DNA from: Nannocystis sp.
Lineage (GTDB): Bacteria; Myxococcota_A; Polyangia; Nannocystales; Nannocystaceae
Length of the DNA: 64,000 nucleotides
Reading direction: 5' to 3'
Assembly (NCBI RefSeq): GCF_016714285.1
Contig: NZ_JADJNN010000008.1
Location: 324,669 to 388,668, forward strand
Positions 1 to 64,000 of this stretch are shown here, one piece after another. Under the pieces are notes generated by a model that saw only the letters and a list, made by a program, of their open reading frames with translations, did no database searches and had not been told where the DNA came from. Both the position numbers and the translations under genes were made by a program. The first letter of the stretch is position 1; each line of letters begins with the position of its first letter.

Positions 1-372
1 TGGCGACGGCCTCGCCGAGGCTCGCCATGCCGAGGTAATTCACGTCGCGCGTGAAGTCCATGTTGGCGCGGGTCATCGGGTCGCGCAGGAGGAACACGCC
101 GATCTTGGTGAGCTGGTAGCGGCCCTCGCTCTCCTTGACGACGCCGATGCCGAGGCCGGCCTCGAGCAGGACGCGGGTGCCGTAGATCGGCAGCTGCGCG
201 GCGTCGGCGGCCTCGGGAGGCTGAGGCCGTCGCGGCTGGCCTCGAGCGCGGCGAGGATGCCCCGGTCGCGCAGGACGCAGGCGGCCTGGAACACCATCGG
301 GGCGAAGGCGATCCACTGCGCGCGCTCGAGGGCCTCGAGCGCGCTGATCGGTTTGTCGGCGGGCTGGTTCAT
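1..372 (-). CDS. O-methyltransferase-like protein, N-terminal part (gene runs off the window start). Reading frame breaks near 215-225.
   Basis: ATG at 372 gives MNQPADKPISALEALERAQWIAFAPMVFQAACVLRDRGILAALEAS (OMT dimerisation-like). A second frame continues EAADAAQLPIYGTRVLLEAGLGIGVVKESEGRYQLTKIGVFLLRDPMTRANMDFTRDVNYLGMASLGEAVA to position 1. Joining the two needs a 1-bp indel in ctcccgagg. Confidence 0.5.
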
Positions 373-514
373 GGCGAGCGGGCGCAGGATAACCGGAGGG
401 CCACGTTTTCGCTGCCCCGCTGCGGGCCGGAGATCCGCGACGCAGCGGTCGCGCCCAGGAGCTGGCTCCGGCCGATCGCCTCACATGCCCGGGGCTGGCC
501 CGGGGCCGGCCGCA

Positions 515-1304
515 TCAGAGGCACTCACGCGCCTGTTGCGTGGAGCCGATGCGGCACGGCTGCGCCGCGAACTCGACCCGGCGATCCTCGGCCGGTCCGG
601 ACGGGCCGCCGCTGCTGGCGATCGGCAGCGCATCGCCGAAGCCACGCGGCACGAGGCGCTCGCGGGCGACGCCGCGGCGCAGCAACTCCTCGACGACCTC
701 TTCGGCCACGCGCTGGGTGATCTGCAGCGCGACCGCGGGGTCGCGCTGCGGATCGATGTGGGCGTCGACCCAGACGTGGATGTCGGGCGCCGCCTGCAGG
801 GTCCGGGCGACGCTGTCGAGCAGCCTCGCGGCGTCGCGCGGGAGCTGGCCGCGGCGATCGAGGCGGAGGCGCTCCGAGATGCGGATCTGGCAGGCATCGA
901 CGCGGATGACGTCGGGGCAGCCGTCGAGGTCCTCGAAGCCGTCGAAGTCCTCGGGCAGGTTGCGGCAGTCGACCTCGTCGCCGCCGTCGCGCTTGCGATC
1001 GCAGTTGGTCCAGCGGCCGGCCTTGAACTCGTGGGCGTCGGGGACGCTGTCGCCGTCGTTGTCGCGGTCGACGCAGCCGTCCTCGTCTTCGAATTGATCG
1101 CGGTCCTCGGGCTCGTCGGGGCAGCGGTCCTGGGCGTCGGGGACGCCGTCGGCGTCTGTCAGCGGGCCTGTCCGCGGGCTGCGAGGCAGGGGCGGGCAGG
1201 GCCGTGGGTGCAGGTGTCGTGGCTTCGATCAGCGCCACCGGTGGTGTGGCGGGCGGCGTGGGCGTGCATGCCACCAGCGCGGCCAGGATGGCGATGCGGC
1301 GCAC
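515..1304 (-). CDS. OmpA-family lipoprotein with thrombospondin type-3 (TSP3) Ca-binding repeats. Apparent frameshift between signal peptide and body.
   Basis: Lipoprotein signal MRRIAILAALVAC from 1304. In the -1 frame: TSP3 repeats DADGVPDAQDRCPDEPEDRDQFEDEDGCVDRDNDGDSVPD, then an OmpA C-terminal domain (...VARERLVPRGFGDALPIASSGGPSGPAEDRRVEFAA) ending at 515. The TSP3 frame has an in-frame TGA just upstream (gcgctgatc), so one frame cannot cover both parts. Confidence 0.55.
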
Positions 1305-1316
1305 GGTCCGACGCTA

Positions 1317-3078
1317 TCACAGGCGCGAGGGCTCGCCCGCGTCGCGGTCCGCGACCCGGGTGCAGCGCCAGACGGCCTCGGCGACCGAGCTGGCGATCTG
1401 CAGCATCAAGGCCTGATCCCACTCGATGGAGCGGGCCACGTCGGCGGGCCCGGCGATGATGACGCCCAGGAACACGCCGCGGCTGTGCAGCGGCAACACT
1501 TCGGTCGTGCAGTCCGCGTGCTCGTCGGGTGACCATGACACGCCGCGTCCCGCCGCGAGCTCGCCGCGCTCGGCGTCGCTGAGCGCGAGCTCCAGCGGCT
1601 CATGGCTCACCAGGTCGCGCCAGCCCTCGCCGCTGCGCAGCGCGACGCGGGCGCTGGCGGCGTTGAAGCCGCCCTTGAAGGCGCGCTGGACACACCAGTC
1701 GATCTCGCTCCGGTCCCAGCAATCGACGAGGTTGCTGGCCGCCTCGGGGACCGCGCGCCTGGCTCGCACGTGCGTCGGCAAGACCAGGATGTCGACCAGC
1801 CCCCAGAGCGCGCGGCGTCGCGAGTAGGTCGTGATAGCGAGGGCCGCTGCTACCCCGAGCAGGACCGCCGGCGTGAAGGACGGGCGCAGCGACGGCGGCA
1901 GCAGCAGCGACGCGAGCAGGTGCGCCGCGGCCAGCAGCAGGGCCCAGCTCGCGGCGAGCAGGTTGACCAGCATCGCGGTCCGAACCCAGGCGACGAGATC
2001 GAAGCGCGAGCGCGGCGACAGCCCGTAGAGGATGCACAGCGGCAGCACCATGGTGGCGATCGGGAACACGACCGACGCGGAGAACTCGGCGGTGAAGGGC
2101 GAGACCCAGGGGATGACCGCGGGCAGGAGCGCGAGCGCGGGCAGCACCAGCGCCAGCGCCACCCAGCGGATCGCCGAGGCACGCCGCCGCGAGGCGCTCC
2201 GTCGCTCGCGCACGCGCATCGCCACGAGGCCGGCTCCGGCGAACAGCAGGTGCCCGATCGTGGCCGCGCCGGCGGGGATGTGCTCGTGCAGCGGCAGCCA
2301 TGGGAGGTTGCCGACCGCGACGAACGCGGCCCAGCCGACGATGTAGGCGATGGCGAGGGCGCCGCGGATCTTGCCCTCCGGCAGCGACAGCGCCGCGGTA
2401 GCGAGCCCGAGCACCCCGAGGATGAGGGCGGCCGCGGCGACCGGCTGGTACCACGCCGGCGTGAAGCCGACGTCGAAGGCGCAGCCGAGCGTGGCCGCCA
2501 GCAGCGCGCCCGCGAGGGCGGGCGCCGCGGTCACGCGGGCGGGCGGGAGCAGCAGCAGCGCGCTCGCCAGCAGGACGTTGAGCGTCAGCAGCAGCGCGCC
2601 GAAGGCCTCGAGCGCCGCGACCAGCACGGCGCCGTGCTCGACGCCGCGGCGCGCGAGCGAGGCGACCACCGGGTGGGGGCGCAGCGTCACGATCGCCGCG
2701 TCGGGCTCGGCCGCGAGGCGGGGGCTCACCCGGCCCTCGACGGTCCACCGCTGGCGCTCCGCGTGCGGCCGATCGCGGGGCGCGTAGGCGAGGCGCAGCA
2801 AGGTGTCGACGTCGGCGACCGCGACGCCGTCGATCGCCCGCAGCGTCGCGCCGACGAAGCGGCCGCAGCCGGTCGGCGCGTCGGCCTCGGACTCGGCCCA
2901 GTAGAGCCCGGCGACCCGCCAGCCGCCCTCGCTGGCCTCGAAGCGGCAGCCGCTCTCGAGCTGGCCGCGCCGACCGATGTCGACGACCCGCGCCGGCGCG
3001 GTCGCCACGAGCCCGGCCAGGCCGAGGCCGAGGCCGATCGCGAAGATCAGCCACGAGGCGACGCGCTGCGGCTTCATG
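1317..3078 (-). CDS. Polytopic membrane protein with periplasmic N-terminal domain and C-terminal GAF-like domain
   Basis: Starts MKPQRVASWLIFAIGLGLGLAGL at 3078. Has at least 8 hydrophobic helices. C-terminus ...TEVLPLHSRGVFLGVIIAGPADVARSIEWDQALMLQIASSVAEAVW is GAF-like. Its ATG overlaps the upstream gene's TGA (ATGA), suggesting coupling. The long ORF-track call 1317..4589 is a read-through of an open frame. Confidence 0.7.
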
Positions 3079-5254
3079 CCGACCGCTCCCTGGCATCCCC
3101 GAGCCAGGCGTGCAGCCACGGGATCAGCCCCGCGATCACGCCGACCCCCAGCCCCTCGATCACCGGGACCTGGAAGACCACGCTCGGCAGCGCCGTGCCG
3201 ACGAGCGCGCCGAGCAGCGCGAGCGCGACGCTGATGCGAACGCGTCCGGCCCGCTCGGCGCGCCGTCGCCGGGTCTCGCCCTCCCACAGCGGGACCTCCA
3301 TGCGCGGCAGCGGGGTCGACAGCGAGGTCAGGCCGAAGCGGGCGAGGAACTCCGGGTCGTCGGCGCGGCGCTCGAAGGCCTCCATCGTGGCGTTGTAGCC
3401 GAGCGCGACCAGCTCGGTCAGTGCGGCGAAGTCGACCACGCCGTAGCCGGCGACGGCCGGCGCGATGTAGACGTCGGCGCCGCGTCGGTTCTCCTCGCCC
3501 ATGCCCGACACGCACATGGTCTGGGCCACCACGGCGCCGAGGTTCGGCGTCTTGCGGCGGGACAGCAGGGGATGCAGCCCCGCGACCACCATGTCGAGGT
3601 TGGTCGGCAGGTCGAGGACATCGTCGCCGACCATCTGCTCGTCCGCGCCGCCGACGTCGACGAGGATGCAGGGCCCGCGGCTCAGCTGGCGCATCACGGC
3701 GACCGGCGTGTTGTTGACGACGCCGCCGTCGACCAGCACCTTGCCGCGGATGTGGATCGGTGGCAGCACGGCCGGCAAGGAGGTCGTCGCGCGCACCGCC
3801 TTCCACGCGCGTCCGCGGCGATGGACGACCATCTTGCCGGTGACGAGGTCGCACGAGACGGCGAACCACGGCAGCCAGAGGTCCTCGATATCGGTGTCGC
3901 CGAACAGCCACTTCGCCGGGCGATCGACGGCGTCGCGCTGCAGCAGCGAGCCGTAGGGGATGTCGAAGGCCTGGAAGGGCGCGAGCGTGACGAAGGCGTG
4001 GTCGGAGTCCCGGGCCATGCGCGCCGGGTCGCGGCCCGCGGCGACCATGCACGCGACGCCGCCGCCCGCGCTGGTCCCACCGCTGAGGTCGATCGGCACG
4101 CCGAGCTCGCGCAGCGCCTTGACCACGCCGATGTGGGCGCTGCCGCGGGCTCCGCCGCCGCCGAGCACGAGCCCGATCGCCCGCCCGGTGAGGTGCCTGG
4201 CGAGCCGCTCGACGTGGGCGAGCTCGGAGCTGCGGACATGGAAGACGGACTCGAGGGTGGGGCGATAGGCCAGCCATTCGCGGGTCCCGGCCGGCTCCTG
4301 GGTGTCGTCCGCCTCGAGCAGCACGAGCATGACGCTGCGGCCGGACGCGGCCATCGCGGCGATCGCCGCCTGCTCCGCCGGGCCGGGCCTCGGGTCGCCG
4401 CCCGCGCGGGCCACGACCAGCACGTGATCGGCGTTGCGGACGGCGCGGGCGGTCCACGACGAGCCGCCGCGCTCCGCCTCGAGGAACACGAAGCGGTGGC
4501 TCCGCTCCTGCGCGCCGAGCCAGCGCGCGAAGCCCCGATCGGTCTCCGTCCACGCGTCGATGTCGTCGCCGAGCACGCCCTGTCCGCACTGGGCGTCGAC
4601 CTCGGACATGGGCAGCCAGGTCACTGGATCGCGGCGTCCGATCGCGGCGCGCAGCTGCTCGGCGAACTCCGCGAGCGGCACATCATCGCCGGCGGCGACG
4701 ACCACGAAATTCTCGCTCTTCGGGGCGAACGCCGGGGCCTGAGCGCCCGGCACATATCGCAGGAGCGAGCGCGCGAGGTTGCGCCAGAGCAAGGGATGCT
4801 CCGCGGCGCATTGGAGGAATGCGCCGACCGCGATTGCACCGACCTCGCTGTCGCGCATCGCCTCGACGTCGCCGCTGTGCCGGCCGCTGCCCTGGAGCTC
4901 GACGTCGCCGAGGACCTCGCCCACGCCCGCGTCCTCGACCACCGCGCGCCGCCCGGTCTCACGCAAGACCTCGCCCCACAGCCGCAGCCGGCCGGCGACG
5001 ACCCACAGTAGGTGCGTGCACGCGTCGCCCTTGCGGGCGATCGTCGTCTGCCCGGGCACGTAGCACCATTCGACGCGGGCCAGGAACGCGGCGACGGCCG
5101 CGGGCGGGAGCCCGTCGAGCAGCGCACATCCGGCGATCGATCGGTCGATATCCTCCGTCGAGGGCGCGACGGTCGACGGCCGCAGGGCAGGGTAGACCAT
5201 GAGGATACGCGGAGGACCGCGACGATATCGTGGGCGCCTGGCGCTGGCAAGCAC
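3074..5254 (-). CDS. Cyclic-nucleotide-binding domain + patatin-like phospholipase. Alternative start MVYPAL at 5200.
   Basis: cNMP-binding region: LLDGLPPAAVAAFLARVEWCYVPGQTTIARKGDACTHLLWVVAGRLRL. Patatin motifs: GLVLGGGGARGSAHIGV (oxyanion), GTSAGG (nucleophile Ser), VDGGVVNNTPV (Asp of the dyad). Confidence 0.8.
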   Translation of the reverse strand: MLASARRPRYRRGPPRILMVYPALRPSTVAPSTEDIDRSIAGCALLDGLPPAAVAAFLARVEWCYVPGQTTIARKGDACTHLLWVVAGRLRLWGEVLRETGRRAVVEDAGVGEVLGDVELQGSGRHSGDVEAMRDSEVGAIAVGAFLQCAAEHPLLWRNLARSLLRYVPGAQAPAFAPKSENFVVVAAGDDVPLAEFAEQLRAAIGRRDPVTWLPMSEVDAQCGQGVLGDDIDAWTETDRGFARWLGAQERSHRFVFLEAERGGSSWTARAVRNADHVLVVARAGGDPRPGPAEQAAIAAMAASGRSVMLVLLEADDTQEPAGTREWLAYRPTLESVFHVRSSELAHVERLARHLTGRAIGLVLGGGGARGSAHIGVVKALRELGVPIDLSGGTSAGGGVACMVAAGRDPARMARDSDHAFVTLAPFQAFDIPYGSLLQRDAVDRPAKWLFGDTDIEDLWLPWFAVSCDLVTGKMVVHRRGRAWKAVRATTSLPAVLPPIHIRGKVLVDGGVVNNTPVAVMRQLSRGPCILVDVGGADEQMVGDDVLDLPTNLDMVVAGLHPLLSRRKTPNLGAVVAQTMCVSGMGEENRRGADVYIAPAVAGYGVVDFAALTELVALGYNATMEAFERRADDPEFLARFGLTSLSTPLPRMEVPLWEGETRRRRAERAGRVRISVALALLGALVGTALPSVVFQVPVIEGLGVGVIAGLIPWLHAWLGDARERSA

Positions 5255-5397
5255 GGCGCCCGCGAGATTCGACGCTGGCGATATCGTCGGACTGCGCCGC
5301 CGAGTGCCCGCCTGGAATCGTAGTTTGCGCGTGAATGTGCGCCCTCATCCAGCCCCCGTGAGCGCAAAGGGACGCGGTTCTTCGCTACGATGCGCCG

Positions 5398-6177
5398 ATG
5401 CGTGAGACCGCGGTCCACCGCGCCTTCGCGGCGCTGCCCGCCAACGTCGGCTGGCTGGTCCTGCTCGCGGTCTTCACGGGCGCCGCGGCGCTGACCGGCT
5501 TCAACCCGATATGGGGGAACATCCCCGTCAACATCGTGCTCTCGGCGGTCGTGCTCGTCGCGTGCAGGATGGTGTTCTTCGAGCGGCTCAAGCTCTCGAC
5601 CCTGATCGTGATGCGGCTCCTCGTCGTGCTCGCCGTGCTCTCGGTGATCCCCGGCGATCTCTTCATCAAGATCCTGTTCGGCTTCCTCGTGGTCAATATC
5701 CTCGAGGCGACCCTCACCGACCTGCGCAAGGGCAAGAACCGCTTGAACTTCGTGACCGGCCTGGCGCTGGCCGGCGCGGTGGCGGTGTTCCGGGGCCGCT
5801 GGAACGGCACCTATTACGTGGTCGAGACCCCCGGCTTTGTCCCCTGGATCGTCGCCTATACTCTGTGGAACTGGCTGTTCGTGACCCGGGAGTTCGGCCC
5901 CGCGATCGCGCGGATGCACCTGGCCGTGCTGGCCGCGCCGATCGTGGGCTGCCTGGCTCTCCTGCACCCGGGCCTGTGGCTGCTGTTTCGCGGCAACAGC
6001 CTGATCACCGCGGGCCTGGTCCAGATCTCGAGCAAGGAGTTCGTCGAGGGCTACTTCGCCAGCGACCGCTTCGCCCGCTTCGTCGCCCGGGTGCAGGCGA
6101 CGTCGGTGCAGGCCGCGCTGATGGTCGTCAATGTCGCTCTGGCCCTGGTGCCGGTGTACTACTATTACTGGCGCTGA
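5398..6177 (+). CDS. Integral membrane protein of unknown function
   Basis: 259 aa, at least 7 hydrophobic helices, coherent codon usage. Divergent from the patatin gene. The 3' end overlaps the next gene by about 50 bp. Confidence 0.6.
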   Translation: MRETAVHRAFAALPANVGWLVLLAVFTGAAALTGFNPIWGNIPVNIVLSAVVLVACRMVFFERLKLSTLIVMRLLVVLAVLSVIPGDLFIKILFGFLVVNILEATLTDLRKGKNRLNFVTGLALAGAVAVFRGRWNGTYYVVETPGFVPWIVAYTLWNWLFVTREFGPAIARMHLAVLAAPIVGCLALLHPGLWLLFRGNSLITAGLVQISSKEFVEGYFASDRFARFVARVQATSVQAALMVVNVALALVPVYYYYWR

Positions 6178-6778
6178 GCTCGCTCGGGGCCGCGAGGCGG
6201 GCGAGCGCCACCACCACCGCGATCGGGACCAGCACGAGCCACGGCCAGGCCCCCGGCCCGCGCTTCGGGTAGCGCAGGCGCGAGGGCATCAGCGCCGCGG
6301 CGATCGCCGCCAGCCACGGCGCGAGCGACGGGGCGAGGACGACGGCGACGAGCACCGCCGACGCCGCGGCTGGCGTCGGGACGCCGCGGAACGCCGGGCC
6401 CCAGCGCGTCGCGGCGAGCTCGTCCCCGTCGTACCGGGCGAGCCGCCACACGGCCGTCAGCACATACGCGAGCGCGACCGCCAGCGCTGCGGGCGAGCCG
6501 TCCGCGGCGCGCACCAGCATCACGGCGGGCAGCGCCGCGAAGGCCAGCAGGTCGGCGAGCGAGTAGAGTAGGGTGCCCAGCTCGGAGCTGGTCCCGAGCC
6601 GGCGCGCGAGCGGCCCGTCGAGGCGATCGAGGAGCAGCGAGAGGGCCACGCAGCTGACCATCGCCGCGTCGGTCGCGGCCGCGCTCCACCCGAGCTGGGG
6701 TGCGCACAATCCGAGCGCCGCGGACGCGACCGACATCAGCGTCAATAGATTGGCGGGGTTGGCCGGAGAATGGCTCAT
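6128..6778 (-). CDS. CDP-alcohol phosphatidyltransferase family protein (phosphatidylserine/phosphatidylcholine synthase-like)
   Basis: Signature D-G-x2-A-R-x7-G-x3-D-x3-D: LLDRLDGPLARRLGTSSELGTLLYSLADLLAF. Polytopic, 216 aa. Confidence 0.7.
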   Translation of the reverse strand: MSHSPANPANLLTLMSVASAALGLCAPQLGWSAAATDAAMVSCVALSLLLDRLDGPLARRLGTSSELGTLLYSLADLLAFAALPAVMLVRAADGSPAALAVALAYVLTAVWRLARYDGDELAATRWGPAFRGVPTPAAASAVLVAVVLAPSLAPWLAAIAAALMPSRLRYPKRGPGAWPWLVLVPIAVVVALARLAAPSELSASNSSTPAPGPERH

Positions 6779-7093
6779 GGGACAGGTCTAACGCGGGCCG
6801 TGGTGAAAGCACAGCGCGCCCCGGATGCGGTCGAGGAAGCGCAGAACGCCCGCACGAGGGCCGCTGCCCGCACGAGCCCGCGGCGCGGCATGGACGGGAA
6901 CAGGTGGTGCTCGATCCCGGCCATTTGCATGCGCATCCGTGAGCTCGTCGCGGAGTCACGGGATATCGCGAGGCCGGCGAGGCCGCGCACCTTCGCACCG
7001 CGGCATGAGATATGGTGCGCCCCGGACATGCATCCGTGGCCCCGGAGAGATGGGCCCGGGCCCGTCGTGTACGTCATCGAGAGGGAGCCATTC

Positions 7094-7624
7094 ATGAGTC
7101 GTCATTCGAAGTCGTTGCCCAAGCTGTTCTCCAGCGAATTCGCCAAGCTGCACGGGATCCCCGGGCAGGGCCTCGACGAGGGTCAGGTGCGCATGGGATT
7201 GAAGGCGATCCTCGTGATCGCGGGCGCCGGGAAGAAGCTGTCGGCGAAGACGATGGCGTGGCTGCGCGACGAGCTCAGCGACATCGGCACGCCCGAGGCG
7301 GTGATCGACGCCATCGCGGCCTTCGACTACAGCAACACCACGCTCGAGCAGATCGCCGCGCCCAAGCCGCTGAACTCGATCCCCGGCGGGCTGGCCAGGA
7401 ACGTGCTGTTCCGGGCGATCCGCACCGCCCAGGTCGACGGCTACTCCGACGCCGAGCGGGCCTCGGTCGCGGCCGCGGCCCAGAAGTTCGGGATCCCGGC
7501 GAAGGCCGTCAAGGAGCTCGAGGAGCACGCCGCCGCCTGGCAGGACGTGGACAAGCAGGACAGCCCCGATCCCGCCGCGCTGCAGACGATGCGCAAGAAG
7601 CGTCAGGCGCTGCTGTCGGCCTGA
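7094..7624 (+). CDS. Hypothetical cytoplasmic protein
   Basis: GAGAGGGAG 7 nt upstream of ATG 7094. Starts MSRHSKSLPKLFSSEFAKLHG. 176 aa. The longer ORF-track version (6770) begins in low-complexity shadow. Confidence 0.55.
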   Translation: MSRHSKSLPKLFSSEFAKLHGIPGQGLDEGQVRMGLKAILVIAGAGKKLSAKTMAWLRDELSDIGTPEAVIDAIAAFDYSNTTLEQIAAPKPLNSIPGGLARNVLFRAIRTAQVDGYSDAERASVAAAAQKFGIPAKAVKELEEHAAAWQDVDKQDSPDPAALQTMRKKRQALLSA

Positions 7625-7666
7625 GGCGCGTGAATTCGTGGTCGGGCCCGGAGTGCCACCATTCCC

Positions 7667-8623
7667 GTGAGCGCGTCGATCCTCGCCGCGGCGATCACCG
7701 GGTCGCCGCGCCTCCTCCAGCTGGTGTTGACGGTCTACGCCGTCATCGCCGTGTTCAGCGTGCTGTCGCTCGTCCACCCGCGGCTGCGACGGCCGGAGGG
7801 CCGCGCCGTCCGCCACGCGATCAACTCCTGGTGGCCGCCAGCGCTGATCGGCGGCGCCGCGGTGCTGCTCGGGCCCGCGGTCGCCGTGCTGATCTTCGTC
7901 GCGGTCAGCACCTGGGCGCTGGCCGAGTACCTGCGCTTCCTGCCCGCGTCCGATCGCACGCCCGACGTGGTCGCGCTGGCGCTGCTGCTCGGGCCGCTGC
8001 ACTTCGCGGCGCTCGCGGCCGGGCAGGTCGCGCTCGCCGAGGGCGGCGTGCTGCTGCTGGGCGGCTTCGTCGTGCTCCCGCTGCTCCGCGCGCTGCGTCA
8101 CGGCCCCGCGGGCCTGCTCGCCGGCGCGGCGCGGGTCGGGCTCGGCGTCGTGCTCACCGCCTTCAGCCTCGGGCACGTGGCCCGGCTCTGCCTCCTGCCC
8201 GCCAGCGTCGGAGCGGCCGGCGGCGCGGGCCTGGCGGCGCTGCTGCTGATCTGCGTCATGGTCAGCGACGCGGCCCAGTACGTCGCGGGCAAGCTCGCGG
8301 GACGGCACGCGCTGGCCCCGGTGCTGAGCCCGCGGAAGACCTGGGAGGGGCTCGCGGGCGGCGTGCTGATGACGGGGGTGGTGGGCGCGCTGGCGGCTCC
8401 GCTGGCGACGTCGTTGTCACGCCCGATCGGTGCGGCCGTCGGGGTGGCCCTCGCGCTCGTCGGCCTGCTCGGCGACCTCCTGGTCTCGGCGATCAAGCGC
8501 GACGTGGGCGTGAAGGACAGCGGCGCCGTGCTGCCCGGTCAGGGCGGCGTGCTCGATCGCTGTGACAGCCTGATCCTCGCCGCGCCCCTCTACTACCACG
8601 CGGTCCAGGCGTGGCTGCTGTGA
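7667..8623 (+). CDS. cdsA: Phosphatidate cytidylyltransferase (CDP-diglyceride synthase)
   Basis: CdsA signature SPRKTWEG...LGDLLVSAIKRDVGVKDSGAVLPGQGGVLDRCDSLI. Polytopic. GTG start. Confidence 0.85.
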   Translation: MSASILAAAITGSPRLLQLVLTVYAVIAVFSVLSLVHPRLRRPEGRAVRHAINSWWPPALIGGAAVLLGPAVAVLIFVAVSTWALAEYLRFLPASDRTPDVVALALLLGPLHFAALAAGQVALAEGGVLLLGGFVVLPLLRALRHGPAGLLAGAARVGLGVVLTAFSLGHVARLCLLPASVGAAGGAGLAALLLICVMVSDAAQYVAGKLAGRHALAPVLSPRKTWEGLAGGVLMTGVVGALAAPLATSLSRPIGAAVGVALALVGLLGDLLVSAIKRDVGVKDSGAVLPGQGGVLDRCDSLILAAPLYYHAVQAWLL

Positions 8624-8700
8624 TCGGTCGCTGCGATCCGGGGGCCGCGAGCAGGGGTGGTTGAGCCGGCGCGCGCGCGCGGGTAGAGTCGCGGCTGCGC

Positions 8701-9345
8701 GTGACTGTATGGCTTCAGCTGAGCGCCGGTCACGGGCCGCCCGAGTGCAGCTGGGTGGTGCCGCGGCTGCTCGATGCATTGCTGGCCGCGGCGGCCGCGG
8801 CGGGCGTGCGCGCGGTCTGCCTCGATCGCATCGCCGGCGAGCTGCCGCGCACGCTGCGGTCGGCGCTGGTCGAGCTGTCCGAAGGGCCATGTGATGAATT
8901 CGCCGCGGGGTGGTGCGGCAGCGTGCTGTGGGTCGGTCGCAGTCCGTTTCGCCCGGAGCACCGGCGCCGCAACTGGTTCGTGCAAGTCACGCGGATCGCT
9001 GCGCCGGACGCCGCGGACGGCGATGAGCTGGCCGCGCCGCGGCCCGAGGAGCTCGAGGTCACGGCGATGCGCAGCGGCGGCGCCGGCGGGCAGAACGTCA
9101 ACAAGCGCAGCACCGCGGTGCGGGTGCGGCACCTGCCGAGCGGGGTCGAGGTGGTCGCTCGCGAGGAGCGCACGCAGGCGGCCAACCGCCGGGCCGCGCT
9201 CGCCCGGCTCGCGTGGCTGCTGCGCGAGCGCGCCGAGGCCCGCCGCGACGCCGGCCTGCGCGCGCAGTGGGACGCCAAGGGCCAGGTCGTGCGCGGCGAC
9301 CCGCGGCGGGTGTTTCGCGGGCCCGAGTTCCGGGCCGACGATTGA
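8701..9345 (+). CDS. Peptide chain release factor-like protein with GGQ peptidyl-hydrolase domain (PrfH/RF-H-like; no codon-recognition domain evident)
   Basis: RSGGAGGQNVNKRSTAVRVRHLPSGVEVVAREERTQAANRRAALARL is a class-I release-factor GGQ domain. Total length is 214 aa. Confidence 0.7.
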   Translation: MTVWLQLSAGHGPPECSWVVPRLLDALLAAAAAAGVRAVCLDRIAGELPRTLRSALVELSEGPCDEFAAGWCGSVLWVGRSPFRPEHRRRNWFVQVTRIAAPDAADGDELAAPRPEELEVTAMRSGGAGGQNVNKRSTAVRVRHLPSGVEVVAREERTQAANRRAALARLAWLLRERAEARRDAGLRAQWDAKGQVVRGDPRRVFRGPEFRADD

Positions 9346-9423
9346 GCCGCCGCGGCTCGACGCGTGCGCGACCGCGTTGACGGTGGGTGTTTCACGGGCC
9401 CGAGTCTCGGGCCGACGAATGAG
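9309..9423. repeat. ~40-bp imperfect direct repeat x2, each containing a GC hairpin (ggcccgag-loop-cgggcc). First copy overlaps the 3' end of the PrfH-like gene.
   Basis: gggtgtttcgcgggcccgagttccgggccgacgattgagc (9309-9348) vs gggtgtttcacgggcccgagtctcgggccgacgaatgagc (9384-9423). Candidate terminator or duplicated 3' end. Confidence 0.5.
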
Positions 9424-9470
9424 CGGGCAGCGGCGCCGCGAGCTCACGGCGTATTCGTCGTGAGCCGCGG

Positions 9471-9764
9471 CTACTCGACGGCCCCGGGCGGGACGGCCAG
9501 CGGCGCGGCGCACTCGGCCGTGCTCGCGCGCAGGCCGTCGCGGCAAGTGGCGCCGGCCGTCGCGCTCGCCTGGCAGTTGGGCTGGCCGTCCTGCGGGTGC
9601 TCGCACCAGCCGCAGATCGGCTGCGAGGTGCAGGCCACGCAGTTGTTCTCGTAGTCGGGCCGCTGCCCGCACGCGCTCGCGGCCGCGGGGTCGCGGACCG
9701 GGGCGTCGCTGCGACAGCCGAGGCCGAGGCCGAGGATCAAGCCGAACAGAGATAGTGCCCTCAT
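9471..9764 (-). CDS. Small cysteine-rich lipoprotein
   Basis: MRALSLFGLILGLGLGC lipobox. 9 Cys in 97 aa. Its ATG overlaps the upstream gene's stop (ATGA at 9761-9764). Confidence 0.5.
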   Translation of the reverse strand: MRALSLFGLILGLGLGCRSDAPVRDPAAASACGQRPDYENNCVACTSQPICGWCEHPQDGQPNCQASATAGATCRDGLRASTAECAAPLAVPPGAVE

Positions 9765-10675
9765 CCCTCGTCCCTCCGAACGCCGGCGATCACGCGCCGG
9801 GCCACGATCTTGGTCGCGCGCACCAGGTGCTGCCCCGGCCAGGTCGCGTCGGGGCGGGTCTCCTCGAACAGCGCGGAGATGCGGATGTACGGCCGCGTGC
9901 CCGCGTCGCGGTGGGCGTGGATCTGCAGGAGCAGCGGGTTGTCGCCGACGACGGTGAGCCGCGCCGTATACACGTGGTCCGAGTCGGAGAAGGGGGTCGG
10001 GCGGTACCCCGAATAGCTGAGGATGCGAAAGTCGATCCGCGGCGCGAAGTACAGGGTCTTCGATTGCCCGGTCGCCAGGCCCGCCTCGAGTACGTAGAAG
10101 GTCGGGGCGCTGTGGCCGGCGGTGTAGCCGAGGTACACCGATATCGCCGCGAAGCGGGCCCCGTGCAGCCGCGCCGGCGTGATCACGTCGACCCGCTCGA
10201 TCACCCCGTCGATCTGGCTGCCGTACTTGGCCTGGACCTCGGCGACGGTGGCGAGCAGGTGATCCTCCGGCAACACCTCGCCGATCGCGGTGGCGACGGA
10301 GCGCGGCGTGGTCGGCGGCAGGCCCACGCGGACCATGCCGAGGTGGCCGGTGAAGGGGTCGTAGTCGGGCGCCTCGCGGTCGTGGGTGGCGTGGGCCCGG
10401 TAGTAGCGCAGGCCCCCGAGATCGCCGGCCGGCACCCGCAGGCGCGGCGCCTCGGTGCCGTCGCTGCAGGTCAGGCCGAGGCTCGCGGCCATCGCGTCGA
10501 GGGCGTCGCGGTAGCGGTCCCAGTCGAGCCGGATCTCGCTGGTGTCGTCGAGGTAAGCGGTCAACGCGATCGAGGTCAGGAGGTGATCGTCGACCACGGT
10601 GTCTGGGAAGCTCTGTCGCAACATCGACGTGAGCGCCTCCCGGTCGTCCGGGAGCAGGTCCAATTCCAGCTTCAT
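9761..10675 (-). CDS. Hypothetical protein (304 aa)
   Basis: Non-repetitive composition and consistent codon usage. Coupled to the downstream lipoprotein gene. Confidence 0.6.
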   Translation of the reverse strand: MKLELDLLPDDREALTSMLRQSFPDTVVDDHLLTSIALTAYLDDTSEIRLDWDRYRDALDAMAASLGLTCSDGTEAPRLRVPAGDLGGLRYYRAHATHDREAPDYDPFTGHLGMVRVGLPPTTPRSVATAIGEVLPEDHLLATVAEVQAKYGSQIDGVIERVDVITPARLHGARFAAISVYLGYTAGHSAPTFYVLEAGLATGQSKTLYFAPRIDFRILSYSGYRPTPFSDSDHVYTARLTVVGDNPLLLQIHAHRDAGTRPYIRISALFEETRPDATWPGQHLVRATKIVARRVIAGVRRDEG

Positions 10676-10802
10676 CGCGGCATCCTACGCTCGTGCCCCG
10701 CGGCTCGCAGCGGGCGAGTGCGCGCCGATGCGAGGGTCGCTCTCGAGGCCGTTCTCGCGGCCGCGCTTGCTATCACTGCGAGGGCCGCCGCGAGGGCCGA
10801 TC

Positions 10803-11618
10803 TTATGGTTCCGTGGCCGGGTGGATCTGGCCGCGGATGTCGCCGAAGTAGGTCTGTCCGGTGGTGTGGAGGTTGAAGTAGAGCTCGCCCTCGAGGGCGA
10901 CCTGCAGCATGCCGGCGATGGTCGAGACCTTGAGCGGCTTGGTGGTGCCGAACGAGCCGCTCGGGATGATGCAGCCGGCCGTGAAGGCGGCGACGGCCCC
11001 ATGGGCGTGCTCGACGAGGGCGACGAGGTGCTCGTTTCGCACCTCGACGGTGAGCGTGCCGTCGGCGAGGTCCGCCTTGAGGTCGGTGGTCAGCGAGAAG
11101 TCGACGAGGATCGGGCCGAGGGTGCCGGGCTTGCCGCAATGGATGTGGAACATGTTGATCGTCGCGGGATCGATGCCCTCGATCTTCACGTCGACGTAGG
11201 CCCGGCTGAGGTCCTTGGTGAAGCGGACCTTGCCGTGGGCGCGGTGACCCGCGGCCTCGCGCGCGGCCCGGGTCTGCGAGGGCGTGCTCGACTGGAACAC
11301 CTTCGGCGTGGTCTTCGGCGTCTCGGTCTCCTCGCCGGCCTCCTGGAACGGGCTCAGGTAGGACTCGAACACGAGCCCGATCTCCTTGCCGCGCGAGGGG
11401 TCGAGGGCGGTGCTCGCTGCCGGGGCCGGGGTCGCCGCGATCGGGGCCACCGCGCTCGGGGTCGCGGTCGCGGCGGGGGCCGGGCTTGGCGCGGGTGCGG
11501 GGCTCGCCGGCGCGGCGGGAGGCGCCGGGTCCATGGGCGCGTGGGTGGTGCTCGTGCCGCGGGAATCACAGCCCCACAGCATTGCGACGAGAAGGAGGGA
11601 AACGCGGGGACTGGGCAT
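10803..11618 (-). CDS. CHRD-domain lipoprotein
   Basis: Start MPSPRVSLLLVAMLWGC (lipobox), followed by an Ala/Pro-rich linker. CHRD-like motifs NMFHIHCGKPGTLGPILVDF and GELYFNLHTTGQTYFGDIRGQI. Confidence 0.65.
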   Translation of the reverse strand: MPSPRVSLLLVAMLWGCDSRGTSTTHAPMDPAPPAAPASPAPAPSPAPAATATPSAVAPIAATPAPAASTALDPSRGKEIGLVFESYLSPFQEAGEETETPKTTPKVFQSSTPSQTRAAREAAGHRAHGKVRFTKDLSRAYVDVKIEGIDPATINMFHIHCGKPGTLGPILVDFSLTTDLKADLADGTLTVEVRNEHLVALVEHAHGAVAAFTAGCIIPSGSFGTTKPLKVSTIAGMLQVALEGELYFNLHTTGQTYFGDIRGQIHPATEP

Positions 11619-11787
11619 CGAGGGCTCCTGGGTGCGACCGGCTCGGCGACACCTTAGCGGAGCCCCCGGCCGCCGGGGTGGCGGGAGGTGGACATTGGGT
11701 GGTCCAACAATGGACGGTCTGCAGCGCGCGGGCGCGATCGTGGCCCCGAGCAAGTCGACGCGAGGCGCCGCGCCGACTTGTTCGCTA

Positions 11788-12495
11788 TCACGTCACGATC
11801 ATGTGCTCGGGCTCGCGGCTGAACTCGGCGGAGCGGATGGTCTTGCGGGTCCCGTCGATCGCGACGTCGAGCTCGAGGATGAAGGGGCCGATGAAGGTGT
11901 TGAAGCCCGGACCGGCCTGCTCGCCCGCCCGCGAGAAGTCGAGATCGCCGAGCTTGTAGCTGATGTTCAGCTCGGTCCCGGCCGGCACCCGCGCGTCCCA
12001 GGGCGTGTAGGTGCCCTCGCCGGCCTTCCACTGCGTCGGCTTGCGCAGCGTCGTGCTGCCGGCCACGCGCTTGCTCGTCGGGTCGAGCACGCGGACGGCC
12101 TCGACGCGAAACTGGCCCGCGAACTCGCTGTTCACGGCCAGCTGCACGGTGGATTGGGTGCAGGGCTGGCGGAAGCTGTCGCCCGGCTGGGCCGAACGCG
12201 CCATGGCGCCGGCGGCCACCTCGCTCGACCGGGGCGGCTCGTCGGCGGAGGCCGCCGGGGCGGGATCGGGGCAGTCCGAGTGCAGCTGCACCGATGCGAC
12301 GGCGACGCGGAAATCAGCGGGGGACTCGGGCGGCGGGGTCACCGATCCGGTCGGGTCGACCGGCGGCGGCGGGGCGTAGTGCGAGGGCGTCGAGCCGTCG
12401 ACCGGCGGCGGCGTGTACGAAGGGGTGGCGCTGTCCCACGCGGCACAGGCGGCGAGCAGCAGGACGACGAGCGGAGTGAGGCGCATTGCGGACAT
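11788..12495 (-). CDS. Lipoprotein, unknown function
   Basis: MSAMRLTPLVVLLLAAC lipobox, then a Pro-rich linker and a globular C-terminal region. The ORF-track start 12762 lies in shadow sequence. Confidence 0.5.
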   Translation of the reverse strand: MSAMRLTPLVVLLLAACAAWDSATPSYTPPPVDGSTPSHYAPPPPVDPTGSVTPPPESPADFRVAVASVQLHSDCPDPAPAASADEPPRSSEVAAGAMARSAQPGDSFRQPCTQSTVQLAVNSEFAGQFRVEAVRVLDPTSKRVAGSTTLRKPTQWKAGEGTYTPWDARVPAGTELNISYKLGDLDFSRAGEQAGPGFNTFIGPFILELDVAIDGTRKTIRSAEFSREPEHMIVT

Positions 12496-12730
12496 TGAGA
12501 GGACCCCCAGGTGGATGATGCCAGCATCCAACGCCGGTCGACGCGGTCGGCCTACAGTCGGCGCGCGACGATCGGGCGCGGGCGCGTTCGCTCGCGTCGC
12601 GGAGCGGCACCTGCAAGCGTTGCACGCCGCTGCAGGGCCTGCGGCCGTGGGTCGACGGGTTGTCCATGATCTCGGCCCGCTCGCGTTGGCGCGGTAGTTG
12701 CGAACAGGGTGACCCCACGGAGATCCTTCG

Positions 12731-13138
12731 ATGACCACGCTCTCGCGTCCGCAGAAATTCACCCTGGAATCGCTCTACCTCCCTATCCCGGCGAGCTTGG
12801 GCGAGGACGGCCCCCCCGCGCACGGCGTGAAGCTCGGGCTCACCGGTCGCGCTGGGAGCTCCAATCTGGTCGGCACCCTGCAGCTCGACCCCAACGCCTG
12901 CACCCTCAATTCGTTCGGGGACCGCGAGATGTGCACCAAGATCGCGATTCGCTCGACGTCGGTGACCGCCACCCTGATGCCCGTCCCCGATCCCAAGGGG
13001 CTCCACCGCAGCTACTACATGCTGCAGGGCGAGCACCTCGCGCCGTTGACGGCGCTGATCGTGGATCCGCAGCACCAGCGGCACTATCTCAAGTGCAACG
13101 ATACGATCGTCGCGCTGTTCCCCGACGACGGCGCCTGA
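12731..13138 (+). CDS. Small hypothetical protein (135 aa) immediately upstream of the S8 peptidase
   Basis: Coherent codon usage and a non-low-complexity sequence. 12 bp separate it from the peptidase gene. Confidence 0.5.
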   Translation: MTTLSRPQKFTLESLYLPIPASLGEDGPPAHGVKLGLTGRAGSSNLVGTLQLDPNACTLNSFGDREMCTKIAIRSTSVTATLMPVPDPKGLHRSYYMLQGEHLAPLTALIVDPQHQRHYLKCNDTIVALFPDDGA

Positions 13139-13150
13139 GATACGGACATC

Positions 13151-15790
13151 ATGCTCGCCACGCTCGTCCGCTGGGGATATCCACACAAGGCGCGCACTGA
13201 GCCCGGCGCCTGGGGCGACGCGCAATTCGACGCGTCGTGGCCGATGGAGGCGATCGACGCGCCCGGGGCCTGGCTGGTCCCTGCGAGCGGGCGCTGCTCG
13301 GTGGCCGTGGTCGACACCGGGGTGTACATCCAGCACCGGGATCTGGCGGGCTGCCGCGCCGTCGCCGGCACGGCCTGGACCGACGCCGCGGGCCACGGCA
13401 CCGCGGTGGCCGGGGTGGTCGCGGCGAGCCACGGCGCCGGCCTCGGGCTCGCGGGTGTATGTCCAGACGTCGGGCTCGCGGCGTACCTCGCCGACGACCA
13501 GCTGCTCGACGTGCTCAGCATCCCGGCGCTCGGCCTGACCCCGCGTCTGACCCGGCTGCTGGCGGCGCTGGCCGAGCTGCACGCGTCGATGGCCGCGCAG
13601 CCGCGGCCGGACATCCGCGCGGTCACCCTGGCCAAGGCCGGGGCGCGAGCGACGGCGAAGGAGGCCGAGGACGAGTGCCGCACGCACTTCCTCGCGCCGA
13701 TCCGCGACCTGCTCGCCGACGATCTGGTGGTCGTGCTCGGCGGCGCCAATGCTCCGGTGCCGGCCGCTCGCTGCGTCCCGGCGGCGGTGCAGGGCCTGCT
13801 CGGCGGGCACGAGGGCGTGATTGTCGTATCGGGCAGCGAGCCGCCGTGGGGCAGCCCGTGGGAGCGCAACGCGGACCTCTGCTATCCGGGCCAGGACGAC
13901 GTCGATCTGTGGGCGCCCGGCGGGCTGCAGACCACGCTGGGGATCGCAGATCCGGCGCACTACAACGAATGCCCGGCGGTGGCGAGCGGACCGACGCCGC
14001 TCAACGCCGGCAACTCGCTGGCGATCCCCCACGTCGCCGGCGTGGCTGCGTTGCTGGTGCGGATCGATCCGACGCTGGGCGGCGCGGCGGTCGGGCGCCT
14101 GATCCGCGAGACCGCGGAGGAGCAGCGCAACGCCGCCCACAAGCCGGCGATCCGGGTGCTCAACGCCTTCGCCGCGGCGCTGCGGGCCCACAATCGGGCG
14201 TGTCCGGACGCGCAGCTCGCCGGCTATCGCGTGATGATCCCGCATCGCCTCGAGTTCGTCGGCGGGCCCGAGGAGCTCGAGGGGGCCGTGCTGGTGCTCA
14301 GCTCGCCCGGCCACGCGGATCAGGTGGAGGTGCCATTTGTCTATCTGCCGAAGATCGGCGGACTCTATGCGTGGTGTCGATTCACCGCGCCGGCGTCGCT
14401 GCCGCTCGTCGCTGAATTGCAGCACACGATCAAGAAGCACGGCGGCGCGAGCGTGACGCGCTGCCTGTGGCGCGGCGCGCTGACCTCGCTGATCGCGGGG
14501 GCCCCGGCCGGCGCGGTGAACAGCGCGTGGTGTCACCCGGCGTGCCCCGAGCTGCGGACGATCCGGCTGCAGGGGCTGGCGATGACGCTGGTCCACGCCG
14601 CCGATCCGGCCCGCCCGATCGCGCGGGCGAAGCTGCGGCTGCGGCACTGCGCGAACGGCAGCGAGTCGGTCTGCGAGACGGCGCTCGACGGCAGCTTCCT
14701 GCTGCCCTTCGTCGAGCCCGGGCCGCACGAGCTGCTCGGCGCCGACATCCCGGGCCTGCCGGGCGGGCTGTGCGTGGCCATGACCCTCGACGAGGGCAAG
14801 CTGTACGTCAGCGATCCGGCGACCGGGACGCAGCCGTTCCTGTCGGTGATGGCGCCGCCGCGGCGCAGCCCGTGGATCGGTCTCTGGGCCGGCGAGGTCG
14901 AGCTGGCCGGGGCCGTGGCGCCGGGCAAGGACTGCGACGAGGTCGCGGGCGCGGTGACCGTGACGATGCGCGGCAAGCCGCTCGACCGCACCCGCGTGCT
15001 CGACCGCTGCATCGAGGCGATCAGCGGGGACCACAGCAGCTACGAGGAATTCACCGAGGAGTTCGGCGCGATGCCGGAGGAGGACATGCCGGAGTTTGGC
15101 CGCAAGATCACGCGCGTGTTCTCGACGGCGCTGTGGCGGCTCACCGGGGCGCCGGCCAGCGAGGCGCAGGAGCTGGCGATGGACGATGCGCGCGAGGTGT
15201 CGCTGCTCGACTGGAAGGAGGTCGCGCTGCCGCCGGGCTTCCTGGTCGCCGAGGGAGCCGACGGGCTCGCTGTGTCGCTCGACCTGCGCGAGCTCAGTCG
15301 CCGTTTCCTGCAGGCGCACCTCGAGCGCCCGGACGAGCTGGCGTTCCCCTACGAGCTCGACCTCACCTTCGCGTGGTCGCTCGGCTACCAGACCCACGCG
15401 GCCGCCGACGCGAGCACGGCCTACGAGCTGCGCATCGCCCTCGTCGAGCGGGACCTCGCGCCGATGCCGGTCCCGTGGGCGGTGGTGCCGACCGAGGGCT
15501 GGCCGCGGCGCTGGCGGCTCGTGGCCGGGCCGCTGGCGGGGCCGATCGAGCTGTCGACCGCGCCGGGCAGCCCGCTGCGGATCTCGGCCGACCCGGAGCC
15601 GGCGCCGCCGGGGTGTACATCGGCGATCGTCGAGGAGCCGGCCGACACCTCGCCGGACGCGGCACGAGTGTTTGCGATCGGGCCGGCGGGGGAGGTCGGC
15701 GTGATCTCGCGGTGGCTATCCGTGGGCGAGGCGACCGCGGTCGCGAGCCATATCATCGTCACGCGCCGCGGCGCGCCGGTGCCTGCGTAG
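13151..15790 (+). CDS. Subtilisin-like serine peptidase (S8) with a ~500-aa C-terminal extension
   Basis: Catalytic triad contexts VAVVDTGV (Asp), GHGTAVAGVVAA (His), GNSLAIPHVAGVAALL (Ser). Confidence 0.8.
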   Translation: MLATLVRWGYPHKARTEPGAWGDAQFDASWPMEAIDAPGAWLVPASGRCSVAVVDTGVYIQHRDLAGCRAVAGTAWTDAAGHGTAVAGVVAASHGAGLGLAGVCPDVGLAAYLADDQLLDVLSIPALGLTPRLTRLLAALAELHASMAAQPRPDIRAVTLAKAGARATAKEAEDECRTHFLAPIRDLLADDLVVVLGGANAPVPAARCVPAAVQGLLGGHEGVIVVSGSEPPWGSPWERNADLCYPGQDDVDLWAPGGLQTTLGIADPAHYNECPAVASGPTPLNAGNSLAIPHVAGVAALLVRIDPTLGGAAVGRLIRETAEEQRNAAHKPAIRVLNAFAAALRAHNRACPDAQLAGYRVMIPHRLEFVGGPEELEGAVLVLSSPGHADQVEVPFVYLPKIGGLYAWCRFTAPASLPLVAELQHTIKKHGGASVTRCLWRGALTSLIAGAPAGAVNSAWCHPACPELRTIRLQGLAMTLVHAADPARPIARAKLRLRHCANGSESVCETALDGSFLLPFVEPGPHELLGADIPGLPGGLCVAMTLDEGKLYVSDPATGTQPFLSVMAPPRRSPWIGLWAGEVELAGAVAPGKDCDEVAGAVTVTMRGKPLDRTRVLDRCIEAISGDHSSYEEFTEEFGAMPEEDMPEFGRKITRVFSTALWRLTGAPASEAQELAMDDAREVSLLDWKEVALPPGFLVAEGADGLAVSLDLRELSRRFLQAHLERPDELAFPYELDLTFAWSLGYQTHAAADASTAYELRIALVERDLAPMPVPWAVVPTEGWPRRWRLVAGPLAGPIELSTAPGSPLRISADPEPAPPGCTSAIVEEPADTSPDAARVFAIGPAGEVGVISRWLSVGEATAVASHIIVTRRGAPVPA

Positions 15791-15848
15791 GTGGTATTCG
15801 CCGGCTCACCCGCGTGACGTCGGCGGACTCGCGGTGGGCGACGATCGC

Positions 15849-18215
15849 TCAGCGAGGGCCGTCGCCCTGGCCCTCGGGGAGCGGGTAGCGACCGAGCAGC
15901 TGTTCGGCGGCCGCGAGCGCCGCCTCGACGCGGGCGAGCGCGACGGCATCCTCGGTGTCGGTGATCCGCGGGCGCAGACGCTGGAGCGCCCGCCGGTTGA
16001 GGCCGAGGCCGAGCGGCGAGCCCTTCTCGCGGTTGAGGCCGATCGAGGAGGCGAGCACGCCGAGTGACTCGCGGATCTGGCCGGTCTCGGCCAGGAGGTC
16101 GGCGAGGGCGGCGGTCGTGCGGGCCATGCCGATCGCGTCGCCGAGCGAGCGCTGGACCTCGAGGGCGGCGGCGAGGCGCTGGCCGGCGCGCTCATGCCGA
16201 CGCTTGGCGATCTCGATGCGGCCCATGGTCTCCCACACGCGGGCGACCGCGCGGGCGTCCCCGAGGCGGCGCAGCAGCTTCTCGGCGACCAGCGCGTGGT
16301 CGAGGGCCATCGACAGGGCGTCGTCCTCGCGACCCGGGCGCAGCGGCGCGTGCAGGGGCACGCGCGCGAGCAGGTGGTGGGTATCGGCGAGCTCGCGGAG
16401 GGCGACCTTGTCGTCGTCGCCGGCGGCCTCGAAGACCTGGCGCGAGCTGACCAGCAGGTGGGTCGCTCGCACGTGATCGCCGAGGCGGATGTAGATCGCC
16501 GCCTGGTCGTTGAGGAGGGCCGCTGCGCCGCGGGCGTCGCCAGCGGCCATGAGGGCCTGGCTGGCGGACATCAGGGCGGCGAGCGCCTCCTCGAGCGCCC
16601 GCAGGTCGCCGCGATCGTAGCCGACACCGGCGATCACCAGGGCGACCTCGGCCTGCAGCGCGGGCGGATCGCCGGGCACCACGGCCGCGAGCGCTTGCCG
16701 GGCCGTGATCAAAGCTGTCTCGAGGGTCAGGTGCGCGTCGGTGCCGAGGTCGGTGCCGAGGCTGGACCACTGGATGCGGGCGAGCTCGATGAGCGCGGCG
16801 ATCCGCAGGCGTCGACGCGCGTCGGTCGGGGCCAGGCGCTCGAGGATCGCCAGGGCCCGGCGGGCGTGGCCGAGGCCCTGCGCGCCGAGGCCCTGGTCGG
16901 CGGCCTGGCGGGCGGCCTGGATGTAGCGCGCCGCGGCGTCGTCAGCCTCGTCGATCGCGTGGAGATGCGAGGCCGCTCGGGCCGCGTCCGGGCTGCGTCG
17001 GTGGCGGTGCGGGGCGTGCACGTGCGGGTGCTCTGCGCGCGGGACCGGAGCCTGCGGGGTTGGGCTCGCTGGCGCGGGCGCCGGGGCTGGCGCGGGCTGC
17101 AACTCGATGGTGACGGCGTGCGGCGTGGTGACGGCGGGCGGCGCGGGCGGCGGATCGGTGGTGATCGTGGGCGGCGGATCTGTGGTGATCGTGGGCGGCG
17201 GATCGGCGGTGATCGCGGGCGCTGGATCGGTGGTGATCGTGGCTGGCGTCGAGGCGGTGATCGTGGCTGGCGTCGGGGTCGACTCGGCCGCGCTGAGCAG
17301 CGCGGCCTCGCGGGCCTGCGTGTCGCTCGCGGCCTCGGCATCGGCGCGGCCGGTCTGGAGTGGGTCGCCGCCGAGGATCTCGGCGAGGCGACGATGCCAG
17401 TAGTTGGCCAGCGACGGGGTGATGCCGGCGCGCAACGCCTCGACGATCGCGGGCGGCATGTGGATCCGGCCCTCGCCGCGATCCTCGAGCGGCACGCCGT
17501 GATCGATCGCGGCCTGCAGGTGCAGCAGCACGGCCAGCGGGCGCTGCTCGAGCAGCGTCGCGCACAGCTCGACCTCGAAGCCGGTGCCGATCGTCGCGCC
17601 GGCTCGCAGGGTGGTGAGCGGCTCGGGCCCGAGGCCGCGCAGGCAGGTGGGGTCGGGGGTGGGGGTCGTCGCGGTCGCCGACTCGCCCGCCGGGGCCTGG
17701 ATGACGGCGGCGAGGCCCTCGCTCGCGAGCAGCGCGGCGAGCAGGGAGCCCGCGGCGCCCGCTGGCTCGCGTGAGCGGAACATCAGGAGGATCGGCAGGC
17801 GCATCCATCCGGGGCGAAGGATGATCTGGTGGAGGATCGCGAGGGTCGCCGGGTCCGCGGCCTCGACGGCCTCGAAGACGAGGATCGATCGCCGGGGGTC
17901 GCCGTCGGCGAGGCGATTGCCGAGATCGACGAGGACGGCGTCGATCTCGGTCGTCGGCGGCTCGCCGAGGAGGCGGCGCCGCAGGCCGCCCAGGACCCGG
18001 TCGCGGGCCTGCTCGAGGATCGGCGCCTCGCCGAGGACGAGCTCAAGGCGGCGACGGGCGTCGTGGAGGGGCCCGAGGGTCGACGGTGGCACGTCGCAGC
18101 TCACCCGGATCAGCCGCAGTTCGCCGGGGGCGGCCGGCATCGGCAGGCCCACGAGGGCGGCGTGGCGGCCGCTGAGGAGGCGCTCCCAGATTCCGTGGCG
18201 ATCGGTGTCAGGCAT
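15849..18215 (-). CDS. TPR-repeat protein with Pro/Thr-rich repeat linker
   Basis: C-terminal half is TPR-like (A..YI.LGDHVRA..LL...). Middle carries TITTDPPP repeats encoded by a 24-bp tandem DNA repeat. Confidence 0.6.
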   Translation of the reverse strand: MPDTDRHGIWERLLSGRHAALVGLPMPAAPGELRLIRVSCDVPPSTLGPLHDARRRLELVLGEAPILEQARDRVLGGLRRRLLGEPPTTEIDAVLVDLGNRLADGDPRRSILVFEAVEAADPATLAILHQIILRPGWMRLPILLMFRSREPAGAAGSLLAALLASEGLAAVIQAPAGESATATTPTPDPTCLRGLGPEPLTTLRAGATIGTGFEVELCATLLEQRPLAVLLHLQAAIDHGVPLEDRGEGRIHMPPAIVEALRAGITPSLANYWHRRLAEILGGDPLQTGRADAEAASDTQAREAALLSAAESTPTPATITASTPATITTDPAPAITADPPPTITTDPPPTITTDPPPAPPAVTTPHAVTIELQPAPAPAPAPASPTPQAPVPRAEHPHVHAPHRHRRSPDAARAASHLHAIDEADDAAARYIQAARQAADQGLGAQGLGHARRALAILERLAPTDARRRLRIAALIELARIQWSSLGTDLGTDAHLTLETALITARQALAAVVPGDPPALQAEVALVIAGVGYDRGDLRALEEALAALMSASQALMAAGDARGAAALLNDQAAIYIRLGDHVRATHLLVSSRQVFEAAGDDDKVALRELADTHHLLARVPLHAPLRPGREDDALSMALDHALVAEKLLRRLGDARAVARVWETMGRIEIAKRRHERAGQRLAAALEVQRSLGDAIGMARTTAALADLLAETGQIRESLGVLASSIGLNREKGSPLGLGLNRRALQRLRPRITDTEDAVALARVEAALAAAEQLLGRYPLPEGQGDGPR
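17141..17283. repeat. 24-bp tandem repeat (~6 copies) encoding PTITTDPP units inside the TPR gene
   Basis: ggcggatcggtggtgatcgtgggc and close variants repeat head-to-tail. Confidence 0.7.
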
Positions 18216-18441
18216 CGCGGCACTTTGCCACGCCCCGGCGGCGAATCGTCATTCAATCGTTCGTGGCGCGGGACGTGGATTCCTGCGCGCGCGGCGGACG
18301 CAATGCTTGCACTTGTGATACACATCGATATGGGAGTGGAACGACGGGCCAGCGATGGCCTGGCGCGGTCGGCCCCGCGACGATCGTCGGCCCGCGCCGG
18401 GCTGATGCCCGGCCACGCATGCGTGATACCCTGCCGCGACG

Positions 18442-19719
18442 ATGCCGTTCGTGATCGGGGATCCGCCGAGCGCCCTGCGCGTGCTTCGCCTCGCGGACGC
18501 GCGGACGGCCGGCAGCGAGCTGCAGCAGCTCGGCGTGACCACGCCCGCGCCGACCCTCGCGCTGGTCGGCGGGGCGGCGAGCCTGGGCGAGGCCGCCCAG
18601 GCGGTGCTGCGGCCGCTGTTCGTCGACGGCCTGGTGCCCGCGGTCGCGGCCCTGGCGGGGATCGTGGTCGACGGCGGCACGGCGGTGGGGGTGATGCGCC
18701 TGATCGCGGAGGCGCGCGCAGCCGCCGGGGCCCAGTTCCCGCTGATCGGCGTCGCGGCGGCGGGCCGCGTCTCGCTCGGCGACGGCGACGCGGGCCACGA
18801 CACGGTCGCGGCCGAGCCGCGGCACAGCCACCTGATTCTCGTCCCGGGCGATCGCTGGGGCGACGAGTCGCCGTGGCTGTCGGAGATCGTCGGGCTGCTC
18901 GCCGGGCCCGCGCCTTCGCTGACGGTGTGCGCCGGCGGCGGCGACATCACCGTCGAGGACCTCGAGAACAGCGTGGCGGCCGGGCGCGCGGTGATCTTGA
19001 TCGAGGGCAGCGGCGGCACGACCGACGCGGTCGCCGCGGCCCTGACCACGCGGAGCGCGGACCCGCGGCTGCGTCGCCTGGCCCAGGCCGGCAAGTTTCG
19101 CGTCGTGCGCAGCCGCGACGGCGCGGCCGCGCTGCGGGCTGCGATCGAGGCGGAGCTCCAGCCCGGGGCGCAGGCGTGGCCCGGGCCGAAGCCGCCGGCG
19201 CCGGTGCTCGGCGAGGCGGGGCTGCTCGCCGCGATCGCGGCGCTGCAGCTGGGGGCGACGCAGGTCAATTACCTGAGCGCGCGCTGGCTCGACCAGGTGC
19301 GCTGGCTCGACGCCAAGGCGGTCCTGTGCCAGCGCCGCTACTACCGGTCGCGGCGCAGCATCCTCGTGTGCAGCGCGCTGGTGCCGGTGCTGCTGGCGGC
19401 GGCGGAGGGCTACGCGGCGCTGCAGATCGCCGCCGGCGGGCTCAGCCTGGTGGTGACGATCGCGGCGGGCTGGGAGGCGTTCTTTCGTTACGGCGATCGC
19501 TGGCGGCACTACCGGGCGATCGCGGAGCGGCTGCGGCGGGAGGGTTGGCTGTACATCGAGCGCAGCGGGCCCTACGCGGACTACCCGAGCCACGCCCGGG
19601 CCCACGCGGCCTTCGTCCTGAACGCGGAGCAGATCCTCGCCGACGACGTCGAGCAGTTCGTGTCGCGGATCGCCGCGGAGCCGCAGCGCGGGCAGAGCAC
19701 GTCCGCCACACCGCCGTGA
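18442..19719 (+). CDS. SLOG/LOG-like Rossmann domain fused to a C-terminal two-TM domain (SMODS/SLOG-associated 2TM-effector-like, DUF4231-like)
   Basis: LOG-like motifs IVVDGGTAVGVMRLIAEA and CAGGGDITVEDLENSV..ILIEGSGGT. C-terminus YYRSRRSILVCSALVPVLLAAAEGYAALQIAAGGLSLVVTIAAGWEAFFRYGDRWRHYRAIAERLRREGWLY has two hydrophobic helices followed by a W..YR...E.L..EGWLY tail. Confidence 0.65.
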   Translation: MPFVIGDPPSALRVLRLADARTAGSELQQLGVTTPAPTLALVGGAASLGEAAQAVLRPLFVDGLVPAVAALAGIVVDGGTAVGVMRLIAEARAAAGAQFPLIGVAAAGRVSLGDGDAGHDTVAAEPRHSHLILVPGDRWGDESPWLSEIVGLLAGPAPSLTVCAGGGDITVEDLENSVAAGRAVILIEGSGGTTDAVAAALTTRSADPRLRRLAQAGKFRVVRSRDGAAALRAAIEAELQPGAQAWPGPKPPAPVLGEAGLLAAIAALQLGATQVNYLSARWLDQVRWLDAKAVLCQRRYYRSRRSILVCSALVPVLLAAAEGYAALQIAAGGLSLVVTIAAGWEAFFRYGDRWRHYRAIAERLRREGWLYIERSGPYADYPSHARAHAAFVLNAEQILADDVEQFVSRIAAEPQRGQSTSATPP

Positions 19720-19734
19720 GCATGGGCCGCGCGG

Positions 19735-22700
19735 TCACTTCGCGTTGCAGCGGTCGACCTGCAGGGCGGGGCAGACGTGGGTCGACTGGCGGAGCAGCTG
19801 CTCGGCCAGCACGGACTCGTAGGAGTAGTAACAGCCGGCCTCGATCACGTGGCACAGGGTCTGCTCGTAGCCGTCGTGCTTGTTGGCCGAGCGGCGCAGG
19901 GCGTCGAAGAAGAGGGCCTCGCACTGGAAGAACTCGTAGGTCTGCGGGCTCTGCGAGTAGAGGGGCTTGGCGTAGTCCTGGCGGGTGAAGACGATCCGCT
20001 GGTCGTTGCGGAGGCTGCACAGCAGGTGCTCGCGCCACGGCGTGAGGTCGCCTTCCTTCTGGAGCTCAGCGTCGGCCAGCGATCGCGGCTTGTCGCAGTC
20101 GAGGTCGCCTTTATTCTGCTCGGGGGGGAGGAGCGCGGAGAGCAGCTTCTCGGCTTCGCCGCGGCGCCCGGCCTGGACCAGGCGCCACCACAGCATCATG
20201 GCGACGTAGTGGCGGTCCTCGGTCGCGGTGCCGGCGATGAAGTCGCGGGCGTGGCCCTCGAAGCCGTCGCCGAGCAGCAGGTGGGCGAAGGCCGGGTGGA
20301 GCTCCGCGCCGGGGCCCTGGCCGCGAACGACACGCAGCGGTCCGTCGGCGATCCGGGCGGCCTCGATGAGGTCGACGCGGAGCGCGAGGAAGGCGCGCAA
20401 GGTGAGGTCGTAGCTGGTCCTGTCGCTGTCAGGGCCGAGCGCGGCGCCGGCTTCGTCGTAGCAGCCGAGCATGCGCTCGGCGTCGGCGGTGAGCACCCGG
20501 CGCTGGGAGGCGCTGATCCCCGCGAGGCCAGGCGCCTTCAGCTGGGTCCGAAGGGCGCGCAGGCAGCTGCGCCGGACATCGCGGGGCTGCTGGAGGGCCC
20601 AGCTGAGCGCGAGCCGGGAGGCGCTGGGGGCCTTGTCCTTGAGCTGGGCGAGGGGGAGCGCGCAGGTCCGGGTGAAGGTCTCGAAGGCGCCGGGCTTGAG
20701 CAGGTTCTTGAGCAGGGTCTCGAGCAGCTCGGGTGGACCGCCGATCCGCTGGCGGGCGACCTCATCGGCGAGGGCCATGAGCGCCGCGTCGGGGAGGCGG
20801 TCCATCGCCAGGTCGAGCATCAGCTGGGTGCAGCTGCGACTGTCGAACTCATTGCAGATGTCCAGGGCGCGGTCGTAGGCGGTGTCCCACGCGCCGATGC
20901 TCAGGTCGTCGGGCGCGGCGGCTGCGGCGGAGCGTCCGGCGCCCGCGCTCGCGGGCCCGCGCTCGCCGTTCAGGAGGCCCCGGATCTGGGCGCGGTAGCC
21001 GGGGAACTGGTTGCTCTCGAGGGCGGCGCGCAGGAGGTTGGTGCCGAGCATCAGGCCGGTGCGGGCGTCGCGGCCCGGGTCGGCGAGCGTGCCGAGGATC
21101 GTCGCGGGTTCGCGGCCGAGGTCCAGCAGATCCTTGCAGACGCGGTCGAAGCCGTCTGGCGGGATGTGGTCCGCCAGGCGATCGAGCATCGTGCGCGAGA
21201 AGTGGCGCGAGAGATCGTCGAGCCGCTCGGGGTGCTCACCGCGGAAGCGACGCGGGTCGCCGAAGCACACGTGATCGAGGCGGGCCCGCAGCAGCTGGTC
21301 GACGGTGTCCGGGGCCGCGTAGTTGGCGATGAAGTCCGGGCGTAGGTCGCCGCGCTTCGCCGCGGCCAGGAAGATCGCCGTGGCCTCGTCAGGATCGTCG
21401 TGGACGAGGGCATCGATGCCCTGGTCGGTCCAGCTCACGGTCGGGCGCGGCCCGGCCGGGTCAGCGCGCAGGAGATCGAGGAGCCCGGTCGCGGTGCAGG
21501 CCTGTGGGTCATTGGCCGCGGCGCAGTACACGTGCCAGAAGGGCAGGCTGTGGAGCAGCCAGGGCAGCTGGTCGCGCGCCCGCTCCGGCTGCTCGCTGCG
21601 CCACCACAGCGCGCGCACGAGCGCGGGGAGGTCACGGGCCACGACCGGTTGGGCGAGCCACCGCTCGAGGCCCGGAGGATGATGGATGGCCGCGAGGAGC
21701 TCGCTCGCCGAGAGGTCGCCGAAGGGTCGCGGAGTCGGGATGCCGGCGAAGAGCATGTCGACGATCTCGTCGTGGCCGGGCGGCGGCGGGTCGTCGCAGT
21801 GATCATTCGCCGGCAGGTCGGGGTCGGGCCGGGTGGGGGTCGGCGCGTCCTCGGCGAGCCGGGCCGCGAGCTCGCTGGCCAGGAAGTCGCGCTGGCGGCC
21901 GCGGTCCACGGGTGGCACCTCGAGCGCGAGCAGCCAGTCGACCGCGGCGGGCCAGCGCTCGCCACGGAGGCCGTCGCGGGCCGCGAGGATGAAGGCCTCG
22001 CGCAGGCGACCCGCGAGCAGCTCGCGGACGTGGGGGCGACAAGCGGCGTCGTCGCGGCAGCTCGGTGACCAGCGCAGCGCGGCCTCGCTGGCCTGGCACT
22101 GCGCGCGTCGGTCGACCCGCGCGAGCATCGCCTCGACGAAGTCCGGCGTGACGTAGAGCGAGGGGTCGGCGGCGACGCGGGCGAACGCGGTGGTTGCGAT
22201 CGCGGCGGCGCTCGCGGGATAGGTGGCGAGCTCGGGGTGCTGGCGTGCGAGCAGACGCCACAGCGGGGCGCTCCACGCCGCGGCGCGCCCCGGGTGACTC
22301 GCCGTGGGATCGTCGCCGGTGAGAAAGCCGGTGAGAGAACCGGTGAGAAAGCCGGACTCGCGGAGGAGCTTCCAGGGCAGCGAGGGCCGCTCGCGGTCTG
22401 GATCCGCGGTCGCTGGGGCCTCCGCCGCGGGGCGCCGCTCGCGGTCTGGATCCGCGGTCGCTGGGGCCTCCGCCGCGGGGTCGTGGAACACGGCGAGGCC
22501 CGGGCGCGGCGGGCCGGAGGGGAGGGTCAGGCGGACCGACAGCGCGCCGCCGTCGATCTCGAGCTTGAGCTCGTGGTCCGCGAGGCTCGCGTCGCGCCGG
22601 GCCAGGACGGCGAGCGGCACGGGGAGGTGGTGCTCGCGCCAGTGCTTGCCCGCCAGGTTGCGCCACAGCGCGACGATCGCCGGGGAGTCGGAGTCGTCGC

Positions 22701-24240
22701 CGCGGTGCACGATCGTCAGGGCGGCAGGCTTCGCGGGCGCCTGCGTCGGGTCGCAGGGGTCGCGGGGTCCGAGGACGGCGCGCCACACGAGGCCGCGGCG
22801 GAGGCCGGCGAGCAGGCCGGCGGTGGTCTGGCCGCGCAGGCGCCGGATGCTGGCGAAGCGACCGCGGCCCTCGAGCTCGAGGGCCCAGGTCCACAGGCTG
22901 CGGGTCGCGCTGTTCAGCTCATCGCAGCCGCTCGCCGAACGCACCAGCTCGAGCTGGGTCGCCTCCTCGGCGGCATCCCGGGAGATGAGCACGCTGAGCA
23001 TGGCGATCGGCACGGCGATCACCGACAGGACGATCGCGGCGATCACCGCGCGGACCCGGCGGCGTTGCTTGCGGCGGGCGGCTGCGGCGACGCGGCCGAG
23101 CTCCTCCTCGACGAAGGGGCGCAGCACGCGGGTGAAGGCGTCGTGGAACAGCTCGACGACCTCGCCGCGGTCGCGGCGGTGGACGATGCGCTCGCGGTCG
23201 AGGTGGTCGAGCACTGCGTCGATGCGTGGGCGCGGGAGCCCCAGCTGGGACGCGAGGACGTCGACCGGGTAGGCCATGCGGACGCCGATCCGCGGCGCGA
23301 GCAGGCCGAGCACGCGGGCGGTGTCCTGGCGGAGCTGGCCGGTGAGCTCGCGGGTCGCGTCCGTCACGAAGGTGGCGACGATGCCGTCGCAGCCGCCGAG
23401 CTGGCGGTACAGCGCGAGGGTCAAGCGCGGCGCGGCGTCGCCGGCGACGGCGGCCCACAGGCGCCGGAGGACGATCTGCAGGAAGGGTAGGGAGATGCCC
23501 GCGGGCTGGCTCGTGTCGGTCTTCAGCCCGCTGGCGACCACGTCGCCGCGCAGGTCGAGCAGCAGCGCCTCGACCAGCCCTGGCTCGACCTCGCCGTGGA
23601 ATTCAGGCAGGCGCGCGGGCTCGCGGATCGCCTCCTCGGCCTGCTTGCCGGCCAGCGGCCCCAGGCGGTAGACGGCCTGCGGGATCGTCAGGAAGTGCGG
23701 GCGCAGGGCCTCGAGGCTGGCGAGGTACTCCTCGCGCAGCGACAGCACCACGCGCACCGCTGTGTCGTTGCGCAGCAGCGACCCGAGCGCCGCGCCGAGA
23801 GCGTCGAGCTCGGCGGCGTGGCGGATGAACACCTGCTCGAACTGGTCGAGCACGAGGACCAGGCCCTGGGCGTGCGAGGCGGCGGCGAGGCGGGCGGCGG
23901 CGGGCAGGTCGCTCGCGCCGGCGCCGAGGCTCGCGACCAGCGCGGCCTGGATGCTCGCCAGCGGCGATCCGGCCCAGCTGTCGACGTAGACCGGGAGGGC
24001 CCCGAGCTCGCGCAGCGCCGGGACGATGAGGGTCCGCAGCAGCGAGCTCTTGCCGGCGCCGGAGGGCGCGACCATCACCGCCAGCGAGGTGGCGAGGATC
24101 GTGTTGCGGACCAGCTTGCCCTCGGGCTGGCGGCCGAAGAACAGGGCCCGCTCCGACTCGTCGTAGGGGCGCAGCCCGACGTAGGGGCCGGCCGGGCGCG
24201 GGCCGAGCGGGCGCGGGCCGAGCGGGCGCGGGTCGGTCAC
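19735..24240 (-). CDS. STAND-class P-loop NTPase with a TM segment and long alpha-helical C-terminal region
   Basis: GTG start at 24240, with GGAG 6 nt upstream, overlaps the TGA of the upstream gene (GTGA). N-terminus has PRPLG repeats, then PYVGLRPYDESERALFFGR. Walker A: MVAPSGAGKSSLLRTLIVPAL. Walker B: LVLVLDQFEQVF. TM helix RAVIAAIVLSVIAVPIAMLSVLI. Confidence 0.8.
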   Translation of the reverse strand: MTDPRPLGPRPLGPRPAGPYVGLRPYDESERALFFGRQPEGKLVRNTILATSLAVMVAPSGAGKSSLLRTLIVPALRELGALPVYVDSWAGSPLASIQAALVASLGAGASDLPAAARLAAASHAQGLVLVLDQFEQVFIRHAAELDALGAALGSLLRNDTAVRVVLSLREEYLASLEALRPHFLTIPQAVYRLGPLAGKQAEEAIREPARLPEFHGEVEPGLVEALLLDLRGDVVASGLKTDTSQPAGISLPFLQIVLRRLWAAVAGDAAPRLTLALYRQLGGCDGIVATFVTDATRELTGQLRQDTARVLGLLAPRIGVRMAYPVDVLASQLGLPRPRIDAVLDHLDRERIVHRRDRGEVVELFHDAFTRVLRPFVEEELGRVAAAARRKQRRRVRAVIAAIVLSVIAVPIAMLSVLISRDAAEEATQLELVRSASGCDELNSATRSLWTWALELEGRGRFASIRRLRGQTTAGLLAGLRRGLVWRAVLGPRDPCDPTQAPAKPAALTIVHRGDDSDSPAIVALWRNLAGKHWREHHLPVPLAVLARRDASLADHELKLEIDGGALSVRLTLPSGPPRPGLAVFHDPAAEAPATADPDRERRPAAEAPATADPDRERPSLPWKLLRESGFLTGSLTGFLTGDDPTASHPGRAAAWSAPLWRLLARQHPELATYPASAAAIATTAFARVAADPSLYVTPDFVEAMLARVDRRAQCQASEAALRWSPSCRDDAACRPHVRELLAGRLREAFILAARDGLRGERWPAAVDWLLALEVPPVDRGRQRDFLASELAARLAEDAPTPTRPDPDLPANDHCDDPPPPGHDEIVDMLFAGIPTPRPFGDLSASELLAAIHHPPGLERWLAQPVVARDLPALVRALWWRSEQPERARDQLPWLLHSLPFWHVYCAAANDPQACTATGLLDLLRADPAGPRPTVSWTDQGIDALVHDDPDEATAIFLAAAKRGDLRPDFIANYAAPDTVDQLLRARLDHVCFGDPRRFRGEHPERLDDLSRHFSRTMLDRLADHIPPDGFDRVCKDLLDLGREPATILGTLADPGRDARTGLMLGTNLLRAALESNQFPGYRAQIRGLLNGERGPASAGAGRSAAAAAPDDLSIGAWDTAYDRALDICNEFDSRSCTQLMLDLAMDRLPDAALMALADEVARQRIGGPPELLETLLKNLLKPGAFETFTRTCALPLAQLKDKAPSASRLALSWALQQPRDVRRSCLRALRTQLKAPGLAGISASQRRVLTADAERMLGCYDEAGAALGPDSDRTSYDLTLRAFLALRVDLIEAARIADGPLRVVRGQGPGAELHPAFAHLLLGDGFEGHARDFIAGTATEDRHYVAMMLWWRLVQAGRRGEAEKLLSALLPPEQNKGDLDCDKPRSLADAELQKEGDLTPWREHLLCSLRNDQRIVFTRQDYAKPLYSQSPQTYEFFQCEALFFDALRRSANKHDGYEQTLCHVIEAGCYYSYESVLAEQLLRQSTHVCPALQVDRCNAK

Positions 24241-26318
24241 GCGGGTCTCCGGGCCCGCAGGGCGCGGACGAGGGTCGGGAGTTCGATCGAGCTCATGTCG
24301 ACGTGGAACTGCTCCCACAGCCGCTGCTCGAGCGTCGAGGCGGGCTCGCGCACGGCGAGCGCACCGCTGCGGCGATCGTCGTCGCGGGCCGCTTCGCGCT
24401 GGAGTCGCGGCTCGCGGCGGAAGAACGCGTGCCCGATCAGGCGATAGTGCCAGATGTCGAGGTTGAAGCCGAGGAACAGCAGGCGCCGGGTGTACAGCTG
24501 CAGGGCGAAGGCGCTGGGGATCGTCGTGTGCTGGTGCTCGAGCTGGGCGAGGAAGGTGATGTGGTCGCTCTCGGTGATCACGACGGTGTCGAGCTCGCGG
24601 TCGCGGACGGCGGGGTGCTCGGCGAGGAAGGGCGAGCCGAGCAGCTTGTAGATGACGCAGTCGTCGTCGTCGATCTCCGCCTCGAGCTCGGAGGTCAGGC
24701 GGACGGCGGCCGCGGTCGCGGGGTCCCGGCCGCGGGGGTGATGCGCGCTGCGCAGGAGCAGCGCCTTGCCGATGTCATCGCCGGCCGAGCGGAGGATGTG
24801 GCTGACGAGCACGTAGGGGCGCCCGGCCTCGTCGAGGGCGCGCTCGAGCTCGAGGTCGTGGGTCGTGGAGATCACGAACCATGGCGGCTTCATGTCGAGG
24901 ATCATGTCGAACGCCGCCGGCGGCGCGAGCTGGGCCGGTCCGCCGAGGATCTCGCGCAGCTCGACGAGGAAGGCCGGGCGGCCGCGCTCGAACTGCAGCG
25001 CCTCCGCGGCGGCGGCCATCGTCGGGTTGTGGCCGGCGCCGAGGCCGGCGCGCTCGCTGAGCTGCTTGACGATGGCGTAGTAGTTGCGCTGCGAACCGTC
25101 CCAGATGCCGTCGCCGAGGAAGGGGATGAGCTCGCCGCGCCAGAACACCGGGGCGATGCGGTCGACGAACTGTTGCTGCAGCGGGTGGAGCTTGATGTCG
25201 GCGAGCACGCTGCCGCTGCGGCGGCGCAGCTGCATCTCGCTCGGCTTGGTGTTGAAGACCAGCGGCAGGACGCCCTCGCCGAGGGCGACCTGGATCGCCT
25301 GCAGGACCTCCTCGACGGTGCTGATGCCGTCGTGGTTGCTGTCGGCGGCGTCGTTGCTGAGCGCGTGCAGCAGCAGCCCGGTCAGGGGGCTGTGCGCGTC
25401 CTGCCAGGCCTCGGGGCGCGCCGCCGGGCCCGCGCTGGTGGCCAGCAGGACCTTGCCCGGGCCGGGCCCGAGCTGGGTGCGCAGCTGGGCCTCGACCTCG
25501 GCCTTCGCGGTGTCGCCGTAGCAGGCGTCGAGGACGATGAAGAGGTGACCGACCTGGGTCTGGTCGAGGAACATCTGCTTGATCAGCGCGAGCGAGACGC
25601 CGGCCGGGAGCTCGCTGTTGCGGGCGGGGAGGAAGGGGCCGAAGCCGGTGAAGCTGACGTGGCCGGCGAAGTACAGCAGGACGAAGTCGTCGTGGCTGGC
25701 CGGCGCGAGCAGGTCGGCGATCGCCCGCATCAGCTGGCGGCCGTCGGGGTCGACGAGGCTGACGACCTCGAACTCGCACTCGGGCCACGTGAGCGCCTCG
25801 GCGAGGCGCAGGACGTTGCGCTCCGCGGCCGGCAGCGCCGGCGCGTCCGCGCCGCGGGACAGCGCGACCAGCAGGGCACGCCGGCCGCTGCGCTTCGGCG
25901 CGGACGCGGTGGTCGCGGGCGGGGCGGCGAGCCAGGCCCGGATGTCCGCGACGAGCTTGCGAAAGGCCGGGGCGCCGCGGTCACCGATCCAGTCGATGAG
26001 GTCGATGGTCTGGATCTGGTCGTAGGGCTTGGGCGGCGCGACGGGGTCGAGGCGGACCGGGACCAGGACGCCGCGTCGTCGGCCCTCGTCGGCCTCGGAG
26101 CGGATCCAGGTCCGCTGCTCGTCGATCGCGTGCCGCGACCACAGGACGACCACGCAGGCGGCCCGCTCGACCCGCGCCTGCAGCTCGCCGGCGTAGGCCG
26201 TGCCGGCGCGGAGGTCGGCGTCCCACCACACGTCGAGGCCCTCGTCGCGCAGGGCGGTGACGAGGGCGAGGGCGCGCTCGCGATCCTCGCTCGCGTGGCT
26301 GACAAAGACCTGGGACAT
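24237..26318 (-). CDS. Tri-domain effector protein: TIR + caspase-like (C14) + SIR2-like
   Basis: TIR: QVFVSHASEDRERALALVTALRDEGLDVWWD ... VVVLWSRHAIDEQRTWIRSEADEG (S.W...E glutamate present). Caspase dyad contexts LLYFAGHVSF and HLFIVLDACYGD. SIR2-like: GELIPFLGDGIW, VVITESDHITF, RRLLFLGFNLDIWHYRL. Confidence 0.8.
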   Translation of the reverse strand: MSQVFVSHASEDRERALALVTALRDEGLDVWWDADLRAGTAYAGELQARVERAACVVVLWSRHAIDEQRTWIRSEADEGRRRGVLVPVRLDPVAPPKPYDQIQTIDLIDWIGDRGAPAFRKLVADIRAWLAAPPATTASAPKRSGRRALLVALSRGADAPALPAAERNVLRLAEALTWPECEFEVVSLVDPDGRQLMRAIADLLAPASHDDFVLLYFAGHVSFTGFGPFLPARNSELPAGVSLALIKQMFLDQTQVGHLFIVLDACYGDTAKAEVEAQLRTQLGPGPGKVLLATSAGPAARPEAWQDAHSPLTGLLLHALSNDAADSNHDGISTVEEVLQAIQVALGEGVLPLVFNTKPSEMQLRRRSGSVLADIKLHPLQQQFVDRIAPVFWRGELIPFLGDGIWDGSQRNYYAIVKQLSERAGLGAGHNPTMAAAAEALQFERGRPAFLVELREILGGPAQLAPPAAFDMILDMKPPWFVISTTHDLELERALDEAGRPYVLVSHILRSAGDDIGKALLLRSAHHPRGRDPATAAAVRLTSELEAEIDDDDCVIYKLLGSPFLAEHPAVRDRELDTVVITESDHITFLAQLEHQHTTIPSAFALQLYTRRLLFLGFNLDIWHYRLIGHAFFRREPRLQREAARDDDRRSGALAVREPASTLEQRLWEQFHVDMSSIELPTLVRALRARRPA

Positions 26319-26462
26319 GATCGCAGCGGAGCGCGCAGCGGCTTGTGTACCACCATCGGCCGCTGTGTTGCAGGTGATCGAGGCGGGCTTTCTCGTCGAC
26401 GTCGTCGATATCGGGGCCGCGCGAGCGGCCGCGTCCGCGCTGCCCGGCGGCGCCCGGCGGTC

Positions 26463-26900
26463 CTACGGCGAGCTTCGCCGGCGCCGCAGGAGGGGCGTGA
26501 GGAGGAGCAGCAGGAAGGGGGCGGCGGGCGTCCCGGGAGCCACGCGGCAGCCGCTCGTGGTCTTTGCCGGTTGAGACGCCGCGGGGTCTGGCGCTTGTGT
26601 CGCTGGCGTCTGCGATGCCGGGGTTTGTGATGCCGGCGCTGGTGCTGCCGGCGGGGCCCCGGCCTGACAGCGCAGGCAGTCGTGGCTGACCACCTCGGGC
26701 GGCGTGCCCTTCGAGTAGTCGAGGCGGGAGCAGCGGTCCGCGACGCAGGTCCCGGGGCCGCCGCGGAAGTCGCAGGCGTCGCCGGCCTTGCTGGCGCCGC
26801 AGACGAGGTCCTCCGGGGGCGGCGCCTCGTCGGCGCGGGCCGATGCGGGCAGGACGAGGGCGGCGAGTACGAGGATTGGGAGCGGGAGGCGGGTCGGCAT
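26463..26900 (-). CDS. Secreted Cys-containing protein with MYXO-CTERM sorting tail
   Basis: Signal MPTRLPLPILVLAALVLPASARA. C-terminus TSGCRVAPGTPAAPFLLLLLTPLLRRRR (GC + hydrophobic + basic) is the MYXO-CTERM pattern. Confidence 0.55.
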   Translation of the reverse strand: MPTRLPLPILVLAALVLPASARADEAPPPEDLVCGASKAGDACDFRGGPGTCVADRCSRLDYSKGTPPEVVSHDCLRCQAGAPPAAPAPASQTPASQTPATQAPDPAASQPAKTTSGCRVAPGTPAAPFLLLLLTPLLRRRRSSP

Positions 26901-27005
26901 GTCTGTGGATATCTCCGGGGCTGGGTCGATTAGCGAGGTGGTGCTCATGCGGAGTCGGCGTGGAGCAGGGCCCGGAGGCAGGGGATGACGCCGCGAAGTT
27001 GGGGC

Positions 27006-27501
27006 TCACTCGCGCGGCTCGTCGTCGGTCGGAGCGGACCAGTATCCACGCATCAGCTCGGTCATCCACGCGGGCTGGCGCAGCGGGCCGCGGGGCGCGA
27101 ATTCCTGCACCCACGGCTTGAGGTCGAGGACGGGTGTGCCGTCGACGGCGTCGAGGCCGGCGAGCTCGAGCGTGAGGCCGGTGACGCGCTCGATGCGACA
27201 GACGCTGAGGCCGAGTTGGTTCGGGCGATTCTTGCCGCGCTGGGCGAAGATGCCGACCGCGGGCCAGTCGCTGTTGTTGCGCGGGTGCCGGGCGCCGGTC
27301 TCGATGCGGGTCGGGTCGACCTGGTCCATGTGGAAGATGACCTCGACGTGCGAGAAGCTGTCGAGGCCGGCGAGGGCGTCGGGGCTGAAGCGGGCCGGGT
27401 CGAGCTCGATGCGGGCCACCACGGCGTCCCAGTCGTCATCGAGGAGGGGGCGCCGGGTCGAGCGGACGAAGCCGATCGGCTGCAGGATGATCGCGGTCAC
27501 G
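27006..27501 (-). CDS. tsaA: TsaA/YaeB-family SAM-dependent tRNA methyltransferase
   Basis: LDAVDGTPVLDLKPW and IELDPARFSPDALAGLDSFSHVEVIFHM are typical of the YaeB/TsaA family. Start is taken at GTG 27501 (VTAIILQ). The frame stays open upstream through the 18-bp repeat array, so the start is uncertain. Confidence 0.65.
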
Positions 27502-27528
27502 CGGCGCCTCCCCAATGGCGCAGCCGAA

Positions 27529-27621
27529 AAGGGTGGCGCGGCCGAGAAGGGTGGCGCGGCCGAGAAGGGTGGCGCGGCCGAGAAGGGTGGCGCGGCCGAG
27601 AAGGGTGGCGCGGCCGTGGAG
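27529..27621. repeat. 18-bp tandem repeat x5 (gggtggcgcggccgagaa) immediately 5' of the tsaA start
   Basis: Perfect head-to-tail copies. The last copy is degenerate (..gccgtggagaa). Translated in the tsaA frame it would give AAPPFS x5. Confidence 0.85.
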
Positions 27622-27736
27622 AATCTGCGGAGATCCGGGCCGACATCACGGCGAGGGTGACGCGCGGGCGCGGGGTCTGTCAAGCGGGCCACGCCGCCGC
27701 GGGCTGTCACCCGTGTTCGCGCCGTCGTGGGCCCGA

Positions 27737-27840
27737 TTTATCGACTCGCTTTGTCCGGACTTGCTTTGTCTGGACTCGCTTTGTCCGGACTTGCTTTGTC
27801 TGGACTCGCTTTGTCCGGACTCGATTTGTTCGCACTCGCT
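27737..27840. repeat. 15/30-bp tandem repeat array (ctttgtccggacttg / ctttgtctggactcg alternating, ~6.5 units) in the divergent intergenic region
   Basis: Seen directly at 27737-27840, between the tsaA 5' end and the OmpA-like lipoprotein start. Confidence 0.85.
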
Positions 27841-27939
27841 TGGGGGGCCGCCGCGAGCGATCGCGCGTGCGGCCGCGGTCCGTCGGCGCGCGATCATGGA
27901 TCACGAGGCGGCCGTTCTTTGCCGGTACACTCGCGGCGC

Positions 27940-28572
27940 GTGGCACCTCGATGGCTCGGGTCGGTGGCGGTGATGGGGCTTGTCGTCGCCTGTCCTTCGG
28001 GACAGGCGACACGGCCGCCAGACACGACGGCCGCGCCGCCGAGCGAGCCCGTTGGCGCCGCCGCGCCGCCGGCGGTGGATCGCTGTCCGCCGGGGAGCAC
28101 AGCGGAGGGCTGCCCGCCGCTCGACACCGACGGCGACGGGATCGTCGACGGCGACGACAAGTGCCCGGACAACCCCGAGACCCGGAACGGCTATGAGGAC
28201 GCGGACGGCTGCCCGGACGAGATCCCGGTGGCGGTCACGCGGTACAAGGGGACGATCCCGAAGGTACGCTTCGAACGCGACTCGGCGGCGATCAGCGAGT
28301 CGCAGGCGCTGCTGGACGCGGCCGTGGCCGTGTTGCTGGACTACCCGGCCATGCAGGTCGAGATCTCCGGGCACACGGCCGCGGGGGAGCGGCCGGAGCT
28401 GTCGCTGCGCCGCGCCGAGGCGGTGCGCGACTACCTGGTCGCGCACGGCGTCGCGGGCGAGCGCCTGCGGGTCCGCGGCGCCGCGGAGGAGGAGCCGATC
28501 GGTGACCTGGCGACCGCCGCTGGCAAGGCCAAGAACCGACGCGTCGAGTTCACGATCCTGGAGTCCGAATGA
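27940..28572 (+). CDS. OmpA-family lipoprotein with TSP3 repeats
   Basis: GTG start gives VAPRWLGSVAVMGLVVAC (lipobox). TSP3 repeats DTDGDGIVDGDDKCPDNPETRNGYEDADGCPD. OmpA C-terminal domain: QVEISGHTAAGERPELSLRRAEAVRDYLVAHGVAGERLRVRGAAEEEPI...NRRVEF. Confidence 0.65.
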   Translation: MAPRWLGSVAVMGLVVACPSGQATRPPDTTAAPPSEPVGAAAPPAVDRCPPGSTAEGCPPLDTDGDGIVDGDDKCPDNPETRNGYEDADGCPDEIPVAVTRYKGTIPKVRFERDSAAISESQALLDAAVAVLLDYPAMQVEISGHTAAGERPELSLRRAEAVRDYLVAHGVAGERLRVRGAAEEEPIGDLATAAGKAKNRRVEFTILESE

Positions 28573-28608
28573 GCGGATTGCGGATCGCAATGGAGGCGGC
28601 TGGCGATC

Positions 28609-30651
28609 GTGCGTGAATGTGCGGAGCTGGAGATCGGGCTGTCGCGGCGCGACGCGGGGTCGTACGCGGTCGAGCTGCGCTTCACGCAGCCGGGCAGCGA
28701 CGCCGATGTGCGGGTCGGCGAGGGCGAGGGGCTGGCCTGCGCGCTGGATCTGGCGGGCCTCAAGGAGCTGCTGGCGCAGCCGGAGGCGTACGGGCGGGCG
28801 CTCGGGGCGGGCCTGTTCGCGGCGCCGAAGGTGGCCGAGACGCTGGCCCGCGCCCAGGCGGCGGCCGCCAGTCAGGACCTGCCGCTGCGCGTGCGCCTGG
28901 CGATCGCGGTCGACGTGGCCGAGCTGCACGGGCTGCGCTGGGAGCTGCTGCGGACGCCGGACGGGACCCTGGTCAGCGCGGGCGAGCGGATCTTGTTCTC
29001 GCGTTACCTTGCGAGCGTCGACTGGCAGACGGTCAAGCTGCGGCCGCAGGCGTCGCTGCGGGCGCTGATCGTGATCGCTGCGCCGGCCGGGTTGGCGGCG
29101 TACGGGCTGGCGGAGCTCGACGTCGCGGCCGAGCTGGCGCGCGCGCAGGCGGTGCTGGCGGGGATCGAGACGGTGGCGCTGGCGGGGCCGGGTCAGGCGA
29201 CCGCGACGGCGATCATCGACGCGCTGCGCAGCGGCTTCGACGTGCTGTACGTGGTGGCGCACGGGTCGTGGCAGCGCGGTGAGGCGTTCGTGTGGCTCGA
29301 GGACGCGGCCGGCGCGGTGGCCCGGATCGCCGGGGCCACGCTGATCGCCCGGGTCGCCGAGCTGCAGCAGCGGCCGCGGCTGTGCGTGCTGGCCTCGTGC
29401 GAGAGCGCGGGCGCGGGCGCGGGGGAGGACCCCGCGGTGCTGGCCGCGCTCGGGCCGGGGCTGGCGCGCGCCGGGGTGGCGGCGGTGGTGGCGATGCAGG
29501 GCCCGCTGAGCGTGGCGACGGCGGCGGTGTTGCTGCCGCGGCTGTTCGCGGAGTTGTTGCAGGACGGGCAGGTCGATCGGGCGCTGGCGGTCGCTCGCGC
29601 GGCGGTCCGTGAGCGGAGCGACTGGTGGATGCCGGTGCTGTTCATGCGCCTGCGCTCGGGACGGATCTGGTACACGCCGGGCTTCGGCGGCGAGGGCGGG
29701 CAGTTCGAGAAGTGGCCGGCGCTGCTCCGCAGCATCGCCCAGGGGCGCTGTACGCCGGTGCTCGGGCCGGCCCTCGGCGACGCGCTGCACGGGTCGTCGC
29801 GCGAGCTGGCCCACCGCTGGGCCGACGAGTACGGCTACCCGATGGCGCCGGGCGGGCGCGAGGATCTGCCGCACGTGGCGCAATACCTGGCGGTCCACCA
29901 GGACGAGCGGTTTCCGATGGACAAGCTCGAGGGGTCGCTGCGCGACGCGGTGGTGTCACGATTCCCGCAGGTGCTCACGGGGGGCGCGGGCGAGGGCACG
30001 CTCGACGAGGTGCTGGCGCGGGTGGCCGACTGGCGGCTGGCGCAGGGGAGCTTCGATCCGTACCAGGTGCTCGCGCGGCTGCCGTGTCCGCTGTATGTGA
30101 CGACGGCGAGCGACGGGCTGCTGGCGCATCACCTGCGTCTGGCGGGTCGTTCACCGCAGGTCGCGCTGTGCCCGTGGAACCCCGACGTGGTGGCCGACGC
30201 GGCCGTCGCCGAGGCGGCGAGCGTGGAGCGGCCCGCGATATATCACCTGTTCGGGCATATCTCGGCCCCGAACTCGCTGGTGATCACGGAGAACGATATC
30301 TTCGACTTCTTGATCAGCGTGAGCGCGGATCGCGAGGTGATCCCGCCGCGGGTGCGGGCGGCGCTGGTCGACTCGTCGCTGCTGATCCTCGGGTTTCCGA
30401 TCGACGATTGGAAGTTTCGCGTGTTCTTTCGCAGCCTGATGAACCGGGCCGGCGGGGGCCGGCGCAAGCGCTACACGCACGTGGCGGCGCAGATCGATCC
30501 GGAGGAGGCGCAGACGATCGACCCGGCGCGCACGCGGCGTTACCTCGAGGAGTACTTCGAGGGCTCGGACATCACGATCTATTGGGGCAGCGCGGAGGAC
30601 TTCCTGCGCGAGCTCGCCGGGCGGCTGCCGGGGGGGAGGCCGGGCGCTTGA
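28609..30651 (+). CDS. CHAT (caspase-like) + SIR2-like two-domain effector protein
   Basis: CHAT His/Cys contexts LYVVAHGSWQRGEAFVWLED and RLCVLASCESAGAG. SIR2-like: CTPVLGPALGDALHG, PLYVTTASDGLL, VITENDIFDFL, SSLLILGFPIDDWKFRVFF. Confidence 0.8.
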   Translation: MRECAELEIGLSRRDAGSYAVELRFTQPGSDADVRVGEGEGLACALDLAGLKELLAQPEAYGRALGAGLFAAPKVAETLARAQAAAASQDLPLRVRLAIAVDVAELHGLRWELLRTPDGTLVSAGERILFSRYLASVDWQTVKLRPQASLRALIVIAAPAGLAAYGLAELDVAAELARAQAVLAGIETVALAGPGQATATAIIDALRSGFDVLYVVAHGSWQRGEAFVWLEDAAGAVARIAGATLIARVAELQQRPRLCVLASCESAGAGAGEDPAVLAALGPGLARAGVAAVVAMQGPLSVATAAVLLPRLFAELLQDGQVDRALAVARAAVRERSDWWMPVLFMRLRSGRIWYTPGFGGEGGQFEKWPALLRSIAQGRCTPVLGPALGDALHGSSRELAHRWADEYGYPMAPGGREDLPHVAQYLAVHQDERFPMDKLEGSLRDAVVSRFPQVLTGGAGEGTLDEVLARVADWRLAQGSFDPYQVLARLPCPLYVTTASDGLLAHHLRLAGRSPQVALCPWNPDVVADAAVAEAASVERPAIYHLFGHISAPNSLVITENDIFDFLISVSADREVIPPRVRAALVDSSLLILGFPIDDWKFRVFFRSLMNRAGGGRRKRYTHVAAQIDPEEAQTIDPARTRRYLEEYFEGSDITIYWGSAEDFLRELAGRLPGGRPGA

Positions 30652-33600
30652 CCGCGACGTCGCCAGCAGGCTCGCCGGCAAACCCGTACGTCGGTCCGCG
30701 GGCGCTGCGGAGCGGGGAGGCGCTGTTCGGCCGCGACCGCGAGGTGGCGCGGCTGTTCGACCTGATGCTGGCGGAGCGCATCGTGCTGCTGTATTCGCCG
30801 TCGGGCGCGGGCAAGAGCTCGCTGCTGCAGGCGGGGCTGGTCCCGCGACTGCACGCCGAGGGCTTCACGGTCCGGCCGGTCGTGCGGGTCGGGATGGCGC
30901 CGCCGAGCGACGCGCCGGCGGGGGTCAATCGTTATGTGCTGAGCACCTTGATGAGCCTGGAGGAGGATGTCCCGAGGGACAGGCAGCTCGACCTCGCCGC
31001 GTTGGCAGGGTGCACGCTCGCGGCGTACCTCGCGCGGGGGTCCGAGGCGGACGCCGACGAGGTGCTGTTGATCGATCAATTCGAGGAGCTGCTGACGGTC
31101 GACCCGACGGCGGTGGCGGCGAAGCGGGTGTTCTTCGCCCAGCTCGGCGAGGCGCTGCGGGACACCCGGTTGTGGGTGGTGGTGGCGATGCGCGAGGACT
31201 TCATCGCCGGGCTCGACCCGTACCGGGCGGCGGTGCCGAAGAAGCTGCACACGACCTTTCGCCTCGAGCTGCTCGGGCGCGAGGCGGCGCTGCTGGCCGT
31301 GCGGGGGCCGGCTGCAGCGGCAGGGGTGACCTTCGAGCTCGCGGCGGCGGAGCGGCTGGTCGACGACCTGCGACAGGTGCGGGTGCCGATCGTCGACGGC
31401 GGCGTCGAGCTGCGACCGGGGCCGCACGTCGAGCCGGTGCAACTGCAGGTGGTTTGTCGCGGGCTGTGGGCGGCGTTGCCGGCGGACGATCGCAGCATCG
31501 GGCTCGCCGACCTGGCCGAGCTCGGCGACGTCGACCAGGCGCTGGCCCGCTACTACGACGCGCAGGTCCTGGCGGCCGCGCGCGCGAGCGGGGCGCCCGA
31601 GCGGGCCCTGCGGCTGTGGCTCGAGCGCGAGCTGGTGACGGTCCAGGGGCTGCGCACGCAGGTGCTGCGCACGCCGGGGGCGACGCAGGGGCTCGGCGAC
31701 GCGGCCCTGACGGCGCTGATCGACTCGCTCGTGCTGCGCAGCGAGACGCGCCGCGGGATGATGTGGGTCGAGCTGGCGCACGACCGCATCGTCGCGCCGC
31801 TGCTGGCGAGCAACGCGGCGTGGATGGCGAAGAACCTCGCGCCGACCTCGCGGCAGGCGGCGCTGTGGGACAGCCGCGGGCGGCCGGAGTCGCTGCTGCT
31901 GGCGACGGCGGCGGAGGCCGAGGCGCTGCTCGCGGCGGCGGGGGAGTGGACGGCGACCGAGCAGCTGTTCCTCGAGCAGAGCCGGATCGTCCGCCGGCGC
32001 GAGGCGGCGACGCGGCGATATCAGCGGACGATCCGCGTGCTCGCGGCGGTGGTCGGGCTGCTGGTCGTGGCCGGGCTGTCGGTCGGGATCGTGCTGATCC
32101 GGCGGGCCGCGGCGGCGGCGCTGGAGAAGTCGGAGCAGGAGGCGAGGGCCAGCGCCGAGGCGGCCGCGCGCGCGCAGGCCGAGCAGCGCGCGGCGGAGCA
32201 GGCGTTGATCCGTCAGCTCATCGCCCAGGTCGCGCTGTACCGCGAGCAGCAGCCCGAGCTCGCGGCGCTGCTGGCCGTCGCGGCCTCGACGCGGCTCGCG
32301 GACCCGTGGCAGCGCAAGGCGGCGCTGCTCAACGCCGCGGTGACGCAGCCGCAGCTGCGGTCGCGGCTGGCCTCAAGGCCAGGTGACGATGGGGCGGGCC
32401 CGGCGGCGTTCGTGCAGATCGCGGCGGCGGGCGGGCAGCTGTACGCGCTCGATCGCCGCGGGCAGGTGCTGCGCCTCGGGCTCGAGGATCGCGGGCAGGC
32501 CTCGCTGCTGCCGGCGGGGACGCGGGCCGGGGACTTCGCGGCGGACCCGGTGCGCGAGCGCGTGGCGATCGTCGCGGGTCAGGCGATTGAACTGTGGGAG
32601 GTCGGGGCGACGACGCCGACGGCGAGCTTCGTGCTGCCCGCGGATCCGGCGGGGCTGGGCGACGCGCCGCGGCCGGACGCGCGGGTGTGGCTCGAGGGGC
32701 TCGGCTTCTCGGCGGACGGTCGCACGCTCGCGGTCGTGCGCCGTCGCAGCGACGGGCCGAGCCGCGGCTTCGTGATCGACGTCGAGGCGCGATCGATCCG
32801 GCCGCTCACGGGCAAGTTGCCGGTGTCGGCGCTGGCACTGGCGCCCGACGGCGCGCTGGCGGTCGCGGGGCTGCTCGCGGTGGACGGGTCGATCGTCGTG
32901 TTCTCGGGGCCGACGCTGGCGCGCGGTGTGCTGACGCCGGGTCACGCGGATGTCGGGCGGGTGTACCTCGCCCGCTTCGATCCGCATCGGCCGCGGCTGC
33001 TGACCGCGGGCGAGGGCGGGGCGGCGACGCTGTGGACGGTCGAGGGCGGGACGCTGAGCGCACCGCGGCCGCTCCCGCTGGGCGGCGGCAACGTCCGGGA
33101 CGCGCTGTTCCTCGCGGACGGCAAGCTGGTGATCGCCACGGAGACGCGGATCTCGGTGTGGAGCGGCGAGCCAGAGACGCCGTGGGGGAGCCCGATCACG
33201 CCGCCGACGCGGGCGACGGCCACGCTCGCGGCGGTCGGCGCGGACGGGCTGCAAGTCGCGGTGGTGTCGCTGGCCGACGCGCCGATCCACGTGTTCGACC
33301 CGCGGCGGCTGGCGCCGTGGCAGCTGGCGGCGCCGCGGGTGCCGATGACCGAGGGCGGCGACGCGGCGTTTCAAGGCGTGGCCCCGCGGGTGGCGATCGA
33401 CCGGGCAGGTGCGCGGGTCGCCGCGACGAGCTTCGACCGGCGCGAGGGCGGCCGGGTGACCGTGCTCGACGTGGCCAGCGGGAGCTCCGTCGTCACGGCG
33501 GCGGGGCAGGGCGAGCAGTTCATGGCCCTGGCCTTCGCCGACGCCGGCAAGCTGGTGGCGATCGATGCGGCCGGGGCGGTGACGGCGTGGACGGTCGCGG

Positions 33601-34424
33601 GCGGCGCGGCGCAGACGCTGTGGAAGCTGCCGCAGCGGCCGCTGCGGGTCGCGCTGGCGGTCGATCCAGCGGGCCTCGCGGTGGCGGCGGGCGTGGCGTT
33701 CGGGGCGACGAGCGTGACGCTGATGGCAGAGCAAGCGGTGGGGACGGAGCCCTCGCCGCGCACGCGCACGATCGCGGCCGGGGTGCCGATCACGGCGCTG
33801 GCCCTCGATCACGCGGCGGAGCGCCTCGCGGTGGCGACCTGCAGCGAGCGGATCGGCCTGGCGACGTGCGCACGCGGCGAGGTCCGGGTGTACGCGGTCG
33901 CCAGCGGGGCCGAGGTCGCGGGTCCGCTGGCGGTCGATGGCGTGCACGGGCTGGTGTTCGCGGCCGACGGTCGACGCCTCGCCGGGCTCGTGCCCGGCGC
34001 GCCGCCGGTGGTGTGGGAGCTCGCCGACGGCGAGCGCCTCGCGTTGACGGTGCGCCGCTCGCTCGGCGAGTTCATCGCGGCCGACTTCTCCGCGGACGGC
34101 GACGTGCTGCTCGCCAGCGCCGAGGCCGACAACGCAGCGGTGGCGCTGACGCTGTGGGATCTGCGCTCCGGCGAGGAGCTGGCGCCGCCGCTGGTCGCCC
34201 ACAACCCCGCGGTCGGCAGCTTCGATCCGGGGGCGCAGCGGTCCGTGCTGCTGGCGCCGCACAGCGGGCTGGTGGTCAGCAGCAGCTTCGACGGGGTGCT
34301 GCTGTGGGATATCGCCGACGCGACGCTGACGAGCCGCGCGTGCACGCTGGCGGGGCGCGAGCTGACGAGCGCGGAGTGGACGAGGTTCCTCGGCCGCGGC
34401 GAGCCGCAGCAGGCGCAATGCGGC

Positions 34425-34710
<286 letters not shown>

Positions 34711-34789
34711 GCGGCAGGCGGGCACGGCTCCGCACGGGCGCTCGGGCTCGGCACGCGCGCGCTGAAGCGCTACCATGCGCGCAGCGAGA

Positions 34790-36566
34790 CCGCTTGCGAC
34801 AGCCGCTTGACCTCGACACCGAACACCACCGATCTCCCGATCTGCGGGCCGCTCTGGCGAGCCTGGCCGATCAGGGAGAGACCGAGCGCGGGGCCGTGTT
34901 CACGCGGCCTGAGGTGGTCGCCTGCCTCCTCGATCTCGCGGGGTACACCGTCGACCAGCCGCTGCATACCTGGCGGATCCTCGAGCCGTCGTTCGGCGCG
35001 GGTGACTTCTTGCTCGCGGCGGTCGAGCGCCTGCTGACGTCGTTCGCGGCGTTCGGGGGCCTGCCGAGCGCGGCGCTCCAGCTGCGCGAGGCGGTGCGGG
35101 CGGTCGAGGTGCACCCGGCGTCGTTCGCCGCGACGCGCGAGGCGCTCCACTGGCGCCTGGTCACGTGGGGCGCGAGCCGACGCGATGCGGGGGCGTTGTG
35201 TGACAGCTGGCTGCTGCGCGACGACTTCCTGCTGGCGCAGCTGACTGGGCGCTTTGATGTCGTGGTTGGCAACCCGCCCTACGTGCGACAGGAGCGGATC
35301 GCGGGGCCCTTGCTCGCGGAGTACCGTCGGCGCTACGCGACGATCTACGACCGGGCGGACCTGTATGTGCCGTTCTTCGAGCGCGGGCTGCAGCTGCTGC
35401 GGGACGGCGGGCGGCTCGCGTTCATCTGCGCCAACCGCTGGCTCAAGAACAAGTACGGCGGGCCGCTACGCGGCATGATCGCCCGCGACTTCCACCTCTC
35501 GCACTACATCGATATGGCGGGCACCGATGCGTTCCAGTCGGAGGTCATCGCGTACCCGGCGATCACGGTGATCCGCCGCGGCGAGGGCAGCGTGACCCGG
35601 CTCGCGCGGAGGCCAGACGTCACGACGGAGCTGAGCGAGCTGACGCGCCTGCTGAGCGCACCCGGTCCCGTGCTCGACGAGCGGGTCGAGGAGGTGGAGC
35701 ACGCGGTCCGCGGCAGCGAGCCGTGGCTGCTCGACGCCGCCGATCAGCTTCGCGTGATCCGCCGGCTCGAGCGCGACTTCCCGGAGGTCGAGGAGGCCGA
35801 CTGCAAGGTGGGGATCGGCGTGGCGACCGGCGCCGATCGGGTGTTCATCGGCGACCACGCGGCGCTGCCCGTGGAGGACTCGCGCAAGCTGCCGCTGCTG
35901 ATGGCGCGTGACCTTCAGGACGGCGCGATCGTCTGGGGCGGCAAGGGCATCGTCAACCCGTTCGAGGCGGACGGCAGCCTGGCCTCGCTCGACCGCTATC
36001 CGGCCTTCGGCGCGTACATCCGCGAGCACGCGGACGTGCTTTGCAAGCGCCACGTCGCCCGGAAGAGCCCGAGCTGGTACCGCACGATCGACCGCGTGTA
36101 CGCCGAGCTCACCGGCACGCCGAAGCTGCTCATCCCGGACATCAAGGGCGAGCCGATGGTCGTGTTCGACGAGGGCAAGTTCTACCCGCACCACAACCTG
36201 TACTACGTGACCTCGTCGACCTGGGACATGACGGCGCTGGCGACGGTGCTGCGCTCGTCGATCGCGGTGCTGTTTGTGTCGACGTACTGCGTGAAGATGG
36301 CGGGCGGCTTCCTGCGCTTCCAGGCGCAGTACCTCCGACGGATCCGCGTCCCGCGGTGGGAGGCCGTCCCGGAGGCGCAGCGCGCCGCCTTGATCGCCGC
36401 GGCGCCGACCGACCGCGCGGCGATCGATCACGCCGCGTTCGCGGCCTACGGGCTCACGGCCGCGGAGGCCCGGACGGCGCAGCGGGCGGCGAGCGCGGCG
36501 CTGGTGCAGGGGCGGGCCTCGGTTGATCCCGCGCTGACGCCGGCGAGCACCCTGGCTATCTCTTGA
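34790..36566 (+). CDS. N6-adenine DNA methyltransferase, Eco57I/gamma-class-like, with a ~350-aa C-terminal (target-recognition?) region
   Basis: Motif [16 protein letters not shown]. Motif [14 protein letters not shown]-terminal [18 protein letters not shown]. The start is uncertain: TTG ~34790, or ATG 34632 if the low-complexity leader is real. Confidence 0.75.
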
Positions 36567-36764
36567 GGCTCAGGGGAAATTGCGCAATCAAGGTGCCTGT
36601 GAGGGTCACGGTGCCCCGCTTGGTGCTCTCGACAATTTCGTTCGACGCAAAAGTGCCCCAATGCAACGTCACTTCGCGGCGCGCTCACAAGTCCGACCGC
36701 TGCGCGTCAGACCGAAGCTGCCACGAGCACGACCTTCCGGGAGGCGGGATTCGCGGGTGGCCCC

Positions 36765-38000
36765 GTGCGCATGCGGACCCTCATTCTCAGCGATCTGCAC
36801 CTCGGCTGTGGCCCATGCCCCGGGATCTTCGCGGGCTCACAGGCCCTCGGCGGGCTCCTCTCGGAGCTCGGGGCCGGCCCGCTGCGGGTCGTTCTCAACG
36901 GCGACACCTTCGACTACTGGGCGCAGGTCGATCATCGCGACGGCGCGGCCAGGGTCACACAGGCGCTCCTGGAAGACCCGGTCAACGCCGAACTACTGAC
37001 GCGCCTCGGCGAGGTGGTCCGGGCCGGAGGGGCGCTGGTCGTGCGTGGCGGGGAGCATGATCGTGACCTGGTCGCTGCGAGTGCGCGGGCGCGGGTGCTC
37101 GCCGCGCTCAAGCTCGTCGAGGCCCAATCGGCGCATGTCACCTGGCATCGGCTTCTGACGCCGAGCGTGCTCGACGTCGGCGCTGCGCGGCTGATCGTCG
37201 CCCGCGGCGGCCGCGGTCACGAGGCCGCACGCCGGCTCGCCGAACTGCTGCTCAATCCGCTGCGTCGTCAGTACGGGGTCGGGTTCGCGGACCTGCTGCG
37301 CCCGGACTACGTCGCCTCGGTCCTCGCGGCGCTCGCGGTCAACCCGACCGCGGCGAAACTCGTGCTGCGGCAGCTCGCGGACGTCGGCTGGCACCGCCTG
37401 CGGAGCGACTGTGAGCGGGCGCTCCGCCTCGCGGAGACCCTCGCTGCCGCGGGGCTGTCCGCGCGTGAGCGGGAGGTCTTCGGCCTGGCCCTCGACCCGG
37501 AGGTCCCGCTCGGCGACGCGTTCGATACCCACGGAGCCCTCGAGCTGGCGCGCCTCAAGCTCTTTCGTCACAGCCTCGGGCGGCGCCCAGAGACGGATGC
37601 CGACGGCCTGCGTTCGATAGCCGGGGCGGAGTGGCACGCGCTCCGTGCCCTGGCGCGCCGACGACATGCGAGCGCCGCCGTGATCGGCCACAGCCACATC
37701 GCGGGGTGGCGCAGCGCGGACGGCCTGACCGTCGCGGACACGGGCACGTGGACCTGGCGCGTCGAGACCCCCGAGGCGAGCGCGAGCGTGGCCTCGTGGC
37801 GCGAGACCATGGCGTCCTGGCAGGACGTCGCCCGCGTCGGCCTGTCGCGCGCGCATGCCGTGGCCGCACGGGCGCGGTTCACCGCGGCGTGGATCGAGCC
37901 GCGACCCGCAGGGCAGGGGGCCCATATGGCGCTCGTCGAGTGGCGCCCCGGCCATGGGCTGGTCGTGCTGCGCGAGCAGGAGCTCGCCCGGGCGCACTAG
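36765..38000 (+). CDS. Calcineurin-like metallophosphoesterase (paralog A)
   Basis: LILSDLHLG, VVLNGDTFD, VIGHSHIAGW motifs. 411 aa. Confidence 0.7.
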   Translation: MRMRTLILSDLHLGCGPCPGIFAGSQALGGLLSELGAGPLRVVLNGDTFDYWAQVDHRDGAARVTQALLEDPVNAELLTRLGEVVRAGGALVVRGGEHDRDLVAASARARVLAALKLVEAQSAHVTWHRLLTPSVLDVGAARLIVARGGRGHEAARRLAELLLNPLRRQYGVGFADLLRPDYVASVLAALAVNPTAAKLVLRQLADVGWHRLRSDCERALRLAETLAAAGLSAREREVFGLALDPEVPLGDAFDTHGALELARLKLFRHSLGRRPETDADGLRSIAGAEWHALRALARRRHASAAVIGHSHIAGWRSADGLTVADTGTWTWRVETPEASASVASWRETMASWQDVARVGLSRAHAVAARARFTAAWIEPRPAGQGAHMALVEWRPGHGLVVLREQELARAH

Positions 38001-38049
38001 CCTTCGTCATTGTTCACAACCTCGACCCGGCCGAGTCAGTCCCCGAGTC

Positions 38050-39942
38050 ATGACGACCTCCCGAGCCTCTGATCTCAACCTCCTCATGGTCCACGCCGAC
38101 GATCACGCGCCCGTGCTGGCCGACGGGCTCGCCGAATCGACGGCGTGCGGGCAATCGATCCCCACACAATCGGACGAGGCGAGTCATTTTTGGGACGAGG
38201 GCGGCGACCCCAATGATATCGAGGTCCAGCGCTGGGGCGTGATCGCCCCGCAGGGCCCCGAGGGTGACCGTCTGCTCGCGCTGATCAAGCCGCTGATGGC
38301 GCATCGCCAGGCGCAGCAGCAGGGCGAGCCCATCAAGGTGTATCGCGCGCCGCCGCAGATGACCCAGGACGAGGCGATGCGCTGGAAGAAGCGGGAGTTC
38401 GATACCGGCGCCGATCTCAACATTGAGGTCCCCCGCTATCAACTGATCCTGGGCGACCTCGATCAGGTCCCGCTCGCGCTGCAGCAGGTCCAGGCCAGTG
38501 ATGGTTATGTCGGCCGCCTCGCATTCGACAAGGAGGAGGACTACGCCGCCTATGTCGACAAGGTGCTGCGCTGGGAGCGGAGCGCCGCGGGCCGCGACAA
38601 GCCCGACTCGCTGTTCTTCACCGTCCACGACGGCACCGCCGCCACCGCCGTCGGCCACCGCGCCCTGGTCGCCCCCGGCGTCGAGGTGGTGCGCAGGCGC
38701 CAGCGCTCCGGGCAGTATCCGGCGAAGGATATCGTCGAGTTCGGGGACCCCGTGACGCCCTCGCCCGACGAGCTGCTCGCGCGCGCGGAGGGTCAGGAGG
38801 CCAGCGTGCTGTTCACGCTCAGCCACGGCGAGGGCGCGCCCCGGGGCGGCTGGAGCTCGCCGGAGGAGCAGCGCCGCCGGCAGGGCGCGATGAGCTTCGG
38901 CCGCGAGGGCCGGATCTGCGGCGATGATCTGCGCAGCCGCCCGTTCATGCCCGGCGGCGTGTGGTTCATGCTGGCCTGTTATGGCGCGGGCACGCCGAAC
39001 AGCAGCGCATACAAGCATTGGCTGGCGGCCCTCGCCGCGGCCGGACAATTTCGTGGCAAGCCCGAGGCGGTGCTCGCGGGGCTGCCAGGACCGCGGGACC
39101 GGCCGTTCACGTCCGCGCTCGCGCAGGCGGTGCTCGCCAACCCGAACGGCCCGCTCGGGTTCATGAGCCACATCGACCTCGCGTGGACCTACAGCTTCCA
39201 GGAGCTCGACTCGGGCGCGACCAACCGGCCGGCGCGCTACATGGCGATCACCCGCTCGATCCTCAAGCGGGACCGCGTCGGCGTGGCGATGCGCGAGCTG
39301 CTGCGCTTCTTCGACCAGACGAACGTCGAGCTGACGAGCCTGTACGATCAGGAGGCCCGCCAGAGATCCGCGGGTGAGCCCGTGCAGGTCGACGCGGCCC
39401 GCCAGGGCCACCTGTGGATGCTGCGCCAGGACCTCGCGGCGTACGTGCTCCTCGGCGACCCCGCCGTGCGCCTGCCGGACGGCGGCTCCGCGGGCGGCCC
39501 GACGTCGCCGGCAGCGACGGCGGCTCCGATCACCGTCACGACGGCCGCGGCTGCCGAGCCCGCGTCGCCAGCAGCGACACCGGCTCCGATCACTGTCACG
39601 ACGGCCCCGGTTGCCGAGCCCGCGTCGCCCGCACCGGCACCGGCCGCGATCGTCGCGGCGCCCGGACCGGCCGCAGTCGCCGCGGCGAGCAGCGATTCGT
39701 TCGCGATCCCTGCGCCCGCGGCATCGGCTGCGAGACCGGCTGTGCCGGTCGCCGACACCCCGCGCGACGCTGCTGTCGACGCCTCGCAGGTCGTGCTCGA
39801 GGAGGCCGTCGCCCAGTGCATCCTCGCCGACCTCGCGGTGACGAGCGCCGCGGCCCGCGTCGGCCTGTCCCGCGACGCGCTCACCCAGCTCGTCGCCCGC
39901 TACCGCGAGATCGGCCGACGCGCGCTCGTCGGCGGAGAGTGA
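38050..39942 (+). CDS. Caspase-like (clan CD) cysteine peptidase + Pro/Ala-rich linker + C-terminal helix-turn-helix domain
   Basis: His/Cys dyad contexts VLFTLSHGEGAPRGGW and GGVWFMLACYGAGTPNS. C-terminal VVLEEAVAQCILADLAVTSAAARVGLSRDALTQLVARYREIGRRALVGG is a homeodomain-like HTH. A paralog lies at 56025-57999. Confidence 0.65.
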   Translation: MTTSRASDLNLLMVHADDHAPVLADGLAESTACGQSIPTQSDEASHFWDEGGDPNDIEVQRWGVIAPQGPEGDRLLALIKPLMAHRQAQQQGEPIKVYRAPPQMTQDEAMRWKKREFDTGADLNIEVPRYQLILGDLDQVPLALQQVQASDGYVGRLAFDKEEDYAAYVDKVLRWERSAAGRDKPDSLFFTVHDGTAATAVGHRALVAPGVEVVRRRQRSGQYPAKDIVEFGDPVTPSPDELLARAEGQEASVLFTLSHGEGAPRGGWSSPEEQRRRQGAMSFGREGRICGDDLRSRPFMPGGVWFMLACYGAGTPNSSAYKHWLAALAAAGQFRGKPEAVLAGLPGPRDRPFTSALAQAVLANPNGPLGFMSHIDLAWTYSFQELDSGATNRPARYMAITRSILKRDRVGVAMRELLRFFDQTNVELTSLYDQEARQRSAGEPVQVDAARQGHLWMLRQDLAAYVLLGDPAVRLPDGGSAGGPTSPAATAAPITVTTAAAAEPASPAATPAPITVTTAPVAEPASPAPAPAAIVAAPGPAAVAAASSDSFAIPAPAASAARPAVPVADTPRDAAVDASQVVLEEAVAQCILADLAVTSAAARVGLSRDALTQLVARYREIGRRALVGGE

Positions 39943-39949
39943 GGTCAGC

Positions 39950-40837
39950 ATGGGTATCGGAGACCGCTTCGGAAAATTCCTCAAGGACGAGCTGGACTGC
40001 CGCTCGGTGTGGCCACCGGTGCTCACGCCGATGCAGCTCGGCGACTACGGCGTCAGCGATGGAGCGAGCTTCCAGAAGCTCGGCAACATCACGGACTTCG
40101 GGCTCACGCTGGAGATCGAGGTCGGGCAACCGTCGAGCCTGAACCTCGTGTCCAGCGGCGTGAAGCAGACGCGCCTCGCCGCAGGCGCCGCCGTCCCCGC
40201 GTTCCAGGGGCTCGGCAACGTCGCCGCGAAGCTGGGCATCGAGTTCTCGCGCAGCGAGAGCTTCGTGCTCAAGTGTCGCCGCGTCGAGCGCACGCAGATC
40301 CGCAACCTCGGCGCCCTGGCGCTGCGCCTGTCGCGGGCCAGGACCGCGGACGGTCAGGCCTGGAAGCACCTCGCGTGGAAGATCGTGTGGCAGCTCTACA
40401 CCGGCCGCGACGTGGTGTTCCTCGCCACCCGCAGCGCCGGCACGCGGGTCGAGTTCAGCGGCAGCGCCGACGCGCTGCACCAGCTCGAGATGGGCTCGCT
40501 CAGCGCCGGGATCGGCGTACAGACCAGCCACAGCCTCGGCTGCGAGGTGCTCGGGCAGAGCGGGCCGGTCGGCTACGGCCTCGCACGCGTCAAGGTCATC
40601 GGCGCTGGCGTGAAGTTCTTCTCCTCCGATCTCGAGGAGGAGGAGGCCGACGCCGTCGAGCACCTGAGCGCCGAAGAACCACCCCTCGAGTCGCTCGCGG
40701 ACGAGGACGATCCGGCCGTCGACGCCGGGCACCGGAGCCCCGAAGAACCACCCCTCGAGTCGCTCGCGGACGAGGACGAGCCGGCCGCCGACGCCGTCAC
40801 CGCCGATCCCGCGGCGCCAACCAAGGAGCCATCATGA
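39950..40837 (+). CDS. Hypothetical beta-rich protein with acidic duplicated C-terminal tail (candidate pore-forming/gasdermin-like substrate of the adjacent protease; speculative)
   Basis: GAGG RBS upstream. 295 aa. First 230 aa are Gly/Ser/Val/Leu-rich with alternating hydrophobic residues. The C-terminal 65 aa are acidic and contain a 22-aa direct repeat, EEPPLESLADEDDPAVDAGHRSP / EEPPLESLADEDEPAADAVTADP. The stop overlaps the ATG of the next gene (ATGA). Confidence 0.6.
   Translation: MGIGDRFGKFLKDELDCRSVWPPVLTPMQLGDYGVSDGASFQKLGNITDFGLTLEIEVGQPSSLNLVSSGVKQTRLAAGAAVPAFQGLGNVAAKLGIEFSRSESFVLKCRRVERTQIRNLGALALRLSRARTADGQAWKHLAWKIVWQLYTGRDVVFLATRSAGTRVEFSGSADALHQLEMGSLSAGIGVQTSHSLGCEVLGQSGPVGYGLARVKVIGAGVKFFSSDLEEEEADAVEHLSAEEPPLESLADEDDPAVDAGHRSPEEPPLESLADEDEPAADAVTADPAAPTKEPS
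40676..40805. repeat. ~66-bp in-frame tandem duplication inside the 3' end of gene 39950-40837
   Basis: gaagaaccacccctcgagtcgctcgcggacgaggacga...ccggagcccc repeated twice with 4 substitutions. Confidence 0.75.
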
Positions 40838-42204
40838 TCACGATCGTCCTCAGCGACATTCACCTCGGCAACGGCGCGGGCTACGACATCTTCGCCGGCG
40901 ACGCCGTGTTGCCCCCGGTGCTCGCCGCCGCGGCCCGGCAGCGCGCGCGCGTCATCCTCAACGGCGACACCTTCGACTTCCTCATGAACGAGGACCCGCT
41001 CGAGCTCGACGCGGCGCGGGCCACGGCCCAGGCGCGGGCGATCGTCGCCAATCCCTCGACCGCGGCGGTGATGGCCGGCCTCGGCGAGGTGCTCGCGGCC
41101 GGAGGCGAGGTCGTGCTGCGCCTCGGCAACCACGACGCCGAGGTCGCGCTCGCCGAGGTGCAGGCGGTCCTGCGTGACGCGCTGCAGCAGCCGCCCGAGG
41201 TCGCCGCGCGCCTGGCCTTCGAGCGCGGCGACAACCCCTCGCTGCTCACGGTCGGCGGGGCCCGGATCTTGCTCGCGCACGGCGAACACAACGACCCGTG
41301 GAATCGCCTCGACTACAAGAACCTCCCGAGCGCCGGCGACGGCCCCAAGTTTCGTTACCCGCCCGGCTCGCGCCTGGTCAAGACGCTGCTCAACCCGCTC
41401 AAGCGCGGCTTCGGCATGCGCTTCGCCGATCTGCTCAAGCCCGACTTCCAGGGCGCCGTGCTCACGGCCCTGGCCGTCGATCCGACCTCGATGCGCCTGA
41501 TCTTCCAGGGCAACACGGCGAGGTTGTTGTGGCAGCTGTTTCGTAAGAGCGGGGAGGGCATGACCTTCGCCGACGGTGAGGAGGGCGAGGGCAACCTCGG
41601 CATCGCCGACGCCCTCGACCAGGCCGGGCTCTCCGCGGACGAGCGCGCCGCCATCGAGTCGGCCGTCGACCCCGACGGCGCCGCGACCTTCGCCGACGAG
41701 GACGTGCTCGACGGGGCCCGCTTCAAGCTCGCCCGCGCCGGCCTCAAGCTGTACGCCGCGGCCCAGCGGGCCCTGACTGGCACCACCGGCGACCGCTACT
41801 TCGACCTCCGCCCCGACGACGGCGAATGGACCGAGGCCCGCCGTCTCGCGGACAAGTTCGCGGCCGACGCGGTCGTGCTCGGCCACACCCACTCGGCCCG
41901 CTGGAAGCAGGAGCCCGGCCTCGCGTTCGTCAACACGGGCACGTGGATCCACCTCATGCGCCTGCCCGCCGCCAGCGACGACGACGCGGCCTGGCTCGGC
42001 TTCCTCGACACGATCCGCCGCAACCCGTCGCTCGACGCGGCGCGCGGCCCCGCGGCCCCGCTGGTCACGCGCTTCACTGGCCTCGTGATCCACGAAGACC
42101 CCGCGGGCGGGGCGCTGCTGCAGCTGGTCGAGTGGCAGGCCGGCGCGGCACCGGCGGTGCTCGCCTCGGGCGCGGTCGCGGCGCGCAGCACCGCGGCTCG
42201 ATAG
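40834..42204 (+). CDS. Calcineurin-like metallophosphoesterase (paralog B)
   Basis: MITIVLSDIHLG, VILNGDTFDFL, LLAHGEHND, VVLGHTHSARW. ATGA overlap with the upstream gene. By my count the ATG is at 40834; the ORF track lists 40837. Confidence 0.7.
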   Translation: MITIVLSDIHLGNGAGYDIFAGDAVLPPVLAAAARQRARVILNGDTFDFLMNEDPLELDAARATAQARAIVANPSTAAVMAGLGEVLAAGGEVVLRLGNHDAEVALAEVQAVLRDALQQPPEVAARLAFERGDNPSLLTVGGARILLAHGEHNDPWNRLDYKNLPSAGDGPKFRYPPGSRLVKTLLNPLKRGFGMRFADLLKPDFQGAVLTALAVDPTSMRLIFQGNTARLLWQLFRKSGEGMTFADGEEGEGNLGIADALDQAGLSADERAAIESAVDPDGAATFADEDVLDGARFKLARAGLKLYAAAQRALTGTTGDRYFDLRPDDGEWTEARRLADKFAADAVVLGHTHSARWKQEPGLAFVNTGTWIHLMRLPAASDDDAAWLGFLDTIRRNPSLDAARGPAAPLVTRFTGLVIHEDPAGGALLQLVEWQAGAAPAVLASGAVAARSTAAR

Positions 42205-42243
42205 GGCCCGCACGTCGACACGCGCGCCACGTCGCGCTCGTCC

Positions 42244-45200
42244 GTGCGGTGCACGAAGCACGATCGCCCGCGCCAGGTGTGTATCTTGGGCGCCGTGGTG
42301 CTGCGCGAGGTGAACCCGGAGCCGGCCCCCAGCGACGTCGCGCTGCTCGACGCCTCGACGGTCCACGGACCTGCAGCGTCGCCCGCGACCGCGGCCGACG
42401 CTCCGCCGCCCGCGGTCCCGGGCGCGACCCCGCCGCTGACGCCGGCGTGGATCGGCCGCTTCCTCGTCATCGAGCCGCTCGGGGCCGGCGGCATGGGCCA
42501 GGTCTATGCCGCCTACGATCCCGAGCTCGATCGCAAGGTCGCGCTCAAGCTGCTGCACGGCCACGTCGACGCCGGTGACCGGCACGGCGCCGAGCGCCTC
42601 CACCGGGAGGCCCAGGCCATGGCCAGGCTCTCGCACCCGAACGTGGTCACGGTCCACGAGATCGGCGGGCACGCGGGCCAAATTTTCATCGCCATGGAGC
42701 TGGTCGCCGGCGTCGACCTCGGCCGCTGGCTCGCCGCGGAGCCGCGGCCCTGGCGGGCCGTGCTCGCCATGTTCCGCGCCGCCGGCGAGGGCCTCGCGGC
42801 CGCCCACGAGGCCGGCCTGGTCCATCGCGACTTCAAGCCCGGCAACGTGCTCGTCGGCGACGACGGTCGGGCGCGGGTCGCCGACTTCGGCCTCGTCCAT
42901 GCCTCGGGCTCACCGACGACGAGGCCCGGTCACGCCGCCGACGTACGGACCGGGGCCGGCGCCGTGATGGGCACGCCCGCGTACATGGCCCCAGAGCAGC
43001 TGCGCGGCGAGGCGACCGACGCCCGCACCGACGTGTTCGCGTTCTGCCTCGCGCTGTGGGAGGCGTTGCTCGGCAGCCGCCCCTTCGCGGCTGGATCGCT
43101 GGACCTGCGCCTGCAAGCGATCGAGCGCGGCCTCCCGGACGACCCGCCGCGCCTGCCCCTGCGCGAGCGCTGGCTGCGGCCCCTGCTGCGCCGCGGCCTC
43201 GCGGCGGACCCCGATGCGCGCTGGCCCGGCATGCGGCCGCTGCTCGCCGCCCTCGCCCACGACCCCGTGCTCACGCGGGCCCGTCGCCGACGCACCGCGC
43301 TGTTCACCGCCGTGTCCCTCGCTCTCGGCGCCGCGCTGCTGTTCGGCGGCTCGGCGCTGTGGTCCTTCGCCCGGACCTACGCGCGCGAGTCGGGGGCGCA
43401 GGCCCGCCTCGAGGCCACGCTCCTGCGCCTCGGTGCGCTGCGGAGCGAGGGCAGCCACGACGAGGCCGAGCAGGTGTTCGCCGGCTTCCTGGCGGCGCCC
43501 GAACATCACGGCACCCGGGCGGAGGTCCAGGCGCGCCGCTGGCAGGCCGAGGACCGGCGCCAGCGCGGCGACCTCGACGGGGCGATCGACGCCTACACCA
43601 GTGCGTACGCCGCGACCAGGCACGCCGACCAGGTGCCCGAGCTGCTGCTCGGCCTCGCCGCCGTGTTCCGCGAGCGCCAGGCCTGGGCGTCGCTCAGCTG
43701 GGTGCTCGCCACCCTCGAGACGATGCCGTCCATGGCGCCGCGCATCGCCCGGCTGCAACGTGATGTCGCGCTGCACCGCCGCGACGTCGCTACCGCCGCT
43801 GGCCTCGACCCCGCCGGCGCCGCGCTGTTTGCCGCGCTCGGCCAGGCCGAGGCCAGCGACCTGCGGGCCCGCCGCGCCGAGACGATCGACCTCGAAGGCG
43901 ACGGCGCGACCTCGGTGATGTTGTGGGCGTCGCTGGCCGGCACTGCGCAGGTGAAGCTGGTCCGCGCCACCCGCGGGCTGCCCGCGATTGCCACTTTCGA
44001 CGACACGCTCCACCACGTCGTGCCCCACACCGCCCCGCGCCCCGGGCGCGTCGTCGGCGAGCAGCGCCGCCTGCTCGTGTGGGACGGCGCCCGCTTCGTC
44101 CAGGAGGCCGAATGGCCCGGGGGCTTCGCGGCCGCGGTCGCCAGCGCCGACCTCGACGGCGACCATGCCCGCGAGGTCTACGTCGGCATCAGCCGCAACG
44201 GCCGCCGTCTCCTCGGGCTGCGCCCGGGTCCGTCTGGCTGGGAGAAATTCATCCCTGCGCCCGGCCTCAGCGCCGACGCCGAGGTCCTCGCCCTCGCCGC
44301 GGGTGACCTCGACGGTGATGGCCGCGACGAGCTGGTCGCCGGGCTCGGTCCGCCGGTCAGCCACGGCCTGCGGGTGCTGCGGTCCGGTGCACCGGCGTTC
44401 CCGCTGGTCTCGTGGGTGCACCGGCGTCACGGCACCATCACGGACCTCCAGATCGTGCCCGGGCGCGCCGGCCCGCGGCTCGCGGTCGCCAGCACGGTCG
44501 ATCCGGCGGCGCACCCGGAGGACCCGCCCGCCGGCCTGCATCTCTACCGCCTCCACGGCGGCGAGCTGATCGCGGACGCCCAATACCTGCTCGAGCCCGG
44601 CGCCACGCTGCGCCACCTCGTCGTCGCGGACCTCGACGGCGACGGCGAGCCCGAGCTGATCGGCGAGGTGCAGCGCGGCGAGGAGGTCGACCTGGCGATC
44701 TTCCGCCCCGAGTCCGCCGGCGGCACCCTGCGCATCGGTGGGATCGTGCCCCTGGCGGCAACCCAGCTCGACGAGGACCCCGCCGACGAGCTCCTGGTCG
44801 CCGACACCCACGACGACGATCGCGTATGGAGCCTCGGCGTCGGTGACCAGGCGCTCCCGGGCCTCGACCTCGGTCGTCCACCCGTCGCCGCCCCGCCGCC
44901 TCCGGGTGTCGCCGACGACCCGGCCCTGCGCGCGCAGTGGACCCGCGCCGACGAGCTCGCCGGCATGGGACTGCTCGACGCCGCCAGCCAGCGCTTCGCC
45001 GAGCTCGGCGCGACCTTGCCGCAGGGCCCGCCTCGCGCGGCCACCCTGGCCCGCGCCGGCGAGCTCGCCGCGGACGCCGGCCTGCTCGCGCGCGCAGCCG
45101 GTCTGTTCGCGGCGGCGGCCGCGGACGACCCGGCCCACCTCGCGCGCGCGGCCGACAGCTGGGAGCGCCTCGGTCGCTTCGACGACGCCCGCCGCACGCT

Positions 45201-46602
45201 GCGCGCGCTCGGCCCAGCCGACCCGGCCATCGCGGCCGAGCTCGCCCGCTACGAGCAACTCGTGGCCAGCGAGCGGGTGCTCCGCTTCGACGGGCAGCTC
45301 GACCCCGCCTGGCGAGCCCACGACCCGCTGCGCCTCCGCCACGATCCGCTGCGCACCACCCTCGTCGCCGAGCTCGACGCCGGGGCCCCGGTGCTGACGC
45401 TGCCGTTTGTCGCCGGCCCCGACTTCTCCGTCCGCGTCGAGCTCTCGCTCGCCGAGATCGGCCTCGGCGGCAGCTTCGGCTTTCAACTCGCCGACAGCTG
45501 CGACGCCAAGCAGGCGCGCCACGTCGTCGTCCGCGCCGCCGCCGAGCACGGCGCCAGCGCGGACCCTGGCGCTCGCCTGGTCGTCAGCTTCCGCGCCGCC
45601 GAGGTCGCCGCCGACATCCCGCTGCCGACCCCGGACCAACGCCTCGCGATCGAGCTGGTCCAGCTCGGCAGCCTCGGCGAGCAGCGCCTGAGCCTCTCCG
45701 TCGACGACGTCGTGGTCGGCACCCGAGGCCGTCCGCTCGCCGACCCGCAGCGCCCGGGTTGCCTCGCCATCAAGCGCACCCAAAAGCCCGGCGGGATCGC
45801 GGCCCCGTGGTCGCGTGTCGAGCTGCACCGCGTCACCACCCGCGGGCTCACCCTGCTCGCGCCCCCGCCCGACCCGTGGGCGCAGGCCGGCGCGCACCTC
45901 ATCGCGGGCGACGGTGCGGCCGCGCTCGCGGCCCTGGCCGTCGCCGAGGCCGCCGGCGAGCCAGCGCCGCCCGAGCTGCCGGTGTGGCGGGCGCTCGCCC
46001 TGGCCACCGCCGGTCGCGGCGGCGAGGCGGTCGCCTTGCTGCGCGAGCGCATCGACATCGACGCACTGGACGCGCCCCTCCAGCGCGCCGCCATCCGACT
46101 CCTGCGCGGGCGACCGGAGCTCGCGCCGCTGCTGCAGGACGCCCTCGGGCCCGGCTATCTGCCGCTGTACATGGCCGCCTGGGCGCCGCGGCTGGCCAAT
46201 GACCTGCGCCGCCCGACCACCCTGCACGCCCTGCTCGAGCACCCGCCGCGCCTGGACCTCCCGACCGAGGCGCCGCTCTCCGAGGCGATCCTGGAACTGC
46301 GGGTCGCCCGGGTCGCCGCCTTCGCCCAGCTCGGACAGCCGGCCCGCGCCGCCCGCGAGCTCGCCGAGATCGACCTGACGCAGGCCGCCGCCACGCGCGA
46401 GACCCGGGCCCCGCTGCGCGCCTCCTTGCCCCGCCTCGCGGCGCTGGAGCTCGCCGGCGGCCACCCAGAAGCCGCCTTCGCGCACCTCCACATGCTGGCG
46501 CAGGTGTGCAGCCCGGAGGTCTTCGCCGACCTCGTGAGCGCCGAGCCCGGCCTGCTCGCGCTGCAGAGCGACCCCCGCTGGCGCGAGTTGCCCGGCGTCT
46601 GA
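42244..46602 (+). CDS. Eukaryotic-like Ser/Thr protein kinase + TM + FG-GAP/integrin-alpha-like and TPR-like regions
   Basis: LGAGGMGQVYAAYD...KVALK, HRDFKPGNVLV, DFGL, GTPAYMAPE. TM helix ALFTAVSLALGAALLFGGSALW. Repeated DLDGDG..EL motifs. Confidence 0.8.
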   Translation: MRCTKHDRPRQVCILGAVVLREVNPEPAPSDVALLDASTVHGPAASPATAADAPPPAVPGATPPLTPAWIGRFLVIEPLGAGGMGQVYAAYDPELDRKVALKLLHGHVDAGDRHGAERLHREAQAMARLSHPNVVTVHEIGGHAGQIFIAMELVAGVDLGRWLAAEPRPWRAVLAMFRAAGEGLAAAHEAGLVHRDFKPGNVLVGDDGRARVADFGLVHASGSPTTRPGHAADVRTGAGAVMGTPAYMAPEQLRGEATDARTDVFAFCLALWEALLGSRPFAAGSLDLRLQAIERGLPDDPPRLPLRERWLRPLLRRGLAADPDARWPGMRPLLAALAHDPVLTRARRRRTALFTAVSLALGAALLFGGSALWSFARTYARESGAQARLEATLLRLGALRSEGSHDEAEQVFAGFLAAPEHHGTRAEVQARRWQAEDRRQRGDLDGAIDAYTSAYAATRHADQVPELLLGLAAVFRERQAWASLSWVLATLETMPSMAPRIARLQRDVALHRRDVATAAGLDPAGAALFAALGQAEASDLRARRAETIDLEGDGATSVMLWASLAGTAQVKLVRATRGLPAIATFDDTLHHVVPHTAPRPGRVVGEQRRLLVWDGARFVQEAEWPGGFAAAVASADLDGDHAREVYVGISRNGRRLLGLRPGPSGWEKFIPAPGLSADAEVLALAAGDLDGDGRDELVAGLGPPVSHGLRVLRSGAPAFPLVSWVHRRHGTITDLQIVPGRAGPRLAVASTVDPAAHPEDPPAGLHLYRLHGGELIADAQYLLEPGATLRHLVVADLDGDGEPELIGEVQRGEEVDLAIFRPESAGGTLRIGGIVPLAATQLDEDPADELLVADTHDDDRVWSLGVGDQALPGLDLGRPPVAAPPPPGVADDPALRAQWTRADELAGMGLLDAASQRFAELGATLPQGPPRAATLARAGELAADAGLLARAAGLFAAAAADDPAHLARAADSWERLGRFDDARRTLRALGPADPAIAAELARYEQLVASERVLRFDGQLDPAWRAHDPLRLRHDPLRTTLVAELDAGAPVLTLPFVAGPDFSVRVELSLAEIGLGGSFGFQLADSCDAKQARHVVVRAAAEHGASADPGARLVVSFRAAEVAADIPLPTPDQRLAIELVQLGSLGEQRLSLSVDDVVVGTRGRPLADPQRPGCLAIKRTQKPGGIAAPWSRVELHRVTTRGLTLLAPPPDPWAQAGAHLIAGDGAAALAALAVAEAAGEPAPPELPVWRALALATAGRGGEAVALLRERIDIDALDAPLQRAAIRLLRGRPELAPLLQDALGPGYLPLYMAAWAPRLANDLRRPTTLHALLEHPPRLDLPTEAPLSEAILELRVARVAAFAQLGQPARAARELAEIDLTQAAATRETRAPLRASLPRLAALELAGGHPEAAFAHLHMLAQVCSPEVFADLVSAEPGLLALQSDPRWRELPGV

Positions 46603-46724
46603 GAGCCCCCGCCCGGCTGGGTTCACAAGCCAGCGACGGCTCCGTCGAGCTCTCGTTGGCGGGGGCCCTCGCGTGTCGATCGTCGATCGACCGCGGCACC
46701 CACGGATATCAAGGGAGTGGGAGC

Positions 46725-49700
46725 ATGGGAATCGAACAGAGCATTACAAAAGATCATCCGACCCAGCGCGAGGGCACCGTCCTCGGCGGTCAGGTTTACG
46801 TGCGTCTGCCGGAGATGGCGGTCTCATTCGCCCGCGGGCTGGTGATCCAGGCCTGGGTGCGGCCGGATGCGCAACAGACAGCCGCGATCGTCTGGCTCGG
46901 GGGCGAGGGCGCGAAGATCGTCCTGTACCTCATGAAGGATGCGCTCGCGCTTGAGTGGATCGACACCCAGGGCGCGCCGCACGCCGTGAAAGTCCAGGTC
47001 GCGCTGCCGGTCGGCGCGTGGTCCCGGGTCGCCGTCGCCCTCGGCCCGGGCGGCGTCACCTTCTTCCACGGGGCCACCGCGATCGCGGTCCCGGGGGCCG
47101 CCCTGCTGCCCCGCGAGACCGCCCGCGACGGCAACGCCATCGGCGCCCAGGCGGGCGGCGGCAAGGGCTTCGTCGGGGCGATCGGCGAGGTCCGCCTGTG
47201 GAACCGCAGCAGCGGCCTCGACGTGATCCTCGATCGCGGCGCCCGTGACCTCCGCGGCGACGAGCCCGGCCTCGTCGGCTGGTGGACCCTCGAGGGCGCC
47301 GGCGGCGTCGCGGACCGCTCGCCCTTCGGCCGCCACGGCGTGCTCGTCGGCGGCGCCTTCAAGGCCGGGGCCTCGAGCTTCGCCGTCCAGCCGACCCTCG
47401 ATCGCTGCCTCGACTTCGGGGCAGGTGTCGGCGTCGTCGACCTCGTGATCCCGCGGCTGCGCCGGGCCTTCACCTGGCAGGCGCTGGTCCGCGTCCGCGA
47501 CCTCGCCCGCGAGGCCACCCTGCTCGACGCCACGCGGGACAACCTGGGGCTGCGCGTGACCCTCGCGAAGGGCGTGCTCAAGGCCTCCGTCGCCGACAAG
47601 TCGGGCACCGTGCAGTGCAGCAGCACCCAGGCGATCGCCGCCAACACCTGGACGAGCGTCGCCCTGCGGCTCGGCGACGACGGCGCTCTCACGCTCTTCG
47701 TCAACGACGCCATCGTCGGCGCCGTCGCGGTCTCGAAGCTCGAAGTGAGGTCGACGCGCCTCGGCCCCGGCCTCGACGGTCAGATGGCCGAGGTCCGCTT
47801 CTGGTCGCGTGCCCTGTCCAGCGCCGAGATCGCCGACACCTCCCGGCGGCGGATCCACGCCTGGGCCCCCGGCCTCGTCACCTGTTGGCGGATGGACGAC
47901 GAGGTCCTGCTGCCTCAGGCTGCGCCTCCCAACAGCGCGGTCACCATCTGCTCGGACCGCAATTTCCTGGGCAACAAGGTGGTCCTGCTGCCTGGTCGCT
48001 ACAACTGGAATCAGCTCGGGATCGGCAACGACGCGCTCTCCTCGATCTCGGTGCCCGCGGCCTACCTCGGCCTCCAGGTCACCGTCTACGCGGACGGCAA
48101 TTTCACCGGCAAGAGCACCAGCTACACCCGCGACACCCCCCAGGTCGCCGACAACGACACCGCCTCGTCGATCGTCGTCGAGGGCCGCCGCGGGATCGTC
48201 GACGCGAGCCTCGCGGGGTCGTGTATCGCGTACGTGACCGACGCTCAGCCGGCCGCGCGTGACGGGCTGACCCTCGCCTCGGCGCCGCTCGTCATCCCGC
48301 CGCGGGTCGCCGGCCTCGGCAGCGCCCTCACCCTGCCGGACCTGCCGGCGGTCGGCACCGGCGGCTACTCCGTGCAGCTATGGGTCAACCTCGACGCGGC
48401 CCTCCCGTCTTGTTCGGTGCTGACCCTGCACGGCGCCGGCGCGGTCACGGTCTACCAGCACGAGAACTTCGGCGGCGCCTCGCAGGCGCTCGGGGTCGGC
48501 AAACACGACGTCAGCAGCCTGACGATCGGCAACGACCAGGTCTCCTCGATCAAGGTCCCCCTGGGTCTGCGCGCCGAGCTGTGGCAGCACGGCGGCTTCA
48601 AGGGCGACTCATGGAAGTACGTCAGCGACGCGCCGAGCGTGCGCGACGCCAACGATCAAGCCTCGTCGATCATCGTCGAGAGCCTGCCCGTGATCGAGAT
48701 CCTGGCGACGAAGATCGGCGACAGCTTCACGCTCTCGCTCGGCGGTCTCGTGTTCAGCACCTACAACGGCCTCGATCTCGGCGTCTCCCTGACCCCGCGC
48801 CGCTGGACCCACGTCTCGATCACCCACAGCGCCGACGGCCTCCTCTGCGTCTACGCCGACGGCCGTCTCGTCCGCCGCCTCGATGTGGCCCCCTTGCCCG
48901 CCCGCACCCTCGCGCCGGTCGTCGGCCCCTTCGTCGGGTCGATCGCCGAGCTGCGCCTGTGGTCGCGCGCCCTGACCCGCGACGAGATCGAGGGCAACTG
49001 GCAGCAACGCGAAGGCGCCGGCGCCGGCCTCGTCGGGCGCTGGCCGTTCGCGGCGGACCTGTCTGGCGGACCCTCCGAGGCCAAGGGCACGGTGATCTGG
49101 CGCGAGGCCCCCGGGCTCGCGTTCAAGCGCCCGTCGGCGGAGCTGCAGGCGACCATCAAGGCGCGCGCCAGCTTCCTCGCCGATCAGACCGGCGCCAAGC
49201 AGGCGCCCCAGCTCTGCGTCAACCTCAGCGCGCTCGACGCCAGGGGCCAGCCGCTGCCGCTCACCAAGATCACGGTCGTCAGCAGCTCCAGCGTCGCGCT
49301 CTACCGCAACACGGTCCGCCCCGAGAACCGGATCACCGACCCGAAGTGCTTTGAGATCGACACCGACGCCCGCGGCGTCGCCCGCCTGGCCTTGCAGCCA
49401 GCCGCACTCTCGGCGCCGATCCTCAAGGTGCGCCACGACGGCATGAGCGAGGGTGAGTGGGCCCTGGTCACCCCTGATCAGGTCTTGCACGAGGCGCTCG
49501 CGTCCTTGACCGTCTCGGAGGTCAAGCAAGGTCGCCGCGCCACTGCCACCAGCAAGGGCGGCGCCCGGGGGCTCTGCACCGACGGCGCCGAGGAGCTGGT
49601 GGCGATCCTCCGCGGCATGCTCGGCGCCGCCGCGGCCTTCTCCTTTGAAGCCGAGAGCACCGCCGGCCTCGCCTTCGGTGACCTCGAGGACCAGCCCGCG

Positions 49701-64000: not shown

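Follow-up and report, generated by a model that had tools for sequence, protein, structure and literature searches.

The nSTAND1 clade was defined by Kaur et al. for conflict systems of multicellular bacteria (PMC8195603), in which nSTAND1 and EACC1 systems are enriched (PMC7159879). Autoproteolytic effector release has been proposed for EACC1 systems (Kaur et al. 2020, PMC7159879), and TIR/PNPase effectors of conflict systems co-occur with SLATT genes (PMC7159879). TIR domains are well documented as NADase effectors (bioRxiv 10.1101/2024.10.24.620036; bioRxiv 10.64898/2025.12.03.692087). The TIR acts through N7-cADPR on a caspase in type IV Thoeris (bioRxiv 10.1101/2024.10.24.620036) and through cADPR on SLATT in type VII Thoeris (bioRxiv 10.64898/2025.12.03.692087). 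STAND sensors of the transmembrane (TM) type have been proposed as readers of periplasmic signals (bioRxiv 10.1101/2022.07.19.500537).

The locus described here lies in a 64,000-nucleotide stretch of DNA from Nannocystis sp. (the window, to which all coordinates refer). An earlier note on this DNA singled out a gene for a TIR, caspase-like and SIR2-like protein (gene A) coupled to a membrane NTPase gene (gene B), and likened the pair to conflict systems of multicellular bacteria. The likeness holds, as B is a STAND protein of the nSTAND1 clade (Pfam; PMC8195603), and the module belongs with the Aravind-type nSTAND1/EACC1-caspase conflict systems. That note did not mention a SLOG-SLATT gene, a predicted extracytoplasmic sensor in B or a paralogous gene pair 2.3 kb away. 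On balance, we lean towards reading the locus as a three-gene conflict module, for immunity or regulated cell death, built around a membrane-spanning, NLR-like STAND receptor that clusters a TIR-caspase effector.

Gene organization and conservation of the A-B pair

Gene A (24237..26318, minus strand, ATG start) encodes a 693-residue TIR/caspase-like/SIR2-like protein, identical to WP_293272433.1 in the protein collection, which NCBI annotates as 'TIR domain-containing protein [Nannocystis sp.]'. Gene B (19735..24240, minus strand) encodes a membrane-anchored nSTAND1 NTPase of 1501 residues, counted from the GTG at 24240; the longest open reading frame begins 27 codons upstream, inside A. The Nannocystis sp. 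records of B read 'hypothetical protein' at NCBI and 'nSTAND1 domain-containing NTPase' in UniRef. A and B are real genes rather than chance reading frames of high-GC DNA, because their third-position GC is 0.96 and 0.89, respectively, and their regions have dN/dS values of 0.05–0.57 in a single pairwise comparison with a 92%-identical relative. Overlapping antisense reading frames, such as 24303..26630 (plus strand), were without support and were rejected.

The translational coupling claimed earlier can be read directly at the junction of the two genes (24237..24250, minus strand), where, on the coding strand, a GGAG ribosome-binding site (24250..24247) is followed by a 6-nt spacer, the GTG start of B (24240..24238) and the overlapping TGA of A (24239..24237), forming the GTGA overlap. 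The junctions between A and the start of B in relatives have the same 4-nt or 14-nt overlaps. The two genes also co-occur outside this genome: the next gene after an A-family gene encodes an nSTAND1 protein in 28 of 29 related loci; in the exception, the neighbor of the A-family gene encodes 1572 residues without a Pfam hit on record. The caspase-pseudoSIR2 core and the nSTAND1 partner are constant across these loci, and the N-terminal module of the A family varies: it may be a TIR domain or a trypsin, be absent with a separate EACC1 gene present, or be encoded as a separate TIR gene.

The SLOG-SLATT gene and the three-gene block

The SLOG-SLATT gene (18442..19719, plus strand) is convergent with B across a 15-bp gap and is not co-transcribed with the A-B pair. 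Its product combines a SLOG domain (LSDAT_prok, 190.6 bits) with a two-TM SLATT/DUF4231 domain (DUF4231, 87.7 bits; NCBIfam SLATT_1, 106 bits), and from these matches it is a candidate nucleotide-gated membrane effector. By analogy with Thoeris, opening of the SLATT pore is probably controlled by the TIR product.

The three genes and their outer intergenic regions form a block (18274..26457, no strand assigned) that recurs in another locus, L107, within an otherwise unrelated genomic context. A blastn comparison of L107 with the whole window gave a sole match, of 8.2 kb and 92% identity (L107 positions 2109–10166 to window positions 26457–18274), and none of the genes that flank it in L107 has a homolog in any part of the window. 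A second locus, L084, from a 54%-GC organism, shares with the window only SLOG-SLATT, A and B. Its SLOG-SLATT homolog (44% identical) adjoins the A homolog, which has lost the caspase dyad and retained the TIR glutamate. We regard the three genes, including the convergent SLOG-SLATT gene, as the real unit, not just the A-B pair. Of about 30 loci with the pair, 3, from two lineages, also have SLOG-SLATT, and it went undetected in all 17 metagenomic loci. The gene is an accessory arm and not a core part of the system, and the TIR domain must act otherwise in loci without it.

These observations bear on a two-gene alternative, to which we give a real but minority chance, in which the STAND protein activates A, the TIR domain burns NAD+ as a terminal effector, like the TIR effectors of Avs, CBASS or pAgo systems, the caspase degrades proteins, and SLOG-SLATT is an independent neighbor. 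Such a scheme would suit the roughly 27 of 30 related loci in which the pair occurs without SLOG-SLATT, the opposite strand of that gene in the window and the well-documented NADase activity of TIR effectors. However, the block that has moved between genomic contexts includes SLOG-SLATT within its exact limits, this gene belongs to the only gene set common to the 54%-GC organism, and the domain that L084 retained beside it is the TIR, not an intact caspase.

The paralogous pair 2.3 kb from the module encodes a CHAT-pseudoSIR2 protein and an nSTAND1-TM-WD40 protein, and a type II methyltransferase gene is also found in the neighborhood. This second protease-pseudoSIR2 and nSTAND1 pair, together with the methyltransferase, lends the surroundings a defence-island flavour; PADLOC recognized no known defence system at the locus.

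Gene B and its predicted sensor

The NTPase module of B (residues 19–371; 23128..24186, minus strand) matches nSTAND1 (PF20703) with 149 bits, so that the P-loop NTPase of the earlier note stands, with its length corrected from 1500 to 1501 residues. All the motifs quoted there are present: three PRPLG-type repeats, PYVGLRPY at residue 19, FFGR at residue 34, GAGKS of Walker A (K64) and DQFEQ of Walker B (D132). The module shares 40–49% identity with the proteins that partner A-family genes in other loci, whereas the window paralog B2 shares 24–33% with those same proteins.

The one TM helix expected in B corresponds to residues 399–421 (22978..23046, minus strand), the sole strong hydrophobic segment of the protein (Kyte-Doolittle score 2.76, next best 1.29), with a net charge of +7 on its N-terminal flank and −3 on its C-terminal flank. 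An equivalent single TM segment is found in every readable nSTAND1 partner protein. Cysteines are concentrated beyond the helix, with 22 of 23 on that side (2.04% of the C-terminal region vs 0.25% of the N-terminal part). On the basis of hydropathy, flank charge and cysteine bias only, the region that follows (residues 426–1501; 19738..22965, minus strand) is predicted to face the outside of the cytoplasm, as a sensor.

This C-terminal region of about 1080 residues is mostly α-helical and Cys-rich (22 Cys). It is an orphan, for which 1.84 billion representative proteins yielded just 11 matches; seven of these were scanned with Pfam and five, 1460–1670 residues long, are nSTAND1 proteins. Its AlphaFold model is of low confidence (mean pLDDT 59.6) apart from a confident helical tail that is TPR-like, and gave no significant fold match, weak TPR-like ones at most. 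The stretch of about 1000 residues of helical repeats described earlier thus keeps its helical character and its tail, but no repeat family was detected in it. Between loci, the region after the TM helix varies, being a WD40 region, an RHS region or the orphan region seen here. In the same pairwise comparison, the sensor as a whole has a dN/dS of 0.57, which rises to 1.05 over its last 240 residues, vs 0.05–0.31 for all other parts.

A sensor in this position would also suit a role other than antiphage defence, namely cell death linked to development or to self/non-self distinction in a social, predatory myxobacterium, where the same machinery would respond, through its periplasmic sensor, to kin signals, damage to the envelope or molecules from prey or competitors. 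We consider such a role rather unlikely, though it would agree with the enrichment of nSTAND1 and EACC1 systems in multicellular bacteria (PMC7159879). The organism being Nannocystis and the negative PADLOC result point the same way. Most phage cues are cytoplasmic, which also fits this role better, but phages act at the envelope too, the fast evolution of the sensor is what pathogen recognition would lead one to expect, and the neighborhood has its defence-island flavour.

TIR and caspase-like domains of gene A

The AlphaFold model of A (mean pLDDT 84.5) contains three folded domains with disordered linkers between them. Profile searches support the assignments proposed earlier for both proteins; the TIR, caspase and SIR2 matches in A all exceed the Pfam cut-offs and are backed by the AlphaFold and Foldseek folds. 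The TIR domain (residues 4–122; 25953..26309, minus strand) matches TIR_2 with 77.4 bits (cut-off 28). Its glutamate is intact, as had been noted, E75 being aligned to the position of the catalytic Glu in the TIR domain of Brucella TcpB/BtpA, but the motif reads RTWIRSE and not S.W...E. This glutamate is kept in all 16 TIR-bearing relatives, and dN/dS of the TIR region is 0.05 in the single comparison with the 92%-identical relative.

The caspase-like domain (residues 146–342; 25293..25883, minus strand) matches Peptidase_C14 with 35.2 bits (cut-off 21.4), and its fold matches include the MALT1 paracaspase and the Yca1 metacaspase (Foldseek). The His/Cys dyad reported earlier is present as His220 and Cys266; among 22 aligned sequences, the His is found in 18 and the Cys in 17, the window protein having both. 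Among NCBIfam models, 'caspase, EACC1-associated type' scores highest (62.9 bits, under its cut-off of 140). The constant caspase domain might accordingly work as a processing switch of the kind modelled for EACC1 systems, which upon activation would cut A itself at the basic linker and free the TIR or trypsin effector while sparing cellular proteins. The linker between the TIR and caspase domains is disordered and basic (KRSGRR), TIR-less relatives carry an EACC1 gene upstream, and autoproteolytic release has been proposed for EACC1 systems (PMC7159879). We nevertheless find this account doubtful: no cleavage site was identified in A, and several relatives have lost the caspase dyad yet keep the whole architecture, so cleavage is not essential to the family.

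SIR2-like domain of gene A

The SIR2-like domain (residues ~378–690; 24249..25187, minus strand) matches SIR2_2 over residues 482–673 (40.1 bits, cut-off 24.5), and its fold resembles the SIR2 domains of KomC and DSR2 (Foldseek TM-score 0.6–0.69, normalised to the target). PDB entry names for these matched proteins include the His mutants KomC H146N and DSR2 H171A. In alignments to ThsA, KomC and the canonical stand-alone SIR2 of Nonomuraea (TTNYD, KMHGS), where the canonical motifs are TTNYD and K(M/L)HGS, the domain has Thr486 at the catalytic Asn position and Leu560 at the catalytic His position. At the latter position, each of the 22 family members has Leu or Val, and none has His. Judged by these residues, the domain is a pseudo-SIR2, since both the catalytic Asn and His are absent, and A therefore carries at most two active enzymes; the earlier description of three enzyme modules in series, each a stand-alone effector, does not survive.

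The domain retains the GxG loop, Asp488 and a conserved helix at its C terminus (LVRALRA), and its invariant polar residues include E439, R447, K558, E583, D585 and R626; because many such residues are kept, a non-canonical catalytic or ligand-binding role is possible. A true triple effector, in which the domain is an enzyme such as a NADase or ADP-ribosyltransferase with non-canonical residues and another general base, would fit these features and the purifying selection on the domain (dN/dS 0.28, one pairwise comparison), but it is improbable given Thr and Leu at the Asn and His positions of ThsA, KomC and the Nonomuraea protein, the lack of a catalytic His throughout the family and the PDB His mutants of KomC and DSR2.

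In Nonomuraea, the active stand-alone SIR2, with canonical residues, abuts an nSTAND1-multiTM gene, which suggests that SIR2 is the ancestral module docking onto nSTAND1. Effector-associated adaptor domains of known type were not detected in A or B.

Proposed mechanism

In the three-gene module that we favor, the C-terminal region of B would sense an extracytoplasmic or envelope cue in the periplasm, and ligand binding would drive the NTPase to form NTP-dependent oligomers on the cytoplasmic face of the membrane. A would be recruited to the oligomer by way of its invariant pseudo-SIR2 domain and the helix at its C terminus, which may have an adaptor or assembly role instead of NADase activity, and induced proximity would activate both the caspase-like protease and the TIR domain. 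The TIR domain would then either deplete NAD+ or, more likely in this module, make an ADP-ribose-derived signal that the SLOG domain reads, opening the two-TM SLATT pore. The outcome would be death or arrest of the cell before the threat can reach the rest of the swarm. The module is rare, and it is a candidate immunity or cell-suicide system in the genome of a myxobacterium, Nannocystis.

Organisation of the gene pair

Gene A (24237..26318, minus strand) encodes a 693-residue protein with TIR, caspase-like and SIR2-like domains, and gene B (19735..24240, minus strand) encodes an nSTAND1 NTPase of 1501 residues, counted from the GTG that overlaps the TGA stop codon of gene A. The junction reads GTGA, with GGAG located 6 nt upstream of the GTG. 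Protein A is an exact match to NCBI entry WP_293272433.1 ('TIR domain-containing protein [Nannocystis sp.]'), and protein B is annotated as a 'hypothetical protein' or 'nSTAND1 domain-containing NTPase'. The gene pair, the domains and the GTGA coupling described in the earlier note were all recovered. The interpretation placed on them was upheld for the domains and the coupling, but not for the presence of three active effectors or for a unit of two genes.

Since the GC content of the window is about 73%, long open reading frames occur in all six frames, and real genes were distinguished from chance ORFs by codon-position GC, profile matches and homologs under purifying selection. Third-position GC reaches 0.96 in gene A and 0.89 in gene B, and the possibility that the long ORFs are high-GC artefacts was rejected on this measure, together with the homologs and the dN/dS ratios.

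TIR and caspase-like domains of protein A

The AlphaFold model of protein A, based on an alignment of 22 family members, has a mean pLDDT of 84.5 and consists of three folded domains joined by disordered linkers at residues 135–143 and 370–374. The TIR region (residues 1–130) is modelled with a pLDDT of about 85–94 and matches the Pfam TIR_2 profile (residues 4–122, 77.4 bits, above the gathering score). Sequence matches in the PDB include TcpB/BtpA and AbTIR; Glu75 aligns with the glutamate at the catalytic position of Brucella TcpB/BtpA, and this residue is invariant in all 16 TIR-bearing relatives. With this fold, profile and catalytic glutamate, protein A is predicted to belong to the TIR domain NAD+-processing enzymes.

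The middle domain matches Peptidase_C14 (residues 146–342, 35.2 bits versus a Pfam cut-off of 21.4), and a Foldseek search with its model returned MALT1 paracaspase and the yeast metacaspase Yca1 (E-value about 1e-7). Both residues of the caspase dyad are present, His220 in AGHV and Cys266 in DACY. Profile, caspase-hemoglobinase fold and His/Cys dyad together place this domain in the Caspase/Peptidase_C14 superfamily.

The SIR2-like domain lacks catalytic residues

The C-terminal domain is of SIR2 type by profile and fold. It matches SIR2_2 (residues 482–673, 40.1 bits, above the Pfam gathering score), KomC (5e-9) and ThsA (1e-5) in profile searches, and the defense sirtuins KomC and DSR2 in Foldseek searches (TM-score 0.6–0.69, normalised to the target), with helical assemblies of KomC as the top structural matches. 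In the family profile, YKLLG aligns with YKMHG of ThsA, and SATYD/STTHD aligns with TTNYD of KomC and ThsA. A stand-alone SIR2 with canonical TTNYD and KMHGS motifs, encoded in Nonomuraea gerenzanensis, aligns end to end with the domain (E = 4e-15) and places Thr486 (STTHD) opposite the catalytic Asn and Leu560 (YKLLGS) opposite the catalytic His. A PDB search with a short profile around the YKLLG motif gave no match; the correspondence of the His and Asn positions was set by the longer family profile and the canonical Nonomuraea protein.

Across the 22 family members, the His position is occupied by Leu (21) or Val (1) and never by His, and the Asn position by Thr (16), Asn (5) or Met (1). 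The catalytic Asn (TTNYD) and His (K-x-H-G-S) of active SIR2 enzymes are thus missing from protein A. The domain nevertheless retains the GxG loop and Asp488, and its dN/dS ratio of 0.28 relative to L107, a 92%-identical relative of the locus, indicates purifying selection. Because the catalytic residues have been lost while these features were kept under constraint, the domain is read as a pseudo-SIR2 with a retained, probably non-NADase role. A SIR2-like domain that is still active in a non-canonical way is an unlikely alternative; the retained loop, Asp488 and selection speak for it, and the family-wide absence of the catalytic His against it. In place of the three active effectors proposed earlier, protein A is thus predicted to carry at most two active enzymatic domains, the TIR and the caspase, along with a pseudo-SIR2.

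Protein B is a predicted membrane-spanning nSTAND1 NTPase with an orphan putative sensor

Residues 19–371 of protein B match PF20703 (nSTAND1) with 149.1 bits versus a cut-off of 27.1. The PYVGLRPY...FFGR motif is present, and the Walker A (SGAGKSS, Lys64) and Walker B (LVLVLDQFE, Asp132) motifs are both intact. On the basis of its profile and Walker motifs, protein B is assigned to the nSTAND1 family.

One unambiguous transmembrane (TM) segment is found at residues 399–421 (Kyte-Doolittle score 2.76; next best 1.29), with a net charge of +7 in its N-terminal flank and −3 in its C-terminal flank. A single hydrophobic helix, preceded by a basic cluster, occurs in the same place in every readable partner of genes related to gene A (the A family). 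The region that follows the helix varies between loci, with WD40 propellers at L001, L087 and in B2 (an nSTAND1 paralog elsewhere in the window), RHS repeats at L084, a locus from an organism with 54% GC, and a region of the protein B type at L088 and L089. This C-terminal region (the putative sensor, residues 426–1501 in protein B) contains 22 of the 23 cysteines of protein B, corresponding to 2.04% of its residues versus 0.25% in the cytoplasmic part. Owing to this cysteine bias and the positive-inside charge pattern, the sensor is predicted to be extracytoplasmic, and the receptor is probably outward-facing.

Among 1.84 billion representatives, exhaustive searching with HMMER found 11 relatives of the sensor. 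A Pfam scan of seven of these showed that the five with lengths of 1460–1670 residues are all nSTAND1 proteins. A word-indexed search returned only protein B itself and an 84% variant, such that the distant relatives were found by exhaustive HMMER alone. The AlphaFold model of the sensor is of low confidence (mean pLDDT 59.6) and mostly α-helical, with a small β-containing domain and a confident helical solenoid of about 330 residues at its end. A Foldseek search with this model gave no match at an E-value of 1e-3 or better; a weak TPR-like resemblance to APC/C subunits, NlpI and MalT domain III was seen, and no named fold is claimed for the sensor.

The sensor is also the fastest-evolving part of the locus in a comparison with a single relative, the 92%-identical L107. 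The sensor has a dN/dS ratio of 0.57, rising to 1.05 over its last 240 residues, compared with 0.05 for the TIR domain, 0.25 for the caspase, 0.29 for the NTPase and 0.31 for the product of the neighboring SLOG-SLATT gene. Gene B contains three in-frame tandem duplications, a perfect 48-nt duplication (16 residues, 22386..22480), a 12-nt unit in 3.4 copies (FLTG/SLTG, 22315..22355) and a 15-nt unit in 3.2 copies that encodes the N-terminal PRPLG repeats (24185..24232). All three differ between the two relatives; in the 87%-identical variant P0050, the first two are single-copy and the PRPLG repeats are missing.

The A family and its nSTAND1 partners

The A family is very rare. A word-indexed search of 5.8 billion clusters gave 22, and the family alignment, run against 185,579 species-representative genomes, found no full-length relative, the sole returns being TIR-only (TIR-TPR) proteins of Alphaproteobacteria. 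The N-terminal module is a TIR domain in most members and a trypsin-like domain in one, and is lacking in forms of about 565 residues. An EACC1 gene is located directly upstream of these shorter forms at three loci (L085/L086, L091 and L103), and EACC1 is present only in TIR-less relatives. On two metagenome contigs (L100 and L101, about 5954..10062), a separate TIR gene is divergent from a caspase-pseudo-SIR2 gene that is followed by an nSTAND1 gene; therefore, the TIR can be either fused or supplied in trans within the A family. The caspase dyad has been lost several times (e.g. in P0024, P0028 and P0030); the caspase-pseudo-SIR2 core is present in every member despite these losses.

The next gene on the same strand encodes an nSTAND1 protein at 28 of 29 related loci, usually with an overlap of 4 or 14 nt. 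The one exception has a neighbor of 1572 residues that is without a Pfam hit on record. The NTPase modules of these partners are 40–49% identical to that of protein B, whereas the same partners share only 24–33% identity with the paralog B2. These identities indicate that A and B probably co-evolve as a pair.

The trypsin-bearing member is located on a JGI metagenome contig (L088) between a relaxase-like gene and a reverse-transcriptase-like fragment (1007..2875 and 12246..12800). These neighbors hint that some A-family cassettes ride on mobile elements.

A SLOG-SLATT gene completes an 8.2-kb block

A gene at 18442..19719 (plus strand) is convergent with gene B and ends 15 bp from its stop codon. 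Its product matches LSDAT_prok (190.6 bits), SLATT/DUF4231 (87.7 bits) and NCBIfam SLATT_1 (106 bits versus a cut-off of 41), and contains two hydrophobic segments (residues 307–325 and 329–347). With these profiles and two TM segments, it is a predicted SLOG-SLATT nucleotide-gated membrane effector.

At the nucleotide level, the window and L107 are homologous in one block only (18274..26457), which comprises exactly the SLOG-SLATT gene, gene B, gene A and the outer intergenic regions; none of the genes that flank it in L107 has a homolog in any part of the 64-kb window. L084 shares with the window only the SLOG-SLATT gene (44% identity), gene A (33%) and gene B (45% over the NTPase); in L084 the SLOG-SLATT gene immediately precedes the A homolog and has the same orientation. 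The A homolog of L084 has lost the caspase dyad and kept the TIR glutamate. An apparent S8 peptidase synteny with L084 was rejected, as the two S8 genes are not detectably homologous. The two-gene unit described in the earlier note is thus replaced by a module of three genes, in which the SLOG-SLATT gene lies inside the block common to L107 and recurs with A and B in L084. SLOG-SLATT was not detected in 17 metagenomic loci, nor do the gene tables of the other related contigs include it; it is therefore an accessory arm in two lineages and not a core component.

No terminal direct or inverted repeats above background were found at the borders of the block. Searches of the window for tRNA genes and Rfam families gave no hits, and neither a sigma-70-like promoter nor a convincing terminator was seen. 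We therefore infer mobility of the 8.2-kb block from its different contexts.

Comparison with known systems

Protein B resembles the nSTAND1 conflict systems (PMC8195603) in its PF20703 domain, N-terminal PYxGLxP...FFGR motif, Walker A and DQFE Walker B motifs, and in the adjacent gene with TIR and caspase effector domains. In contrast to those systems, profile searches found no effector-associated domain (EAD) or Death-like adaptor in protein A or B, the A-family partner always has a TM helix between NTPase and sensor, and the sensor of protein B is an orphan region rather than FGS, WD40 or TPR.

The module is also related to the EACC1-caspase systems (System 4; Kaur et al. 2020, PMC7159879). 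Both are membrane-associated and combine a constant caspase with variable appended domains, TIR-less relatives of gene A have EACC1 directly upstream, and the best NCBIfam match of the protein A caspase is 'caspase, EACC1-associated type' (NF047832). However, this match (62.9 bits) is below the subfamily cut-off of 140, the window contains no EACC1 gene 5' of gene A or elsewhere, and an nSTAND1-TM protein, encoded separately, is the constant partner of the module.

Thoeris types I, IV and VII draw on the same set of domains, namely TIR, caspase-like protease, SIR2 fold, SLOG and SLATT. In ThsA the ligand is sensed by SLOG, and type VII uses SLATT as its effector (bioRxiv 10.64898/2025.12.03.692087). 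In the module, by contrast, the TIR is not a stand-alone ThsB sensor protein but is fused to the caspase-pseudo-SIR2 core and coupled to a STAND receptor, and the SIR2 fold lacks catalytic residues; PADLOC ThsB models gave weak matches (E-value 0.03 or worse). The adjacent ligand-sensing effector of Thoeris may have a counterpart in the SLOG-SLATT gene, which is co-inherited in two lineages; most relatives lack this gene, and in the window its orientation is convergent. The type IV Thoeris literature searched (bioRxiv 10.1101/2024.10.24.620036) did not give the fold of the domain with which the caspase effector binds its ligand.

Avs/AVAST and bNACHT proteins similarly combine a STAND NTPase with a sensor at the C-terminus and an effector (TIR, SIR2 or protease) that kills the cell. 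Their effector is fused at the N-terminus of a cytoplasmic protein, whereas the module has its effector on a polypeptide of its own, translationally coupled to a membrane-spanning receptor. PADLOC recognised no known defense system and matched no Avs or NLR model, giving weak domain-level matches only. TM-type bacterial STAND sensors have been noted as a category and suggested to read periplasmic signals (bioRxiv 10.1101/2022.07.19.500537), and a DGR locus is predicted to encode one NACHT protein with such a sensor; the literature searched contained no experimental characterisation of them. SIR2 is absent from the 2020 conflict-system paper (PMC7159879) and appears once, in another context, in the 2021 paper (PMC8195603). 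The module is therefore set apart as a variant.

A simpler arrangement, an unannotated pair, is that of Nonomuraea gerenzanensis (NZ_LT559118.1, 7647..10699 of locus L108), where the SIR2_2 gene abuts an nSTAND1 gene with a membrane-embedded product. Unlike gene A, this gene encodes neither TIR nor caspase, and its product keeps the TTNYD and KMHGS motifs and is presumably active; unlike protein B, the nSTAND1 protein ends in several TM helices instead of one helix and a large sensor. The coupling of an apparently active SIR2 to a membrane-embedded nSTAND1 suggests that SIR2 is the ancestral docking partner of nSTAND1, and this pair is likely the ancestral form of the coupling.

Genomic neighborhood

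A second, paralogous pair (28609..34475, plus strand) is located 2.3 kb away and transcribed divergently. It consists of a CHAT protease-SIR2_2 fusion (680 residues) and, with a TTGA overlap, an nSTAND1-TM-coiled-coil-WD40 protein (1275 residues, B2). In the SIR2-like domain of this fusion the catalytic His is again missing (IYHLFGH), as is, by eye, the Asn (TTASD), which suggests that protease, pseudo-SIR2 and membrane nSTAND1 form a broader theme. An OmpA-family gene (27727..28572, plus strand) lies directly upstream of the CHAT-protease gene (28609..30651), and another (61282..63153, minus strand) precedes a CHAT-protease gene at 59250..61316 with a 35-nt overlap; OmpA-CHAT, seen twice in the window, may be a recurrent pairing.

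The ORF at 26463..26948 (minus strand), 144 bp upstream of gene A and just outside the conserved block, encodes a small, secreted protein rich in Cys, which bears both a signal peptide and the MYXO-CTERM sorting tail (TIGR03901, 21.6 bits). This tail is consistent with a myxobacterial source. The ORF was considered as a candidate EACC1 and rejected, having no EACC1 hit and being of the MYXO-CTERM type. A TrmO_N-domain gene (27006..27710, minus strand) has an N-terminal extension made of an 18-nt repeat in 5.6 copies (APPFSA, 27516..27616), and a 15-nt repeat in 6.6 copies (27743..27841) is present at the start of the OmpA-like ORF. Repeats are unusually abundant between the two STAND systems. 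An Eco57I/TaqI-type type II DNA methyltransferase (34476..36566, plus strand; PADLOC MTase_II, 718 bits), which starts where the second nSTAND1 gene stops, adds to the defense-island character of the neighborhood. Large genes typical of myxobacteria are found at 42205..55454, encoding a Ser/Thr kinase with FG-GAP repeats (1465 residues), a Laminin_G_3/crystallin protein (1777 residues) and an RCC1 and DUF4215 protein (887 residues).

Proposed role

The reading favored for these features, with moderate confidence, is an outside-in pathway, each step of which we infer. The sensor of protein B would lie in the periplasm and, upon binding a ligand, drive NTP-dependent oligomerisation of protein B at the inner face of the membrane. 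The oligomer would recruit protein A through its pseudo-SIR2 domain and conserved C-terminal helix, and proximity would switch on both the caspase and the TIR. The product of the TIR, probably derived from ADP-ribose, would then gate the SLOG-SLATT pore. In a bolder and less likely version, protein A would form an oligomer mediated by the pseudo-SIR2, the dead sirtuin would serve as its adaptor or ligand-sensing hub, and the messenger would open a dedicated SLOG-SLATT pore while the caspase degrades proteins.

The outside-in pathway is suggested by the oligomerising nature of SIR2 folds of the KomC/DSR2/ThsA type, with KomC helical assemblies as the top matches, and by the coupling of a presumably active SIR2 to a membrane-embedded nSTAND1 in Nonomuraea. 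TIR-to-SLATT signalling has been demonstrated in type VII Thoeris (bioRxiv 10.64898/2025.12.03.692087) and TIR-to-caspase signalling in type IV (bioRxiv 10.1101/2024.10.24.620036), and the Aravind group noted the co-occurrence of SLATT genes and TIR/PNPase effectors in conflict systems (PMC7159879).

The principal rival, less likely than this pathway, is a plain NAD-depleting TIR with SLOG-SLATT as an unrelated neighbor, a reading that fits the absence of this gene from most related loci; against it, the gene lies inside the block common to L107 and recurs with A and B in L084. A role in kin recognition or development, instead of antiphage defense, is also less likely; it would suit a sensor predicted to be extracytoplasmic, and the defense-island character of the neighborhood and the fast evolution of the sensor speak against it. 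A caspase that only self-processes is a further, rather unlikely reading, which would agree with the similarity to the EACC1-associated type; the repeated loss of the dyad in the family speaks against it.

Significance

In animal Toll-like receptors, a repeat-type sensor outside the cell is combined with TIR activity inside, and in plant TNL pathways an NLR-type NTPase oligomer activates TIR catalysis, the small-molecule product of which opens a membrane channel. If the bolder version of the outside-in pathway is correct, the module would be a prokaryotic counterpart of both the Toll-like receptor topology and TNL-to-channel signalling. The comparison with Toll-like receptors and TNL-to-helper-NLR signalling is an analogy only, with no homology beyond the TIR and STAND modules and with links that are predicted here.

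To our knowledge, all characterised bacterial STAND/NLR-like immune proteins are cytoplasmic sensors with fused effectors. The A-B clade differs in that the receptor spans the membrane with a variable sensor predicted to face outward, and in that the effector is a separate coupled protein, the constant part of which is a caspase and a sirtuin fold without catalytic residues family-wide. A SLOG-SLATT pore gene accompanies the pair in two lineages, which would put an NLR-like receptor upstream of a Thoeris-like second-messenger arm. The module, if confirmed, would represent extracytoplasmic threat sensing in bacteria wired to TIR and caspase death effectors, with a sirtuin converted into an adaptor, and would offer a compact 8.2-kb system in which to study the TIR product and the activation of partners in trans by STAND oligomers. 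With this architecture, outside-in STAND signalling and an NLR-to-TIR-to-pore relay become directly testable in bacteria.
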